Shown: positions 1-36,001 of the stretch, piece after piece
Layout of the letters: each line of letters begins with the position of its first letter
How positions within the stretch are numbered: position 1 is the stretch's first letter
Assembly (NCBI GenBank): GCA_040752415.1
Contig: JBFMGU010000100.1
Coordinates: 1-36,001 of the forward strand
Direction of reading: 5' to 3'
DNA from: Myxococcota bacterium
GTDB lineage: Bacteria > Myxococcota > JACRCW01
Length of the DNA stretch: 36,001 nt
Position numbers and translations under genes: made by a program
The notes under the pieces: generated by a model
Told to the model about the DNA's origin: nothing
What the model saw: only the letters and a program-made list of their open reading frames with translations
Database searches by the model: none

Positions 1-353
1 CGCCCCACCGCGCGCACCGCCTTGGGATTGCCAAGCCGTTCCGCCAGCACGCCGTAGCTGAGCGTTGCGCCGTACGGGATGCGTTGCAGTGCGCTCCACA
101 CCTCGCGCTGGAACGCGGTTCCCTCCGGCGCCACGCGCAGGCTGAACTCCCGACGGGTCCCGCGGAAATACTCGCCCAGCTGCGTCTCCACCTCGAGCCC
201 GGCACTGGCGTCCCATCGCACGCCCACCGCGTCGCGGAGCACTTGGTGCGGCATCCGTCCGTCCAGGAATTCCAGCCGGAGCAGGGCGCCGTTCTCGTCG
301 AGGAGCGCGAGCAACTCGCCGAGCGGGGAGGAGAAGGTGTGGGCGGTGCGCAT
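1..353 (-). CDS. ogt: methylated-DNA--protein-cysteine S-methyltransferase (5' part; runs off the window start)
   Basis: Not in the ORF track. My translation from ATG 353: MRTAHTFSSPLGELLALLDENGALLRLEF...QLGEYFRGTRREFSLRVAPEGTAFQREVWSALQRIPYGATLSYGVLAERLGNPKAVRAVG, the typical Ogt signature. The active-site PCHR lies outside the window. Confidence 0.9.
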   Translation of the reverse strand, partial: MRTAHTFSSPLGELLALLDENGALLRLEFLDGRMPHQVLRDAVGVRWDASAGLEVETQLGEYFRGTRREFSLRVAPEGTAFQREVWSALQRIPYGATLSYGVLAERLGNPKAVRAVG

Positions 354-483
354 GCAGCCCATCCTACAGCGGTTCCCGGTGGAGTTGGCCGTGCCGGAGG
401 GTGAACCTGACACCTGCGAAGCAAGGGCCATCCTTCCCCGGCCGATCTGTTGGGAACCGCCGTAACGCGCCTCCCATGCAAGA

Positions 484-1395
484 TCAGCGGCTGGGATGGG
501 GCAGCCATCCTCGTCGACCACGCCCCACTTCCGGCTGTTCCTTCTCGCCCTTCTCCTTCCCCTCGGGGTGGTAGTGCTCGATCAGCGCATTGATCTCCGA
601 GCCCACCAGCGTCACCAGCCCAGCCAGGTAGAGCCAGAACAACAGGATCACCACGGCGCCCAGCGTCCCGTAGGTGGCGGTGTAGTTGCCGAAGTTGGCG
701 ACGTAGTAGCGGAACGCGAACGAGACGACGCCCAGGGTGATGACGGCGAAGACGCTGCCCGGGGAGATGAAGCGAAATTCCTGTTCCACGTCGGGGCCGA
801 AGTAGTAGGTCAGCGCAAAACCCAACAGCAGCATGCCGAGGATCACCACCCAGCGGAACGCCGCGAAGGCGCCGAGCAGCGGACGGCTCCAACCCAGGTT
901 GTCGGCAATCCACTGCTGCAACACGCCGCCGAAGATGACCAGGCCGAATCCACCCAGCACCAGCAGCACGAACATCACCGTGAGCATCACGGCGGTGCCG
1001 CGCACCTTCCAGAACGGGCGTCCTTCCTTGACGTCGTAGGTGACGTTGAGCTGCTGCATGACGGCGAACAGGCCGTTGGAGGCCGCCCAGATGGTGAGGA
1101 TGAGACCAAAGGACAACAGGCCGCCGCGCTTCTGCGTCACGTCCTGCACCACGCCCTCGAACAGGTCCGCGGCCTCCGTCGGAAGCGCCTGGTGCAGGAG
1201 GTCCATGATGGCCTGGTAGAGGTTGGGAATGGGCAGGTAGGGCAGCGTGCTCAGGAGAAAGATGGCGGCGGGAAAGATGGAAAGCACCAGGTAATAGGCC
1301 AGGGCCGCCGCGCCGTTGGTGACGCGGTCCTCCCGGATTTCCGCGCGCAGGTCCCGGGTGAACTGCCTCAGGGTCACGCCGTTCACAATCTCCAT
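484..1395 (-). CDS. YihY/virulence factor BrkB family inner-membrane protein
   Basis: Start at MEIVNG with GAGG upstream. Contains AAALAYYLVLSIFP, several TM helices and YTATYGTLGAVVILLFWLYL...GSEINA, typical of YihY. Confidence 0.9.
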   Translation of the reverse strand: MEIVNGVTLRQFTRDLRAEIREDRVTNGAAALAYYLVLSIFPAAIFLLSTLPYLPIPNLYQAIMDLLHQALPTEAADLFEGVVQDVTQKRGGLLSFGLILTIWAASNGLFAVMQQLNVTYDVKEGRPFWKVRGTAVMLTVMFVLLVLGGFGLVIFGGVLQQWIADNLGWSRPLLGAFAAFRWVVILGMLLLGFALTYYFGPDVEQEFRFISPGSVFAVITLGVVSFAFRYYVANFGNYTATYGTLGAVVILLFWLYLAGLVTLVGSEINALIEHYHPEGKEKGEKEQPEVGRGRRGWLPHPSR

Positions 1396-1599
1396 GGCGA
1401 CCTCGGTTCGTCCCGGTGGGTTTCCGCTGGCGGATGTAACCGGCGGCCCCGCAGGCACCAGCGTGACGTCGTGTCCAAGACCGCGCGGATGGACGTTGGT
1501 GCTCCGGAACTGGCTCCTGATGCGTGACCCGGGGCGTGGACAGACAGGAGCTCGGCGACGTGGCGGCGGGAGCGCGCGCGCATGTGTTACTGAGAACGC

Positions 1600-2748
1600 A
1601 TGGATGATCGTGCGGTGGCAGCTGCGGCTTCCTTGCGGGAGGCGTTGCAGCACGTGGCCCGGGGCCTCGTCGAGCGGGAGATGCTGGTGGAGCTCATCGC
1701 GTTGGCGGCGGTGGCGGGTGAGCATGCCTTGGTGATTGGCCCGCCGGGCACGGCCAAGAGTGAGGCGGTGCGACGTTTCTCCCGCGCCACCGGCGGTCGC
1801 TACTTCGAGTACCTGCTGGGACGTTTCACCGAGCCCAGCGAGATCTTCGGACCGGTGGACCTGCGTCGTCTGCGCGAGGGTGTCGTCGAGACGGAGACGC
1901 GCGGGATGCTGCCGGAGGCGGAGGTGGCCTTCCTGGACGAGGTGTTCCACGGCTCCACCGCCATCCTGAACACGCTGCTCGGCATCCTCAATGAACGTGT
2001 GTTCAAGCGCGGCCACACCGAGGTGCGCTGCCCGCTGCGGGTCTGCGTGGGCGCCTCCAATGCGCTCCCCTCCGACGAGTCCCTGGCGGCGTTCGCGGAC
2101 CGCTTCCTCGTACGCGCGTTCGTGGAGCCCATTGGTGACCCGCAGCTGGACGAGCTGCTGGAGAGCGGGTGGGCCCTGGAACGCCAGGCGCCGCCGCCCA
2201 CGGCCAGGCTCGAGGACCTCGACGCGTTGACGCGCGCGGCGCGGGACGCGGAGATGACCGGCGTGCGTCCCCACCTGGCCCACGCGGTGCGACGGCTGCG
2301 CAAGGCGGGCGTCACGTTGTCGGATCGTCGCGTGGTGAAGTCGCAGCGGCTGGTGGCGGCGGCGGGCGCGTTGGCGGGACGTTCCGCACCGACGGAAGCG
2401 GACCTCTGGCCCCTGGTCTACGTTGTGCCCACGCGCGAGGAGCAGGCGGTGGCGCGGGAGTGTCTGCGGGACCTGCTGCAGGCTGCGCAGAACCCCACGC
2501 TCGCCGCCGCGGCGGAGGGTGCGTCGTCGTCGCGCGCTTCACGGGCGGAGCGGTTGGCGCGGGTGGGCCGGGAGCTGCTGGGCGCTCGCCCCGTCGACGG
2601 AGATCCCCGTGCCCGGGATGCGTGGCGTCTGCGCCTCGAGGGATTGGCGCGGGAGATCGACGCGGGGTTTGCTCCGGAGGACATGCCGGCGGACGTGGCG
2701 AGCGTGCGTGCGGAGATCGTGCGCGCGGTGCAGGCTGCGAGCGCATGA
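1600..2748 (+). CDS. MoxR/RavA-like AAA+ ATPase
   Basis: Walker A GPPGTAKS, Walker B AFLDE, FEYLLGRFTEPSEIFGP, sensor VGASN, and FADRF. Confidence 0.92.
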   Translation: MDDRAVAAAASLREALQHVARGLVEREMLVELIALAAVAGEHALVIGPPGTAKSEAVRRFSRATGGRYFEYLLGRFTEPSEIFGPVDLRRLREGVVETETRGMLPEAEVAFLDEVFHGSTAILNTLLGILNERVFKRGHTEVRCPLRVCVGASNALPSDESLAAFADRFLVRAFVEPIGDPQLDELLESGWALERQAPPPTARLEDLDALTRAARDAEMTGVRPHLAHAVRRLRKAGVTLSDRRVVKSQRLVAAAGALAGRSAPTEADLWPLVYVVPTREEQAVARECLRDLLQAAQNPTLAAAAEGASSSRASRAERLARVGRELLGARPVDGDPRARDAWRLRLEGLAREIDAGFAPEDMPADVASVRAEIVRAVQAASA

Positions 2749-3176
2749 GCGAGGCCATGACGCCGTCGTGGAGGTTGCGGGAGCGTCCGCTGGCTCCGCT
2801 GGCGGCGGTGGCCGTGGATGGTCTTGCATCACACCTCGCCACGCGGGTCCTCCAGCTCTCCGACGACGAGCTGACCGCGTTGCGCGGCGTGGCCGGCGAG
2901 AACCTGTTGTGTGTCTTGGGCGACGAGAAGCAGCTCCCGTGGATTGACGGCGTGACCTACCTGGGCCGCGACCCTGGCGCGCCCGCGTTGCTGCTCCCCG
3001 TCCATCACGAGCCCACGGTTTCCGTCGAGCTGTTCGAGCGGACGGTGTTGCGTCGTGTCGCGTCGGCGGCCACCCCGCTGGCGGTGCTGCACGCTCCGAC
3101 GCGGATCTGGTCCCTGGCCGCGGCGCGCCCGCTCGAGCGCGGTCGGGTGAAGGCGTGGTTGGAAGGGGGCGCGTGA
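2745..3176 (+). CDS. MoxR-vWA-beta-propeller ternary system protein, bpX5-like
   Basis: ATGA overlap with the ATPase stop. W-R-x-R-x-x-P-L-x-P and LPWIDGVTYLGRDP motifs match my recollection of bpX5 proteins; operon context agrees. Confidence 0.7.
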   Translation: MSEAMTPSWRLRERPLAPLAAVAVDGLASHLATRVLQLSDDELTALRGVAGENLLCVLGDEKQLPWIDGVTYLGRDPGAPALLLPVHHEPTVSVELFERTVLRRVASAATPLAVLHAPTRIWSLAAARPLERGRVKAWLEGGA

Positions 3177-3177
3177 C

Positions 3178-4977
3178 ATGCAGCTCCCTCCCGCGTTGGC
3201 GCCGTGGACCGCGCAGCTCTCCCTGTTTCCCGACGTCACGGCGGTGGCGCTGGGACGCATGGCGCAGCGGTTGGCGCTGGCGGTGGGGCCGTTGAACGCA
3301 CACGACGGGAGCGGCACGGGTGAGCCCGACGGCGTGGACGGGCTGTCCCAACGCGGCAGCTACGAGCGACTGCTGATGAGCGAGTGGTTGCTCGCCCAGG
3401 AGGCTCCCGACGAGTTCGTGCGTCGCGCGGCCGTTGGTGAGCACGTGTTCCTGCGGTTGGCGCGTCGTCGACCTGCGGTGGCACGCGCCACCGTGGCGCT
3501 GTTTGACGCCGGGCCCGAGCAGTTGGGCACGCCGCGCGTGGCGCAGTTGGCCGCGTTGATCGTTCTCTCCCGACGCGCGGAGGCCGCCGGCGCGACATTC
3601 CGTTGGGGCATCCTGCAGCAGCGCGAGACGGTGCTCCAGGAGGGGCTCACCCCGGCGAACGTCACCGACCTGTTGCATGCGCGCACGTCGTCACGCGGAA
3701 CGGAGACGCACCTGGATGCGTGGCGCAGCCGGTTGCGCGCGTTGGGTGGCGTCGAGGAGATGTGGCTGGTGGGTGGGGAGCCGTTGGCGCGGCTGGTGGA
3801 GGGGACCCGCATCCGTCACCTGGAGATCCGCGACGTGCTGGACCCGGTGGCACGCGCGCTGGCCGTCTCCCTGCGCGACGCCCGCACCCCGCGCGAGGTG
3901 GAGCTGGAGCTTCCCGACGACGAGACGTGTGCCCAGCTGCTGCGCGACCCCTTCGTGCAACGGGTGCCCGCCGCGGTGTCCGCGCCTTCGGTGAGCTCCA
4001 ACCTCGTCTTCGCGCACAACCGCACGCGGCTGTTCGCGCGGGTGGAGAGCTCGTCGGTGGTGGGCTTCCGGACCGTGCCCACGTCGGGGAGCGAGGGCGG
4101 AGCACCGGTGACCTACCGCCTCCCGGACCACGGCGTGGTGATGGGCGCGGGCTGGTGGCGGAAGACGGTGCTGCTGGTCTCCCACGGCGTGGAGGGCTTT
4201 GATCACGTCTTCCACCTGCACGAGTTCTCTCCGCGCGGACGCTTGCGCGGTGTTCGCACCTTCCGCATGGACGCGGTGCAGCATCCCGTGGCCATGGTGA
4301 GCGGTCACATCCCGTTGCAGCCGGTGCATGTGCTTCCCTGGTCGCAACACGGTGGGGAGCGTTTCTACGTCCTGGACCCCGCGCGGCGTCTCATCCGCCT
4401 GGAAGGAGACAGCGCCACCGTCGTCGACCCGCAGATCGTCGCGTATGCGCGCTACCCGTCCGGCCTCGTCTACGCGCAGGATCTGGTGCGCGGAGAAGGG
4501 GAGGACGCACACCCCACGCGACTGGTGCTCCTGGGCGCCGGACAGGTGGGTGATGCGGAGACGCGCGTCGACAACCAGGGGCCCGGTTGCTTCTTCGGCT
4601 TTGCAGGGCGGTTGGAGATGTCGCGCTTTGGCCTGGTGGCGCTGGAGTGGACGGACCGACGCTGGGCGGGCGTGGGCGGCCCCGCTCGCGAAACGGTGGT
4701 GATCCCGCGCGGCATGCAGGCGGTGGGCGTGGTGCGCAATCCCAAAGCGCCGCGTGAGATGGCCATCGTGGCGCTCGAGGATGATCGTCGCACCATCTAC
4801 CTCTTCGGCCGCACCACCTCGACGAGACTGCCGCCCGCCATCGGCGAGATCGAGCATGTGGCGCTCAGTACCGCGGCCGCGGAGCTGGCCTACAGCACCG
4901 TCAACGGCGACGTGGTCATCTACGGCCTGGATACCGACGAGCTGCTCATGCTCTCCCGCGCGGAGGTGGCCCGATGA
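3178..4977 (+). CDS. divergent vWA-like domain plus C-terminal beta-propeller-like region (ternary system core component)
   Basis: GEPDGVDGLSQRGSYERLLMSEW segment, then hydrophobic strand plus DAGPEQLG (degenerate MIDAS-like), then a beta-rich C-terminal half. Starts 1 bp after the previous gene. Confidence 0.65.
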   Translation: MQLPPALAPWTAQLSLFPDVTAVALGRMAQRLALAVGPLNAHDGSGTGEPDGVDGLSQRGSYERLLMSEWLLAQEAPDEFVRRAAVGEHVFLRLARRRPAVARATVALFDAGPEQLGTPRVAQLAALIVLSRRAEAAGATFRWGILQQRETVLQEGLTPANVTDLLHARTSSRGTETHLDAWRSRLRALGGVEEMWLVGGEPLARLVEGTRIRHLEIRDVLDPVARALAVSLRDARTPREVELELPDDETCAQLLRDPFVQRVPAAVSAPSVSSNLVFAHNRTRLFARVESSSVVGFRTVPTSGSEGGAPVTYRLPDHGVVMGAGWWRKTVLLVSHGVEGFDHVFHLHEFSPRGRLRGVRTFRMDAVQHPVAMVSGHIPLQPVHVLPWSQHGGERFYVLDPARRLIRLEGDSATVVDPQIVAYARYPSGLVYAQDLVRGEGEDAHPTRLVLLGAGQVGDAETRVDNQGPGCFFGFAGRLEMSRFGLVALEWTDRRWAGVGGPARETVVIPRGMQAVGVVRNPKAPREMAIVALEDDRRTIYLFGRTTSTRLPPAIGEIEHVALSTAAAELAYSTVNGDVVIYGLDTDELLMLSRAEVAR

Positions 4978-7664
4978 CACAAGGGCTCCTCCCGCAGCGT
5001 CTCGTCCACCGCGGCACCGTGACCGCGTCGGGCCTGCTCATCTCCACTGATCCGCTCGGCGTCACCGAGGCGCGGCGACGGGTCCTTTCCCTGTGGAAGC
5101 CGGGCACCACCGTGCATGACGTGGGTGACGCCTATGTGGTCGTGTTTCCAGGGCCGCGTCCGCTGCGTGTCGTCCACACACCGGGCACGCCGCTGGTGGC
5201 GACGGAAGGTGTGCTGTCCGGCTGCCCCCTCACTCCCGACGAGGCTGCCGCGGTGGGTGCTCCGCCCGGCAGCGTGGTGATTCCGCGCGGTGGTGTGCTG
5301 CGGGCCCTGCCGCGGGGAAATGCGGTGGATCCCTCGGATTGGCTGTCGGTTTCAGATTGGCCATTGGTTTCCGTGCGGACGCTGGGCGCGGAGCCGGCGC
5401 CGCCCGCGCTCGTCGTGGAGCCGGCCCCGTTTGATGCCCGCACCAAGCTGGAGGGGGTGCCCGAGGCCTCGGCGCAGATGACGCAGGTGGCCGCCGCGCT
5501 CACGGACGCCATGCGCACGCAACGGTCCACGCCGACGACCTCGTCGCTGGGAGCGGGCCTGTTCTCGCGCCTGGGCATGGCGTGGCGTTCCTTCTGGCGC
5601 AACCTGACCGGCCAAACCCCGCCTCCGTCGACGACGCCCGCGAAGTACGCCCCCGCTCCCGTGCCCCCGTGGCTGATGCGCCTGCGCGCCGCGCTCGACA
5701 AGGCCCTGGCGGAGCTGTTGATGGCCACGCAGCTCTCGCGCCTCATCGGCCGCCAGCATGCCGAGTACCTGATGCGCATGATGGACATGCTGGAGCGTGG
5801 CGACGTGCGGGAAGCGCTGCGGCACGCCATTCCCCTCGCCAACTCCAACGAGGACGGGACTGCGCGCCCGGCCCTCGGTCCCATGGCGCCGCGCGAGAAC
5901 CTGGACATCCATCCGTGGAGCGCTCCCGGTGGCGCCCGCGGAGTGGGCCTGGGGCCCGACCTCTACGCCGAGCTGCAGCGTCGCTACCGCGCACTGCTCG
6001 AGCGGTTGGAGATGCAAGGCCGCATCGACGAGGCCGCGTTCGTGTTGGCGGAGCTGTTGCGCGCGCACGAGGAGGCGGTGGGATTCCTGGAACGGCATGG
6101 TCGACTCAAGCTGGCCGCCGAGCTAGCGGAAGCACGCGGTCTTCCGCCGGGCCTGGTGATCCGGCAGTGGTTCCTGGCCGGTGATCACGAGCGTGCGCTG
6201 CGCCTGGTGCAGCAGAGCGGTGAGTTCGCGGACGCCATCCGTCGCCTGGAACGCACGCATCCAGACGAGGCGAAACGCCTGCGGGTGCAGTGGGCGGATC
6301 GACTCGCCGAGGCGGGCAACCTGGCGGCGGCGGTCGAGGTGATCTCGTCGCTGCGGGATGAACAGGAACGCGCCGTGCGGTGGATGGACCAGCTGATCCT
6401 CGCCGGCGGTCCCACGGGCGCACGCATGCTCATCCGCAAGCTGACGCTGGTGCCGGATGCGTTCCCGGACATCCGCGCACGCGTGACGCGCCTGCTCGAC
6501 GACGACGGACCCGAGCTCGCGCCGGTGCGATTGGCTCTGGCCGAGGCGCTCTCGCGCACCGTTCCCACGCCCGGCGTGCGCCCGCTGGCCCGTGCCGCCA
6601 CCCGCGCCATCATCCGCGACAGCAGCCTCCCCGACGTGTCCTGGGCGGCTCCGGAGCTGCGGCGGCTGGTCACCGTCTCGGGAGACGCGGCGTTGATGGC
6701 GGACATCCCGTCGGTGACGCCCCGACCGCGCGCTCCCCTCGCCGAGCGGGCCACGCCACTGGAGCTCACCTGGGAGGCGCAGGATGCCGGCACCGTCCCC
6801 GCCCACGACGTGGCGTGGCTCCCGGATGGGCGCGTGCTGGTGGCACTGGGAGACGCGGGCGCGCGGGTGTTCTCCCCGCACGGTCGAGTGCAGGCCCAGC
6901 TGGAGGAGCCGGCGGTGGCGCTGGTGACGTCCAGCGAAGGGACACGGGCCATTGCCGTGGCGCGGCGTGGGGAGCTGTGTCGCCTGGCGCGTTTGGACCT
7001 GGTCGCGCTGCGTGTGGAGAGCTGGTGTGATGCGCGCCTGGACGCCTGGGCCGACGCCTTCGACGGACTGCGCTGGTTCACCGCCAGCAAGGGCGCGGTG
7101 TCCGTGGTGGATCCCTCCGCGCCGCGGCTCCTGGCGCTGTGGCGCGTCTCCGACGTGGGCCGCGTCACCTCCCTGTCCGCCGATGACCGGCGCTGCTCCT
7201 TCTCCACCGACTCCCCCCACGGCGGCATCATCTGGACCTACGCGCTGGCCCAGATGCGGCTCACCCAGCGGCGTCAGATGGACAGCCCCTCGTTCACCGC
7301 CGGGCGCGTGGTGTCGTCGGAGGGGTGGGTGGCGGAGGTGATTCCCCAGAAGGACGCGCAGATGCTGGGCATCTCCTTCGAGGACAACAAGAGCTACGCC
7401 GTCATGCTCCCGCGTGAGCCCATCATCGCCGGATTGACCTGCGGCACGCGCTGGCTGGCGCTCTGGTACCTCCACGACGGCGCGGTCCACGTGGAGCTGC
7501 GCGACATCCCGCTCGGCCAGCTGCGCGCAAGGCTCACGCTGCAAGGCGCGCGGCGCGTCAACCTGCGCCTGCAACCCCGCGCGCTCTGCGTGGGCGACGA
7601 CCGCGGCCGCGCCCTCGTCCTCGAGCTGGGACAAGGCAGGATCATCGCGGATTGGCGCGTGTAG
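4974..7664 (+). CDS. bpX6-like domain protein with helical-repeat middle and C-terminal beta-propeller-like region
   Basis: ATGA overlap. The N-terminal P-x-R-x-V-H-R-G-T-V...EARRRVL..W.PG resembles bpX6 proteins. Helical central region (GRIDEAAFVLAELL) and propeller-like blades (DVAWLPDGRVLVALGDAG). Confidence 0.72.
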   Translation: MTQGLLPQRLVHRGTVTASGLLISTDPLGVTEARRRVLSLWKPGTTVHDVGDAYVVVFPGPRPLRVVHTPGTPLVATEGVLSGCPLTPDEAAAVGAPPGSVVIPRGGVLRALPRGNAVDPSDWLSVSDWPLVSVRTLGAEPAPPALVVEPAPFDARTKLEGVPEASAQMTQVAAALTDAMRTQRSTPTTSSLGAGLFSRLGMAWRSFWRNLTGQTPPPSTTPAKYAPAPVPPWLMRLRAALDKALAELLMATQLSRLIGRQHAEYLMRMMDMLERGDVREALRHAIPLANSNEDGTARPALGPMAPRENLDIHPWSAPGGARGVGLGPDLYAELQRRYRALLERLEMQGRIDEAAFVLAELLRAHEEAVGFLERHGRLKLAAELAEARGLPPGLVIRQWFLAGDHERALRLVQQSGEFADAIRRLERTHPDEAKRLRVQWADRLAEAGNLAAAVEVISSLRDEQERAVRWMDQLILAGGPTGARMLIRKLTLVPDAFPDIRARVTRLLDDDGPELAPVRLALAEALSRTVPTPGVRPLARAATRAIIRDSSLPDVSWAAPELRRLVTVSGDAALMADIPSVTPRPRAPLAERATPLELTWEAQDAGTVPAHDVAWLPDGRVLVALGDAGARVFSPHGRVQAQLEEPAVALVTSSEGTRAIAVARRGELCRLARLDLVALRVESWCDARLDAWADAFDGLRWFTASKGAVSVVDPSAPRLLALWRVSDVGRVTSLSADDRRCSFSTDSPHGGIIWTYALAQMRLTQRRQMDSPSFTAGRVVSSEGWVAEVIPQKDAQMLGISFEDNKSYAVMLPREPIIAGLTCGTRWLALWYLHDGAVHVELRDIPLGQLRARLTLQGARRVNLRLQPRALCVGDDRGRALVLELGQGRIIADWRV

Positions 7665-7845
7665 GACGCGTGCGCACCGTGTCTCACCGTCAACCGACCG
7701 ATGCTCACCGGTCACGCGGCGCGATGCGAAATCTCCGCGATGGGACGCGAAGAAACGCGAATCCTGGTGAGTGGTCTCCGACGCCTTTCGTACTCCGTCG
7801 TCAGGAGGACAGCGCAAGGAACATCCCCGCCGTCATATTGCGCGC

Positions 7846-9600
7846 ATGCTCCTCACGCGCACCTTTTCCTACCGCCTTCCCGCTGCGTTGACCCTTGGCC
7901 TCGGGCTGATGACCGGATGCGTCGTCGCCACGGAGGACACCACGGAGGATGAGCTCCTGGAGGATGAGCACGCCGCGGTGTTCGTGGCGCAGGATGAGGA
8001 CCTGTTTGACCGCCTGCATCCCGACGAGGATGAGGGTTGGATGGTGACGGATGCGTTCCCCGCGCCGGCGTTCAATCGCGTGGGCGTGAGGTTTGATGCG
8101 CACGCGCCGGTGGTGATCCAGGTCCGCACCTCGCGTGACGGCCAGAGCTTCTCGGAGTGGCTGGACACGGAGGTCACCTGGTCGGAGGAGGGCGCGCACA
8201 ACGCCCACGTGGACGTCGACGGCGCCTCCACGTTCGCGCAGCTGCGCCTGATGATGCCGGTGGAGGCGCGCCTCAGCTTCATGGCGGTGGAGCTGTTCAA
8301 CTTCACCCCGCCCGCGCCCGACGGCGTGGAGCTGGGCCTGCCCGAGGAGACCGAGCAGGGCCTGGCCGCCACCGGCGTTGCGGTGAGCCGTTCCGAGTGG
8401 GGCGCGCGCGCCACGCGTTGCACTTCACGGCACACGCCCAACCGCATCACCGTGCACCACACCGACACGCCCAACAACGACTCGCTCTCCATGCCCGCGC
8501 GCATGCGCCAGATCCAGAACTTCCACATGGACAGCCGCGGCTGGTGCGACATTGCGTACCACTTCCTCGTCGGACAGGACGGGCGCGTCTACGTGGGGCG
8601 CGCGGAGAATCTGCTGGGCGCGCACGCGGGCGGCGCCAACACCAACAACGCCGGCGTCAGCTTCATTGGGGACTTCGACGGCGTGGCGCCCAGCCAGGCC
8701 ATGATGAACGCCGGCGCGCGCATCCTGCGTTCGCTCAAGACGGAGTACGGCATCACGCTGAACCGCGAGAAGGTGAAGGGGCACCGCCAGGTGGGCACCA
8801 CCTCCACGTCCTGCCCCGGCGACGTGCTCTACAGCCGCCTGCAGACCCTCATCGACCTGGCGCTCAACGGGGGCACCACCACGCCGCCCGCCACCGGCTT
8901 CTGCGCCTCCCACAGCGGCACGCTCTGCGACGGCACCAGCCTGGTGACCTGCACGGATGGCGCCGAGGTGAGCCGCACGACGTGCCAGAACGGCTGCCAG
9001 ACCATGCCGGCGGGAACGCCGGACCAGTGTCGCGCTACGACCACCACCCCGCCCACGGAGACCAGCCCGTACTCCGACCTGCAGCCGGGCGACTTCGGCT
9101 ACGAGGCAGCCAAGAAGCTGCGCGAGCGGGGTGCGCTGTGGGGCTGCGCGGCGGGACGTTTCTGCCCGGGTGAGCCGGTGGACCGTGCCACGCTGGCCTC
9201 GCTCATTGCCTCGCTGGACAACACGCCGGTGAGCATGCCCTCCACACGCCTCTTTGACGACGTCAGCAGCAGCCACTGGGCCTACGCCGGCGTGCAGGAG
9301 GTGGCGGCGCGCGGGATCATGACCACCTGCGGCAACGGTGACTTCTGTCCCACCAATCCCGTCTCGCGCGCCGCAGCGGCGGTGGCGTTCCGTCGCTCCC
9401 GCGCGCTGGACCCGGTGGAGCCGGCCAGCGCCACGTTCACCGACGTGACCTCGAGCCATTGGGCCTACGGCGCCATCGAGCGCGCGGTTGACGAGGGCTG
9501 GGTCACCGGCTGTGCCAGCAACCCGGCTCGCTACTGCCCCTCCGACAACCTGACCCGCCTGCAGGCCGCGGTGATTGCGGTGCGCGTCTACGGGCTCTGA
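7846..9600 (+). CDS. lipoprotein N-acetylmuramoyl-L-alanine amidase (Amidase_2/PGRP-like) with Cys-rich domain and three SLH repeats
   Basis: Lipobox-like LMTGC. Amidase motifs ITVHHT, WCDIAYHF, GAHAG..N, GHR and SCPG. C-terminal SLH-like repeats (YSDL, FDDVSSSHWAY, FTDVTSSHWAY...TR). Confidence 0.88.
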   Translation: MLLTRTFSYRLPAALTLGLGLMTGCVVATEDTTEDELLEDEHAAVFVAQDEDLFDRLHPDEDEGWMVTDAFPAPAFNRVGVRFDAHAPVVIQVRTSRDGQSFSEWLDTEVTWSEEGAHNAHVDVDGASTFAQLRLMMPVEARLSFMAVELFNFTPPAPDGVELGLPEETEQGLAATGVAVSRSEWGARATRCTSRHTPNRITVHHTDTPNNDSLSMPARMRQIQNFHMDSRGWCDIAYHFLVGQDGRVYVGRAENLLGAHAGGANTNNAGVSFIGDFDGVAPSQAMMNAGARILRSLKTEYGITLNREKVKGHRQVGTTSTSCPGDVLYSRLQTLIDLALNGGTTTPPATGFCASHSGTLCDGTSLVTCTDGAEVSRTTCQNGCQTMPAGTPDQCRATTTTPPTETSPYSDLQPGDFGYEAAKKLRERGALWGCAAGRFCPGEPVDRATLASLIASLDNTPVSMPSTRLFDDVSSSHWAYAGVQEVAARGIMTTCGNGDFCPTNPVSRAAAAVAFRRSRALDPVEPASATFTDVTSSHWAYGAIERAVDEGWVTGCASNPARYCPSDNLTRLQAAVIAVRVYGL

Positions 9601-10091
9601 GCCGCCGGACGCCCCTGCGGGCTGCTCCACCGGACCGCCAGCAGCGCCGCGCCCACGACGATGGCCACGTCCGCCACGTTGAAGATGCCGGTGCGCAGTG
9701 GACCCAGCCCCAGGTTCATGAAGTCCACCACGGCGCCGTTGTTGACCACGCGGTCCAGCCAGTTGCTCCACCCGCCGCCCAGGATGGCCGCCAGGGCCAG
9801 CACGCGCGTGCGGGAGAGCGGCGCGGTGAGGCCCCACCACAACGCACCCAACAGCAGCACGGCCACCAGGATGGTGAACGCCCAGAAGCGCAGGCGCGGG
9901 TCCAGGTTGCCGCCCATGCCCAGGAACGCGCCGGTGTTCTCCGCGTATTGCAGGCGGAACACGTCTCCCACGAATGAGATGGGCGCGCTGCCCGCCAACG
10001 ACTGCTCCGCCGCGCGCTTGGTGGCCTGATCACACCCGATGCATCCGCCCATCACGGCGGCCATTCCCAGGAGCCTGGTGCTTGTGGTCAT
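9588..10091 (-). CDS. lspA: signal peptidase II (lipoprotein signal peptidase)
   Basis: DQATK, ENTGAFLG, SNWLDRV, VVDF and FNVAD motifs; GGAGG RBS; overlaps the amidase 3' end by 13 bp. Confidence 0.92.
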   Translation of the reverse strand: MTTSTRLLGMAAVMGGCIGCDQATKRAAEQSLAGSAPISFVGDVFRLQYAENTGAFLGMGGNLDPRLRFWAFTILVAVLLLGALWWGLTAPLSRTRVLALAAILGGGWSNWLDRVVNNGAVVDFMNLGLGPLRTGIFNVADVAIVVGAALLAVRWSSPQGRPAAQSP

Positions 10092-10163
10092 GGGTTCCTC
10101 CAGCCCGTCCCCAACGGTCATTGTAGGCCGCGTATTTCCCGACGCCAGCGCGGGCGGCGCCGC

Positions 10164-11912
<1,749 letters not shown>

Positions 11913-11975
11913 GGCCCCGGAGCCTAACATGGGCTCAAGGGAAAGCGTTGCCGGGGGCACCCCGGAAGGCTAGGT

Positions 11976-11992
11976 GGGCAGATTGCTTGCCA
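11976..11992. promoter_or_regulatory. candidate sigma54 (-24/-12) promoter readable on both strands
   Basis: Plus strand gGGCAgattgcTTGCc; minus strand TGGCAagcaatCTGCc. Both have exact GG-N10-GC spacing, in the divergent intergenic region. Confidence 0.45.
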
Positions 11993-12014
11993 GGGGGCAG
12001 AAAGGCGCGTCGAG

Positions 12015-13259
12015 ATGCGCAAGACGTGGTGGCTTGCGGGGGCGATGCTGGTGGCGGGTCTGGGGTGCAAGCCCAGCGAGGGCGCATCCACGGGCGGTGG
12101 CGGCCCTCCGGGAGCACGCGGCGGCGGCGCGCCGGACAAGAGCAAGATGCAGTTCCCCGTCGAGGTGACCCCGGTGGCGGTGCGCCGCGTGGATTACAGC
12201 GTGTTCGCCGTGGGCTCGGTGGAGGCCCTGGAGTCCATGCAGATCACCGCGCGCGTGGCCGGTGCCGTGGACAAGGTGGCCTTCAACGAGGGTGACGTGG
12301 TGAAGGAGGGCCGCACCCTCGTCGAGATCGAGCCCGACCGGTACCGGCTTGCCGTGGAGACCGCCAAGGCCAACCTGCAGCGTGTGGAGGCGGTGAAGGC
12401 CGACGCGGAGGCGCTGTTGGCTCGTCGGGAGAGCGCACTGGAGAAGGTGCCGGGCGCGTACCCGCAGGAGGAGCTGGACGTGCTGCGCACGCGCGTCCGG
12501 ACCGCCTCCGCGGACCTGGCGGCCGCCGAGACCGCGCTCAAGCTCGCCGAGCTGAACCTGCGCGACGCACTGGTCCGTGCTCCCGCCACCGGGACCATCC
12601 AGACGCGCACGGTGCAGCCCGGGCAGTACGTGCAGCCAGGCACCGTGATGGCCACCATGCTGCGCAAGGACGTGCTGGTGGTGCGCTTCCACGTGCCGGA
12701 GCAGGACGCCGCGCGCCTCCAGCCGGGCATGAAGGCGGAGTTCGTGGTGGCCGGGACCGACCGCACCTTCACGCTCACCCTTACCCACGTCTCCGACCTC
12801 ACCAACCCCAACAGCCGCCTCGTGCCCGTGCTGGCGCGCATCGAGGACGGGGACCGCAACGTGCTGCGCCCGGGTGCGTTTGCGCAGGTCACCATCCCGG
12901 TGGGCGGCGCCGACGACGCACCGGTCATCCCGCAGATTGCCGTGCGGCCGAGCGAGCGCGGGTTCCTGGCGTTCGTCGTCGAGGATGGGCTGGCGCGCGA
13001 GCGCACGTTGACGCTGGGCATGCGCACGCAGGACGGGTTGGTGGAGGTGCGCTCCGGCGTGCGCTCCGGCGAGAGCCTGGTCATCCGCGGTGCGGAAGCG
13101 TTGCGTGACGGCGCCCCGGTGCGGGTGGTCCCGCCGCAGCCCACCGCTCCGCGGGAAGGCGTTCCCTCCGCGCAGCCCGCGCCCCCCACCTCCGCGCTCC
13201 CCGACGGTGGCGGTGCGCGCGACGGCGCCACGGCGACGGGACAGCCCTCACGCCTGTGA
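12015..13259 (+). CDS. efflux RND transporter periplasmic adaptor (MFP) lipoprotein
   Basis: Lipobox GLGC, lipoyl halves (VAGAVDKVAFNEGDVVKEG; VRAPATGTI...PGQYV), alpha-hairpin, LRPG.F and VEVRSGV..GE. Confidence 0.92.
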   Translation: MRKTWWLAGAMLVAGLGCKPSEGASTGGGGPPGARGGGAPDKSKMQFPVEVTPVAVRRVDYSVFAVGSVEALESMQITARVAGAVDKVAFNEGDVVKEGRTLVEIEPDRYRLAVETAKANLQRVEAVKADAEALLARRESALEKVPGAYPQEELDVLRTRVRTASADLAAAETALKLAELNLRDALVRAPATGTIQTRTVQPGQYVQPGTVMATMLRKDVLVVRFHVPEQDAARLQPGMKAEFVVAGTDRTFTLTLTHVSDLTNPNSRLVPVLARIEDGDRNVLRPGAFAQVTIPVGGADDAPVIPQIAVRPSERGFLAFVVEDGLARERTLTLGMRTQDGLVEVRSGVRSGESLVIRGAEALRDGAPVRVVPPQPTAPREGVPSAQPAPPTSALPDGGGARDGATATGQPSRL

Positions 13260-13897
13260 TGCGCCCGCAACCCGAGCCGCCGCTGCTGGTGCTCGCGTAC
13301 CACAAGCCCGTGGGGCTGGTGACCACGCACTCCGACGAGCTGGGTCGTGAAACCGTCTATGACCGGCTGATCCCCCGGCTCCCGGAGCCCATGCGTGTCC
13401 TGCGTTGGCACGCCGTGGGGCGGCTGGACATGGACACCTCCGGGCTGCTGCTGTTCACCACCAGCGGGCGCTTCATCCACCACGCCACGCAACCGGCCAC
13501 CGGGCTCCGGAAGAAGTACCAGGTGCTGGCCAAGGGCATCCTCACCGACGAGCAGCTGCGCGGCCTGCGTGAAGGCGTGGAGCTCACCGGGGGACTGGGA
13601 CGCAGCGGCGGCGCGGGTGTGGAGGTCACGGAGCACCAGAAGGCCACCACCTGGCTGAACCTGGAGATCAGCGAGGGAAAGAACCGTGAGGTGCGACGCA
13701 TGCTGCTGGCGGTGGGCAGTCAGGTCATCCGGCTGAAGCGCGTGGCGGTGGGCGGCCTGTTGCTGGACGTGGGTGAGGACCAATGGCGCCAGCTCTCCCA
13801 CCGCGAGATCAAGGAGAAGCTGGGATTCGACCCCGCCCCCCACGTCGAGCGCGCGCCTCCGTCCCGTCCTCCCGCGCGCCGCCGCAGGCGCGGTTGA
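13256..13897 (+). CDS. rRNA pseudouridine synthase, RsuA/RluE-like (no S4 domain)
   Basis: YHKPVG, catalytic GRLDMDTSGLLL, EGKNREVRRM and LKRVAVG motifs; overlaps the MFP stop. Confidence 0.92.
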   Translation: MMRPQPEPPLLVLAYHKPVGLVTTHSDELGRETVYDRLIPRLPEPMRVLRWHAVGRLDMDTSGLLLFTTSGRFIHHATQPATGLRKKYQVLAKGILTDEQLRGLREGVELTGGLGRSGGAGVEVTEHQKATTWLNLEISEGKNREVRRMLLAVGSQVIRLKRVAVGGLLLDVGEDQWRQLSHREIKEKLGFDPAPHVERAPPSRPPARRRRRG

Positions 13898-13930
13898 AAT
13901 GGGCCGGGTCCCTCGCGCAAGCTGCGGGAC

Positions 13931-14302
13931 ATGCACGTGGTGGCGGGTGTCCTGGAGCGGTCGGGGCGGTGGCTCATCTGTCAGCGACCGGCGCACAAGC
14001 ACCACGGCGGCCTGTGGGAGTTCCCCGGCGGCAAGGTGGAGGCGGGAGAGACGCCGCAGGATGCGCTCAGGCGTGAGCTGCTCGAGGAGCTGGGCATCAC
14101 CGTGCGCCACGCCGGGACGCTGCTCTACACGCACCGCAATCCCGCGCGGGACTTCACGCTGGAGTTCTATCCCGTGCAGTGGGAAGGCGAGCCGGAATGC
14201 CTGGAGCACGCGGCGCTGGCGTGGTGCACCGTCGAGGAGATGCTGGCGCTGCCGCTGGCGCCCTCCGACCGCATCTTCGCCGGCCAGCTGAAGAAGAGCT
14301 AA
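13931..14302 (+). CDS. (d)NTP pyrophosphohydrolase, MutT/NudG-like Nudix hydrolase
   Basis: WEFPGGKVEAGETPQDALRRELLEELGI contains a complete Nudix box. Confidence 0.92.
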   Translation: MHVVAGVLERSGRWLICQRPAHKHHGGLWEFPGGKVEAGETPQDALRRELLEELGITVRHAGTLLYTHRNPARDFTLEFYPVQWEGEPECLEHAALAWCTVEEMLALPLAPSDRIFAGQLKKS

Positions 14303-14321
14303 GGACACTAAGATACGTCGC

Positions 14322-14369
14322 GGACACGGGCGGCGCCACCGGAACCGGCGGAGCCGCCCGTCCATGTCC
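14322..14369. terminator. GC-rich hairpin between convergent genes (possible bidirectional terminator)
   Basis: ACGGGCGGC (14326-14334) pairs with GCCGCCCGT (14353-14361), with further inner pairing; there is no U-tract. Confidence 0.4.
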
Positions 14370-14382
14370 CCGCGCCGCGGAA

Positions 14383-14823
14383 TCAGCGCTTGAAATCAAT
14401 GTCGTCGGCGAAGATGACCAGGCGGCCCTCGTACTGACGCAGCGCCATGTCATCCAAGTCCGTCTGCAGCCGGCGTTCCGCTTCCGCAATGCTGAACAGC
14501 TCCACCGGGCCTCTCACGCGCACCTGCTGGTTCTCCAGCTGCATGCGGAACTCGTCCATGCTGCGCAGCGGCTGCACCGACGGACTCAGCGGCGTCTTCG
14601 TCAACACCAGGATCTCGCGACCACCCGGGCTGCGATCCTCCATCACGAACGCCGTGGGACTGATGACCTGCTCGATCTCGCCCGCCATGGCGATCCGTTG
14701 GCCAATGTGCTTGGCCGGGTCTCGCATCACATCCTGCACGGTGTTGGCGCGCGGTGCGCTGCAGGCCACGTACCCGCTGCACAGGGCCGCCAACGTCATG
14801 GCACGAACCCATCTGCTCTTCAT
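14383..14823 (-). CDS. hypothetical lipoprotein, possible OB-fold
   Basis: RBS then MKSRWVRAMTLAALCSGYVAC. TVQDVMRDPAKHIGQRIAMAGEIEQVI and VRVRGPV suggest OB-fold strands. Confidence 0.6.
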   Translation of the reverse strand: MKSRWVRAMTLAALCSGYVACSAPRANTVQDVMRDPAKHIGQRIAMAGEIEQVISPTAFVMEDRSPGGREILVLTKTPLSPSVQPLRSMDEFRMQLENQQVRVRGPVELFSIAEAERRLQTDLDDMALRQYEGRLVIFADDIDFKR

Positions 14824-15012
14824 GGTGAAGTCTCCCGTCCCCGCCACGTCGGCGGGATCCGTGCGCCCAACGTGGAGCGCCGCGCCTCTGACACGCGGTC
14901 TATCGACCTGGGCAGGCCGGGCAAGCACGGACGAGACGCGGCCGCAGCTCCCCGCTCCGTCGGCGTGGCGCCGGTGCGCCGGGTAGATCACGACGTGCAT
15001 GGGAGGTGGCGC

Positions 15013-16002
15013 ATGGCGCAGGTGGTGGTGATCACCGGCGCGTCGGCGGGGGTGGGGCGCGCAACGGCCAAGGCGTTTGCCCGGCAGGGCGCGTGCGTTG
15101 CGTTGCTGGCGCGTGGCCGGGATGGGCTCGCGGGTGCGTATGAAGACGTCATCCGCGCGGGAGGAGAAGCGCTGGTCATTCCCACCGACGTGGCCGACCC
15201 GGTGCAGGTCCTGACCGCCGCGGCGCGCGTGGTGGAGGCGTGGGGGCGGATTGACGTCTGGGTGAACAACGCCACCGTCACGGTGTTCGCGCCGTTCATG
15301 CAGGTCACGCCCGAGGAGTACCAGCGCGTCACCGACGTCACCTACCTGGGCACCGTGTACGGCACCATGGCCGCGCTCAGGCACATGTCCGCGCGCAACC
15401 AGGGCACCGTGGTGCAGGTGGGCTCCGCGCTGGCCTACCGCGGCATCCCGCTGCAGAGCGCGTACTGCGGCGCCAAGCACGCCATCCAGGGATTCACGGA
15501 GTCTGTCCGCGCCGAGCTGATCCACGACCACAGCGACGTGCGGATCACGATGGTGCAGCTCCCCGCGCTGAACACGCCGCAGTTCGAGTGGAACCGCGCC
15601 AAGCTGCCCCGCGCACCGCAACCGGTTCCGCCCATCTATCAACCGGAGGTCGCCGCGCGCGCCATTGTGTGGGCCGCCCGCCATGCCCCACGCGAGGTGA
15701 ACGTGGGCGCCATGACCAGCGTGGTGATCAACGGCAACAAGCTGCTCCCCGGCGTCGGCGACTGGTACCTGGGGCGCACGGGTTACGATTCCCAGCAGAC
15801 CGACACGCCGCTGCCACCGGGCCGTCCCGACAATCTCTTCCGCCCCGTCCCGGGCGACCACGGCGCGCACGGACCCTTTGATGACCGCGCGGGAAGTCAC
15901 AGTCCGCAACTGTTCGCCAGGATGCACCGCCCGACGATGATGCTCGCGATTCTGGGGTTGGCCCTGGGCGCGCGGGTCGTGGGTCGGATGGCGCGTCCAT
16001 GA
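15013..16002 (+). CDS. SDR family oxidoreductase
   Basis: TGASAGVG, VNNA and catalytic YCGAK; GGAGG RBS; C-terminal hydrophobic tail. Confidence 0.92.
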   Translation: MAQVVVITGASAGVGRATAKAFARQGACVALLARGRDGLAGAYEDVIRAGGEALVIPTDVADPVQVLTAAARVVEAWGRIDVWVNNATVTVFAPFMQVTPEEYQRVTDVTYLGTVYGTMAALRHMSARNQGTVVQVGSALAYRGIPLQSAYCGAKHAIQGFTESVRAELIHDHSDVRITMVQLPALNTPQFEWNRAKLPRAPQPVPPIYQPEVAARAIVWAARHAPREVNVGAMTSVVINGNKLLPGVGDWYLGRTGYDSQQTDTPLPPGRPDNLFRPVPGDHGAHGPFDDRAGSHSPQLFARMHRPTMMLAILGLALGARVVGRMARP

Positions 16003-16008
16003 CGAAGG

Positions 16009-16662
16009 TCAGCCGCGCGTCAGCAACGCCACCACGTCCGGGTGTCCCTTCTCCCTGGCCAGGTCCGCGGCAGTGCTCCCGTTGTCGGCCTGCAGCGACG
16101 CATCCGCGCCGTGGCGCAACAGCAGGCGAACCCCCTCGACGTCGCCGTGCAGGGCGCGCGCTTGCAGCGGAGTCCATCCGGCTTGCTGTCGGGCGTTGAC
16201 GTTGGCGCCGGCTTTCAGCAGCACCTCCATCACCGCGCGGTGTCCCGCGGAGGCGGCGCTGTGCAGCGGTTGCACCTGCATGGGATTGCGCGCCACGGCG
16301 TGGACGTCCGCACCGTGCTGGAGGAGCACCTCCGCAACCGCCGCACGACCAAAAAACGCGGCGAAGTGCAACGCCGTGAACCCGTCGGGTGAGACGGCCT
16401 TCACCAGCGACGCGTCCTTCCCGACGAGACTGGCGACCCGCGCGGTGTTGCCGAGTGCGGTGGCCTCGAAGACGTCCAGGTCACCACCCGCGGCGAGGAT
16501 GTCCGCCAACTCCCGCTTGCCGTGGTACATCGCGCTCATCACCAGCGACACCCCGGACGCATCGCGCGCCCTCGACAGCGACGGGTCCCTGGTCACCAGG
16601 TCCCTGAGCTTCCCCGCATCTCCCGCCGTGATGGCCTCCAGCGCCGCGGCAACCTCTCCCAT
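16009..16662 (-). CDS. ankyrin-repeat protein
   Basis: DGFTALHFAA, QPLHSAASAGH, GWTPLQ and GADV/GANVNA repeats; GGAGG RBS. Confidence 0.92.
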   Translation of the reverse strand: MGEVAAALEAITAGDAGKLRDLVTRDPSLSRARDASGVSLVMSAMYHGKRELADILAAGGDLDVFEATALGNTARVASLVGKDASLVKAVSPDGFTALHFAAFFGRAAVAEVLLQHGADVHAVARNPMQVQPLHSAASAGHRAVMEVLLKAGANVNARQQAGWTPLQARALHGDVEGVRLLLRHGADASLQADNGSTAADLAREKGHPDVVALLTRG

Positions 16663-16674
16663 GTCTTCCTCCAG

Positions 16675-16695
16675 ATCGTTAGCCATGCTAATGAT
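16675..16695. promoter_or_regulatory. inverted repeat, probable MarR operator
   Basis: ATCgTTAGC-CAT-GCTAAtGAT in the 39-bp gap between the divergent ankyrin and marR genes. Confidence 0.6.
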
Positions 16696-16701
16696 TACGG
16701 G

Positions 16702-17154
16702 GTGACCGCGCGTTCCACAAGCCGCAAGCCATTCCCGCCGCGGGAGATTGCGGACCGGTTGCACTCGGTTTCCATCCGGTTGCTGCGCTGGCTCCGTCGG
16801 GTGGACGCGGCGGCGGGGGTAGGGCCGGCGCGTCTCTCCGCGCTGAGCGTGCTGACCTTTGGTGGTCCCATGACGCTGGGGCAGCTCGCGGCCGCGGAGC
16901 AGGTGAAGCCGCCGACGATGACGCGCGTGGTGCACGGCCTGGAAGCGGAGGGTTTGGCGCAACGCATCCCGGATCCCGCCGACGGCCGTGTGGTGCGCGT
17001 GGCGGCCACCGCGGCGGGGAAGCGCCTGCTGCAGCAGGGACGTCGACGTCGCGTGGAGGTGTTGAACCGCCGCGTGAAGGAACTGCCCGCCGCGGAGCTG
17101 GCCACGCTGGAGCGTGCGGTGGAGATCCTGGAGCGCATGACGCGGGGCGGCTGA
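16702..17154 (+). CDS. MarR family transcriptional regulator
   Basis: GTG start; MTLGQLAAAEQVKPPTMTRVVHGLEAEGL...DPADGR winged HTH. Confidence 0.9.
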   Translation: MTARSTSRKPFPPREIADRLHSVSIRLLRWLRRVDAAAGVGPARLSALSVLTFGGPMTLGQLAAAEQVKPPTMTRVVHGLEAEGLAQRIPDPADGRVVRVAATAAGKRLLQQGRRRRVEVLNRRVKELPAAELATLERAVEILERMTRGG

Positions 17155-17348
17155 CGTCCTGGACCACGTTCGCGTCCAGCGCGGACGGGACGGTGGCTCA
17201 GCAACGGGCCAGACCAGGGATCACGAGGTCAAGGCGAAACGTCGCCGCCCCGTGAACGTGACGTCCTCGTCGAGGATTCAGGTTGCGCGCTGCCGCGTCC
17301 CGGCATCCCGGTTACCTCCAGCCACAACATTCTCGTCGGAGCTTGGCC

Positions 17349-18005
17349 ATGAAGGTGGTGCTCGGGATCGTGGTGTTGGTGCTGGTGATCGCGGGTGCGG
17401 TGGCGGTGGTCGACGCGCAGGGAACCTGGGGGCCCGGGAATCTGCACAACCAGCTCCAGGGCGTGGACCCCGTGGGACCCCAGGATGCCGAGGAGTCGCC
17501 CCGCCCCGTGACGCCGCAACTCAGCGCGGAGCCACCCGTTCCGGGTCCCACCAGGAACCTGCCTGGCGTTGACCGTCGGTTCCTGACGCGCGCCATCACC
17601 CAGAGCGACCGCGTGGAAGCGCTCAGCCGGATGATGCTCGACCACGACGTCAGCAATGAGGTGAAAGGCCTGGCGCAGAGCGTGATGGAGAGTCACATGC
17701 TGATCGGCGGGCGGTTGCGCACCATCGCGTCCCAGGGACGTGTCCCGCTCCGTGAGCCCGTCCTGCCGACGCCGGAGATGAAGCGCCTCGCGCGGCTCCA
17801 GGGTGAACGCCTGGAGCGTGAGTACCTCGAGACGGTGATCCGGGCACATCGTCGGGCCGCGGCCAGCTTCCAGCGACACATCACAGCCGCGCGGGATCCC
17901 GACGTGCGCCACGTGGCGGCCATGTCGCTGCCCATCCTGCAGACGAACCTGAGCGAGGCGATCCGACTGCGCAACCAGGTCCGTCGGGAGGGCGCGGGTG
18001 GGTGA
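17349..18005 (+). CDS. DUF4142-like (ferritin-like) secreted protein
   Basis: Signal peptide; DRRFLTRA, EVKGLAQSVMESH, YLETVIRAH and LPILQTNL pattern. Confidence 0.7.
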   Translation: MKVVLGIVVLVLVIAGAVAVVDAQGTWGPGNLHNQLQGVDPVGPQDAEESPRPVTPQLSAEPPVPGPTRNLPGVDRRFLTRAITQSDRVEALSRMMLDHDVSNEVKGLAQSVMESHMLIGGRLRTIASQGRVPLREPVLPTPEMKRLARLQGERLEREYLETVIRAHRRAAASFQRHITAARDPDVRHVAAMSLPILQTNLSEAIRLRNQVRREGAGG

Positions 18006-18054
18006 GGCGCGGTCCGGGTTGATGACGCCGACACCGTCACGCCGCCGTAAGTGG

Positions 18055-18314
18055 GTTCCTTCACAGCGGGAGAGCAGCTGGTTGAGCCCGAGGAGCCCGA
18101 GCCAAAGCGGCATTTCAGGCCGCACTCCCAGAGTGGCGGCCGCGCGCGTCTCACGGGGCGGAGAGGCCGCCACGCAGGGTTTCCGACGTACAACCGAGGT
18201 GCGGGCAATCTGATACAGGTGCGCGCGCGGCCCGCACCCTTGGGAGTGCGGTCTGAAGTACTGCTTTGGCTCGGGCTGTCCGGGCTCAACGAACTCCTCC
18301 ACACGTGAAGGAAC
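18055..18314. repeat. inverted doublet of a structured repeat unit (REPIN/MITE-like)
   Basis: 18081-18130 versus the reverse complement of 18241-18290 match at 43/50 by hand count, with similarity extending to GTTCCTTCAC at both ends. Two internal perfect 9-bp stems. A third copy lies at 35893-36001. Confidence 0.85.
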
Positions 18315-18362
18315 TTTGGTCACGAACCGGTAGTGCCTTCCCTGAAAACCACGGGTCACGAC

Positions 18363-19118
18363 ATGGCTGACAACGACATCGTCTTCATCACGGGTGCAAC
18401 CTCAGGCTTCGGTGAGGCGTGCGCGCGGGCCTTTGCCGCACAGGGCGCCCGCTTGGTGCTCACCGGTCGACGAGAGGAACGCCTGCGCGCCCTGAAAGCG
18501 GAGCTGAAGACGCAGGTCCACACCGTGGTGCTGGACGTGCGCGACAACGCCGCGGTGGAGCGCGCGGTGAAGGACCTCCCGCGGGAATTCTCCGACGTCA
18601 CCATCCTGCTCAACAACGCCGGCCTGGCACTGGGATTGGGGCCCGCGCACAAGGTGAGCCTGCAGGACTGGGAGACCATGGTGGACACCAACATCAAGGG
18701 TGTCCTCTACGTCACGCGCGCGTTGCTGCCCGGCATGGTGGAGCGCAACCGCGGTCACATCATCAACCTGGGCAGCGTGGCGGGGACGTATCCCTATCCC
18801 GGCGGCAACGTGTATGGCGCCACCAAGGCGTTCCTGCACCAGTTCACCATGAACCTGAAGGCCGACCTCGTCGGGACGCGCGTGCGCGTGACCACCATCG
18901 AGCCGGGAATGGCTGAGACGGAGTTCTCCCTGGTGCGCTTTGGTGGCGACGCGGAGAAGGCGAGGGCCGTCTACCAGGGCATGCAGCCGCTCACGCCGCA
19001 GGACATTGCCGACGCCGTGCTGTGGTGCGCGACGCGGCCCGCGCACGTGAACATCAACGCCATCGAGATCATGCCGGTGGCCCAGGGCTTCAGTCCCTTT
19101 GCCGTGCATCGCGGTTGA
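18363..19118 (+). CDS. NADP-dependent SDR, YdfG-like
   Basis: ITGATSGFG, NNAGLALG, YPGGNVYGATK, IEPGMAETEFSLVRF and PAHVNIN. Confidence 0.9.
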   Translation: MADNDIVFITGATSGFGEACARAFAAQGARLVLTGRREERLRALKAELKTQVHTVVLDVRDNAAVERAVKDLPREFSDVTILLNNAGLALGLGPAHKVSLQDWETMVDTNIKGVLYVTRALLPGMVERNRGHIINLGSVAGTYPYPGGNVYGATKAFLHQFTMNLKADLVGTRVRVTTIEPGMAETEFSLVRFGGDAEKARAVYQGMQPLTPQDIADAVLWCATRPAHVNINAIEIMPVAQGFSPFAVHRG

Positions 19119-19158
19119 CGCTCCGCGCGCCTTGGCGGTCGTTGTGAGCCACCTTCTG

Positions 19159-19200
19159 ACTCCTGACTTCCTTGTGGGGTTTCCCCGACAATCCAGGAGT
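19159..19200. terminator. hairpin between the convergent SDR and radical SAM genes
   Basis: ACTCCTG...TTGT-GGGG-TTT-CCCC-G-ACAA...CAGGAGT; GAAA loop on the minus strand directly after the rSAM stop; no clear U-tract. Confidence 0.4.
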
Positions 19201-19203
19201 TGT

Positions 19204-20568
19204 TCAGGCAATGACGTGGAGACGCTTGCGTGAAGGTCGCTCCGACGGGTCGACGGTGCAGTCGGCCCACGGATCCGGCTCGTTCAACGTCCTCCCCGCG
19301 CCCGTGGCCCGCGCCCGACACCCGCCGCCGCAGACCGTGAAGTTCTCGCAGGAGCCGCACTGGTCATTGCCGGTGAACGTGCGCCAGGAGCGGATGGTCG
19401 GCGCCTCACGCCAGCACGACGTGAACGAGTGGGCGTGCAGCGACCAATCCTGCGGATCCAGCACGAAACCACAGGAGACCACGCGCCCGTCGTACATCAC
19501 GGAAGCGCTGGTGGTGCCGCCCACGCAGCCGAACGGCGGAATGATCCCCGCCCACTCCGGCGTGCGCGTGGGGATTCCGTCACCCCATTGCGCGGGTGGA
19601 CCGTCGGACGGCCACGCGGCCTTGGCGCGCTCCATGGCCCGCAGGTAGCTGAGCCGGTCAATGTAGAGCCCGTCCGCGTGCTGCGCTGCGCCCGTCTCCG
19701 TCTGGCGGAACGGCTTGAACGCCACGCGCGTGACGCCGAGCTCGCGTCCTAGCGTCGCATAGTCGCCCAGCCGGTCCGCGTTTCCCGACGTCACGGTGAC
19801 GCGGAACTGCACATCCTTCGCACCCGCCGCACGCAACAGCCGGATGCCACGCAGCGCCTGCTCGAAGCGGCCCGCACCGCGGATGGTGTCGTGGGTTGGA
19901 GCGTCGGGGCCATCCAACGAGATGGAGTATTCCCGGATGGGTGAGGCCGCCAGGCGCGCCGCGTTCTCCTCGGTGATGAGCGTGCCGTTGGTGCACAGCG
20001 ACGCATCCAGCCCATGGCGGCCCACACCCGCGACGAGCTCCCAGAAGTCGCGACGCAACATCGGCTCACCGCCCGCCAGCACCACGACGGGAGAGCCCAA
20101 GGTCTCCAGCTCGGCGAACAGGGAGAGCATCTGCGCGGTGCTCAGCTCATGCGGGTCGGGCTTGGGCGTGATGTCGACGAAGCAGTGGGTGCAGCGCAGG
20201 TTGCAGGCGCGCGTGAGCTGGATGTGCGTGATGAGCGGGCCGGTGAGCGCGGCGTGGGAGCCGTTGTGGTGCAACACGCGGGCGTGACAGCGGAATCCCT
20301 CGTCGAGCATGCCGTCGTGCAGCAGGCCTTCGATGTCGCGGATGAGCGTCTCCTCGTCCACGTCGTAGCCCTTGGGGTCACGGGCGTAGGCCTCCAGCGC
20401 GTTCCCACGCGTGGCGTCGAGAAGCAGGCGGGTCAGGTGGGGCGGGAGGAGGGCAAAGCGAGCGGTGCGACGGTGGTAGTAGAGGGAGCCGAAGTGCTCG
20501 ATGCGGAGCAGGTCCCCCGGTTGCGCGGCACTCTCCGACGACAGAATCGGGGACGCCGCGGCCACCAT
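19204..20568 (-). CDS. radical SAM/SPASM enzyme with fused N-terminal RRE (MftB/PqqD-like) domain
   Basis: CNLRCTHC (CX3CX2C), GGEP, LCTNG and SISLDG; SPASM CVGG...DGRVVSC and CGSCENFTVCGGGCRA...DPWADC. N-terminal LRIEHFGSLYYH resembles the MftB motif LRPEPFGALLYH. Start overlaps the upstream stop (TGATG). Confidence 0.92.
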   Translation of the reverse strand: MVAAASPILSSESAAQPGDLLRIEHFGSLYYHRRTARFALLPPHLTRLLLDATRGNALEAYARDPKGYDVDEETLIRDIEGLLHDGMLDEGFRCHARVLHHNGSHAALTGPLITHIQLTRACNLRCTHCFVDITPKPDPHELSTAQMLSLFAELETLGSPVVVLAGGEPMLRRDFWELVAGVGRHGLDASLCTNGTLITEENAARLAASPIREYSISLDGPDAPTHDTIRGAGRFEQALRGIRLLRAAGAKDVQFRVTVTSGNADRLGDYATLGRELGVTRVAFKPFRQTETGAAQHADGLYIDRLSYLRAMERAKAAWPSDGPPAQWGDGIPTRTPEWAGIIPPFGCVGGTTSASVMYDGRVVSCGFVLDPQDWSLHAHSFTSCWREAPTIRSWRTFTGNDQCGSCENFTVCGGGCRARATGAGRTLNEPDPWADCTVDPSERPSRKRLHVIA

Positions 20569-21113
20569 CACCCGCAACCACCGCTGGAGCGGCTGTAGCT
20601 GGGCGCGGGACGCGGCTTGGCGTCCTCGATCTGCTGGCGCGCGCCCTTGAGGGCCTCCTGCGCCAGCGTGCCGGCCAGGTCGTCGGCGGGCTTGGCCAGC
20701 GCGGCCTTCTCCTCCTTCTCGGAGATGACGCCGTCCTTGCCTTTGGTGCCGTCGGCCTTGTGCGTGTCAAAGCCGGCCACGCGCTTCTTGGCCTCCATCA
20801 GCGCCTCGCGCACGTTCTTGACCTCACCCTTCTTCAGCAGCTCCGGCTCGACGGTGCGTGTGGCTGAGTAGCCGCTGCAGCCACTGCTCACCCAGTAGGA
20901 CTCGGTGCGGGAGAACTCGTCCTTCACCGCTTCCAGGGCCTTGGTGGTCCCCACGTCCTTGCCCTTCACCTCCGCGGTGACGTCGAGCCGGCGCTCCAGC
21001 TCATCAACCGAGACCTGCCCTTTGTCGTCGACGGCCTTCTCCAGCGCCTTGTCCAGGCGGTCCAGGCTCTTCTCGAGGTTCTGGGGCGTGATCTTCCCAC
21101 CAATGCGCGTCAT
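20568..21113 (-). CDS. putative radical SAM substrate/precursor protein with two SYxxSSG(G)C motifs
   Basis: 181 aa, Lys/Glu-rich and helical, GGAG RBS, GC3-rich codons. Motifs ESYWVSSGCSGYS (internal) and PSYSRSSGGCG (C-terminus). Coupled to the rSAM gene. Confidence 0.75.
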   Translation of the reverse strand: MTRIGGKITPQNLEKSLDRLDKALEKAVDDKGQVSVDELERRLDVTAEVKGKDVGTTKALEAVKDEFSRTESYWVSSGCSGYSATRTVEPELLKKGEVKNVREALMEAKKRVAGFDTHKADGTKGKDGVISEKEEKAALAKPADDLAGTLAQEALKGARQQIEDAKPRPAPSYSRSSGGCG

Positions 21114-21195
21114 CTGAGGGCTCCAGGCAAGGCCCGCACGGGGCCGGACCGTCGTCGACTAGCCCACGGAAAAACGGATGGCAAAGCGCGGCGCG

Positions 21196-22266
21196 TCAAG
21201 GCCGGTAGAACCAGATGTTGGCGCCCCGACCCACGGCCCACGCGCCGCCTGGCTGGTGCGCCCAGACGCCACGCAGGTCCTCGTCGGAGGGCGAGATGAT
21301 GTCGCTCCATTCCCCGCCGTTGAAATGCACCACCCGCCCGTACTCGCCCACCGCCCACACGTCATTCACCGCGGTGCCGTCGACGTCGTGGAGGCGGTAG
21401 GTGGTGCCGGGCGGCGTCACCGTGCTCCACGCGCTGCCGTCCCAGTGGCGCAGCGTGCCGTCGCCGCCCGCGGCCCACACGTCGGCGTCGCTGGTGCCCC
21501 ACGCGTCCCACATCTCCACGTCGTCGACGCCGGCGGAACGATCCTGCCACCCGGACCCATCCTGGAACCACGCCACGCGATCACCGACGACCCACACGCT
21601 GCCCGCCGGGGAAACCCACAGCCCGCGCAGGTGCGCCGTGCCGGGGACGCCGCCGGGATTCCACGTCGTGCCGTGGCCGCGGAGGCTCAGTCCGTTGGAG
21701 CCGACGATCCACACGTCATCACGCGTCACGGCGCGCACGCGGTAGAGATCGCGCGTGTCCACCTCGGTGAGCGTGGTGTCGGTGCCGTTCCAGTGCGCCA
21801 CCTTCCCGCCAATGCCCACGGCCCACACGTCGTCGGAGGCGGTGCCGTGCACGTCAAAGAGCAGCGCCGGGACCAGGTCCACCACCTGCCACTGGCGTCC
21901 GTCGTAGCGAACCAGGTGACCCATCTCGCTCACCGTCCACGCCTCATTCGCGGTGCGGCCCCAGATCGCGTTCAGGCGACCCGAGCCCGTGGGTTGCTGG
22001 GTGCGGCACCAGGAGCGACGGTCACAGATGACCTGCGGTCCGTTGTCGTCGGGAGCAATGCCCGCGTCGGTGCCGGGGAGGAAGGGGAGGGTGGGCGCAT
22101 TGCCCGGCGTGGGCAGCGCGGGGTTGATGGGCTCACACACTCCTGACTGGCAGGCGTAGCCCGGCAGACAATCAAGCTGCGTGCGACACGCGTAGCGCTC
22201 CGTCAGATTGAACAGGCACCCCGCGAGCGCACCCACGCCGACGACGAAGAGCAGGCGCCTCCTCAT
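21196..22266 (-). CDS. lipoprotein with small Cys-rich module and beta-propeller (repeated W-G/DVWAVG blades)
   Basis: Lipobox LAGC; CRTQLDCLPGYACQSGVC; repeats such as DVHGTASDDVWAVG and AWGTSDADVWAAG. Confidence 0.8.
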   Translation of the reverse strand: MRRRLLFVVGVGALAGCLFNLTERYACRTQLDCLPGYACQSGVCEPINPALPTPGNAPTLPFLPGTDAGIAPDDNGPQVICDRRSWCRTQQPTGSGRLNAIWGRTANEAWTVSEMGHLVRYDGRQWQVVDLVPALLFDVHGTASDDVWAVGIGGKVAHWNGTDTTLTEVDTRDLYRVRAVTRDDVWIVGSNGLSLRGHGTTWNPGGVPGTAHLRGLWVSPAGSVWVVGDRVAWFQDGSGWQDRSAGVDDVEMWDAWGTSDADVWAAGGDGTLRHWDGSAWSTVTPPGTTYRLHDVDGTAVNDVWAVGEYGRVVHFNGGEWSDIISPSDEDLRGVWAHQPGGAWAVGRGANIWFYRP

Positions 22267-23078
22267 GGCAACACCCACGAGAGCACCATGAGCACCACCG
22301 GCGGGACGATCAACACCACCGCCAGCCCCAATCCCAACACCACCGACGCCACCACCACGTTCGCCACGAAGGCCTGCGTCTGCGTCACCGCGTGCACGCC
22401 GTTGCGCGTGTTCACCAGGTCATAGGCCAGCAGGCCCACCGCGGCGGTGCCCAACGCCGCCGACGTCACCAGGCCCAGGATCGGCGGAGCCACGCCCAAC
22501 ACGCCCAGGCCGCGCAGCGTTCCGCGGGCACCCGTCTTCCACCCCGGTTCGCCCGCGGACTCGTCGGAGCGCGGGGCAGCAGATGGTGGTGGCGTCGTCA
22601 CCGGGCTGGAGCCCAGCAGCTCTTCGGCAATCCCGGGCATGGCGCGCAGCAGCTCCTCCGGCGTGCCGTGCGGAAACTCGCGCTGGATGCGTTTGAGCGC
22701 GTGTGCATCCCGTGACCGGACCCGCGAGAGCGTGACGACGTAGGAATCACCCACACGCCCCACGTTCCCGACGACGATCTGGTCGGCTGCCAGCGCCCCG
22801 GCAATCTCCAACGCGCAACTCTCGGTGCTGCATCCCGCGGCTTGACGTTGCTGCTCCAGCGTGAGCGCGGCGCTGACCTCGCTGACGGCCTGCACCGTGA
22901 AGTCGGCGTGGCGGCTGGCGGCAATGGCCAGTGCGCCGGTGAGCTGCTCGGCAAGATCCGGGGTGACGTTGCCCCGCGCCTCGAGCGGGAAGATCAACAC
23001 CGAAGCGGGCCGCGACGCCGCGCCGGCGTTGAGCGCGAGCATGACCGGGGTGAGGGCGAGGACGACGACGGGTGACAT
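22263..23078 (-). CDS. exported protein with TolB-N/CsgG-like alpha/beta domain and C-terminal TM helices
   Basis: Signal peptide; GCSTESCALEIAGALAADQIVVGNVGRVGDSYVVTLSRV; two hydrophobic C-terminal segments; ATGA overlap with the next gene. Confidence 0.6.
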   Translation of the reverse strand: MSPVVVLALTPVMLALNAGAASRPASVLIFPLEARGNVTPDLAEQLTGALAIAASRHADFTVQAVSEVSAALTLEQQRQAAGCSTESCALEIAGALAADQIVVGNVGRVGDSYVVTLSRVRSRDAHALKRIQREFPHGTPEELLRAMPGIAEELLGSSPVTTPPPSAAPRSDESAGEPGWKTGARGTLRGLGVLGVAPPILGLVTSAALGTAAVGLLAYDLVNTRNGVHAVTQTQAFVANVVVASVVLGLGLAVVLIVPPVVLMVLSWVLP

Positions 23079-23176
23079 GGCGATTTTCGCGCAACGATGG
23101 CGCGCAGCCTAGCACCCGATTCCCCGCGCGGGGACGTGGATTGGCGCGCGTGATGGCTCTCCGCTAAGGTGACGGC

Positions 23177-23545
23177 ATGCTCCGCGCCTTGGCGGTCCTG
23201 GTGATGGCCCTGATGTCGGTTCCCGCGCTCGCGGGCCCGGCGTGGCAGTGCCTTTGCGAGGGCGCGCCGGTGGCGTGGGAACCCTGCTGCTGCGACCACG
23301 ACGAGCCCGCGGACCCCACCATCTCCGACGGCTGCTGCTGCGAGATCCAACAAGGCGCTCCAGACACCTCGCAGTCGCCTGCCACGTTCGAGCGAACCAC
23401 GGTGTCGCCCGTCTGGTATCCGGCCACCGAGCCCCGCGTGATCGTGACCGCCGCGCCGGTCCAGGATGGTCGACCGGTGATCCTGCGTGACACCGGGCCA
23501 CCACCACCCACGCAGTTCCTGAGCACCGTCAAGCTGCGTCCCTAG
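23177..23545 (+). CDS. small Cys-rich protein upstream of the metal-efflux operon (DUF2946-like leader candidate)
   Basis: Hydrophobic N-terminus, CLC, CCCDH and GCCC clusters, C-terminal RDTGPPPP. Confidence 0.65.
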   Translation: MLRALAVLVMALMSVPALAGPAWQCLCEGAPVAWEPCCCDHDEPADPTISDGCCCEIQQGAPDTSQSPATFERTTVSPVWYPATEPRVIVTAAPVQDGRPVILRDTGPPPPTQFLSTVKLRP

Positions 23546-23610
23546 CGCTCCGGTTGAGGCGTAAGTCCTGACGCGTTCGCGCGTCCTCACCTCGAAACCG
23601 GAGTTTTCCA

Positions 23611-24969
23611 ATGTATCGATCGTTGAGCCTGGCAGCGCTGCTGCTGGCGGCGGAGCCTCCGTCGTCGGCGGGTGGGCTGTCCTTCACCGACGCGCGTGAA
23701 CGTGCGCGTCAAACCCATCCCGCCATCCTCTCCTCACGCCTGGCCGCGCAGGCGGCGCGTGAACGCGTGAACGGAACCGGAGCCTGGGACGACCCCGTCG
23801 TGGGAGCGCAGCTCTGGCAGATCCCATTGGACAACGTGGAGAACGCGCTGGTGCCTGGCCTCACGCCGGCGCAACGCGCCACCACCGTCGCCATGGGGCC
23901 GTCCATGGTCAACGTCATGCTCATGGCACAGCAGACCTTCCCGTGGCCGGGCAAGCGCTTCGCGCAACGGAATGAGGCCGGCGCGTTGGCGGAGCAGGCT
24001 GCAGCGTCAACGGAGGTGATGCGCGCCGACGTGGACCGCGCCGTGGCGTACGCGTACGGCGACCTCATTGCCGCGCAAGGGTCCATTGCCGTGCTGGAGC
24101 AGGACCGCACCGTGCTGGAGACGCTGGTGGCCCTCTCCGACTCTCGCCTGGCGAGCGGCAGCGGCAGTCGCGTGGATGCGTTGGCGGCGCGCGCGGAGCT
24201 GGAGGGGCTGCAGCGTGAGCTGATTGACGTGCGACAAGCGGTCCGCACCGCCAAGGCGCGCCTGGCCGCGCTCATCGGCGCCGATGGCCCCGACGCCGTT
24301 CCCGACGCTGCACACACCTTCCTGATCCGTCCGTTGCCTCCGCGCGAGGAGCTGCTGGCCAGGGCGCTGACGCAGCGACCCGAGTCGCGCATTGCCGCGG
24401 CGGGTGTGCGGGCCGCGTTGGCGCGTCTCTCCCAGGCCCGCATGGCCATGATTCCCGACGTCACCGCCAACGTCTCGTACATGATCGGCGTGGGCGGACC
24501 CGGCGACTACGCGAAGCACGGAGCGGTGCACACCATCCTGGGCCCGCCCGACATGGTCACCGTGGGGGTGGCGGTTCCGCTGCCGGTGCTGGCGCCGTGG
24601 AAGCAGATGCCGCAGGCGGATGCCGCGCGTGTCGAGCACAAGCGTGCGCAGGCCGAGGCCGACGCGATTGCGCGCACCGTGCAGGCGGAGGTGGACCAGG
24701 CGCTCGCGGGTGTCGACATGGCACGCAGTCACCTGGAGCTGCATTCCACGCGGCTCATCCCGCTGGATATCGCGGGCGTCGACGCGGCGCGCGCGGCCTA
24801 TGAGTCCGGACAGGGAAGCCTGGTGGATCTCGTCGTGGCGGGGCGTTCCCTGCGGGGGCATCACCTGGAGAGCCAGACCGCACTGCTGCAGTACGCGCGC
24901 TACGTGGCCGACCTGGAGCGTGCCACCGGCGTACCCCTCAACGCTTTTGGAGAAGGAGGCACGCCATGA
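23611..24969 (+). CDS. cusC: TolC-family outer membrane factor (CusC/CzcC-like)
   Basis: QQTFPWPGKR, RPE, PDV and AAYESGQGSLVDLV OEP motifs; first gene of the CBA operon. Confidence 0.8.
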   Translation: MYRSLSLAALLLAAEPPSSAGGLSFTDARERARQTHPAILSSRLAAQAARERVNGTGAWDDPVVGAQLWQIPLDNVENALVPGLTPAQRATTVAMGPSMVNVMLMAQQTFPWPGKRFAQRNEAGALAEQAAASTEVMRADVDRAVAYAYGDLIAAQGSIAVLEQDRTVLETLVALSDSRLASGSGSRVDALAARAELEGLQRELIDVRQAVRTAKARLAALIGADGPDAVPDAAHTFLIRPLPPREELLARALTQRPESRIAAAGVRAALARLSQARMAMIPDVTANVSYMIGVGGPGDYAKHGAVHTILGPPDMVTVGVAVPLPVLAPWKQMPQADAARVEHKRAQAEADAIARTVQAEVDQALAGVDMARSHLELHSTRLIPLDIAGVDAARAAYESGQGSLVDLVVAGRSLRGHHLESQTALLQYARYVADLERATGVPLNAFGEGGTP

Positions 24970-26477
24970 CCACGCACGACGTTCATCACCCCGATGCCAT
25001 GCCCGAGGGCGAGGAGCCACCTCCTCCCGGCGTGAAGATCATGGCCGTGGTGCGCTGGGTGCTGATCCTGGCGCTGGGTGCGCTGGCGGTTCACGTCGTC
25101 ATGGACGCGGTGCGGGAGCACGGTTCCGTCGAGAAGGCGGAGCACAAGACGCGTTACACCTGTCCCATGCACCCGCAGGTCATCTCCGACCGTCCCGGAG
25201 AGTGTCCCATCTGCGGCATGGATCTCGTTCCGCTCGAGGAGAAGCCCAAGGTGGAGGAGGCGGAGCTCTACCAGTGCCCCATGCATCCGCAGGTCACCTC
25301 GAATCGTCCCGGAGAGTGTCCCATCTGCGGCATGGACCTCGTGAAGGTGGAGAAGGCCGCGGGCAAGGCGCACGGTGAAACGGCGGTACCGGGTTTGTCG
25401 ACGGTGACCATCCCGCTGGAGCGCGTGCAACGCATTGGCGTGCGCTCCGCGCCGGCCCAGGTGGCGACGCTGTCCGAGACGGTGCGCACGGTAGGCGTGG
25501 TGGCCACGAATGAGGCGAAGACGGCGCAGGTGCATGCCCGCTACTCCGGTTGGATCGAGGAGCTGCTGGTGCGTGAGACCGGTGCACGCGTGGAGGCCGG
25601 TGAGCCGCTGGCGCGCATCTACAGCCCGGAGGTGCTGCAGGCGCAGCAGGAATACGTCACTGCGCTGCAGGCCAATCCCAACGACCCTCTCTCGGGCCAC
25701 CTGGTGTCCGCGGCTCAACAACGTCTCAAGCTGCTCGGCCTCCCCACCGACGATCTCGAGACGTTGGAGCGCGACAAAAGGCCGCAACGCACCATCACCA
25801 TCCGCGCGCCCATGGCCGGTTACGTGACACAGAAGGGCGCGGTGGAGGGTCTGTATCTCTCGCCGGGAACTCCGTTGTTCGAGATCGCGGATCTCTCGTC
25901 GGTGTGGATGCTCATTGACGTGCGTGAGGACCAGATGGCGCGCGTGCAGGTGGGGCAGAAGGCCAGCGTGGAGATTCCCGCGCTGCCGGGCCAGCGGTTC
26001 GAGGGGAAGCTCACCTTCCTCTATCCGGCCGTGGACCCGCGGACCCGCACGCTGCGTGCCCGGGTGGAGATGCCCAATCCTCGTCGACAGCTTCGACCCG
26101 GCATGTACGGCGACGTGAACATCACGCTCCCGCCGGCCAAGGGCGTGGTGGTGCCCGCGGAGTCGGTGGTGCAGACCGGTCGGCAGGCGTACGCGTTCAT
26201 CTCCCACGGAGATGGCGTGTTCGAGCCGCGCCTGGTGACGTTGGGCGTGCGCACCCCGGATACCGTGCAGGTCCTCTCCGGCGTCGAGCCCGACGAGGAG
26301 GTGGTGACCAGCGCCATCTTCCTCATTGACTCGGAGAGCCGCCTGCGCGCCGCGATCAACGGAAGCCCGGTGGGTGGAGCGCACGCGGGTCATGGTGGTC
26401 ACGAGGGACACGCCGAGTCGCAGCCGTCGTCGCAACCGTCGTCGCAGCCGGCGCACCAGCACGGGGGGACGCCATGA
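24966..26477 (+). CDS. cusB: CusB-like periplasmic adaptor with two YxCPMHP heavy-metal-binding domains and His-rich termini
   Basis: YTCPMHP...CPICGMDL occurs twice; GWIEEL, IYSPE, DPRTRT, LRPGMY and FLIDSES. Confidence 0.9.
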   Translation: MTTHDVHHPDAMPEGEEPPPPGVKIMAVVRWVLILALGALAVHVVMDAVREHGSVEKAEHKTRYTCPMHPQVISDRPGECPICGMDLVPLEEKPKVEEAELYQCPMHPQVTSNRPGECPICGMDLVKVEKAAGKAHGETAVPGLSTVTIPLERVQRIGVRSAPAQVATLSETVRTVGVVATNEAKTAQVHARYSGWIEELLVRETGARVEAGEPLARIYSPEVLQAQQEYVTALQANPNDPLSGHLVSAAQQRLKLLGLPTDDLETLERDKRPQRTITIRAPMAGYVTQKGAVEGLYLSPGTPLFEIADLSSVWMLIDVREDQMARVQVGQKASVEIPALPGQRFEGKLTFLYPAVDPRTRTLRARVEMPNPRRQLRPGMYGDVNITLPPAKGVVVPAESVVQTGRQAYAFISHGDGVFEPRLVTLGVRTPDTVQVLSGVEPDEEVVTSAIFLIDSESRLRAAINGSPVGGAHAGHGGHEGHAESQPSSQPSSQPAHQHGGTP

Positions 26478-29400
26478 TCGGCGCGCTCATCGAGCTGTCG
26501 GCACGGCACCGCGGCTTCGTGCTGTTGGCGACGATCTTCCTGTCCGCGGCGTCGTGGTGGGCCGTGCGCACGGTGCCGTTGGACGCGGTGCCCGACCTGT
26601 CCGACCCGCAGGTGATCGTCTTCACGGAGTGGATGGGACGGAGCCCGGATCTCGTCGAGGACCAGGTCACCTACCCCATCTCCTCCGCGTTGCTGGCGGC
26701 ACCCCGCGTGACGGACGTGCGCGGCTACTCCATGTTCGGCATGAGCTTCATCTACGTGCTGTTCGAGGAGGGCACCGACGTCTACTGGGCGCGCAGTCGC
26801 GTGATGGAATACCTCTCCACGCTGCGCGGCCGACTCCCGGAAGGCGTCACGCCCACGCTGGGCCCCGACGCCACCGGCATTGGCTGGGTGTTCCAGTACG
26901 CGCTCACCGACACCACCGGCCAGCGTGACCTCAGCGACCTGCGCGCATTCCAGGACTTCTCCCTCCGCTACGCGCTGGCCTCGGTGCCGGGGGTGGCCGA
27001 GGTGGCCACCGTGGGCGGGTATGAACGGCAGTTCCAGGTCGTCGTCGACCCCAACCGGCTGCCCTCCTACGGCGTGACGCTGGCGGACGTGGCTCGCGCG
27101 GTGCGGCGCTCCAACGCCGACGTGGGCGGTCGCGTGCTGGAGATGACCGGGCGTGAGTACTTCATCCGCGGCCGCGGCTACGTGCAGGACCTGGACGACC
27201 TGCGCAACATCGTCCTGCGCACCACGGAGACCGGCACACCGCTCCTCCTGGGCGACGTGGCGGAGGTGCGCTTCGGCCCGGAGATCCGCCGCGGCGTGGC
27301 CGAGCTCAATGGCGACGGAGAAACCGTGGGTGGCGTGGTGGTGGCGCGCTACGGGGAGAACGCGCTCGCCATCATCGAGCGGGTGAAGCAGAAGATCGAG
27401 GAGCTGAAACCCTCGCTTCCGCCCGGCGTGGAGATCCAGGTGGTCTACGACCGCTCCGACCTCATCCACCGCGCCATCGACACGCTCAAGGACGCCCTGG
27501 CGGAAGAAGTGCTCGTGGTGGCGCTGGTCATCTTCCTCTTCCTGTTGCACCTGCGCTCGTCGCTGATTCCCATCATCATGCTGCCCATCGCGGTAGCCGC
27601 ATCCTTCATCCCCATGCGGCTGCTGGGCATCAGCTCCAACATCATGAGCCTCGGTGGCATCGCCATTGCCATCGGCGCCATGGTCGACGCGGCGATTGTT
27701 CTCGTCGAGAACGCGCACAAGCACCTGGAGCACATGAAGCCGGGGGAAGACCGCAATGAGGTGCTCATCCGGGCGGCGCGTGAGGTGGGACCCTCCATCT
27801 TCTTCTCGCTGCTGATCATGACGGTGGCGTTCTTCCCCATCTTCACGCTCGAAGGGCAGGCGGGCCGGTTGTTCATCCCGCTCGCGTTCACCAAGACGTC
27901 CGCCATGGGTTTCGCGGCGGTGCTCAGTGTGACGCTGGTGCCGGCGCTGATGGCTTTCTTCGTGCGTGGGCACATCCGCAGTGAGGCGGAACATCCCGTC
28001 AGCAAGCTGCTCATTGGCGTGTACAAGCCGTTCGTCTTCGTGGCGCTGCGCAACCCCAAGACCACCATTGCCATGGGCGTGTTCGCTGTGATCAGCGCGG
28101 TGCCCATTGCATTCAAGCTCGGCAGCGAGTTCATGCCTCCGCTCGACGAGGGGGACATCCTCTACATGCCCACCACGCTGCCCAACATCTCCATTGAGGA
28201 AGCCAAGAAGGAGCTGCAGCGCCAGGACCGCATCCTGCGCGACTTCCCCGAGGTGGTCAGCGTGTTCGGGAAGGTGGGACGCGCGGAGAGCGCCACGGAC
28301 CCCGCGCCGTTGTCCATGGTGGAGACGGTGGCGCGCCTCAAACCGCGCAGCGAGTGGCGCAGCGTGACGGAGACGCGCTGGTACTCGTCGTGGGCGCCGG
28401 ACTGGGCGCGGGAAAGGCTGGGGCGCGTCTGGCCGGAGACGCGGCCGGTCACGTTTGATGAGCTCACCGACCAGATGAACGAGGCCATGCGCTTCCCGGG
28501 TTGGACCAACGCGTGGACCATGCCCATCAAGGCGCGCGTGGACATGCTCACCACCGGGGTGCGGACGCCCGTCGGCGTGAAGGTGCTCGGTCCGTCGCTG
28601 GACGAGGTGGAGAAGGTGGGCGTGGCGCTGGAAGGCGTGCTGGCGCAGGTGCCCGGCACCCGCAGCGTCCTCTATGAGCGCAACCAGGGCGGCCTCTACA
28701 TCGACATCATTCCCGACCGCGCTGCCATGGCCCGTTATGGGCTCACCGTGCAGGACGTGCATGACGTCGTGGAAGCGGCCATTGGCGGTCAGCCCATCAG
28801 CACCACCGTGCAGGGGCGTTCCCGCTTCTCCATCAACGTCCGCTTCCCGCGCGACCTGCGAAACAACCTGGAGGCCATCCGCCAGGTGCTCATTCCCATT
28901 GGCGGTGGCGCCGGTGACGAGGGTGGCATGGGCATGGGCAGGACCGGCAGCGTCGAGGATTTCTCCGCGCCACGCCCGGTGATGCTGGCGCAGGCCATGA
29001 ACATGGGCACCCCCTCCAGCCCGTCCATGGGGCCTTCACCGCGACTGGACCTGTTGCCGCGCATGGACACGGGAATGCCCGTTCCGTCGGGCGGCATGGG
29101 TGGCGCGGGGGTCATGTCTTCGCCACGTGGCATGGCGGGTGCGGGGATGGGTGGAACGTCGTCAAACATGGCGGCACCAGGGCCGCAGGCTCCGGCTCCC
29201 GCGGCGGGGCAGGGCTTCGTCCCGTTGGGCCAGGTTGCCAGCGTCGACATCGTGGAAGGGCCGCCGATGATCCGCAGCGAGGCCGGTCTGCTCGCGGGCT
29301 ACGTGTACATCGACGTCGACACCTCCAAGCGCGACGTGGGCGGTTACGTGAACGACGCCAAGGCCGCGGTGGCGCGCGCGCAGTCCGAGGGAAAGCTGGG

Positions 29401-30019
29401 CATTCCGCCGGGCACGTACCTGCGCTGGACCGGTCAGTACGAGCTTATGCAGAAGATGAAGGAGCGCATGGAGATCGTGGTGCCGCTGACGCTGCTCCTG
29501 GTGCTCCTGCTGCTGGTGCTCAACTTCCGCAACGTCACCGAGGCCATCATCGTTCTGCTCAGCGTGCCGTTCTCGCTCGTGGGCAGCATCTGGATCCTCT
29601 ACCTGCTGGACTACCGCCTCTCGACCGCGGTGTGGGTCGGCGTCATCGCGCTCGTCGGGCTCGCGGCGGAGACGGGGATCGTGATGATCGTCTACCTGGA
29701 CGCGGCCTATGAGCGACGCAAGCGCGCGGGCAAGATCCGCGACCTCAACGACATCATCTGGGCGCACATGGAGGGCACGGTGCAGCGCGTGCGTCCCAAG
29801 CTTATGACGGTGGCAACCATGCTCTTTGGCCTGGTACCGCTCTTGTGGGCGCAGGGCTCCGGTGCCGACGTCATGAAGCGCATTGCCGCGCCCATGGTGG
29901 GCGGCTTGCTCAGCAGCGCGTTCCTCACGCTGGAGATCATCCCGGTGGTCTACACCTATTGGCGCCTGGCCCAGCTCCGACGGGAGAACCGCGCGGCTCA
30001 GAGCTCGTCGGCAACCTGA
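26474..30019 (+). CDS. cusA: CusA-like Cu(I)/Ag(I) RND efflux permease with Met/Gly/Pro-rich insertion
   Basis: DAVPDLSD.QVI, GPDATGIGWVFQY, NIMSLGGIAIAIGAMVDAAIV, Met-triad contexts LYMPTT / PLSMVET / VDMLTTG, and RVRPKLMT. Confidence 0.93.
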   Translation: MIGALIELSARHRGFVLLATIFLSAASWWAVRTVPLDAVPDLSDPQVIVFTEWMGRSPDLVEDQVTYPISSALLAAPRVTDVRGYSMFGMSFIYVLFEEGTDVYWARSRVMEYLSTLRGRLPEGVTPTLGPDATGIGWVFQYALTDTTGQRDLSDLRAFQDFSLRYALASVPGVAEVATVGGYERQFQVVVDPNRLPSYGVTLADVARAVRRSNADVGGRVLEMTGREYFIRGRGYVQDLDDLRNIVLRTTETGTPLLLGDVAEVRFGPEIRRGVAELNGDGETVGGVVVARYGENALAIIERVKQKIEELKPSLPPGVEIQVVYDRSDLIHRAIDTLKDALAEEVLVVALVIFLFLLHLRSSLIPIIMLPIAVAASFIPMRLLGISSNIMSLGGIAIAIGAMVDAAIVLVENAHKHLEHMKPGEDRNEVLIRAAREVGPSIFFSLLIMTVAFFPIFTLEGQAGRLFIPLAFTKTSAMGFAAVLSVTLVPALMAFFVRGHIRSEAEHPVSKLLIGVYKPFVFVALRNPKTTIAMGVFAVISAVPIAFKLGSEFMPPLDEGDILYMPTTLPNISIEEAKKELQRQDRILRDFPEVVSVFGKVGRAESATDPAPLSMVETVARLKPRSEWRSVTETRWYSSWAPDWARERLGRVWPETRPVTFDELTDQMNEAMRFPGWTNAWTMPIKARVDMLTTGVRTPVGVKVLGPSLDEVEKVGVALEGVLAQVPGTRSVLYERNQGGLYIDIIPDRAAMARYGLTVQDVHDVVEAAIGGQPISTTVQGRSRFSINVRFPRDLRNNLEAIRQVLIPIGGGAGDEGGMGMGRTGSVEDFSAPRPVMLAQAMNMGTPSSPSMGPSPRLDLLPRMDTGMPVPSGGMGGAGVMSSPRGMAGAGMGGTSSNMAAPGPQAPAPAAGQGFVPLGQVASVDIVEGPPMIRSEAGLLAGYVYIDVDTSKRDVGGYVNDAKAAVARAQSEGKLGIPPGTYLRWTGQYELMQKMKERMEIVVPLTLLLVLLLLVLNFRNVTEAIIVLLSVPFSLVGSIWILYLLDYRLSTAVWVGVIALVGLAAETGIVMIVYLDAAYERRKRAGKIRDLNDIIWAHMEGTVQRVRPKLMTVATMLFGLVPLLWAQGSGADVMKRIAAPMVGGLLSSAFLTLEIIPVVYTYWRLAQLRRENRAAQSSSAT

Positions 30020-30186
30020 CGGAGATCCAGCTCGTGGCAGTCCACCGCGACGCCGTAGCGCGGTGCCCACTCGGCGGCTTCCTCCAGGGAATTGGCGCGG
30101 AACAACACCAGCGGATACACGCTCCCGAACGACGTCGTGAAGATTCGTGGCCGCTTGTCCTCGCGCTCAAATCGCGCCGGCGTCAT
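29998..30186 (-). pseudogene. short chimeric remnant (DUF2200-like N-terminal piece joined to YciI/DGPF-like C-terminal piece)
   Basis: MTPARFEREDKRPRIFTTSFGSVYPL|VLFRANSLEEAAEWAPRY...ELDLRQV; ATGA-coupled to the upstream reductase gene. Confidence 0.45.
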
Positions 30187-30869
30187 GACTTCGGAGACCG
30201 CTTGAGCACCACGTGCATCGCCGCTTCCGACGAGGCTTGTTCCTGCACCTGGTAGCCGAGCGCGAGCAGGTCCAGCCCAGCCAGGAGGTGCTCGCCCGAG
30301 CCAAGCACCACTGGCGAGATGGCCAGATGCATCTCGTCGACGAGCCGAGCGCGAAGGTACTGCCGGATCGTTTCGACGCCGCCTCCAAGGCGGACGTCCT
30401 TTGATCCGGCGGCCTCCTTCGCGCGCCTGAGGGCCTCCTCGATGCCCTCCGTGACGAAGTGGAACGTCGTGCCGCCCTCCATCTCGATGGATTTCCGAGG
30501 ATGGTGGGTGAGGACGAAGACGGGCACGTGGTATGGCGGATTGTTCCCCCACCACCCCTTCCACGCGTCGTCGGGCCACGGGCCGCGGATGGGGCCGAAC
30601 ATGTTGCGGCCGAGGATCCATGCGCCGATGTTCTCCATGCCGCGCCGGGCGAAGTCGTCGTCGACTCCGGTAGTGCCTTCCGTCCCGCCGTCCATCCCGC
30701 GGGCCGCTGGGGCGTCCTTGAGATGCAACGACTTGAACGTGCGGGTTGGAACAAACCACTTGTGCAGGTTCTCGCCTCCGACGCCGAGCGGATTCTTGTG
30801 GTCCTGGCGCGGACCTGCGCCGTAGCCGTCGACGGAAAGCGTGAAGCACTGCACCCGTAGCTTGCTCAT
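30183..30869 (-). CDS. dihydrofolate reductase family (RibD C-terminal-like) protein
   Basis: TLSVDGYGAGP, ILGRNMF, WWGNNPPYHVPVFVLTH, GGGVETIRQYL..LVDEMHL..SPVVLGSG. Confidence 0.92.
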   Translation of the reverse strand: MSKLRVQCFTLSVDGYGAGPRQDHKNPLGVGGENLHKWFVPTRTFKSLHLKDAPAARGMDGGTEGTTGVDDDFARRGMENIGAWILGRNMFGPIRGPWPDDAWKGWWGNNPPYHVPVFVLTHHPRKSIEMEGGTTFHFVTEGIEEALRRAKEAAGSKDVRLGGGVETIRQYLRARLVDEMHLAISPVVLGSGEHLLAGLDLLALGYQVQEQASSEAAMHVVLKRSPKS

Positions 30870-30875
30870 GGCGTT

Positions 30876-30884
30876 ATCGTACCA
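30876..30884 (-). promoter_or_regulatory. extended -10 element (TGnTACGAT), near-leaderless transcript
   Basis: TGGTACGAT lies 6 nt upstream of the ATG; no Shine-Dalgarno sequence is visible. Confidence 0.4.
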
Positions 30885-30929
30885 CGGGAGGCCGCCTGAG
30901 CGGGTGAATTCGCAGCGGTTGGTCCCTCC

Positions 30930-31046
30930 TCAGTGGCCGAAATCTCCTCCGAGGAGCTTGGCCACGCGCTCGACGAAGCGCTTCGCGACGACGTCCGGCG
31001 CGCCGTAGGTCTCGAAGACCGGACGCGGTGGGATGCAAATCACGGC
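30930..31046 (-). pseudogene. 3' remnant of a phage virion-morphogenesis-like gene (copy A)
   Basis: AVICIPPRPVFETYGAPDVVAKRFVERVAKLLGGDFGH*; homologous to 32091-32219. Confidence 0.55.
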
Positions 31047-31153
31047 CGCTCGCGGAGCACAGCCTCGGTCTTGTCGTCGAGGGCAGCGAGGACCGCGTCG
31101 GGTTCTCTTCCGCGTAGTGAAGAGGCAGATGGCCGACCGCAAGATTGACGACT

Positions 31154-31669
31154 TTACGACCGTCCCGCGCTCGCGCCCAGGGCGACGAGAAGCTCTTCCA
31201 GTTGCTCGAAGGTCTCGCCCATCCCATCGTACGCCCCCATCGCAGCGTCGAGAGCTTCCTTCGAGGGATGAAGCTCGTGCAGGACGACCAGCGTCTTGCC
31301 AGCTTCTTCCTCGAAGGTCACCGTGGTGACTTGCCCAGCGTCACCGCCCTCTTCGTTGGTCCAGACGAGGCGCGAGCACGGTGTCACTTCGAGGTACCTG
31401 CCGTAGAACGCCATAGGCTCTGGCGCGTGGGCGAACACGAGACGGTACCTGCCCCCGACACGAACCTCCATCTCGCAGGAAAGCAGGGTCAGGCCTGCCG
31501 ACTTGGGTATCCACCACTGCTTGAACAGCTCGGGCTTGGTCCACGCCTCGAACACGATGCGCGCCGGGCCGTTGACGGTTCGCGTGACGACCAGCTCACG
31601 CTCGGACTTTCGTTCCACCGTCGTGCGGTTCTTCATGGGGGCGACATCACTCTCTCTTCTTGCGTCCAT
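31154..31669 (-). CDS. SRPBCC/AHSA1 family protein
   Basis: RELVVTRTVNGPARIVFEAWTKPELFKQWW...VGGRYRL...YLEVTP.SRLVWT; GGAG RBS. Confidence 0.92.
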   Translation of the reverse strand: MDARRESDVAPMKNRTTVERKSERELVVTRTVNGPARIVFEAWTKPELFKQWWIPKSAGLTLLSCEMEVRVGGRYRLVFAHAPEPMAFYGRYLEVTPCSRLVWTNEEGGDAGQVTTVTFEEEAGKTLVVLHELHPSKEALDAAMGAYDGMGETFEQLEELLVALGASAGRS

Positions 31670-32012
31670 CGACCTTCTCCTTTCGTTTGAGTTCCTCGAC
31701 AACCTTGTCCAACTCCTCGAAGCGTGCGTCCCAGACCTGGCGGTACCGCTCGATCCACGCCATCTCGTCCTCGAGCCGGCGCGACCCCAGCTTGCAGGTC
31801 CGCACGCGACCGACCTTCTCGGTGGACACGAGGCCGGCCCGTTCCAGGACGCCGACGTGCTTCTTCATGCCCGTCAGGGTCATGTGGAACCTTCCGGCGA
31901 GGTCCGTGATCGAAGCGTCTCCACGTCCGAGCTGCTCGAGGACGCCGCGCCGGGTGGCGTCCGAAAGCGCGGCGAACGAAGCATCGAGGCGGTCCTTGGC
32001 ATGCTGAACCAT
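31647..32012 (-). CDS. ArsR/SmtB family transcriptional regulator
   Basis: FAALSDATRRGVL...MTLTGMKKHVGVLERAGLV..EKVGRVR. Confidence 0.92.
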   Translation of the reverse strand: MVQHAKDRLDASFAALSDATRRGVLEQLGRGDASITDLAGRFHMTLTGMKKHVGVLERAGLVSTEKVGRVRTCKLGSRRLEDEMAWIERYRQVWDARFEELDKVVEELKRKEKVDGRKKRE

Positions 32013-32021
32013 ACGGTTCAG
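32004..32021. promoter_or_regulatory. perfect 7-4-7 palindrome over the arsR start codon (autoregulatory operator)
   Basis: CTGAACC-ATAC-GGTTCAG; a TTGCAT-N17-TAGACA promoter-like pair lies just upstream on the minus strand. Confidence 0.65.
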
Positions 32022-32090
32022 TGTCTATCGCATGGATTGGCGGAATGCAAGGGGAGGTCGCGCGCGGATCCCCGGTAACGGGGGCGGGCC

Positions 32091-32219
32091 TCAACGGCCG
32101 AACTCACCGCCGAGGAGCTTCGCCACCCGGTCTACGAACCGCCTGTCGACGACGTCCGGCGCGCCGTAGGTCTCGAAGACGGGACGCAGGAACGGACGCG
32201 GCGGGATGCGGATGACGGC
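32091..32219 (-). pseudogene. 3' remnant of a phage virion-morphogenesis-like gene (copy B)
   Basis: AVIRIPPRPFLRPVFETYGAPDVVDRRFVDRVAKLLGGEFGR*. The IPxRPFL motif is typical of HK97-gp10/Mu-gpG-like proteins. Confidence 0.6.
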
Positions 32220-32237
32220 ACGCCCGTCGAGGGGCGC

Positions 32238-32680
32238 TCACTTTCGCGCGCCTGGTGTGTGGCTGCGGTCATGAGTCCGTGGTGGCCTTCAGTTGCAGGC
32301 GGCGCGGCATTTGCTCGTCGTGCATGGGAAGAATGACCCAGGAGGAGGCGGCCCATCTCGTCGGGAAAGTGCTTCCCCACACGCCGTATCGGCAGTGGGT
32401 GGTGAGCTTCCCCTTCGAGGTCCAGCGGGCCTTGTCCTTCCGGCCGGACGTGCTGGCGCGGGTCGACGCATGGTGCTGGACCACCTGCGGCGGTTCTTGG
32501 AGAGCGCAGTGGGGGCGAGTCCGGCGGCTTGCTGGTGCGCCAGTGGCGAGCGTGGACGGGCTCAACCTGTACGCTTCAGGGGTCATGGCGGACCGCGCCC
32601 ACCTCGAGCGCACGGCGCGCTACGTGCTGCGACCGCCCTTTTGCGCTCGGACGGTTTGCCCAGCGGCCCGACGGGCTCAT
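32238..32680 (+). mobile_element. IS91-family (Y2 HUH) transposase relic 1, internally deleted and truncated
   Basis: Zn-binding FARLVCGCGHESVVAFSCRRRGICSSC...VLPHTPYRQWVVSFP, joined to DGLNLYA...DRAHLERTARYVLRPPF; the HUH segment is missing. Confidence 0.85.
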
Positions 32681-32704
32681 GATCAGAGGCGTTCCACGGG
32701 CGGT

Positions 32705-33787
32705 TCATCGAGGCTGGGGAGTCGCCGGTGTCGCCAGTGCGCCGAGGCTCAACTCCACCAACGCGGTTGCCTCCTCGGACCGGTTCGTTGGCCCACCGGC
32801 GTCCCAGAACGCCTGGAAGGTGAACGTCCGCTCCTCCGTGGCGGGATCCCGGTGCACCCGCAGTGCCACGCGGTCGGCGGCCTCGAGGGAATGGAAGCCC
32901 GTTCCGACACGGGTGCGAGGGACTGCGGTGACCAGGACCCCGTCTTCCGGGCGTGGCGCGCCGCGCAGAAAGGCACCCTCGAACCCCGGCTGCAGTACGG
33001 GGTGATCCAGCCCACCCGCCACCTCGATGACCAGCGCCGGGCGCTCTTCGCCCGCCATGGCGCCCACGCTCAGCGAGGTGCGGCTGGGATCGTTGTGCAC
33101 CGACAAGCTCTCGGTGACATCGACGGCGAACATCCCCGCCAGGTTGCCGGTGAGCCGCGCGCCCAGGCCGCAGATGTAGCCGGTGGGGAGCCAGCGGCCG
33201 TCTTCCACGGGTTCCGCCTCGACCGCGATGTCGAAGCTGCCCGTGAGCAATTCGTCATCTTCGCCCTCCAGCCTGAACTCGACGCGGCGCCAACCCGATA
33301 GTCCCGCGGGGCGGACGTTCACATCAACCTTGCTCGCGCTGACGTCATGCTCCCACCCGCCCGGTGTGCCGGTGGCGCACAGCATCGCGGAGGTCGCATG
33401 GTACCTGCAGCCTGGCGTCGTCTCGGTCGAGCGGAAGCCCTCCCGGTCCTCCCACGACGTCAACGACGACATCCCGTCAATGGAGACCGCTGCCATGGCC
33501 CCTCCCTGCGGGGACCGGCTCGCAACCCTGAACAAGAGCACGTCATTCCGGACGTCGCCGCGAGCGAAGACTTGTTCGGTGCCGATGTCCGACACACCGC
33601 CCATGCGACCCTGGATACGCGTATTGGTGATGCGGCTGGCACCCCTCCCGACCGCGTGCAGAAGCCACGCGTCCATCTGTTCGGTGTCGGACGACCGGGG
33701 ACGCGACGCATCCGTGCCGAGTCCCCCGCAGGCAACAGAAGCCAGGAGCGCGCCCAGCAGCACAGCCCCGGAAATCCACGTGCGCAT
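32705..33787 (-). CDS. hypothetical lipoprotein
   Basis: GGAGGA RBS; lipobox LLASVAC; 360-aa beta-rich ORF with no family I recognise. Confidence 0.7.
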   Translation of the reverse strand: MRTWISGAVLLGALLASVACGGLGTDASRPRSSDTEQMDAWLLHAVGRGASRITNTRIQGRMGGVSDIGTEQVFARGDVRNDVLLFRVASRSPQGGAMAAVSIDGMSSLTSWEDREGFRSTETTPGCRYHATSAMLCATGTPGGWEHDVSASKVDVNVRPAGLSGWRRVEFRLEGEDDELLTGSFDIAVEAEPVEDGRWLPTGYICGLGARLTGNLAGMFAVDVTESLSVHNDPSRTSLSVGAMAGEERPALVIEVAGGLDHPVLQPGFEGAFLRGAPRPEDGVLVTAVPRTRVGTGFHSLEAADRVALRVHRDPATEERTFTFQAFWDAGGPTNRSEEATALVELSLGALATPATPQPR

Positions 33788-33816
33788 GTTTCCTCCGACG
33801 CAGCATGAATGCTGAC

Positions 33817-33832
33817 TGCAAGCCGGATGCCC
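33817..33832 (-). promoter_or_regulatory. sigma54 (-24/-12) promoter candidate
   Basis: gGGCAtccggcTTGCA with exact spacing, about 30 nt upstream of the lipoprotein ATG. Confidence 0.55.
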
Positions 33833-34047
33833 GCAGGGCAGGGTGGCATTCGCGTGAGTTAGGGAGGGAATCGTGTGGAGACGATGTGGCCGGGGTTGGA
33901 GCCATGCGGTTGGCGGGGTGTTGTTGGTGTGGCCTTCTCGTGATGGAACAAGCCGCGAGCGGTGTCACCTCGCTCCTGCCACCCCGCGGCGCCACCCCGC
34001 GCGCAATGATGTCCTCCACACGTCTGACGGCGTGAAACGCGAGGTCC

Positions 34048-34747
34048 TCATGGTCGCCCGCCGGCGCACTGCGAGGAGAAGTCCGACTCCCGAACGCCCG
34101 TGACTCCGGCAGCAGCCAACGCGGCGAAGAGCGGAACCACGATGGCCCCGAGGCCCAGCAGCACGGCCACTTCGCAGGCGATGCCGCCCGCGCCCCAGAG
34201 GACGAGTAACAGGATCGCCAGTGTCAGCCGAGCCGGCGCGCAGCTGGTAGGCCACCAGCAAGATGGCAAGAACCCCCAGGTAGGGTGGCGCCACCGCGCC
34301 GGCGACCCAGGCTGCCACCACCACGCCACCTGCCACATCCCACGTCGCCCACGCGAGGGGAAGCCGCAACGCGGGCCAGCCCCACTTGCGGGGCCAGAGC
34401 GCGACGCGCATCAAGGGTGGCAGAAGGAGCCGCGCGAGGACGAACCCGGGCCACCCGGCGAAGAACGCCACCAGCGGAAGGCCAAAGAACCAGATCAGCG
34501 TGTCACCCATGCCGGAGTACTCATGGGTGGAGCGTGCGGACAGGTACGTCCAGACCGCAGCCCCCATCGCGCCTACGACGGCGTAGGCCAGGAAGGACGC
34601 GAGATTCATCCCCACGACGAACGCGATCACCTCCCGGGCCACCGCTGAACGCGAGGGGCGGTCGGCGTCATCCGCAGCCGCGCACGCCGCCTCAGTGGCT
34701 TGGGGCGTCGCACCCGTCAACACAGTCGCCAAGCACAACGCCAACAT
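34048..34747 (-). pseudogene. frameshifted multi-pass membrane protein
   Basis: MLALCLATVL... hydrophobic helices run to ...LLVAYQLR; the hydrophobic sequence continues in another frame (LTLAILLLVLWGAGG..., stop 34048). The shift is near 34240. Confidence 0.5.
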
Positions 34748-34842
34748 GAACAACCCCCTGACGCCCACGAGGTATGCACCCGCGCACTGCAAGCGGTGCA
34801 CCAGTTCGTGGGTGAGGGCGGCTTCGCGGGACGGAGGCATCC

Positions 34843-34898
34843 AACCCTTGGTGCTGGCACGGTTCGCCCGCGGGCCCGACGGGCTCATCACCTACCGG
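34843..34898 (+). mobile_element. IS91-family transposase relic 2 (short diverged fragment)
   Basis: PLVLARFARGPDGLITYR parallels PFALGRFAQRPDGLITY in relics 1 and 3. Confidence 0.6.
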
Positions 34899-35008
34899 AA
34901 CGGGGCTGCGCACCTGCGGGACATGTCGGCTGCGTGAGGAACCGGCGGGGCCCGCCGCGCCCACACTCCCGCTCGCAGTCCGCGCGCTTCGACGAGGCGT
35001 GAGCGCCT

Positions 35009-35270
35009 TCACTCCGCCTCGCAGATGAACGGCAGGCGGCGGTAGCACTCGGAGTCGTTCCAGGTGGCGGCGGGATAGAAGGCGTTGATGGTGGCGCAGT
35101 CCTCGCCATGTTGGTGGTTGGGCTCATTGGTGGCAGCGTTCCAGTTCCCATGGCTGCTGCTGCCCGACCCAGACGAAGTCATCCTCGTCGTTGCGATCGT
35201 TGTAGCCGATCCACCACTGCCCCGCGGCGAGCGGCCGCTCGGTGCTGCTCCGCCACGCGTTCTCGTCGGG
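35009..35270 (-). pseudogene. truncated, frameshifted C-type lectin domain
   Basis: Not in the ORF track. DENAW...QWWIGYNDRNDEDDFVWV /shift at ~35165/ GSSSHGNWNAATNEPNHQHGEDCATINAFYPAATWNDSECYRRLPFICEAE*. Confidence 0.85.
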
Positions 35271-35278
35271 GCAAGCTG

Positions 35279-35841
35279 GTGGCGAGCGTGGACGGGCTCA
35301 ACCTGTACGCTTCAGGGGTCATGGCGGACCGCGCCCACCTCGAGCGCACGGCGCGCTACGTGCTGCGACCGCCCTTTTGCGCTCGGACGGTTTGCCCAGC
35401 GGCCCGACGGGCTCATCACCTACGGATGAAGAAGCCGGATCGTCGGGGAAACACGGTGTTGGTGTTGGATGCGATGGCGCTGATGGCACGCCTGGCCGCG
35501 CTGATTCCCGCGCCCCGCCGACAGACGCACCGGCTCTTCGGGGTGCTGGGTCCGGCCTCCACGCTGCGCCGCCACATCGTGCCGGTCCCCACGCATCGCC
35601 AGGGACGGGCCGAGGGCCATTCCCACGACGAGCAGCCGCCTGACTACAAGCAACGCATCCCGTGGGCCGAGCTTTTGCGCCGCACCTTCGACGTCGACGC
35701 CCTGGAGTGTCCCCGCTGGCGTGAAGATTGCGGGTGGTAACGGTGGTGAAGGATCCGGCGGAGGCCCGCCGCTACGCCAGTCACATGGGCCTGTGCGAGA
35801 CCGACAGGCATGTCAGGGGCCCACCGGAGCTGGCCGCCTGA
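35279..35841 (+). mobile_element. IS91-family transposase relic 3 (3' half, several frameshifts)
   Basis: LERTARYVLRPPF, MARLAALIPAPRRQTHRLFGVLGP, IPWAELLRRTFDVDALECPR and RLRVVTVVKDP...HMGL...RGPP*. Confidence 0.88.
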
Positions 35842-35892
35842 CCTGCCTTCACCCCATCTCATGTTGCGACGCAAGGCTAAGTACCTGGCCAG

Positions 35893-36001
35893 AAGTTCTT
35901 GCACATATGTGGAGGAGCTCCGGTGAGCCCGGACAGCCCGAGCCAAAGCGGTATTTCAGACCGCACTCCCAAAGGTGCGGGCGCCGCGAGTGCCCTTTCT
36001 T
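35893..36001 (+). repeat. third copy of the 18055-18314 repeat unit, about 50 bp downstream of the IS91 transposase stop
   Basis: GAGCCCGGACAGCCCGAGCCAAAGCGGTATTTCAGACCGCACTCCCAA-GGTGCGGGC is nearly identical to the reverse complement of 18230-18290. Confidence 0.85.

Follow-up and report, generated by a model that had tools for sequence, protein, structure and literature searches.

The window analysed here is the whole of contig C3 (36,001 nt), one of the 520 contigs into which an 11.0-Mb genome has been assembled with a completeness of 96.8%. Between a DUF4142 gene and a short-chain dehydrogenase (SDR) gene read in the same direction, this contig carries a palindromic element of 281 nt with a TA at either side, and positions 18055-18314, previously described as a structured, REPIN-like repeat doublet, are the inner part of it. 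A further copy, cut by the contig end, follows the remains of an IS91-like gene. The coordinates of these features are collected in Table 1.

Table 1. Features of the window at and around the two copies of the repeat (a slash in a sequence marks a border of the element)
Feature	Positions	Strand	Basis
DUF4142 gene, upstream; stop 44 nt ahead of the element	17283..18005	+	Pfam
TA, left flank, probable target duplication of the old copy	18048..18049		TA/AGT... border via alignment with 17 other copies
Decayed A-type element, whole palindrome, 281 nt	18050..18330		Alignment, nhmmer, fold (z -11.4)
Left terminal repeat remnant (AGT..GGGTTCCTTCAC), without 12 nt of intact copies	18050..18064	+	Alignment
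Left 27-nt core; mini-hairpin GCGGC/GCCGC at 18107-18123	18104..18130	+	Core pattern
Tip hairpin 1: 9-bp stem GTGGCGGCC (18133-18141) / GGCCGCCAC (18165-18173), 23-nt loop	18133..18173		Sequence
Tip hairpin 2: 9-bp stem GGTGCGGGC (18198-18206) / GCCCGCACC (18230-18238), 23-nt loop	18198..18238		Sequence
Right 27-nt core; mini-hairpin with one A-C mismatch	18241..18267	-	Core pattern
Right terminal repeat remnant (GTGAAGGAACTT-TGGTCACGAACCGG)	18305..18330	-	Alignment
TA, right flank	18331..18332		Sequence, alignment
Short-chain dehydrogenase gene, downstream; ATG 32 nt past the element	18363..19118	+	Sequence, Pfam
N-terminal part of the IS91-like gene (Zn_Tnp_IS91; Zn part from 32255)	32242..32680	+	Pfam, NCBIfam
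C-terminal part and 3' region of the dead IS91/ISCR-like element, target of the young copy	35267..35877	+	Pfam Y2_Tnp; NCBIfam ISCR clade Ia / IS91
TA of the CTA/AGT junction, target TA of the young copy	35878..35879		Sequence, empty-site comparison
First 122 nt of the young A-type copy, rest cut by the contig end; core 35945-35971	35880..36001	+	Alignment

The limits of the old copy were set by alignment with 17 other copies (18 full copies in all), and the nhmmer match to the family on C3 covers 18055-18322 (E 2e-44). With respect to intact copies, 12 nt are missing from its left end; its TA flanks are read from decayed ends, and the rebuilt site would be GTAG and not CTAG. A repeat search of the window found inverted arms at 18072-18139 and 18232-18299 (68 nt, 79% complementary, with 92 nt between them), which bears out the two facing units of the preliminary description, and the two perfect 9-bp stems, different in sequence, are present at exactly the coordinates that it gave. 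The third unit that it placed near the contig end is likewise there, 18224-18291 being 91% complementary to 35921-35988, and 18083-18143 being 85% identical to 35924-35984. The repeats stand, but the borders proposed for them do not: the old copy occupies 18050-18330, the copy near the contig end starts at 35880 and not at 35893, and GTTCCTTCAC, pointed out in that description, lies about 20 nt inside the terminal repeat and not at its border.

Folded as RNA, 18050-18330 reaches -177.8 kcal/mol, as against -120.3 +/- 5.0 for 200 shuffles, none of which was as good. The long Y-shaped hairpin that had been predicted is clear in the intact copy C86 (z -26.7), with a stem of roughly 95 bp and two tip hairpins. 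A sequence scan of 18050-18330 found neither a promoter nor a canonical T-run terminator, and this A-type element, with genes of the same direction on both sides, is best taken as a simple insertion; it is probably an old, no longer intact copy of a MITE of about 300 nt.

Architecture and copy number of the repeat family

With the doublet as blastn query, 145 merged loci are obtained in the genome, confirming a multi-copy family. The strict core pattern (AAAGCGGYAYTTCAKRCCGCASTCCSA) has 212 matches in 129 clusters, and a relaxed pattern, in which the top of the hairpin is left free, has 222 matches at 138 places (reversed control, 9). The strict clusters comprise 46 convergent doublets with a core spacing of 92-148 nt, 36 lone cores at contig ends and 24 internal lone cores; the remainder include some tandem, mixed or alternating arrays.

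An intact element measures about 300 nt and is bounded by 28-nt terminal inverted repeats (CTAAGTACCTGGCCAGAAGTTCCTTCAC ... GTGAAGGAACTTCTGGCCAGGTACTTAG). Within each half the order is arm, 27-nt core and GC hairpin, and the two GC hairpins at the tips differ, one being of the GTGCCGGC type and the other of the GGTGCGGGC type. Genome-wide, a stem of at least 7 bp with a loop of 19-27 nt comes after the core in 148 of 197 units, the sequence of the stem varying while its pairing is kept. The A-type border reads TA/AGTACCTGG... (TA/AGTACC; also given as TA/AGTACCTGGCCAGAAGTTC...), beside TA/CAGCGGTTCCC...GGGAACCGCTG/TA in the sister subfamily B-long. The terminal 24 nt of B-long are common to at least four other MITE families of the genome (58 matches, about 44 of them after TA), one of which is represented in the window by a 100-nt copy at 365-466. 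There are also short forms, in which similarity ends just beyond the cores. Usually the ends are what a MITE family conserves best; here the core in the interior surpasses them in conservation and is common to subfamilies whose ends are different, which a plain 'deleted IS' origin does not predict.

As another alternative, it had been suggested that the units are fragments of a small repeated protein-coding ORF (EPGQPEPKRYFRPHSQ). An open frame of 85 codons does span 18051-18308, but no Pfam family was found on either of the long frames over the element, and no homologue with E <= 0.001 appeared among 5.8 billion proteins (four candidates; lengths of 46-149 aa only). Moreover, indels of 1-2 nt separate the copies of the family, which are found in both orientations, and their changes are paired as in a helix rather than distributed as in codons, leaving the coding reading barely credible. 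Among structured RNAs, the best Rfam match in the window at lax thresholds was Acido-1, with 17.2 bits against a threshold of 50, and ten loci gave only long-hairpin look-alikes of miRNA precursors, all below threshold. Among the papers listed in literature searches outside subscription journals, none describing this repeat family was found, and short stretches of the core gave nothing but chance matches resembling primers. Sharp terminal inverted repeats, a target duplication (see below), small size, lack of coding content and many copies are generic MITE features, and the view of the repeat as a non-autonomous, non-coding, mobile family is supported.

Insertion sites and the search for a transposase

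A 24-nt terminal repeat has 37 matches in the genome, all 37 beside a core, and their flanks are unrelated from the first base beyond CTAAG. Over 100 nt, an identity of at least 98% is shared by eight termini of the one end type and by seven of the other; these near-identical termini lie in different flanks, except those on C6 and C85, which share one flank. They imply about eight recent insertions, broken mid-element by the assembler.

The target can be read from a second repeat family of the genome (at least 35 copies), into which the element has inserted. Its empty site is ...GTAGGGG-CTAG-GCATTTCC... (also ...GCCGTAGGGG-CTAG-GCATTTCC...); filled sites read GGGG-CTA/AGTACC on the left side (C6, C85, C241, C340, C118) and GGTACT/TAG-GCGTTTCC on the right side (C514), and a second CTAG of the same family shows the same filled and empty pattern (C75, C475, C245). 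From these comparisons, the net gain is the element plus a TA within CTAG; that is, the target is CTAG (or NTAN), with the central TA duplicated. It has to be taken into account that filled sites were compared with empty ones among paralogues of a single genome, with the two sides of each insertion on different contigs, and that a single other genome at family rank was available for comparison. A duplication of TA is not strictly distinguished in this way from an asymmetric, TA-bearing end inserted without duplication, with which a single-strand mechanism stays compatible. A TA doubled within CTAG is the mark left by cut-and-paste elements of the IS630/Tc1 type, and the element is therefore read as a MITE. 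IS630-family elements insert at TA, which is duplicated (PMC2170065), and a work on the preference of IS630 for TA within CTAG is cited in the reference list of the same paper. Similarly, RUP is a TA-flanked MITE that passages of PMC2229807 ascribe to an IS630 element, and it inserts into IS elements as well.

The same pattern accounts for the unit beside the IS91-like gene, from which the preliminary description had derived a family with IS91-type ends that a Y2-HUH transposase would mobilise. This gene is in two pieces (its Y2_Tnp part at 35108-35740), split by a 2.6-kb insert that is bounded by a perfect 138-nt direct repeat. Over 125-127 nt, the young copy is 100% identical to ends on C6, C475, C237 and C189, and it belongs to the eight termini with at least 98% identity; its opposite terminus is probably found where contig C205 ends. 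The IS91 copies on C466 (97%) and C95 (92%) are homologous to the window up to 35878 and then go on as ...CTCG-CGGATGRACCACTCC..., giving an empty site GG-CTCG-CGGATG, as against the filled site GG-CTA/AGT in the window and ACT/TAG-CGGATG on C205. On the far side of the element in C205 (ACT/TAG-CGGATGGACCACTCC), IS91 homology resumes for 48 nt only, up to the contig end. Since C466 and C95 run through the site of the unit and the homology resumes on C205, the unit is an insertion within the 3' region of IS91; both copies diverge from each other after ...CTTGGAGTTCC, about 175 nt beyond the insertion point, so that the true end of the IS91 element lies past the insertion.

IS91 elements insert next to GTTC or CTTG and are not known to duplicate their target. 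A non-autonomous element of IS91 type, replicated by a Y2 HUH transposase through a rolling circle, would accord with the one copy found about 40 nt past the end of the IS91-like reading frame and with the occurrence of GTTC and CTTG within the terminal repeat. These tetranucleotides, named in the preliminary description as IS91 targets, are not at the borders, which are TA/AGTACC; insertion duplicates TA, the unit is missing from the corresponding place in other IS91 copies, the IS91 copy of the window is itself split and truncated, and a core lies nearby at only one of the nine Y2_Tnp loci of the genome, that of the window (0 of the 8 others). IS91-type ends moved by a Y2-HUH enzyme were accordingly rejected, and this origin of the family is highly improbable. 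The third unit does lie after the IS91 gene, as had been noted; a functional association does not follow from it, the neighbour being a dead, split IS91 and the adjacency a chance insertion. This absence of an IS91 association is an outcome that the preliminary description had itself named as contrary to its proposal.

A source of transposase was sought in the genome. No hits were obtained with PF13358 (five candidates scored) or NF033545 (26 candidates scored). PF01609 (DDE_Tnp_1) has two matches, an IS1182-family gene and a fragment, which were discarded as mobilisers given their unrelated ends and surroundings devoid of A-long ends. A 23-nt B-type end, part of another MITE family, was observed 2.8 kb from the DDE_Tnp_1 fragment. 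No longer element with the same terminal repeats occurs in the assembly, which is broken at repeats, and the 13 matches of a terminal 19-mer in metagenome contigs are all unrelated, low in GC and without cores. With a completeness of 96.8%, the assembly may still lack a transposase gene that the genome carries. We infer that the mobilising enzyme, acting in trans, is a DDE transposase of the IS630/Tc1-mariner type that works by cut and paste and is missing from the fragmented assembly.

The core hairpin, its genomic context and related cores

The core contains a mini-hairpin of the form GCGG-N-...-N-CCGC, of 5-7 bp, bracketed by A3 and T3 runs and preceded, 1 nt from its foot, by the head GGAG (A-type) or GGAC (B-type). 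In matches to the relaxed pattern, pair 8-16 is T-A in 168 cores and C-G in 44, pair 9-15 is A-T in 108 and G-C in 3, and pair 10-14 is T-A in 86 and A-T in 16. Ten of 56 doublets combine a core that has T-A with a partner that has C-G, each change being compensated within its own core, which indicates that the local hairpin is kept and not the long duplex between the arms. Across 37 units (12 of them from other phyla), 88.2% of cells are paired, compared with 79.0 +/- 1.2 after shuffling, a value that 0 of 500 shuffles reached, and the covariation score is 0.262, compared with 0.120 for shuffles and 0.004-0.109 for slid partners. This covariation within each core means that selection acts on a folded single strand, either RNA or DNA. 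The REPIN-like form with compensatory changes put forward earlier is upheld in that sense, as an inverted doublet of a short hairpin unit whose local pairing is kept.

Gene surroundings were obtained with a crude GC3-based caller (6,259 genes on 374 contigs), which under-calls. Of the 138 places, Table 2 does not include 41 within 800 nt of contig ends, 9 from short contigs, 11 that fall within a called gene, for the most part solitary cores with a poor match, and 1 that lacks a flanking gene.

Table 2. Orientation of the genes at either side of intergenic gaps, potential target sites and copies of the repeat
Set	Convergent	Tandem	Divergent
All intergenic gaps	997	2855	1019
CTAG sites in gaps	54	286	202
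TA sites in gaps	2993	7838	4150
A-type places	9	15	4
B-type and mixed places	36	11	1

The spread of A-type places resembles that of the background gaps, and the bias towards gene 3' ends is confined to the older B-type doublets. The position of target sites does not explain this bias, which suggests that copies were selected once inserted or that they play a part where transcripts end.

Two other readings of the element were weighed. In a REPIN proper, the cores would be REPs, the doublet, as the mobile unit, would be copied by a RAYT-type Y1 HUH enzyme via a single-stranded hairpin, and the terminal repeats would be mere outgrowths of the palindrome. The predominance of inverted doublets, the occasional tandem or alternating arrays, the local covariation of the mini-hairpin, the short forms ending just beyond the cores and the 3'-end placement of B-type and mixed loci all fit with it, as do the BIME-like alternating and tandem arrays that similar cores build in other phyla. 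The genome also has two Y1_Tnp genes, but both are flanked by other, unrelated palindromes and neither has a core nearby, the nearest to the gene on C24 being about 9 kb away; nor were core pairs in '+ ... -' arrangement flanking 0.3-8 kb found anywhere in the genome, no core pair bracketing a gene. Likewise, when the 20 best of 60 Y1_Tnp loci in four other genomes bearing the motif described below were inspected, 0 had it within 1.5 kb, and in a fifth, a Chthoniobacterales MAG with 149 cores, the search for Y1_Tnp gave no hit. Canonical REPs carry a GT[AG]G head 0-2 nt 5' of the hairpin foot, according to the part of PMC6006769 that defines them; this head is absent from the core, which has GGAG or GGAC in its place. 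Taking into account also the TA flanks and the sharply bounded terminal repeats of A-long and B-long copies, a RAYT mechanism is unsupported for this family, and the REPIN reading is unlikely.

The other reading is that of a structured element kept by the host, either small RNA genes or bidirectional transcript-end hairpins, spread by duplication. It would draw on the covariation and strong folding of the hairpins, on the A3 and T3 runs around them and on a 3'-end bias of B-type that exceeds the availability of CTAG and TA sites. It is nevertheless at odds with near-identical copies in unrelated flanks with a duplicated target, with copies within other repeats and an IS, with A-type loci distributed as background gaps, with the patchy presence among genomes, with the lack of any Rfam match and with the absence of promoter and T-run terminator from the scan, and we hold it to be quite unlikely.

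The core pattern with up to two mismatches was found in 0 of 40 relatives, and the exact core had 0 and 0 matches in collections of genome and metagenome contigs, which may exclude the genome of the window itself. When a B-long copy was compared by BLAST with 400 genomes of the phylum, four single weak chance hits appeared (E 1.6e-5 to 5.1e-4), none with the core. A relaxed doublet (AAAGCGG-N9-CCGCA, a gap of 95-125 nt and TGCGG-N9-CCGCTTT) was found at 15 loci in 8 other genomes. Beyond the pattern itself, thirteen of these loci have further bases in common, namely A[C/G]T[C/T][C/G]A following CCGC and, in most cases, C[C/G] ahead of AAAGCGG; the two loci without them are a cyanobacterial and a Cytophagales one. 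The doublets of other genomes fold over 150-165 nt, with the cores as basal stem. A very similar short core hairpin is present in repeats of unrelated soil bacteria, in high copy but patchily in Verrucomicrobiota, Acidobacteriota and one unclassified MAG. Allowing up to one mismatch, a cross-phylum motif (AAAGCGG-N9-CCGCASTCCAA; reversed control 0 in every genome) has 69 copies in the unclassified MAG DBS2-1.bin101, 149 in the Chthoniobacterales MAG, 67 in a Limisphaerales MAG, 25 in an Acidobacteriota MAG and 87 in an Akkermansiaceae MAG; among 200 further sampled Verrucomicrobiota, the exact motif is in high copy in one genome only (24), three others having 1-2. The doublets of the DBS2-1 MAG sit inside an element with terminal repeats of its own (CAGCAATTCTCATTTTGAT...), and those of the Acidobacteriota genome form a tandem array of 7 x 162 nt. 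Genes between or beside the cores at three places in two other genomes encode a rhodanese, an ArsR-type regulator and proteins without Pfam families, with no transposase.

High copy number together with a patchy spread across phyla fits better with a horizontally moving selfish family that has a conserved recognition module than with a universal host signal. It is possible, though we advance it tentatively, that the 27-nt core (C[C/G]AAAGCGG, a 9-nt top and CCGCA[C/G]TCC..AA) is the recognition module of an undescribed, horizontally spread superfamily of repeats, in which an as yet unnamed protein or a function at the RNA level would read the hairpin and TA-inserting MITEs would be one vehicle. 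The likeness between phyla may instead reflect convergence on a GC hairpin that has A and T runs at either side.

Proposed nature of the element and comparison with known systems

The best explanation for the observations as a whole is probably that of a MITE which inserts at TA within CTAG and is mobilised in trans by an IS630/Tc1-type enzyme. The element has about 300 nt and 28-nt terminal inverted repeats, with an inverted pair of 'core + GC hairpin' units as its interior, which lets a single strand fold into a long Y-shaped hairpin. It inserts into CTAG (or NTAN), with duplication of the central TA, and the copy at 35880-36001 is a recent insertion of this kind, situated in the 3' region of what is left of a dead IS91; a DDE transposase of the IS630/Tc1-mariner type, acting in trans, would move it. 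As for the older B-type doublets between convergent genes, their symmetric hairpin would end or stabilise the transcripts arriving from both sides.

With this proposal, the attractive reading of IS91 ends as a REPIN-like vehicle is replaced by one that has been tested. The repeat accounts for part of the fragmentation of the assembly (41 of 138 places within 800 nt of a contig end), and the family flags spurious ORF calls made over repeats. A little-sampled lineage is seen to harbour several families of TA-inserting MITEs, with recent activity and no visible transposase. If the recurrence of the core reflects a shared reader, be it protein or RNA, a new REP-like system would be at hand, in which case the older doublets between convergent genes would lend themselves well to a test for two-way transcript ends that lack a U-tract.

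With regard to known systems, IS91/ISCR elements share with the repeat nothing but proximity, one copy lying after an IS91-like gene; ends, target, duplication and distribution are all different. The likeness to REP/BIME/REPIN sequences and their RAYT (TnpA_REP) includes a short GC hairpin with conserved flanks, doublets of two slightly different units, arrays, high copy number, extragenic location and, in B-type, the 3'-end bias. However, the GT[AG]G head and a RAYT gene flanked by units are lacking here, and the two best-defined subfamilies (A-long and B-long) have terminal repeats and TA flanks.

Correia/NEMIS elements of Neisseria, as outlined in passages of PMC2229807, are also flanked by TA; their terminal repeats measure about 24-26 bp, no transposase is known for them, and they likewise lie beside genes and give long stem-loop transcripts. 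They differ in host phylum and size, the distinction being made by description, and the passages used here mention neither a double tip of Y shape nor a covarying mini-hairpin for Correia elements.

Counterparts are also found in IS630/Tc1-mariner elements and the MITEs related to them, such as RUP of Streptococcus pneumoniae. The repeat is in an assembly without an IS630-type transposase or a parent IS with matching ends; it is, with about 300 nt, roughly three times the size of RUP, and its best conserved part is the interior and not the ends. In common with these systems, it has terminal inverted repeats and inserts at TA with duplication, shows the preference for CTAG reported for IS630, enters other IS elements as RUP does and is non-coding and present at 100 places or more.

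Targets and ends of the TA-flanked families

The young insertions of A-long, the full A-type copies of the palindromic element with 28-nt terminal repeats, have their hot spots at both CTAG sites of a second repeat family of the Myxococcota genome (G000 in the table). Other MITE families flanked by TA also occur in this genome. One of them is represented in the window by a 100-nt copy that follows the stop of a BrkB-like gene and has an MGMT-like gene on its other side, and its terminal ~24 nt, when up to 5 substitutions are allowed, occur 58 times genome-wide, forming the terminus of at least five distinct MITE families, among them B-long, the sister subfamily of A-long with other ends. A further family, with ends in TA/CAGCGGTTCCC, has a C/T-rich interior (..GGTGTTCCCCCTCCCTCTCCCCATCCCC).

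Repeat families and open reading frames of the genome and the window
Feature	Location	Strand	Sequence
Second repeat family	G000 C75:23624-23700 and at least 35 further places; 0 in window		...GGTATCCAGGGCGTGAGCCGACGCCGCAGCCGTAGGGG-CTAG-GCATTTCCACGTCGTGG..GGAAGGAAATGC-CTAG-CCCGGGGCCGACGGAGCCAC
100-nt MITE, family other than A-type	window 365-466		CAGCGGTTCCCGGTGGAGTTGGCC...GGGAACCGCCG, with TA on either side
TA/CAGCGGTTCCC-ended family	G000 C484:27150-27388, C334:51864, C46:71412, C478:46155
ORF in 2.6-kb IS91 insert	window 32705-33787	minus
ORF in 2.6-kb IS91 insert	window 33965-34891	minus

Transposase genes and neighbouring repeats

The IS91/ISCR-like transposase gene of the window (32242-35878) is interrupted by a 2.6-kb insert with one copy of a perfect 138-nt direct repeat at each border (32543-32680 and 35279-35416), and neither of the insert's two ORFs gave a Pfam match above the cut-off or any NCBIfam match. 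These 138 nt are apparently single in the other IS91-like copy (contigs C458 and C466). The split gene and its repeat could reflect a true insertion with a long duplication, the recombination of two copies, or an artefact of assembly. Elsewhere in the window, 13 overlapping 45-nt copies of GAC/GAT codon repeats (11274-11567) form an aspartate-rich stretch within the ORF 10840-11973.

Two IS200/RAYT-like Y1_Tnp genes are found in the genome (C24:4400-7732 and C12:36-377), each flanked by palindromes of its own (CCTGCCAAT...ATTGGCAGG, and GCCCCGGCGCCCTTCGGGCGCTGGGGC). The palindromic ~300-nt element adjoining the C24 gene is also present, there without the gene, on C36, C171, C93 and C357.

Mixed and tandem arrays

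In at least three places (C135:67534-67930, C368:43708-44098 and C53:26747-27002), A-type elements immediately adjoin the older B-type doublets and make up mixed arrays with them, an arrangement that could be due to a preference for target or to these gaps being permissive. A core related to the hairpin motif best kept in the family forms a tandem array of seven 162-nt units in an Acidobacteriota genome (G404 C30, positions 3844-5042 of locus L069), each unit consisting of two core hairpins set tail-to-tail with a 22-nt spacer.

Follow-up and report, generated by a model that had tools for sequence, protein, structure and literature searches.

To our knowledge, radical SAM/SPASM enzymes of the RRE type have almost exclusively been described as producers of small modified peptides, and we know of few cases in which they tailor a whole protein, namely QhpC and, since 2026, CrpA. 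In the mycofactocin system, the target of MftC is the final residue of MftA, a peptide some 30 aa long that ends in Val-Tyr; the target thus lies at or near the C-terminus. CteB has an open coordination site on its first auxiliary cluster. According to PMC13692751, QhpD is an RRE-using radical SAM/SPASM enzyme that forms thioethers on Cys residues of QhpC, a protein that stays a protein. The same paper describes the 2026 system CrpC/CrpA, in which an enzyme with a fused RRE installs ranthionine crosslinks in an adjacent, protein-sized substrate, an archaeal Cys-rich protein.

Here, we describe a two-gene unit within a 36,001-nucleotide stretch of DNA (the window) from a Myxococcota bacterium, consisting of the gene for a folded protein (the partner) followed by that for a radical SAM/SPASM enzyme. 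The described system nearest in sequence, in both domains of the enzyme, is MftC/MftB, which it also resembles in its radical SAM/SPASM architecture and in the location of the putative target at or near the C-terminus of the adjacent gene product. However, the chaperone MftB is a separate protein there and is fused to the enzyme here, the neighbor is a folded protein of 150–330 aa ending in Cys rather than a short peptide like MftA, and no MftD/E/F-type genes are conserved near the pair. SuiB (PDB 5V1T), which makes the Lys-Trp crosslink of streptide, is the best whole-length structural match including the RRE, with the three domains in the same order, but is only 18% identical and forms a C–C crosslink in a short peptide, whereas the substrate here is presumably a protein with Cys motifs. 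CteB, PapB and SkfB have the same seven-Cys SPASM pattern and Cys-containing substrates; their family models, however, score far below cut-off, and they act on short leader-core peptides in which the acceptors are defined.

The two protein-level systems differ in other ways. QhpD/QhpC (the latter the small subunit of quinohemoprotein amine dehydrogenase) combines an RRE with radical SAM/SPASM and modification of protein Cys, as given in PMC13692751 and presumed here, but the enzyme is far from the QhpD cut-off (see below), no dehydrogenase subunits are adjacent, and the partner, which contains just two Cys, is not related to QhpC. CrpC/CrpA shares the adjacent protein-sized substrate, the fused RRE and the repeated Cys motifs, the last as in a second family described below. 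However, CrpC belongs to TIGR04463, which was absent from the best 25 of 80 families listed for our enzyme, and Cys makes up 10% or more of CrpA, which has C-x-x-Q/D repeats, compared to about 1% of the partner, so that the Cys-content filter described in that paper would not pick the partner up.

Gene organization

Both genes lie on the minus strand, the partner gene first:

20571..21113, minus strand: partner gene, 181 aa; ATG as start codon and GGAG 9 nt before it; stop codon TGA at 20568–20570
20566..20570, minus strand: TGATG stop/start overlap of the partner and enzyme genes, read in the sequence
19207..20568, minus strand: radical SAM/SPASM enzyme gene, 454 aa from ATG; stop codon at 19204–19206

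The enzyme ATG has its A in common with the TGA of the partner gene (GGGTGATGG), so the overlapping two-gene unit described in the earlier note is present, with both reading frames at the places claimed. An alternative TTG start for the enzyme at 20577 would yield 457 aa. A scan of positions 19000–21400 for promoters and terminators found none.

The radical SAM core and SPASM domain

The enzyme scored 93.9 bits with the Pfam Radical_SAM model PF04055 (cut-off 29.5), which places it in the radical SAM superfamily. Its orthologs form a group of 61 clusters at ≥350 bits, below which the next score drops to 193 bits. Two Cys-rich elements define the catalytic part:

20182..20205, minus strand: CX3CX2C cluster motif (C122, C126 and C129), invariant in the orthologs and in alignment A3
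19258..19527, minus strand: SPASM domain with seven conserved Cys, assigned from Cys conservation and the TIGR04085 score

The three Cys of the cluster motif are invariant across the 56 of the 61 orthologs that are ≥420 aa in length, and in the same set the seven SPASM Cys (C348, C366, C404, C407, C413, C417 and C437) are 98–100% conserved. Their spacing, C-x12-G-x4-C followed by CX2CX5CX3C and a final C, corresponds to the pattern of two auxiliary clusters. The NCBIfam SPASM model TIGR04085 matched with 40.6 bits (cut-off 27), and the Pfam model PF13186 with 16.5 bits, below its threshold of 21.5. These results bear out the full Cys-rich SPASM domain claimed from the sequence alone. C192 is a further conserved Cys. 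Judging from the seven-Cys count and the analogy with CteB, the first auxiliary cluster may have an open site.

We compared the enzyme with models of radical SAM families, as the earlier note had proposed. Among the best 25 of 80 families listed, it fell under the curated cut-off of every named family, including AhbD, MftC, NirJ, QhpD and PapB. The highest bit score of any family was that of AhbD (180.6 bits, cut-off 500), with a match mainly over residues 120–303, and the other tetrapyrrole families also stayed below their cut-offs (NirJ2, 141.7 against 500; NirJ, 122.1 against 515.45; AhbC, 117.5 against 650). Since no such non-peptide family reaches its cut-off, the earlier reading of a peptide- or protein-modifying enzyme is not overturned by this comparison. 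The thioether maturases likewise scored low (StsB, 127.2 against 625; PapB, 61.4 against 340; QhpD, 61.3 against 453). The best full-length family match was MftC (TIGR03962), with 157.6 bits over residues 110–441 and a cut-off of 265. When the organism's own genome was searched for MftC, the two best matches were the enzyme and its paralog, and none was above the cut-off. By sequence, the nearest relatives of the enzyme are MftC and, for the N-terminal domain described below, MftB.

The predicted structure (pLDDT 91.9, pTM 0.90) superimposed on SuiB with Z = 31.9 and rmsd 3.7 over 394 aligned residues in VIA, matching residues 16–437 of the model with 5–439 of the SuiB chain. The second-best structural match was SkfB (Z = 29.8, model residues 17–422), which was also the best sequence match in the PDB (E = 7.9e-17), and anSME was among the structural neighbors (Z = 24.9). 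In Foldseek, the model matched a known radical SAM maturase structure (SuiB/SkfB) with E = 2.4e-19.

The N-terminal domain

The catalytic domain is preceded by a separate domain:

20299..20523, minus strand: RRE-like domain, residues 16–90; three strands then three helices in the model, SuiB superposition, weak MftB match

In the model, this domain consists of strands 20–24, 27–32 and 37–41 followed by helices 43–52, 57–63/65–68 and 72–84, that is, the three-stranded sheet and three helices, N-terminal to the catalytic domain, of an RRE. The SuiB superposition takes in the N-terminal domain of SuiB, and the domain is placed like the SuiB RRE. Its sole family match was MftB (TIGR03967; E = 0.0015, 18.8 bits, below the cut-off of 33), and 3 of 10 other N-terminal domains gave weak MftB matches. 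Pfam gave no match to the domain at E ≤ 10, and its profile retrieved only chance-level entries from the PDB sequences (Erlin, E of about 0.1). The fused, MftB-like domain that had been noticed earlier is thus real, with MftB as its only family match, below threshold.

The partner protein

No Pfam or NCBIfam family matched the 181-aa partner, in agreement with the earlier claim that the upstream gene resembles no known precursor. With 94 representatives at E ≤ 1e-10, the partner nevertheless belongs to what is, by sequence, a real, unannotated protein family, whose members beside the enzyme range from 150 to 330 aa. The AlphaFold2 (AF2) model has a pLDDT of 92.7 and a pTM of 0.84 and shows a helical domain with a β-hairpin, so that the partner is indeed a folded, protein-sized product rather than a short peptide.

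Sequence comparison suggests that most relatives of the partner are EF-hand-like:

20712..20774, minus strand: EF-hand-like loop region, partner residues 114–134, located by alignment; degenerate, and compared with the relatives' Dx[DN]GDG loop it contains an insertion

Pfam EF-hand models matched 9 of 55 family members, the window's own protein not being one of them. The partner profile gave weak matches to lanmodulin and calmodulin loops (E = 0.0025–0.02), and a protein-atlas comparison with a long-form partner gave only EF-hand-type leads, all below 0.9. Foldseek found nothing in the PDB at E ≤ 0.001 for the partner model, and a wide VIA search returned only generic helical matches (best Z = 5.4), with no known fold beyond weak EF-hand-like entries.

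The partner contains two Cys, each in a short motif:

20871..20891, minus strand: hairpin-tip motif V75-S-S-G-C79-S-G81, from the AF2 model and Cys conservation
20571..20588, minus strand: C-terminal tail motif S-S-G-G-C180-G181; tail pLDDT 53–74, Cys among the last three residues in relatives

Cys79 (codon 20877–20879) sits in the turn between strands 69–77 and 80–88 of the AF2 model. It is invariant in the nine aligned partners, and the hairpin Cys is present in 67 of the 80 family members that cover this column. The C-terminal tail, to judge from its model, is probably disordered. A Cys occurs among the last three residues in 57 of the 67 members with the hairpin Cys, compared to none of the 13 without it. 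Of the 55 members with a terminal Cys that were tallied, 45 end in this residue, and in the other 10, which include the window's own protein, it is followed by G, S or PG; some partners (L018 and L025) have no C-terminal Cys. The context before both Cys is alike, with V at −4, S/T at −3, S/G at −2 and G/S at −1 (V-S-S/T-G-C). The family tally revealed no conserved acceptor residue at a constant spacing from the Cys; the residues at −3 and −4 are variable, with Gly in some members.

Linkage of the enzyme and partner genes

Orthologs of the enzyme were collected from 12 genome loci and from three metagenome loci, the latter found with a narrower alignment (A6). A partner gene lies beside the enzyme gene in 11 of the 12 genome loci and in all three metagenome loci. 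The exception (L022) has no partner nearby and lies about 1.4 kb from a contig end, and in all 14 loci with enough flanking sequence, a Cys-bearing partner adjoins the enzyme. In 12 of these, the partner is upstream on the same strand, and in two it is divergent. Because it recurs in this way, the pairing of the two genes is more than chance, and the co-occurrence that the earlier note had asked about is confirmed. Pairwise distances of enzymes and partners are correlated over 12 pairs (r = 0.69), a value reached in none of 5000 permutations. One genome (G002) carries three separate enzyme–partner pairs. The one full-length Cys-free paralog of the partner that was examined (G034:C24) has no radical SAM neighbor. 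A search of genome contigs with the enzyme returned one unrelated radical SAM gene (35% over residues 115–261).

No other gene is conserved in the neighborhoods of the pair. This includes peptidases and transporters, whose absence beside the pair had been observed in the earlier note. Neither an MftA-type short peptide nor any other mycofactocin gene was found beside the pair, the partner family being the only conserved neighbor.

A paralogous family with repeated motifs

A second partner-like family is homologous to the first (hhalign probability 95.3%, E = 2.3e-8), and its gene is located directly downstream of a paralogous enzyme in all four strong cases. Its members end in ...GC and carry one to six copies of P-V-S-T-G-C, the number varying between loci, in a Pro/Ser/Thr-rich tail. 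Such variation in copy number is the pattern of a multi-site substrate. The window's own genome has a paralogous enzyme–partner pair, in which the Cys motif occurs as many as six times. The earlier note did not mention the Cys at the hairpin tip, its C-terminal companion Cys or this repeated-motif system; we consider them the most telling features.

We also considered whether the hairpin-tip Gly-Cys might be a glycyl-radical finger. This was set aside: the motif is unlike the R-V-x-G-Y of glycyl-radical proteins, the activases of that family are without SPASM and RRE, and the motif is repeated in disordered tails.

Discussion

The enzyme is of a peptide-modifying kind, and it is adjacent to and co-inherited with a folded protein that carries Cys motifs. 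For this reason, it probably modifies the whole protein, and the modification that it installs is probably one not yet described. On balance, we lean toward a dedicated protein-maturation pair in which the enzyme acts on the Cys motif of the partner to give a thioether in an intact, modified intracellular protein. The enzyme, with its RRE-like domain, radical SAM core and SPASM domain, would recognize its soluble, folded, helical neighbor and use 5′-deoxyadenosyl-radical chemistry to modify V-S-S/T-G-C at the exposed hairpin tip (Cys79) and at the flexible C-terminal end (Cys180). The substrate Cys would be held by an open iron on the first auxiliary cluster, in the manner of sactipeptide and ranthipeptide synthases, and its sulfur would become part of a thioether, which is most likely the product of the candidate maturase. 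With no peptidase or exporter conserved nearby, the product most likely stays in the cell as an intact protein.

Several observations were counted against a thioether. The enzyme is below cut-off for StsB, PapB and QhpD; its nearest relatives, MftC, AhbD and NirJ, carry out oxidative decarboxylation or propionate chemistry; the motif lacks a conserved acceptor residue at constant spacing; and there is nothing downstream of the C-terminal Cys to take a bond. Counted against the pair itself were the locus without a partner (L022) and the two partners without a C-terminal Cys. A complex prediction of the enzyme and partner with SAM and three clusters scored 0.01 (mark 0.32) and was weighed neither way.

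The same pair might carry out a different chemistry, with hydrogen abstraction from the Cys itself followed by oxidation. The C-terminal Cys might be oxidatively decarboxylated to an aminovinyl-thiol in an MftC-like reaction, or Cys might be turned into formylglycine or dehydroalanine in an anSME-like one, possibly yielding a reactive group or cofactor precursor on the protein. We regard this as rather unlikely, but as the most probable of the alternatives. MftC is the best full-length match and MftB the sole match of the N-terminal domain, the organism's two best MftC-like genes are the enzyme and its paralog, and anSME is a structural neighbor. The strict position of the terminal Cys in most of the tallied members suggests that a free carboxylate matters, and AhbD and NirJ, the other top matches, likewise act next to carboxylates; nor was a conserved crosslink acceptor found. 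However, the invariant Cys is the internal one in the hairpin, where a free carboxylate is lacking, further residues come after the terminal Cys in a minority of members, the window's own protein among them, and copies of the motif occur internally in the second family. The MftC cut-off, moreover, is missed by more than 100 bits, and the MftA-like peptide and other mycofactocin genes are absent from the neighborhood.

A role for the partner as an accessory protein, such as a calcium-sensing regulator, a chaperone, or an Fe–S or sulfur carrier using its two Cys, with the true substrate encoded elsewhere or a small molecule, appears improbable. The partner is well folded, unlike classical leader-core peptides, its relatives have an EF-hand loop typical of sensors, its two thiols on flexible elements could hold a persulfide or metal, and its binding to the enzyme is a prediction. 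The varying number of Cys motifs in the second family, on the other hand, is consistent with a multi-site substrate rather than with a regulator, the known role of an RRE like the one fused to the enzyme is to hold a substrate, and there is no other conserved neighbor to serve as one. Much less probable still, and close to refuted, is that the enzyme belongs with the AhbD/NirJ-type tetrapyrrole enzymes and that its adjacency to the 181-aa gene is meaningless. Although AhbD gives the top score, followed by NirJ2, NirJ and AhbC, all are far under cut-offs of 500–650, the AhbD match covers mainly residues 120–303, and the AhbD and NirJ models leave the N-terminal RRE-like domain unexplained; adjacency to the partner is kept in nearly all genome loci, and no heme-pathway genes are adjacent.

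Of the papers that a literature search covered, none describes the enzyme–partner pair, and among those listed, none that mentions radical SAM also mentions EF-hand. The earlier proposal of an undescribed class acting on a folded, protein-sized substrate stands in that the partner is folded, the pair is linked and no described family among the best 25 of 80 listed is reached at its cut-off. It has to give way in that protein-sized products have precedents in QhpD/QhpC and CrpC/CrpA, and the substrate role of the partner is one that we infer. Tentatively, and with somewhat less assurance than for the maturation pair as such, the pair and its sister family may be an undescribed protein-level system, in which an MftB/MftC-related enzyme makes a new Cys-derived modification on V-S-S/T-G-C of an EF-hand-type protein, at the hairpin tip and last residue. 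The product would be intracellular, for example an intraprotein crosslink, a reactive group or a cofactor, and not a secreted peptide.

Cys-content screens of the kind described in PMC13692751 would miss the enzyme–partner pair. The pair is sharply bounded, comprising 61 clusters on the enzyme side and no fewer than 94 representatives on the partner side. It is also compact, nothing else being conserved beside the two genes, and its predicted target site, a hairpin-tip Cys together with a terminal Cys, is unusually clear. These properties make the pair a tractable starting point in the search for a new protein modification, and it could reveal how an enzyme with an RRE deals with a folded substrate.

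The Gene Pair and Its Surroundings

The window corresponds to contig C3 of a genome of 11.0 Mb in 520 contigs, with ~69% G+C. The earlier note had described two minus-strand open reading frames (ORFs), a 181-aa gene and a radical SAM gene, and ORF calling on the sequence placed both, with their overlap, where they had first been described:

20571–21113, minus strand: partner gene, encoding the presumed substrate of 181 aa; GGAG before the ATG
19207–20568, minus strand: radical SAM gene, encoding the enzyme of 454 aa; its ATG overlaps the partner TGA (TGATG)

An SDR gene lies downstream, convergent with the pair. Two overlapping unannotated genes occupy 21196–23078, also on the minus strand and 82 bp upstream of the pair; one encodes a 360-aa protein whose start is lipoprotein-like and which contains repeated W-A-V-G-type units, and the other a 271-aa protein with a signal-peptide-like start. 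Neither had a Pfam or NCBIfam match, and ORF clustering found no conservation of these genes at other loci. A heavy-metal efflux-type operon at 23177–26477, which is not kept beside the pair at other loci, includes the following:

Within 23177–26477, plus strand: Cys-rich protein of 122 aa with a signal peptide and no Pfam match
Within 23177–26477, plus strand: TolC-like outer membrane protein (OEP, 136.7 bits)
Within 23177–26477, plus strand: CusB-like adaptor with two heavy-metal-binding domains

The stretch 16012–18005, a few kb away, encodes an ankyrin-repeat protein (minus strand), a MarR-family regulator (plus) and a DUF4142 protein (plus), with no evident link to the pair.

Sequence and Structure of the Enzyme

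The Pfam radical SAM core spans residues 119–262 of the enzyme. Among 56 orthologs, the CX3CX2C motif (C122/C126/C129) and seven SPASM cysteines (348, 366, 404, 407, 413, 417 and 437) are conserved at 98–100%, and the score against the NCBIfam SPASM domain model (40.6) was above the cut-off of 27. The sole family match to the N-terminal 107 residues was a weak one to MftB (E = 0.0015, below cut-off); similarly weak MftB matches were found for three of ten other N-terminal domains. In the AlphaFold model (54 sequences; pLDDT 91.9, pTM 0.90), residues 20–84 form three strands followed by three helices, and the full model superposed on SuiB, including the N-terminal recognition domain (VIA Z = 31.9 over 394 residues, model residues 16–437). 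The next structural match was SkfB (Z = 29.8), and PqqE, anSME and CteB matched the catalytic part with Z = 24–25. The domain matches, conserved cysteines, model fold and SuiB superposition thus show that the enzyme carries an RRE-like domain ahead of the radical SAM core and the SPASM domain, the architecture of peptide maturases.

The enzyme scored under the cut-off of every named enzyme family in the NCBIfam comparison:

Enzyme scores against named NCBIfam families
Family, score, cut-off
AhbD, 180.6, 500
MftC, 157.6, 265
TIGR04053, 142.1, 395
StsB, 127.2, 625
NirJ, 122.1, 515
PqqE, 81.1, 381
PapB, 61.4, 340
QhpD, 61.3, 453

A genome-wide model search found no true MftC in the window's own genome, where the best two MftC-like genes were the enzyme and its paralog on contig C51. 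The family is sharp-edged, with 61 clusters at 350 bits or more (42–65% identity) and the next match at 193 bits. Source names of the homologs, from Myxococcota and "Deltaproteobacteria", are generic, apart from one automatic JGI label, "MftC".

Family and Fold of the Partner

The partner belongs to no Pfam or NCBIfam family, and a word-indexed search returned a single relative. A profile search with the partner family against 1.84 billion representatives yielded 155 proteins at E ≤ 0.001, of which 94 reached E ≤ 1e-10 and 56 reached E ≤ 1e-30; the majority are ~300 aa long. Weak, multi-stretch matches of the profile were EF-hand proteins, and Pfam EF-hand models matched 9 of 55 family members; in the alignment, an insertion interrupts the EF-hand-like loop of the window's partner. 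The partner model (55 sequences; pLDDT 92.7, pTM 0.84) has helices at residues 10–27, 36–42, 54–66, 95–113, 132–140 and 146–165, with a β-hairpin (69–77/80–88) between the third and fourth, and a tail of low confidence from about residue 166. Structure searches gave no clear match to a solved structure.

Cys79, which is invariant across a nine-sequence partner alignment, is the second of the two residues (Gly78-Cys79) that form the hairpin turn. By profile alignment, 67 of the 80 family proteins that cover this column have the hairpin Cys, 65 at the column itself and two displaced by one. A second Cys falls within the last three residues in 57 of these 67, whereas none of the 13 family proteins that lack the hairpin Cys has a terminal one. 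Of 55 tallied proteins, 45 end in this Cys and 10 have G, S or PG after it. The four residues ahead of either Cys share a common preference, in the order V, S/T, S/G, G/S. P0163, a short family member, has the motif twice at its end. Three other members (P0123, P0130 and P0137) have two matched stretches and three Cys (at ~74, 231 and the last residue); in these proteins the N-terminal domain with the hairpin appears to be duplicated in tandem, with one Cys in each copy.

Linkage Between Enzyme and Partner

Eight further loci with full-length enzyme orthologs (38–48% identity) were found in 61 related genomes, and the partner lies beside the enzyme at seven of them:

L018, L019, L020, L024 and L025: partner upstream of the enzyme, same strand
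L021 and L023: partner divergent from the enzyme

At the eighth locus, L022 (G003:C203), the place upstream of the enzyme is taken by a very large ORF of kinase/WD40 type rather than by the partner, and the contig ends ~1.4 kb past the enzyme gene. This ORF (2–4852, plus strand) encodes >1600 aa, including protein-kinase and WD40-like regions. Paralogous enzymes at L028 and L029 are also flanked by kinase or WD40 ORFs, and these neighbors may reflect chance in kinase-rich genomes. The L023 ortholog (G003:C28:4470–5750) has one in-frame TAG, which could be a sequencing error or mark a decaying copy; its partner has an extra N-terminal domain of ~75 aa in common with L021.

In a 401-genome sample of the phylum, 14 genomes had matches. 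In three that were new (G150, G072 and G233), the enzyme directly adjoins the partner; G142 was left out of the linkage count because it was too fragmented. The partner is thus present at 11 of 12 genome loci that hold the enzyme, and the enzyme gene begins just after the partner in all three metagenome loci. All 14 Cys-bearing partners with sufficient flanking sequence have the enzyme beside them. ORF clustering revealed no conserved neighbor besides the pair. The negative cases agree with this linkage: a full-length paralog of the partner (G034:C24) has Cys at neither position and no radical SAM neighbor, and the enzyme has no ortholog in four genomes whose only matches are relatives of the C-terminal domain of the long form. 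Enzyme and partner distances correlate over 12 pairs (r = 0.69, reached by none of 5000 permutations); since the genomes are related and not independent samples, the correlation shows co-inheritance and nothing beyond it.

A Sister System

A paralog of the enzyme (30–34% identity, same N-terminal domain), with the gene for a shorter protein directly downstream, was seen in the window's own genome (C51), G001, G002 and G003. An hhalign comparison shows that this shorter protein is a homolog of the partner (probability 95.3%, E = 2.3e-8). It retains the segment with the Cys, together with an EF-hand loop of canonical form; its Pro/Ser/Thr-rich tail carries one to six P-V-S-T-G-C units and ends in GC. 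The own-genome pair lies outside the window:

G000:C51:12604–14534 (locus L026, 4363–6293), minus strand: sister pair

Here the enzyme is a radical SAM/SPASM protein 33% identical to that of the window, with the same N-terminal domain, and the 188-aa EF-hand protein combines the Cys-bearing segment with six V-S-T-G-C-type motifs, of which the final one is C-terminal. A variable copy number of a short Cys motif is typical of multi-site substrates of such enzymes; CrpA, with ten repeats, is an example (PMC13692751, section 8).

Proposed Role and Chemistry

We infer that the partner is the substrate, modified at the V-S-S/T-G-C motif, from four observations taken together: the linkage is conserved, the recognition domain is fused to the enzyme, Cys motif and enzyme are strictly associated, and the sister family repeats the motif. 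Hairpin tip and flexible tail alike are elements able to extend into a buried active site.

The modification we favor would be a thioether from the Cys sulfur of the partner, because RRE-bearing SPASM enzymes form thioethers with Cys-containing substrates and because the conserved SPASM cysteines number seven rather than eight. The seven-Cys SPASM domain of CteB leaves an iron free for a substrate Cys. Two points weigh against a thioether: the partner family has no conserved acceptor residue, and the nearest sequence relatives of the enzyme (MftC, AhbD and NirJ) carry out oxidative decarboxylation or related chemistry. Given the chemistry of these relatives and the strict placement of the second Cys at the last residue, an MftC-like or anSME-like oxidation of the Cys is a serious rival.

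By scores against family cut-offs, the pair falls outside every named family compared, and we found no description of it in literature largely outside subscription journals. It would appear to work like a RiPP maturase pair, yet on a folded protein; QhpD/QhpC and CrpC/CrpA are parallels in the literature (PMC13692751). ORF clustering across loci showed no conserved peptidase or exporter beside the pair, and the partner lacks a signal peptide; the product is therefore probably an intact cytoplasmic protein. The EF-hand loop of its relatives suggests that its function may be calcium-dependent.

Follow-up and report, generated by a model that had tools for sequence, protein, structure and literature searches.

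Radical SAM-SPASM enzymes are known mainly as tailoring enzymes of short peptides. To our knowledge, the modification of a whole protein by such an enzyme is limited to few cases, that is, QhpC and, in 2026, CrpA. QhpC is the gamma subunit of quinohemoprotein amine dehydrogenase, and QhpD is its radical SAM-SPASM maturase. QhpC is small, has multiple Cys, and also carries a Trp-derived quinone; the enzyme to which it belongs is periplasmic. Both in QhpC and in the ranthipeptides, the Cys precedes the acceptor residue.

According to the available part of PMC13692751, the thioethers of QhpC link Cys to Asp/Glu, and what is formed remains within the protein. The same part of that source describes CrpA/CrpC of Methanococcus voltae (2026), where the SPASM radical SAM enzyme, for which an RRE is predicted, acts on the neighboring whole protein at Cys motifs and produces protein ranthionine crosslinks. 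The Cys of CrpA precedes the putative acceptors, and the N-terminus of CrpA is thought to engage the RRE (PMC13692751, same part). QhpD on QhpC and CrpC on CrpA are the SPASM radical SAM precedents for Cys thioethers on whole proteins given there. In addition, the available part of PMC12452194 describes RiPP-like proteins which combine E-G-K-C-G, a Cys-centered motif of small residues, with Ca2+-binding EF-hand units.

In this work, a two-gene cassette from a Myxococcota bacterium is analysed. It lies in a window (the whole stretch of DNA under analysis) of 36,001 nucleotides, and consists of a gene for a 181-aa protein followed by the gene of a radical SAM enzyme. The features of the two genes that concern their limits and the architecture of the enzyme are the following:

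20568..21113, minus strand: gene of the putative substrate protein (181 aa), an open reading frame with its stop codon TGA at 20568-20570
21121..21124, minus strand: GGAG, similar to a ribosome-binding site, 7 nt upstream of the ATG of the substrate gene (read from the sequence)
19204..20568, minus strand: gene of the RRE-radical SAM-SPASM enzyme (454 aa, P0035), counted from its ATG, or 457 aa if translation starts at the alternative TTG at 20577
20317..20511, minus strand: RRE-like N-terminal domain of the enzyme (residues 20-84), three strands and then three helices
20182..20205, minus strand: CxxxCxxC radical SAM cluster motif (C122, C126, and C129), invariant in 55 of the 55 sequences of the enzyme alignment (A3)
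19258..19527, minus strand: SPASM domain with seven Cys (C348, C366, C404, C407, C413, C417, and C437), including Cx2Cx5Cx3C

The gene pair, its distribution, and the enzyme

The 181-aa open reading frame is a real gene. Its GC content at the third codon position is 0.91, as opposed to 0.69 for the window as a whole. The enzyme gene is located directly downstream and its ATG shares one base with the TGA of the substrate gene (TGATG), an arrangement of translational coupling. A scan of positions 18900-23400 for promoters and terminators found none. No Pfam or NCBIfam family was matched by the substrate protein. A signal peptide was not found either, and the protein was therefore placed in the reducing cytoplasm.

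The N-terminal domain of the substrate protein was detected in 10 of the 401 genomes of the phylum, and orthologues of the enzyme (E<=1e-60) occur in those same 10. An enzyme gene adjoins 12 of the 13 loci with this domain. In a comparison of 12 loci (with flanks of mostly 8-9 kb), the only gene families common to at least 3 of them are the substrate and the enzyme, and no third conserved gene, protease, or exporter was found beside the pair. The substrate family was found at none of the 80 loci of more distant radical SAM relatives; these encode generic radical SAM enzymes, mostly ~30% identical and not orthologues, and serve as a negative control only. The substrate paralogue G034:C24 has no enzyme gene within its 1.5-kb flanks (tblastn) and no radical SAM-family ORF called within +/-9 kb, and no substrate gene could be detected next to the enzyme paralogue G003:C203. 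A link of the cassette to the neighboring Cus-like efflux genes was rejected, as these neighbors are not common to the other loci. Relatives are annotated as "hypothetical protein" or "radical SAM protein," and no paper describing the family was found in a library lacking most subscription journals.

The enzyme matches Pfam Radical_SAM with an E value of 1.6e-26, and its SPASM cysteines are invariant or at least 90% conserved (A3). The elements of the RRE-like domain in the AlphaFold2 model are E20-24, E27-32, E37-41, H43-52, H57-68, and H72-84, with block-mean pLDDT of 95-98 from residue 21. Pfam PqqD was not matched. The RRE-bearing SuiB matched the enzyme over its full length in Foldseek (TM 0.70-0.75 over ~460 columns), and position 13 of the enzyme profile aligns to residue 25 of SuiB. 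The best structural and profile matches are modifiers of peptides or proteins, that is, SuiB, SkfB, PqqE, CteB, and anSME, with PqqE as the best PDB profile match (1.4e-34). Judged by its sequence and model, the enzyme has the features of the RRE-bearing radical SAM/SPASM peptide and protein maturases, its clusters being predicted. This architecture agrees with the RRE-radical SAM partner that the first-pass annotation had assumed. The enzyme family is sharply bounded, with 61 proteins at E<=1e-40 and a jump from 1.7e-93 to 6.8e-41. Every NCBIfam match of the enzyme is under the curated cut-off. The top ones are not thioether synthases: AhbD (TIGR04545, 180.6 bits, cut-off 500) is a tetrapyrrole enzyme matched in the core only, and MftC (TIGR03962, 157.6 bits, cut-off 265) is matched over the full length.

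The conserved cysteines and the predicted fold of the substrate family

An exhaustive representative search retrieved 32 relatives of the substrate protein at E<=1e-3; it was needed because a word-indexed search with the single protein returned one relative only. The counts below refer to an alignment of 30 sequences (A2) or, where indicated, to the set of all 33 relatives. Family members range from 162 to 334 aa. The features of the window's protein are:

21084..21113, minus strand: N-terminal unstructured segment (residues 1-10, mean pLDDT 73 in AlphaFold2)
20997..21032, minus strand: loop 1 (residues 28-39), non-canonical EF-hand-like partner loop, x-A-D-G-S-V-D in relatives
20850..20909, minus strand: beta-hairpin with the internal core motif (residues 69-88), AlphaFold2 strands E69-77 and E80-88
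20877..20879, minus strand: codon of Cys79, the invariant site (Cys in 30 of 30 in A2)
20712..20768, minus strand: loop 2 (residues 116-134), EF-hand loop with His at position 3 and a 7-residue insertion (residues 119-125)
20571..20600, minus strand: C-terminal core motif SYSRSSGGCG (residues 172-181), with the codon of Cys180 at 20574-20576

The translation contains Cys at 79 and 180, Tyr at 73, 82, and 173, and Trp at 74, in agreement with the first-pass annotation, which had confined all these residues to positions 72-83 (20865-20900) and 172-181. The homologs treat them differently: the Cys are kept and the number of motifs varies, but the Tyr are not kept. Tyr is entirely lacking in the closest relative (P0003, 61% identical), and the Tyr and Trp positions vary freely across the family. 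Two Cys-centered candidate sites per protein, as had been proposed, are thus borne out by conservation, whereas the inclusion of Tyr and Trp in the core, and crosslinks through them, find no support since these residues are not conserved.

Cys79 is flanked by Gly at -1 in 24/30 and at +1 in 25/30, with the family consensus G-C-G-G. The terminal Cys is either the last residue or followed by one or two more in 28/30 of A2 and in 28/33 over all relatives, and it is absent from two of the nine genome-derived copies inspected (G030 and G034:C16). Both Cys are preceded by a common motif, R-x-V/S-S/T-S/G-G-C. The five residues before each Cys have a mean BLOSUM62 score of 5.5 against -3.86 (sd 0.85) for random 5-mers of the same proteins, a value reached in 0 of 2000 resamplings, although this statistic overstates the case because the sequences are kin and the motif is rich in Ser and Gly. 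The window's protein has two Cys in 181 residues and its relatives have one to four. Motif Cys number one in the G030 copy and three in P0004, P0006, and P0008, in which the whole domain is genuinely duplicated in tandem. Between the domain and the terminal Cys lie ~15 to ~170 residues, the gap from loop 2 to this Cys being ~150 residues in long relatives. In the column counts of A2, none of the candidate acceptor residues is invariant close to both Cys.

The AlphaFold2 model of the substrate protein has a pLDDT of 93.2 and a pTM of 0.83. Gly78-Cys79 is placed at the turn of the hairpin, with block-mean pLDDT of 95-97 over residues 61-90, and the tail around the C-terminal motif has a mean pLDDT of 67-75. 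In this model, Cys79 is likely positioned at the exposed tip of a hairpin inside a helical domain, followed by a less ordered C-terminal tail; a hairpin with its Cys near the tip had already been suggested for the internal motif. In the relatives, the N-terminal segment shows the conserved consensus M-P-x-x-K-P-x-F-P (A2), with Pro in 22/30 (position 2) and 23/30 (position 3). It is a candidate recognition sequence for the RRE.

The earlier claim of an EF-hand-like loop in each half stands in part. The two loops cited, DDKGQVSVDEL (residues 29-39) and KGKDGVISEKE (residues 124-134), are present. For loop 2, D116 is found in 27/30, D127 in 26/30, G128 in 23/30, Ile, Leu, or Val at 130 in 30/30, and E134 in 30/30 (A2), and the helices H95-113 and H132-140 flank it in the model. 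According to a permissive pattern made for this analysis, 20 of the 33 relatives have a canonical 12-residue EF-hand loop as loop 2. The window's protein keeps D116, D127, G128, I130, and E134 but does not match this pattern because of the His at position 3 and the seven extra residues, an insertion present in 7/30 (A2). For loop 1, G32 is conserved in 28/30, V34 in 26/30, and D35 in 20/30 (A2), and DSSP assigns bridge residues at 28 and 34-35 of the model, but EF-hand positions 1, 3, and 12 are missing throughout the family. Pfam EF-hand models (EF-hand_5/_6/_1) are matched by 9-10 of the 30 relatives (best E value 2.3e-5), whereas the window's protein had no match to EF-hand_1/5/6/7 even at E<=1. 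The EF-hand character, as read from these sequences, holds for the family but is weak for the window's protein. Similarly, responsiveness to Ca2+ is plausible for relatives with a canonical loop 2 and doubtful for the window's protein.

The proposed internal duplication of scaffold and core is weakly supported. The helix-loop-helix units align weakly (hhalign, residues 12-43 with residues 97-139, probability 49.6%, E value 1.7e-4), but the Cys motifs do not align.

The Foldseek search of the model against the PDB gave no matches at E<=1e-3; its top rows, from ribosomal protein S7 (TM 0.15-0.19), were taken as noise. In a wide VIA-align search the best Z was 5.7, and EF-hand domains reached Z 5.2, 4.4, and 3.9, in the range common for helical proteins. 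The structural resemblance to EF-hands is thus weak (polycystin-2, Z 5.2; FCaBP, TM 0.35). In the ESM Atlas, the best feature score (0.81, NolX / type III effector clusters) was rejected, as shuffled proteins reach the same a third of the time, and the EF-hand clusters (0.76-0.78) and the structure matches (TM<=0.40) were set aside as well. On these comparisons of the predicted model, the domain has no clear counterpart in the PDB.

Comparison with described maturation systems

The cassette is best read as encoding a protein-scale RiPP-like substrate that is probably modified at two Cys sites, and is comparable to QhpC/QhpD and CrpA/CrpC. As in QhpC/QhpD, an RRE-bearing SPASM enzyme would act on a protein and not on a short peptide. 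On the other hand, the QhpD model (TIGR03906) gives the enzyme 61.3 bits against a cut-off of 453, and the window's protein differs from QhpC in its two isolated Cys, its EF-hand-like fold, and the lack of a conserved Trp, with no dehydrogenase genes among the neighbors scanned near the pair. CrpA, in the available part of PMC13692751, is a Cys-rich protein of 28.8 kDa with many repeated motifs and a predicted beta-helix, and by this description it is set apart from the helical, EF-hand-like protein of the window, in which neither a high Cys content nor many repeated Cys motifs were found. In addition, the Cys of CrpA precedes its acceptor in that account, whereas the terminal Cys of the window's family is followed by zero to two residues.

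The sacti- and ranthipeptide enzymes (SkfB, CteB, PapB, and StsB) share the combination of RRE, radical SAM, and SPASM domains, and in both cases the residue that reacts is likely a Cys. Among the best matches are SkfB and CteB. However, all scores are under the cut-offs (StsB, NF045574, 127.2 bits against 625; PapB, NF047865, 61.4 bits against 340). Their precursors are short leader-core peptides accompanied by protease and/or export functions, whereas the substrates here are folded proteins of 181-334 aa with no leader-core organization, the invariant site inside the fold, and no conserved protease or exporter.

The alignments of MftC and PqqE (TIGR02109, 81.1 bits) cover the catalytic and SPASM region of the enzyme almost completely. 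The site of MftC in its substrate MftA is the extreme C-terminus, as would be necessary for one of the two sites here. The differences from MftA/MftC and PqqA/PqqE are the scores (PqqE has a cut-off of 381, and MftC is likewise below its own), the absence of GVY or E-x3-Y, a Cys as the target, no conserved peptidase or pathway genes, and a main site which is internal.

In the case of the RiPP-like proteins of PMC12452194, the likeness is the presence of a Cys motif and EF-hand units in one protein. As far as the available part of that source describes them, they differ in having a multinuclear non-haem iron enzyme, a signal peptide or TM helix, and two EF-hands preceded by an unstructured Cys domain, while the window's protein is cytoplasmic and has its Cys on a hairpin that is part of the EF-hand-like domain. 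The neighbors scanned in the window include no DUF692 gene.

Candidate modification and its alternatives

From the strict pairing and the Cys conservation, the 181-aa protein is likely the substrate of the adjacent enzyme, and its Cys motifs are probably the sites of modification. With the chemistry left aside, a substrate modified at the Cys motifs is the reading we favor, with reasonable confidence. A thioether as the product is put forward tentatively, at somewhat under even chances.

The process may be pictured as follows. The substrate would be a cytoplasmic helical domain of two helix-loop-helix units (an EF-hand-like pair), with a beta-hairpin inserted between them that presents the invariant Gly-Cys at its tip, and with a flexible C-terminal tail ending in the second copy of the motif. 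The RRE of the enzyme would bind the substrate, possibly through the conserved N-terminal segment, and each S-G-C motif would enter the active site in turn for radical modification. The most likely product would be a thioether of the sactionine or ranthionine type formed from the Cys sulfur. Since the cassette has no protease or exporter, the modified protein would remain intact. The idea of a folded leader, raised earlier, fits the C-terminal site but not the invariant one, which is inside the fold.

The C-terminal site has nothing after its Cys, which speaks against a thioether, a chemistry that is guessed. A thioether acceptor must for this reason lie upstream or in another segment.

A novel class, in which the RRE-radical SAM-SPASM enzyme makes a protein-derived crosslink or cofactor from the hairpin-tip Gly-Cys and the tail Cys, gated by Ca2+ on an EF-hand scaffold whose fold has no solved counterpart, is a bolder and rather unlikely version. 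In its variants, the tail would be stapled to the hairpin or a reactive Cys-derived group would be created. Binding of Ca2+ to the neighboring loop would act as a gate, either for the modification or for what the finished protein does.

Alternatively, the enzyme could alter the Cys itself with no crosslink, through formylglycine formation (anSME-like), epimerization, or, at the terminal site only, an MftC-like oxidative decarboxylation, so that both the hairpin tip and the tail would bear a reactive group derived from the protein. Such an outcome would accord with two sites that share only the residues before the Cys, with the terminal position of the second, with anSME among the structural and profile matches, with MftC, an enzyme of last-residue chemistry, as the second-best NCBIfam match, and with the lack of a protease or exporter, as expected of a group formed in situ. 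The target motif of sulfatases and anSME is, however, C/S-x-P/A-x-R, which is not present in the sites V-S-S-G-C-S-G-Y and S-S-G-G-C-G, and anSME has no RRE, unlike the enzyme here. Decarboxylation, moreover, is impossible at the invariant internal site and the MftC score is below its cut-off. On balance, an alteration of this kind is improbable.

Less probable still is that the small protein is a partner of the enzyme and not its substrate. As a carrier or a chaperone, it could bear an acyl group, a persulfide, a metal, or an Fe-S cluster on the Cys of the hairpin tip and of the swinging C-terminal tail, for the enzyme to use or deliver. Carrier proteins such as the lipoyl or biotinyl domains and the ThiS/MoaD-type tails typically have their reactive groups at the tip of a hairpin or on a flexible C-terminus; the residues around both Cys are small, exposure of the two Cys is likely, and the gene pairing is strict. 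Against it, there is no third conserved gene to supply another substrate, and the one to three isolated motif Cys form no known metal- or cluster-binding pattern. The enzyme also brings an RRE of its own, and RREs are known to bind peptide or protein substrates (PMC13692751, in its available part).

It is highly improbable that the protein is an ordinary EF-hand-type calcium-binding protein, with Cys in a structural disulfide or of no special role and a radical SAM enzyme acting elsewhere, as the Pfam matches in some relatives and the faint structural resemblance could suggest, given the reducing cytoplasm, the single or triple motif Cys of several members, the variable distance to the terminal Cys, the co-occurrence in 10 of 10 genomes with overlapping stop and start codons, and the absence of the family from the control loci. 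A structural disulfide in a known fold had been named in the first-pass annotation as the finding that would speak against its proposal. The analysis did not bear out such a disulfide: the protein has no signal peptide, some relatives have one or three motif Cys, and no known fold was found.

A site of the glycyl-radical-enzyme type at "S-G-Y" was rejected, as the Tyr is not conserved and the enzyme is of the SPASM and not the activase type. The glycyl-radical motif R-V-x-G-Y is also unmatched by the substrate protein.

The cassette is rare in the phylum (10 of the 401 sampled genomes) and unannotated. If the favored reading of a protein substrate modified at its Cys motifs is true, it would be a clean minimal example of such a system, that is, two genes and a confidently folded substrate of unmatched fold, with one invariant target on a hairpin tip and the motif repeated at the extreme C-terminus. 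The pair would permit asking how an RRE enzyme handles a folded substrate, whether one active site accepts both an internal and a terminal motif, and whether protein-derived crosslinks or cofactors are built from Cys on calcium-binding scaffolds in bacteria.

Gene pair and its surroundings

Features of the window discussed in the text
20568-21113 (-): putative substrate ORF, 181 residues
7 nt before the ATG of the substrate ORF (-): GGAG
19204-20568 (-): enzyme gene, radical SAM, 454 aa; its own ATG overlaps the substrate TGA by one base (TGATG)
16009-16962 (-): ankyrin-repeat protein
16522-17154 (+): MarR-family regulator
17283-18005 (+): DUF4142 protein
18333-19118 (+): YdfG-like short-chain dehydrogenase
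23177-23545 (+): 122-aa protein, signal-peptide-like start, unusual Cys clusters C-L-C and C-C-C twice, no Pfam family
23611-30019 (+): Cus-like tripartite efflux operon, directly downstream of the 122-aa gene
23611-24969 (+): OEP, first gene of the Cus-like operon
24966-26477 (+): CusB/HlyD fusion protein, carries two HMBD (heavy-metal-binding) repeats
26474-30019 (+): AcrB/CusA-type pump

The substrate ORF has a third-codon-position GC of 0.91 against 0.69 in the window, and the ORF listing gives an alternative TTG start of the enzyme ORF at 20577. Lys, Ala, Glu and Gly are abundant in the substrate protein, which matches no Pfam or NCBIfam family and shows no hydrophobic N-terminal stretch of the signal-peptide type. 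As the first-pass annotation had read, Cys79, Cys180, Tyr73, Tyr82, Tyr173 and Trp74 are all located within residues 72-83 (20865-20900) and 172-181 (20571-20600) of the translation, which also contains both EF-hand-like loops quoted there.

Two genes on the same strand are located upstream of the cassette formed by the substrate and enzyme genes, with a gap of 82 nt to the former. The product of 21196-22278 (-), 360 aa long, is lipoprotein-like and contains repeated motifs of the V-W-A-V-G type, and that of 22263-23078 (-), 271 aa, is hydrophobic at its C-terminus; neither matches Pfam or NCBIfam or is conserved beside the cassette in other genomes. The neighbors from 16009 to 19118 are ordinary, and the dehydrogenase gene is convergent with that of the enzyme. 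The 122-aa protein upstream of the Cus-like efflux genes may be a periplasmic metal-binding partner.

Cysteine sites, architecture and genomic coupling of the family

A word-indexed search with the substrate protein retrieved a single relative (P0002, 308 aa, 39% identical). The exhaustive phmmer search of 1.84 billion cluster representatives yielded 32 proteins at E<=1e-3, among them seven at 1e-10 and two at 1e-30. All 34 sequences were aligned (A1), and 30 of them compose a second alignment (A2), from which an N-terminally truncated fragment (P0011), a Cys-free repeat protein that is probably a false match (P0021), a protein with a divergent C-terminus (P0022) and one without the internal Cys (P0030) were removed.

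Every A2 sequence has Cys79 (30/30), and all but P0005 and P0007 have the terminal Cys (28/30). Among all 33 relatives, the internal site occurs in 30 and the terminal Cys, either as the last residue or with one or two residues after it, in 28. The consensus in A2 is R(-6/-5) V(-4) S/T(-3) S/G(-2) G(-1) C G(+1) G(+2) for the internal site and R(-5) S/V(-4) S/T(-3) S/G(-2) G/S(-1) C for the terminal one. The five residues preceding one Cys resemble those preceding the other (mean BLOSUM62 score 5.5) more than random 5-mers of the same proteins do (-3.86, sd 0.85; 0/2000 resamplings as high), a value inflated by kinship and by the Ser/Gly-rich composition; the family is one of related members and, at ~30 representatives, small. 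The Tyr and Trp residues, which had been proposed as part of the core motif, do not belong to it, with positions 73, 74 and 82 variable and the closest relative (P0003, 61% identical) free of Tyr.

An N-terminal domain of ~150 residues (N-domain) is common to all members. Short forms (162-183 aa), including the window's protein, have almost nothing after it, long forms (about 305-334 aa) carry an additional helical region of ~150 residues, and in P0004, P0006, P0008 and the fragment P0011 the whole domain is repeated, the second copy having its own G-G-C hairpin motif. All three architectures end with a short linker and then the terminal S/G-G-C, so that most members have two motif Cys and the duplicated forms three. 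The copy of genome G030 has the internal site only, because its gene stops 4 nt before the enzyme gene, and one copy of G034 (contig C16) also lacks Cys at its end.

The expanded loop D-T-H-K-A-D-G-x-K-G-K-D-G is common to the subgroup nearest to the window's protein, which includes P0004, P0006, P0008 and P0011; where members of this subgroup are long, the tandem duplication results in two internal G-G-C sites and a terminal one, and the EF-hand loop is absent from the second copy. The proteins of loci L036 and L037 (G002:C37 and G003:C28) have an extra helical domain of ~95-110 residues preceding the shared domain and end with V-G-T-S-C. The ~150-residue region of the long members (about profile positions 150-290), for which no Pfam match was found among the 30 members scanned, stands alone in five genomes of the phylum (L019-L024: G361:C838, G348:C41, G196:C26, G135:C7 and G138:C260), some matches being interrupted by a stop. 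These five genomes showed neither the N-terminal Cys domain nor an enzyme orthologue at E<=1e-60.

The A2 profile matched 15 of the 401 sampled genomes of the phylum. The N-domain is found in ten (G000, G002 with three copies, G003, G030, G034 with two copies, G037, G072, G142, G150 and G233), and only the C-terminal region of the long forms in five (G135, G138, G196, G348 and G361). Enzyme orthologues (E<=1e-60) occur in 10/401 genomes, a set identical to that of the N-domain. The enzyme gene is located inside the fetched flanks at 12 of the 13 N-domain loci, the exception being G034:C24. Conversely, 11 of the 13 enzyme places adjoin a substrate gene, a contig end interrupts the one of G142, and the substrate family is absent for about 3 kb around that of G003:C203. 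The substrate gene usually comes first, and the two genes either overlap or are separated by a few bases; in the subgroup with the extra N-terminal domain (G003:C28 and G002:C37) they are divergent. When ORFs called by a crude method at 12 loci (flanks mostly 8-9 kb) were compared all against all with BLAST, substrate and enzyme were the only families common to at least three loci, and no conserved protease, exporter or additional tailoring enzyme was found across them. At the loci of more distant radical SAM relatives the substrate family was absent (0/80).

The orphan enzyme copy of G003:C203 (L119; 2921-4312, +; 42% identical) is located 44 nt downstream of a gene whose 937-aa product has WD40 repeats; this product may be another substrate of the enzyme copy or have no relation to it.

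Predicted folds of the putative substrate and the enzyme

AlphaFold2 with A2 modeled the substrate at a mean pLDDT of 93.2 and a pTM of 0.83, with helices at 10-27, 36-50, 54-66, 95-113, 132-140 and 146-165, strands at 69-77 and 80-88, and a tail of lower confidence (pLDDT 67-75). Gly78-Cys79 forms the turn between the two strands, in line with the hairpin guessed previously for the internal motif. Single bridge residues in the model (28 and 34-35; 118, 124 and 130) are consistent with two loops paired as in an EF-hand lobe.

The suggested internal duplication is weakly supported, and for the helix-loop-helix units only, where residues 12-43 align with 97-139 (hhalign of the halves, probability 49.6%, E 1.7e-4, 32 columns). 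As for the EF-hands, positions 1, 3 and 12 are missing from the first loop (x-A-D-G-S-V-D) in all of the family. In the second loop, the A2 counts are D116 27/30, N/D118 20/30, D127 26/30, G128 23/30, I/L/V130 30/30 and E134 30/30. A permissive 12-residue pattern made for this analysis fits 20/33 relatives, and Pfam matches among the 30 A2 members comprise EF-hand_6 (10), EF-hand_5 (9) and EF-hand_1 (9), with a best E of 2.3e-5. The window's protein is one of a subgroup (7/30) in which loop position 3 is His and residues 119-125 are an insertion of seven; the permissive pattern does not fit it, and none of the Pfam EF-hand models matches it. Foldseek of the model against the PDB gave no match at E<=1e-3, VIA-align had a best Z of 5.7 with EF-hand domains (Z 5.2, 4.4 and 3.9) at the helical-protein background, and the ESM Atlas returned chance-level scores only. 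Given these results, the modeled fold would be EF-hand-like at best and otherwise without a match.

The enzyme matches Radical_SAM of Pfam (1.6e-26), and its best NCBIfam scores, all far under the cut-offs, are AhbD 180.6 bits (core only), MftC 157.6 (full length), StsB 127.2, PqqE 81.1, PapB 61.4 and QhpD 61.3. The 61 proteins reaching E<=1e-40, named only "radical SAM protein", originate from MAGs of Deltaproteobacteria, Myxococcota, Planctomycetota and Pseudomonadota; the family is well delimited, as marked by an E-value jump from 1.7e-93 to 6.8e-41. In the enzyme alignment (A3, 55 sequences), the Cys that are invariant or nearly so are C122, C126 and C129 and, towards the C-terminus, seven more (348, 366, 404, 407, 413, 417 and 437). 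The best matches of the A3 profile were PqqE (1.4e-34), SkfB (1.3e-26) and SuiB (2.8e-25), then CteB and anSME; that of SuiB begins at profile position 13, so the N-terminal domain is included. In the AlphaFold2 model (pLDDT 92.0, pTM 0.90), residues 20-84 form three strands and three helices ahead of the radical SAM barrel, and Foldseek placed SuiB chains at the top (E about 2e-19, TM 0.70-0.75, about 460 aligned columns), followed by SkfB, PqqE, CteB and anSME. Therefore, the earlier label of the enzyme as an RRE-radical SAM protein is supported.

Proposed modification of the cysteine sites

The 181-aa protein is most likely the substrate of the enzyme, with the conserved S-G-C motifs as the most likely modification sites. 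Four features suggest that the product is a protein carrying a modification and not a peptide set free: the invariant site sits within a domain that is folded with confidence, the second site occupies the loose end of a tail whose length varies greatly, the cassette has nothing able to cleave or export a product, and the enzyme has an RRE. The RRE may bind the conserved M-P-x-x-K-P-x-F-P segment at the N-terminus, a candidate element for recognition; for CrpA, a comparable N-terminal engagement is reported from a model (PMC13692751).

Only upstream residues are common to both sites, with nothing downstream at the terminal one, so the chemistry must involve the Cys itself, an upstream residue or one in another segment, possibly at the other Cys site. 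A thioether is favored as the product, since Cys is the sole invariant reactive residue and Cys-directed SPASM enzymes are mostly thioether makers. A serious rival is that the Cys itself is altered, by oxidation of the formylglycine type or in some other way. A plain structural disulfide between the Cys is unlikely, as the protein is cytoplasmic, some members have one or three motif Cys and the tail varies in length.

Neither substrate nor enzyme is covered by a curated family of Pfam or NCBIfam, substrate relatives are annotated as "hypothetical protein", and no description of the family was found in a literature from which subscription journals were mostly absent. In the proteins of PMC12452194, EF-hands occur together with a small-residue Cys motif, but enzyme class and topology are different. 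Modification at the protein scale is already known from QhpD/QhpC and, recently, from CrpC/CrpA (PMC13692751). The cassette would be an instance of this known principle of protein-scale radical SAM-SPASM modification.
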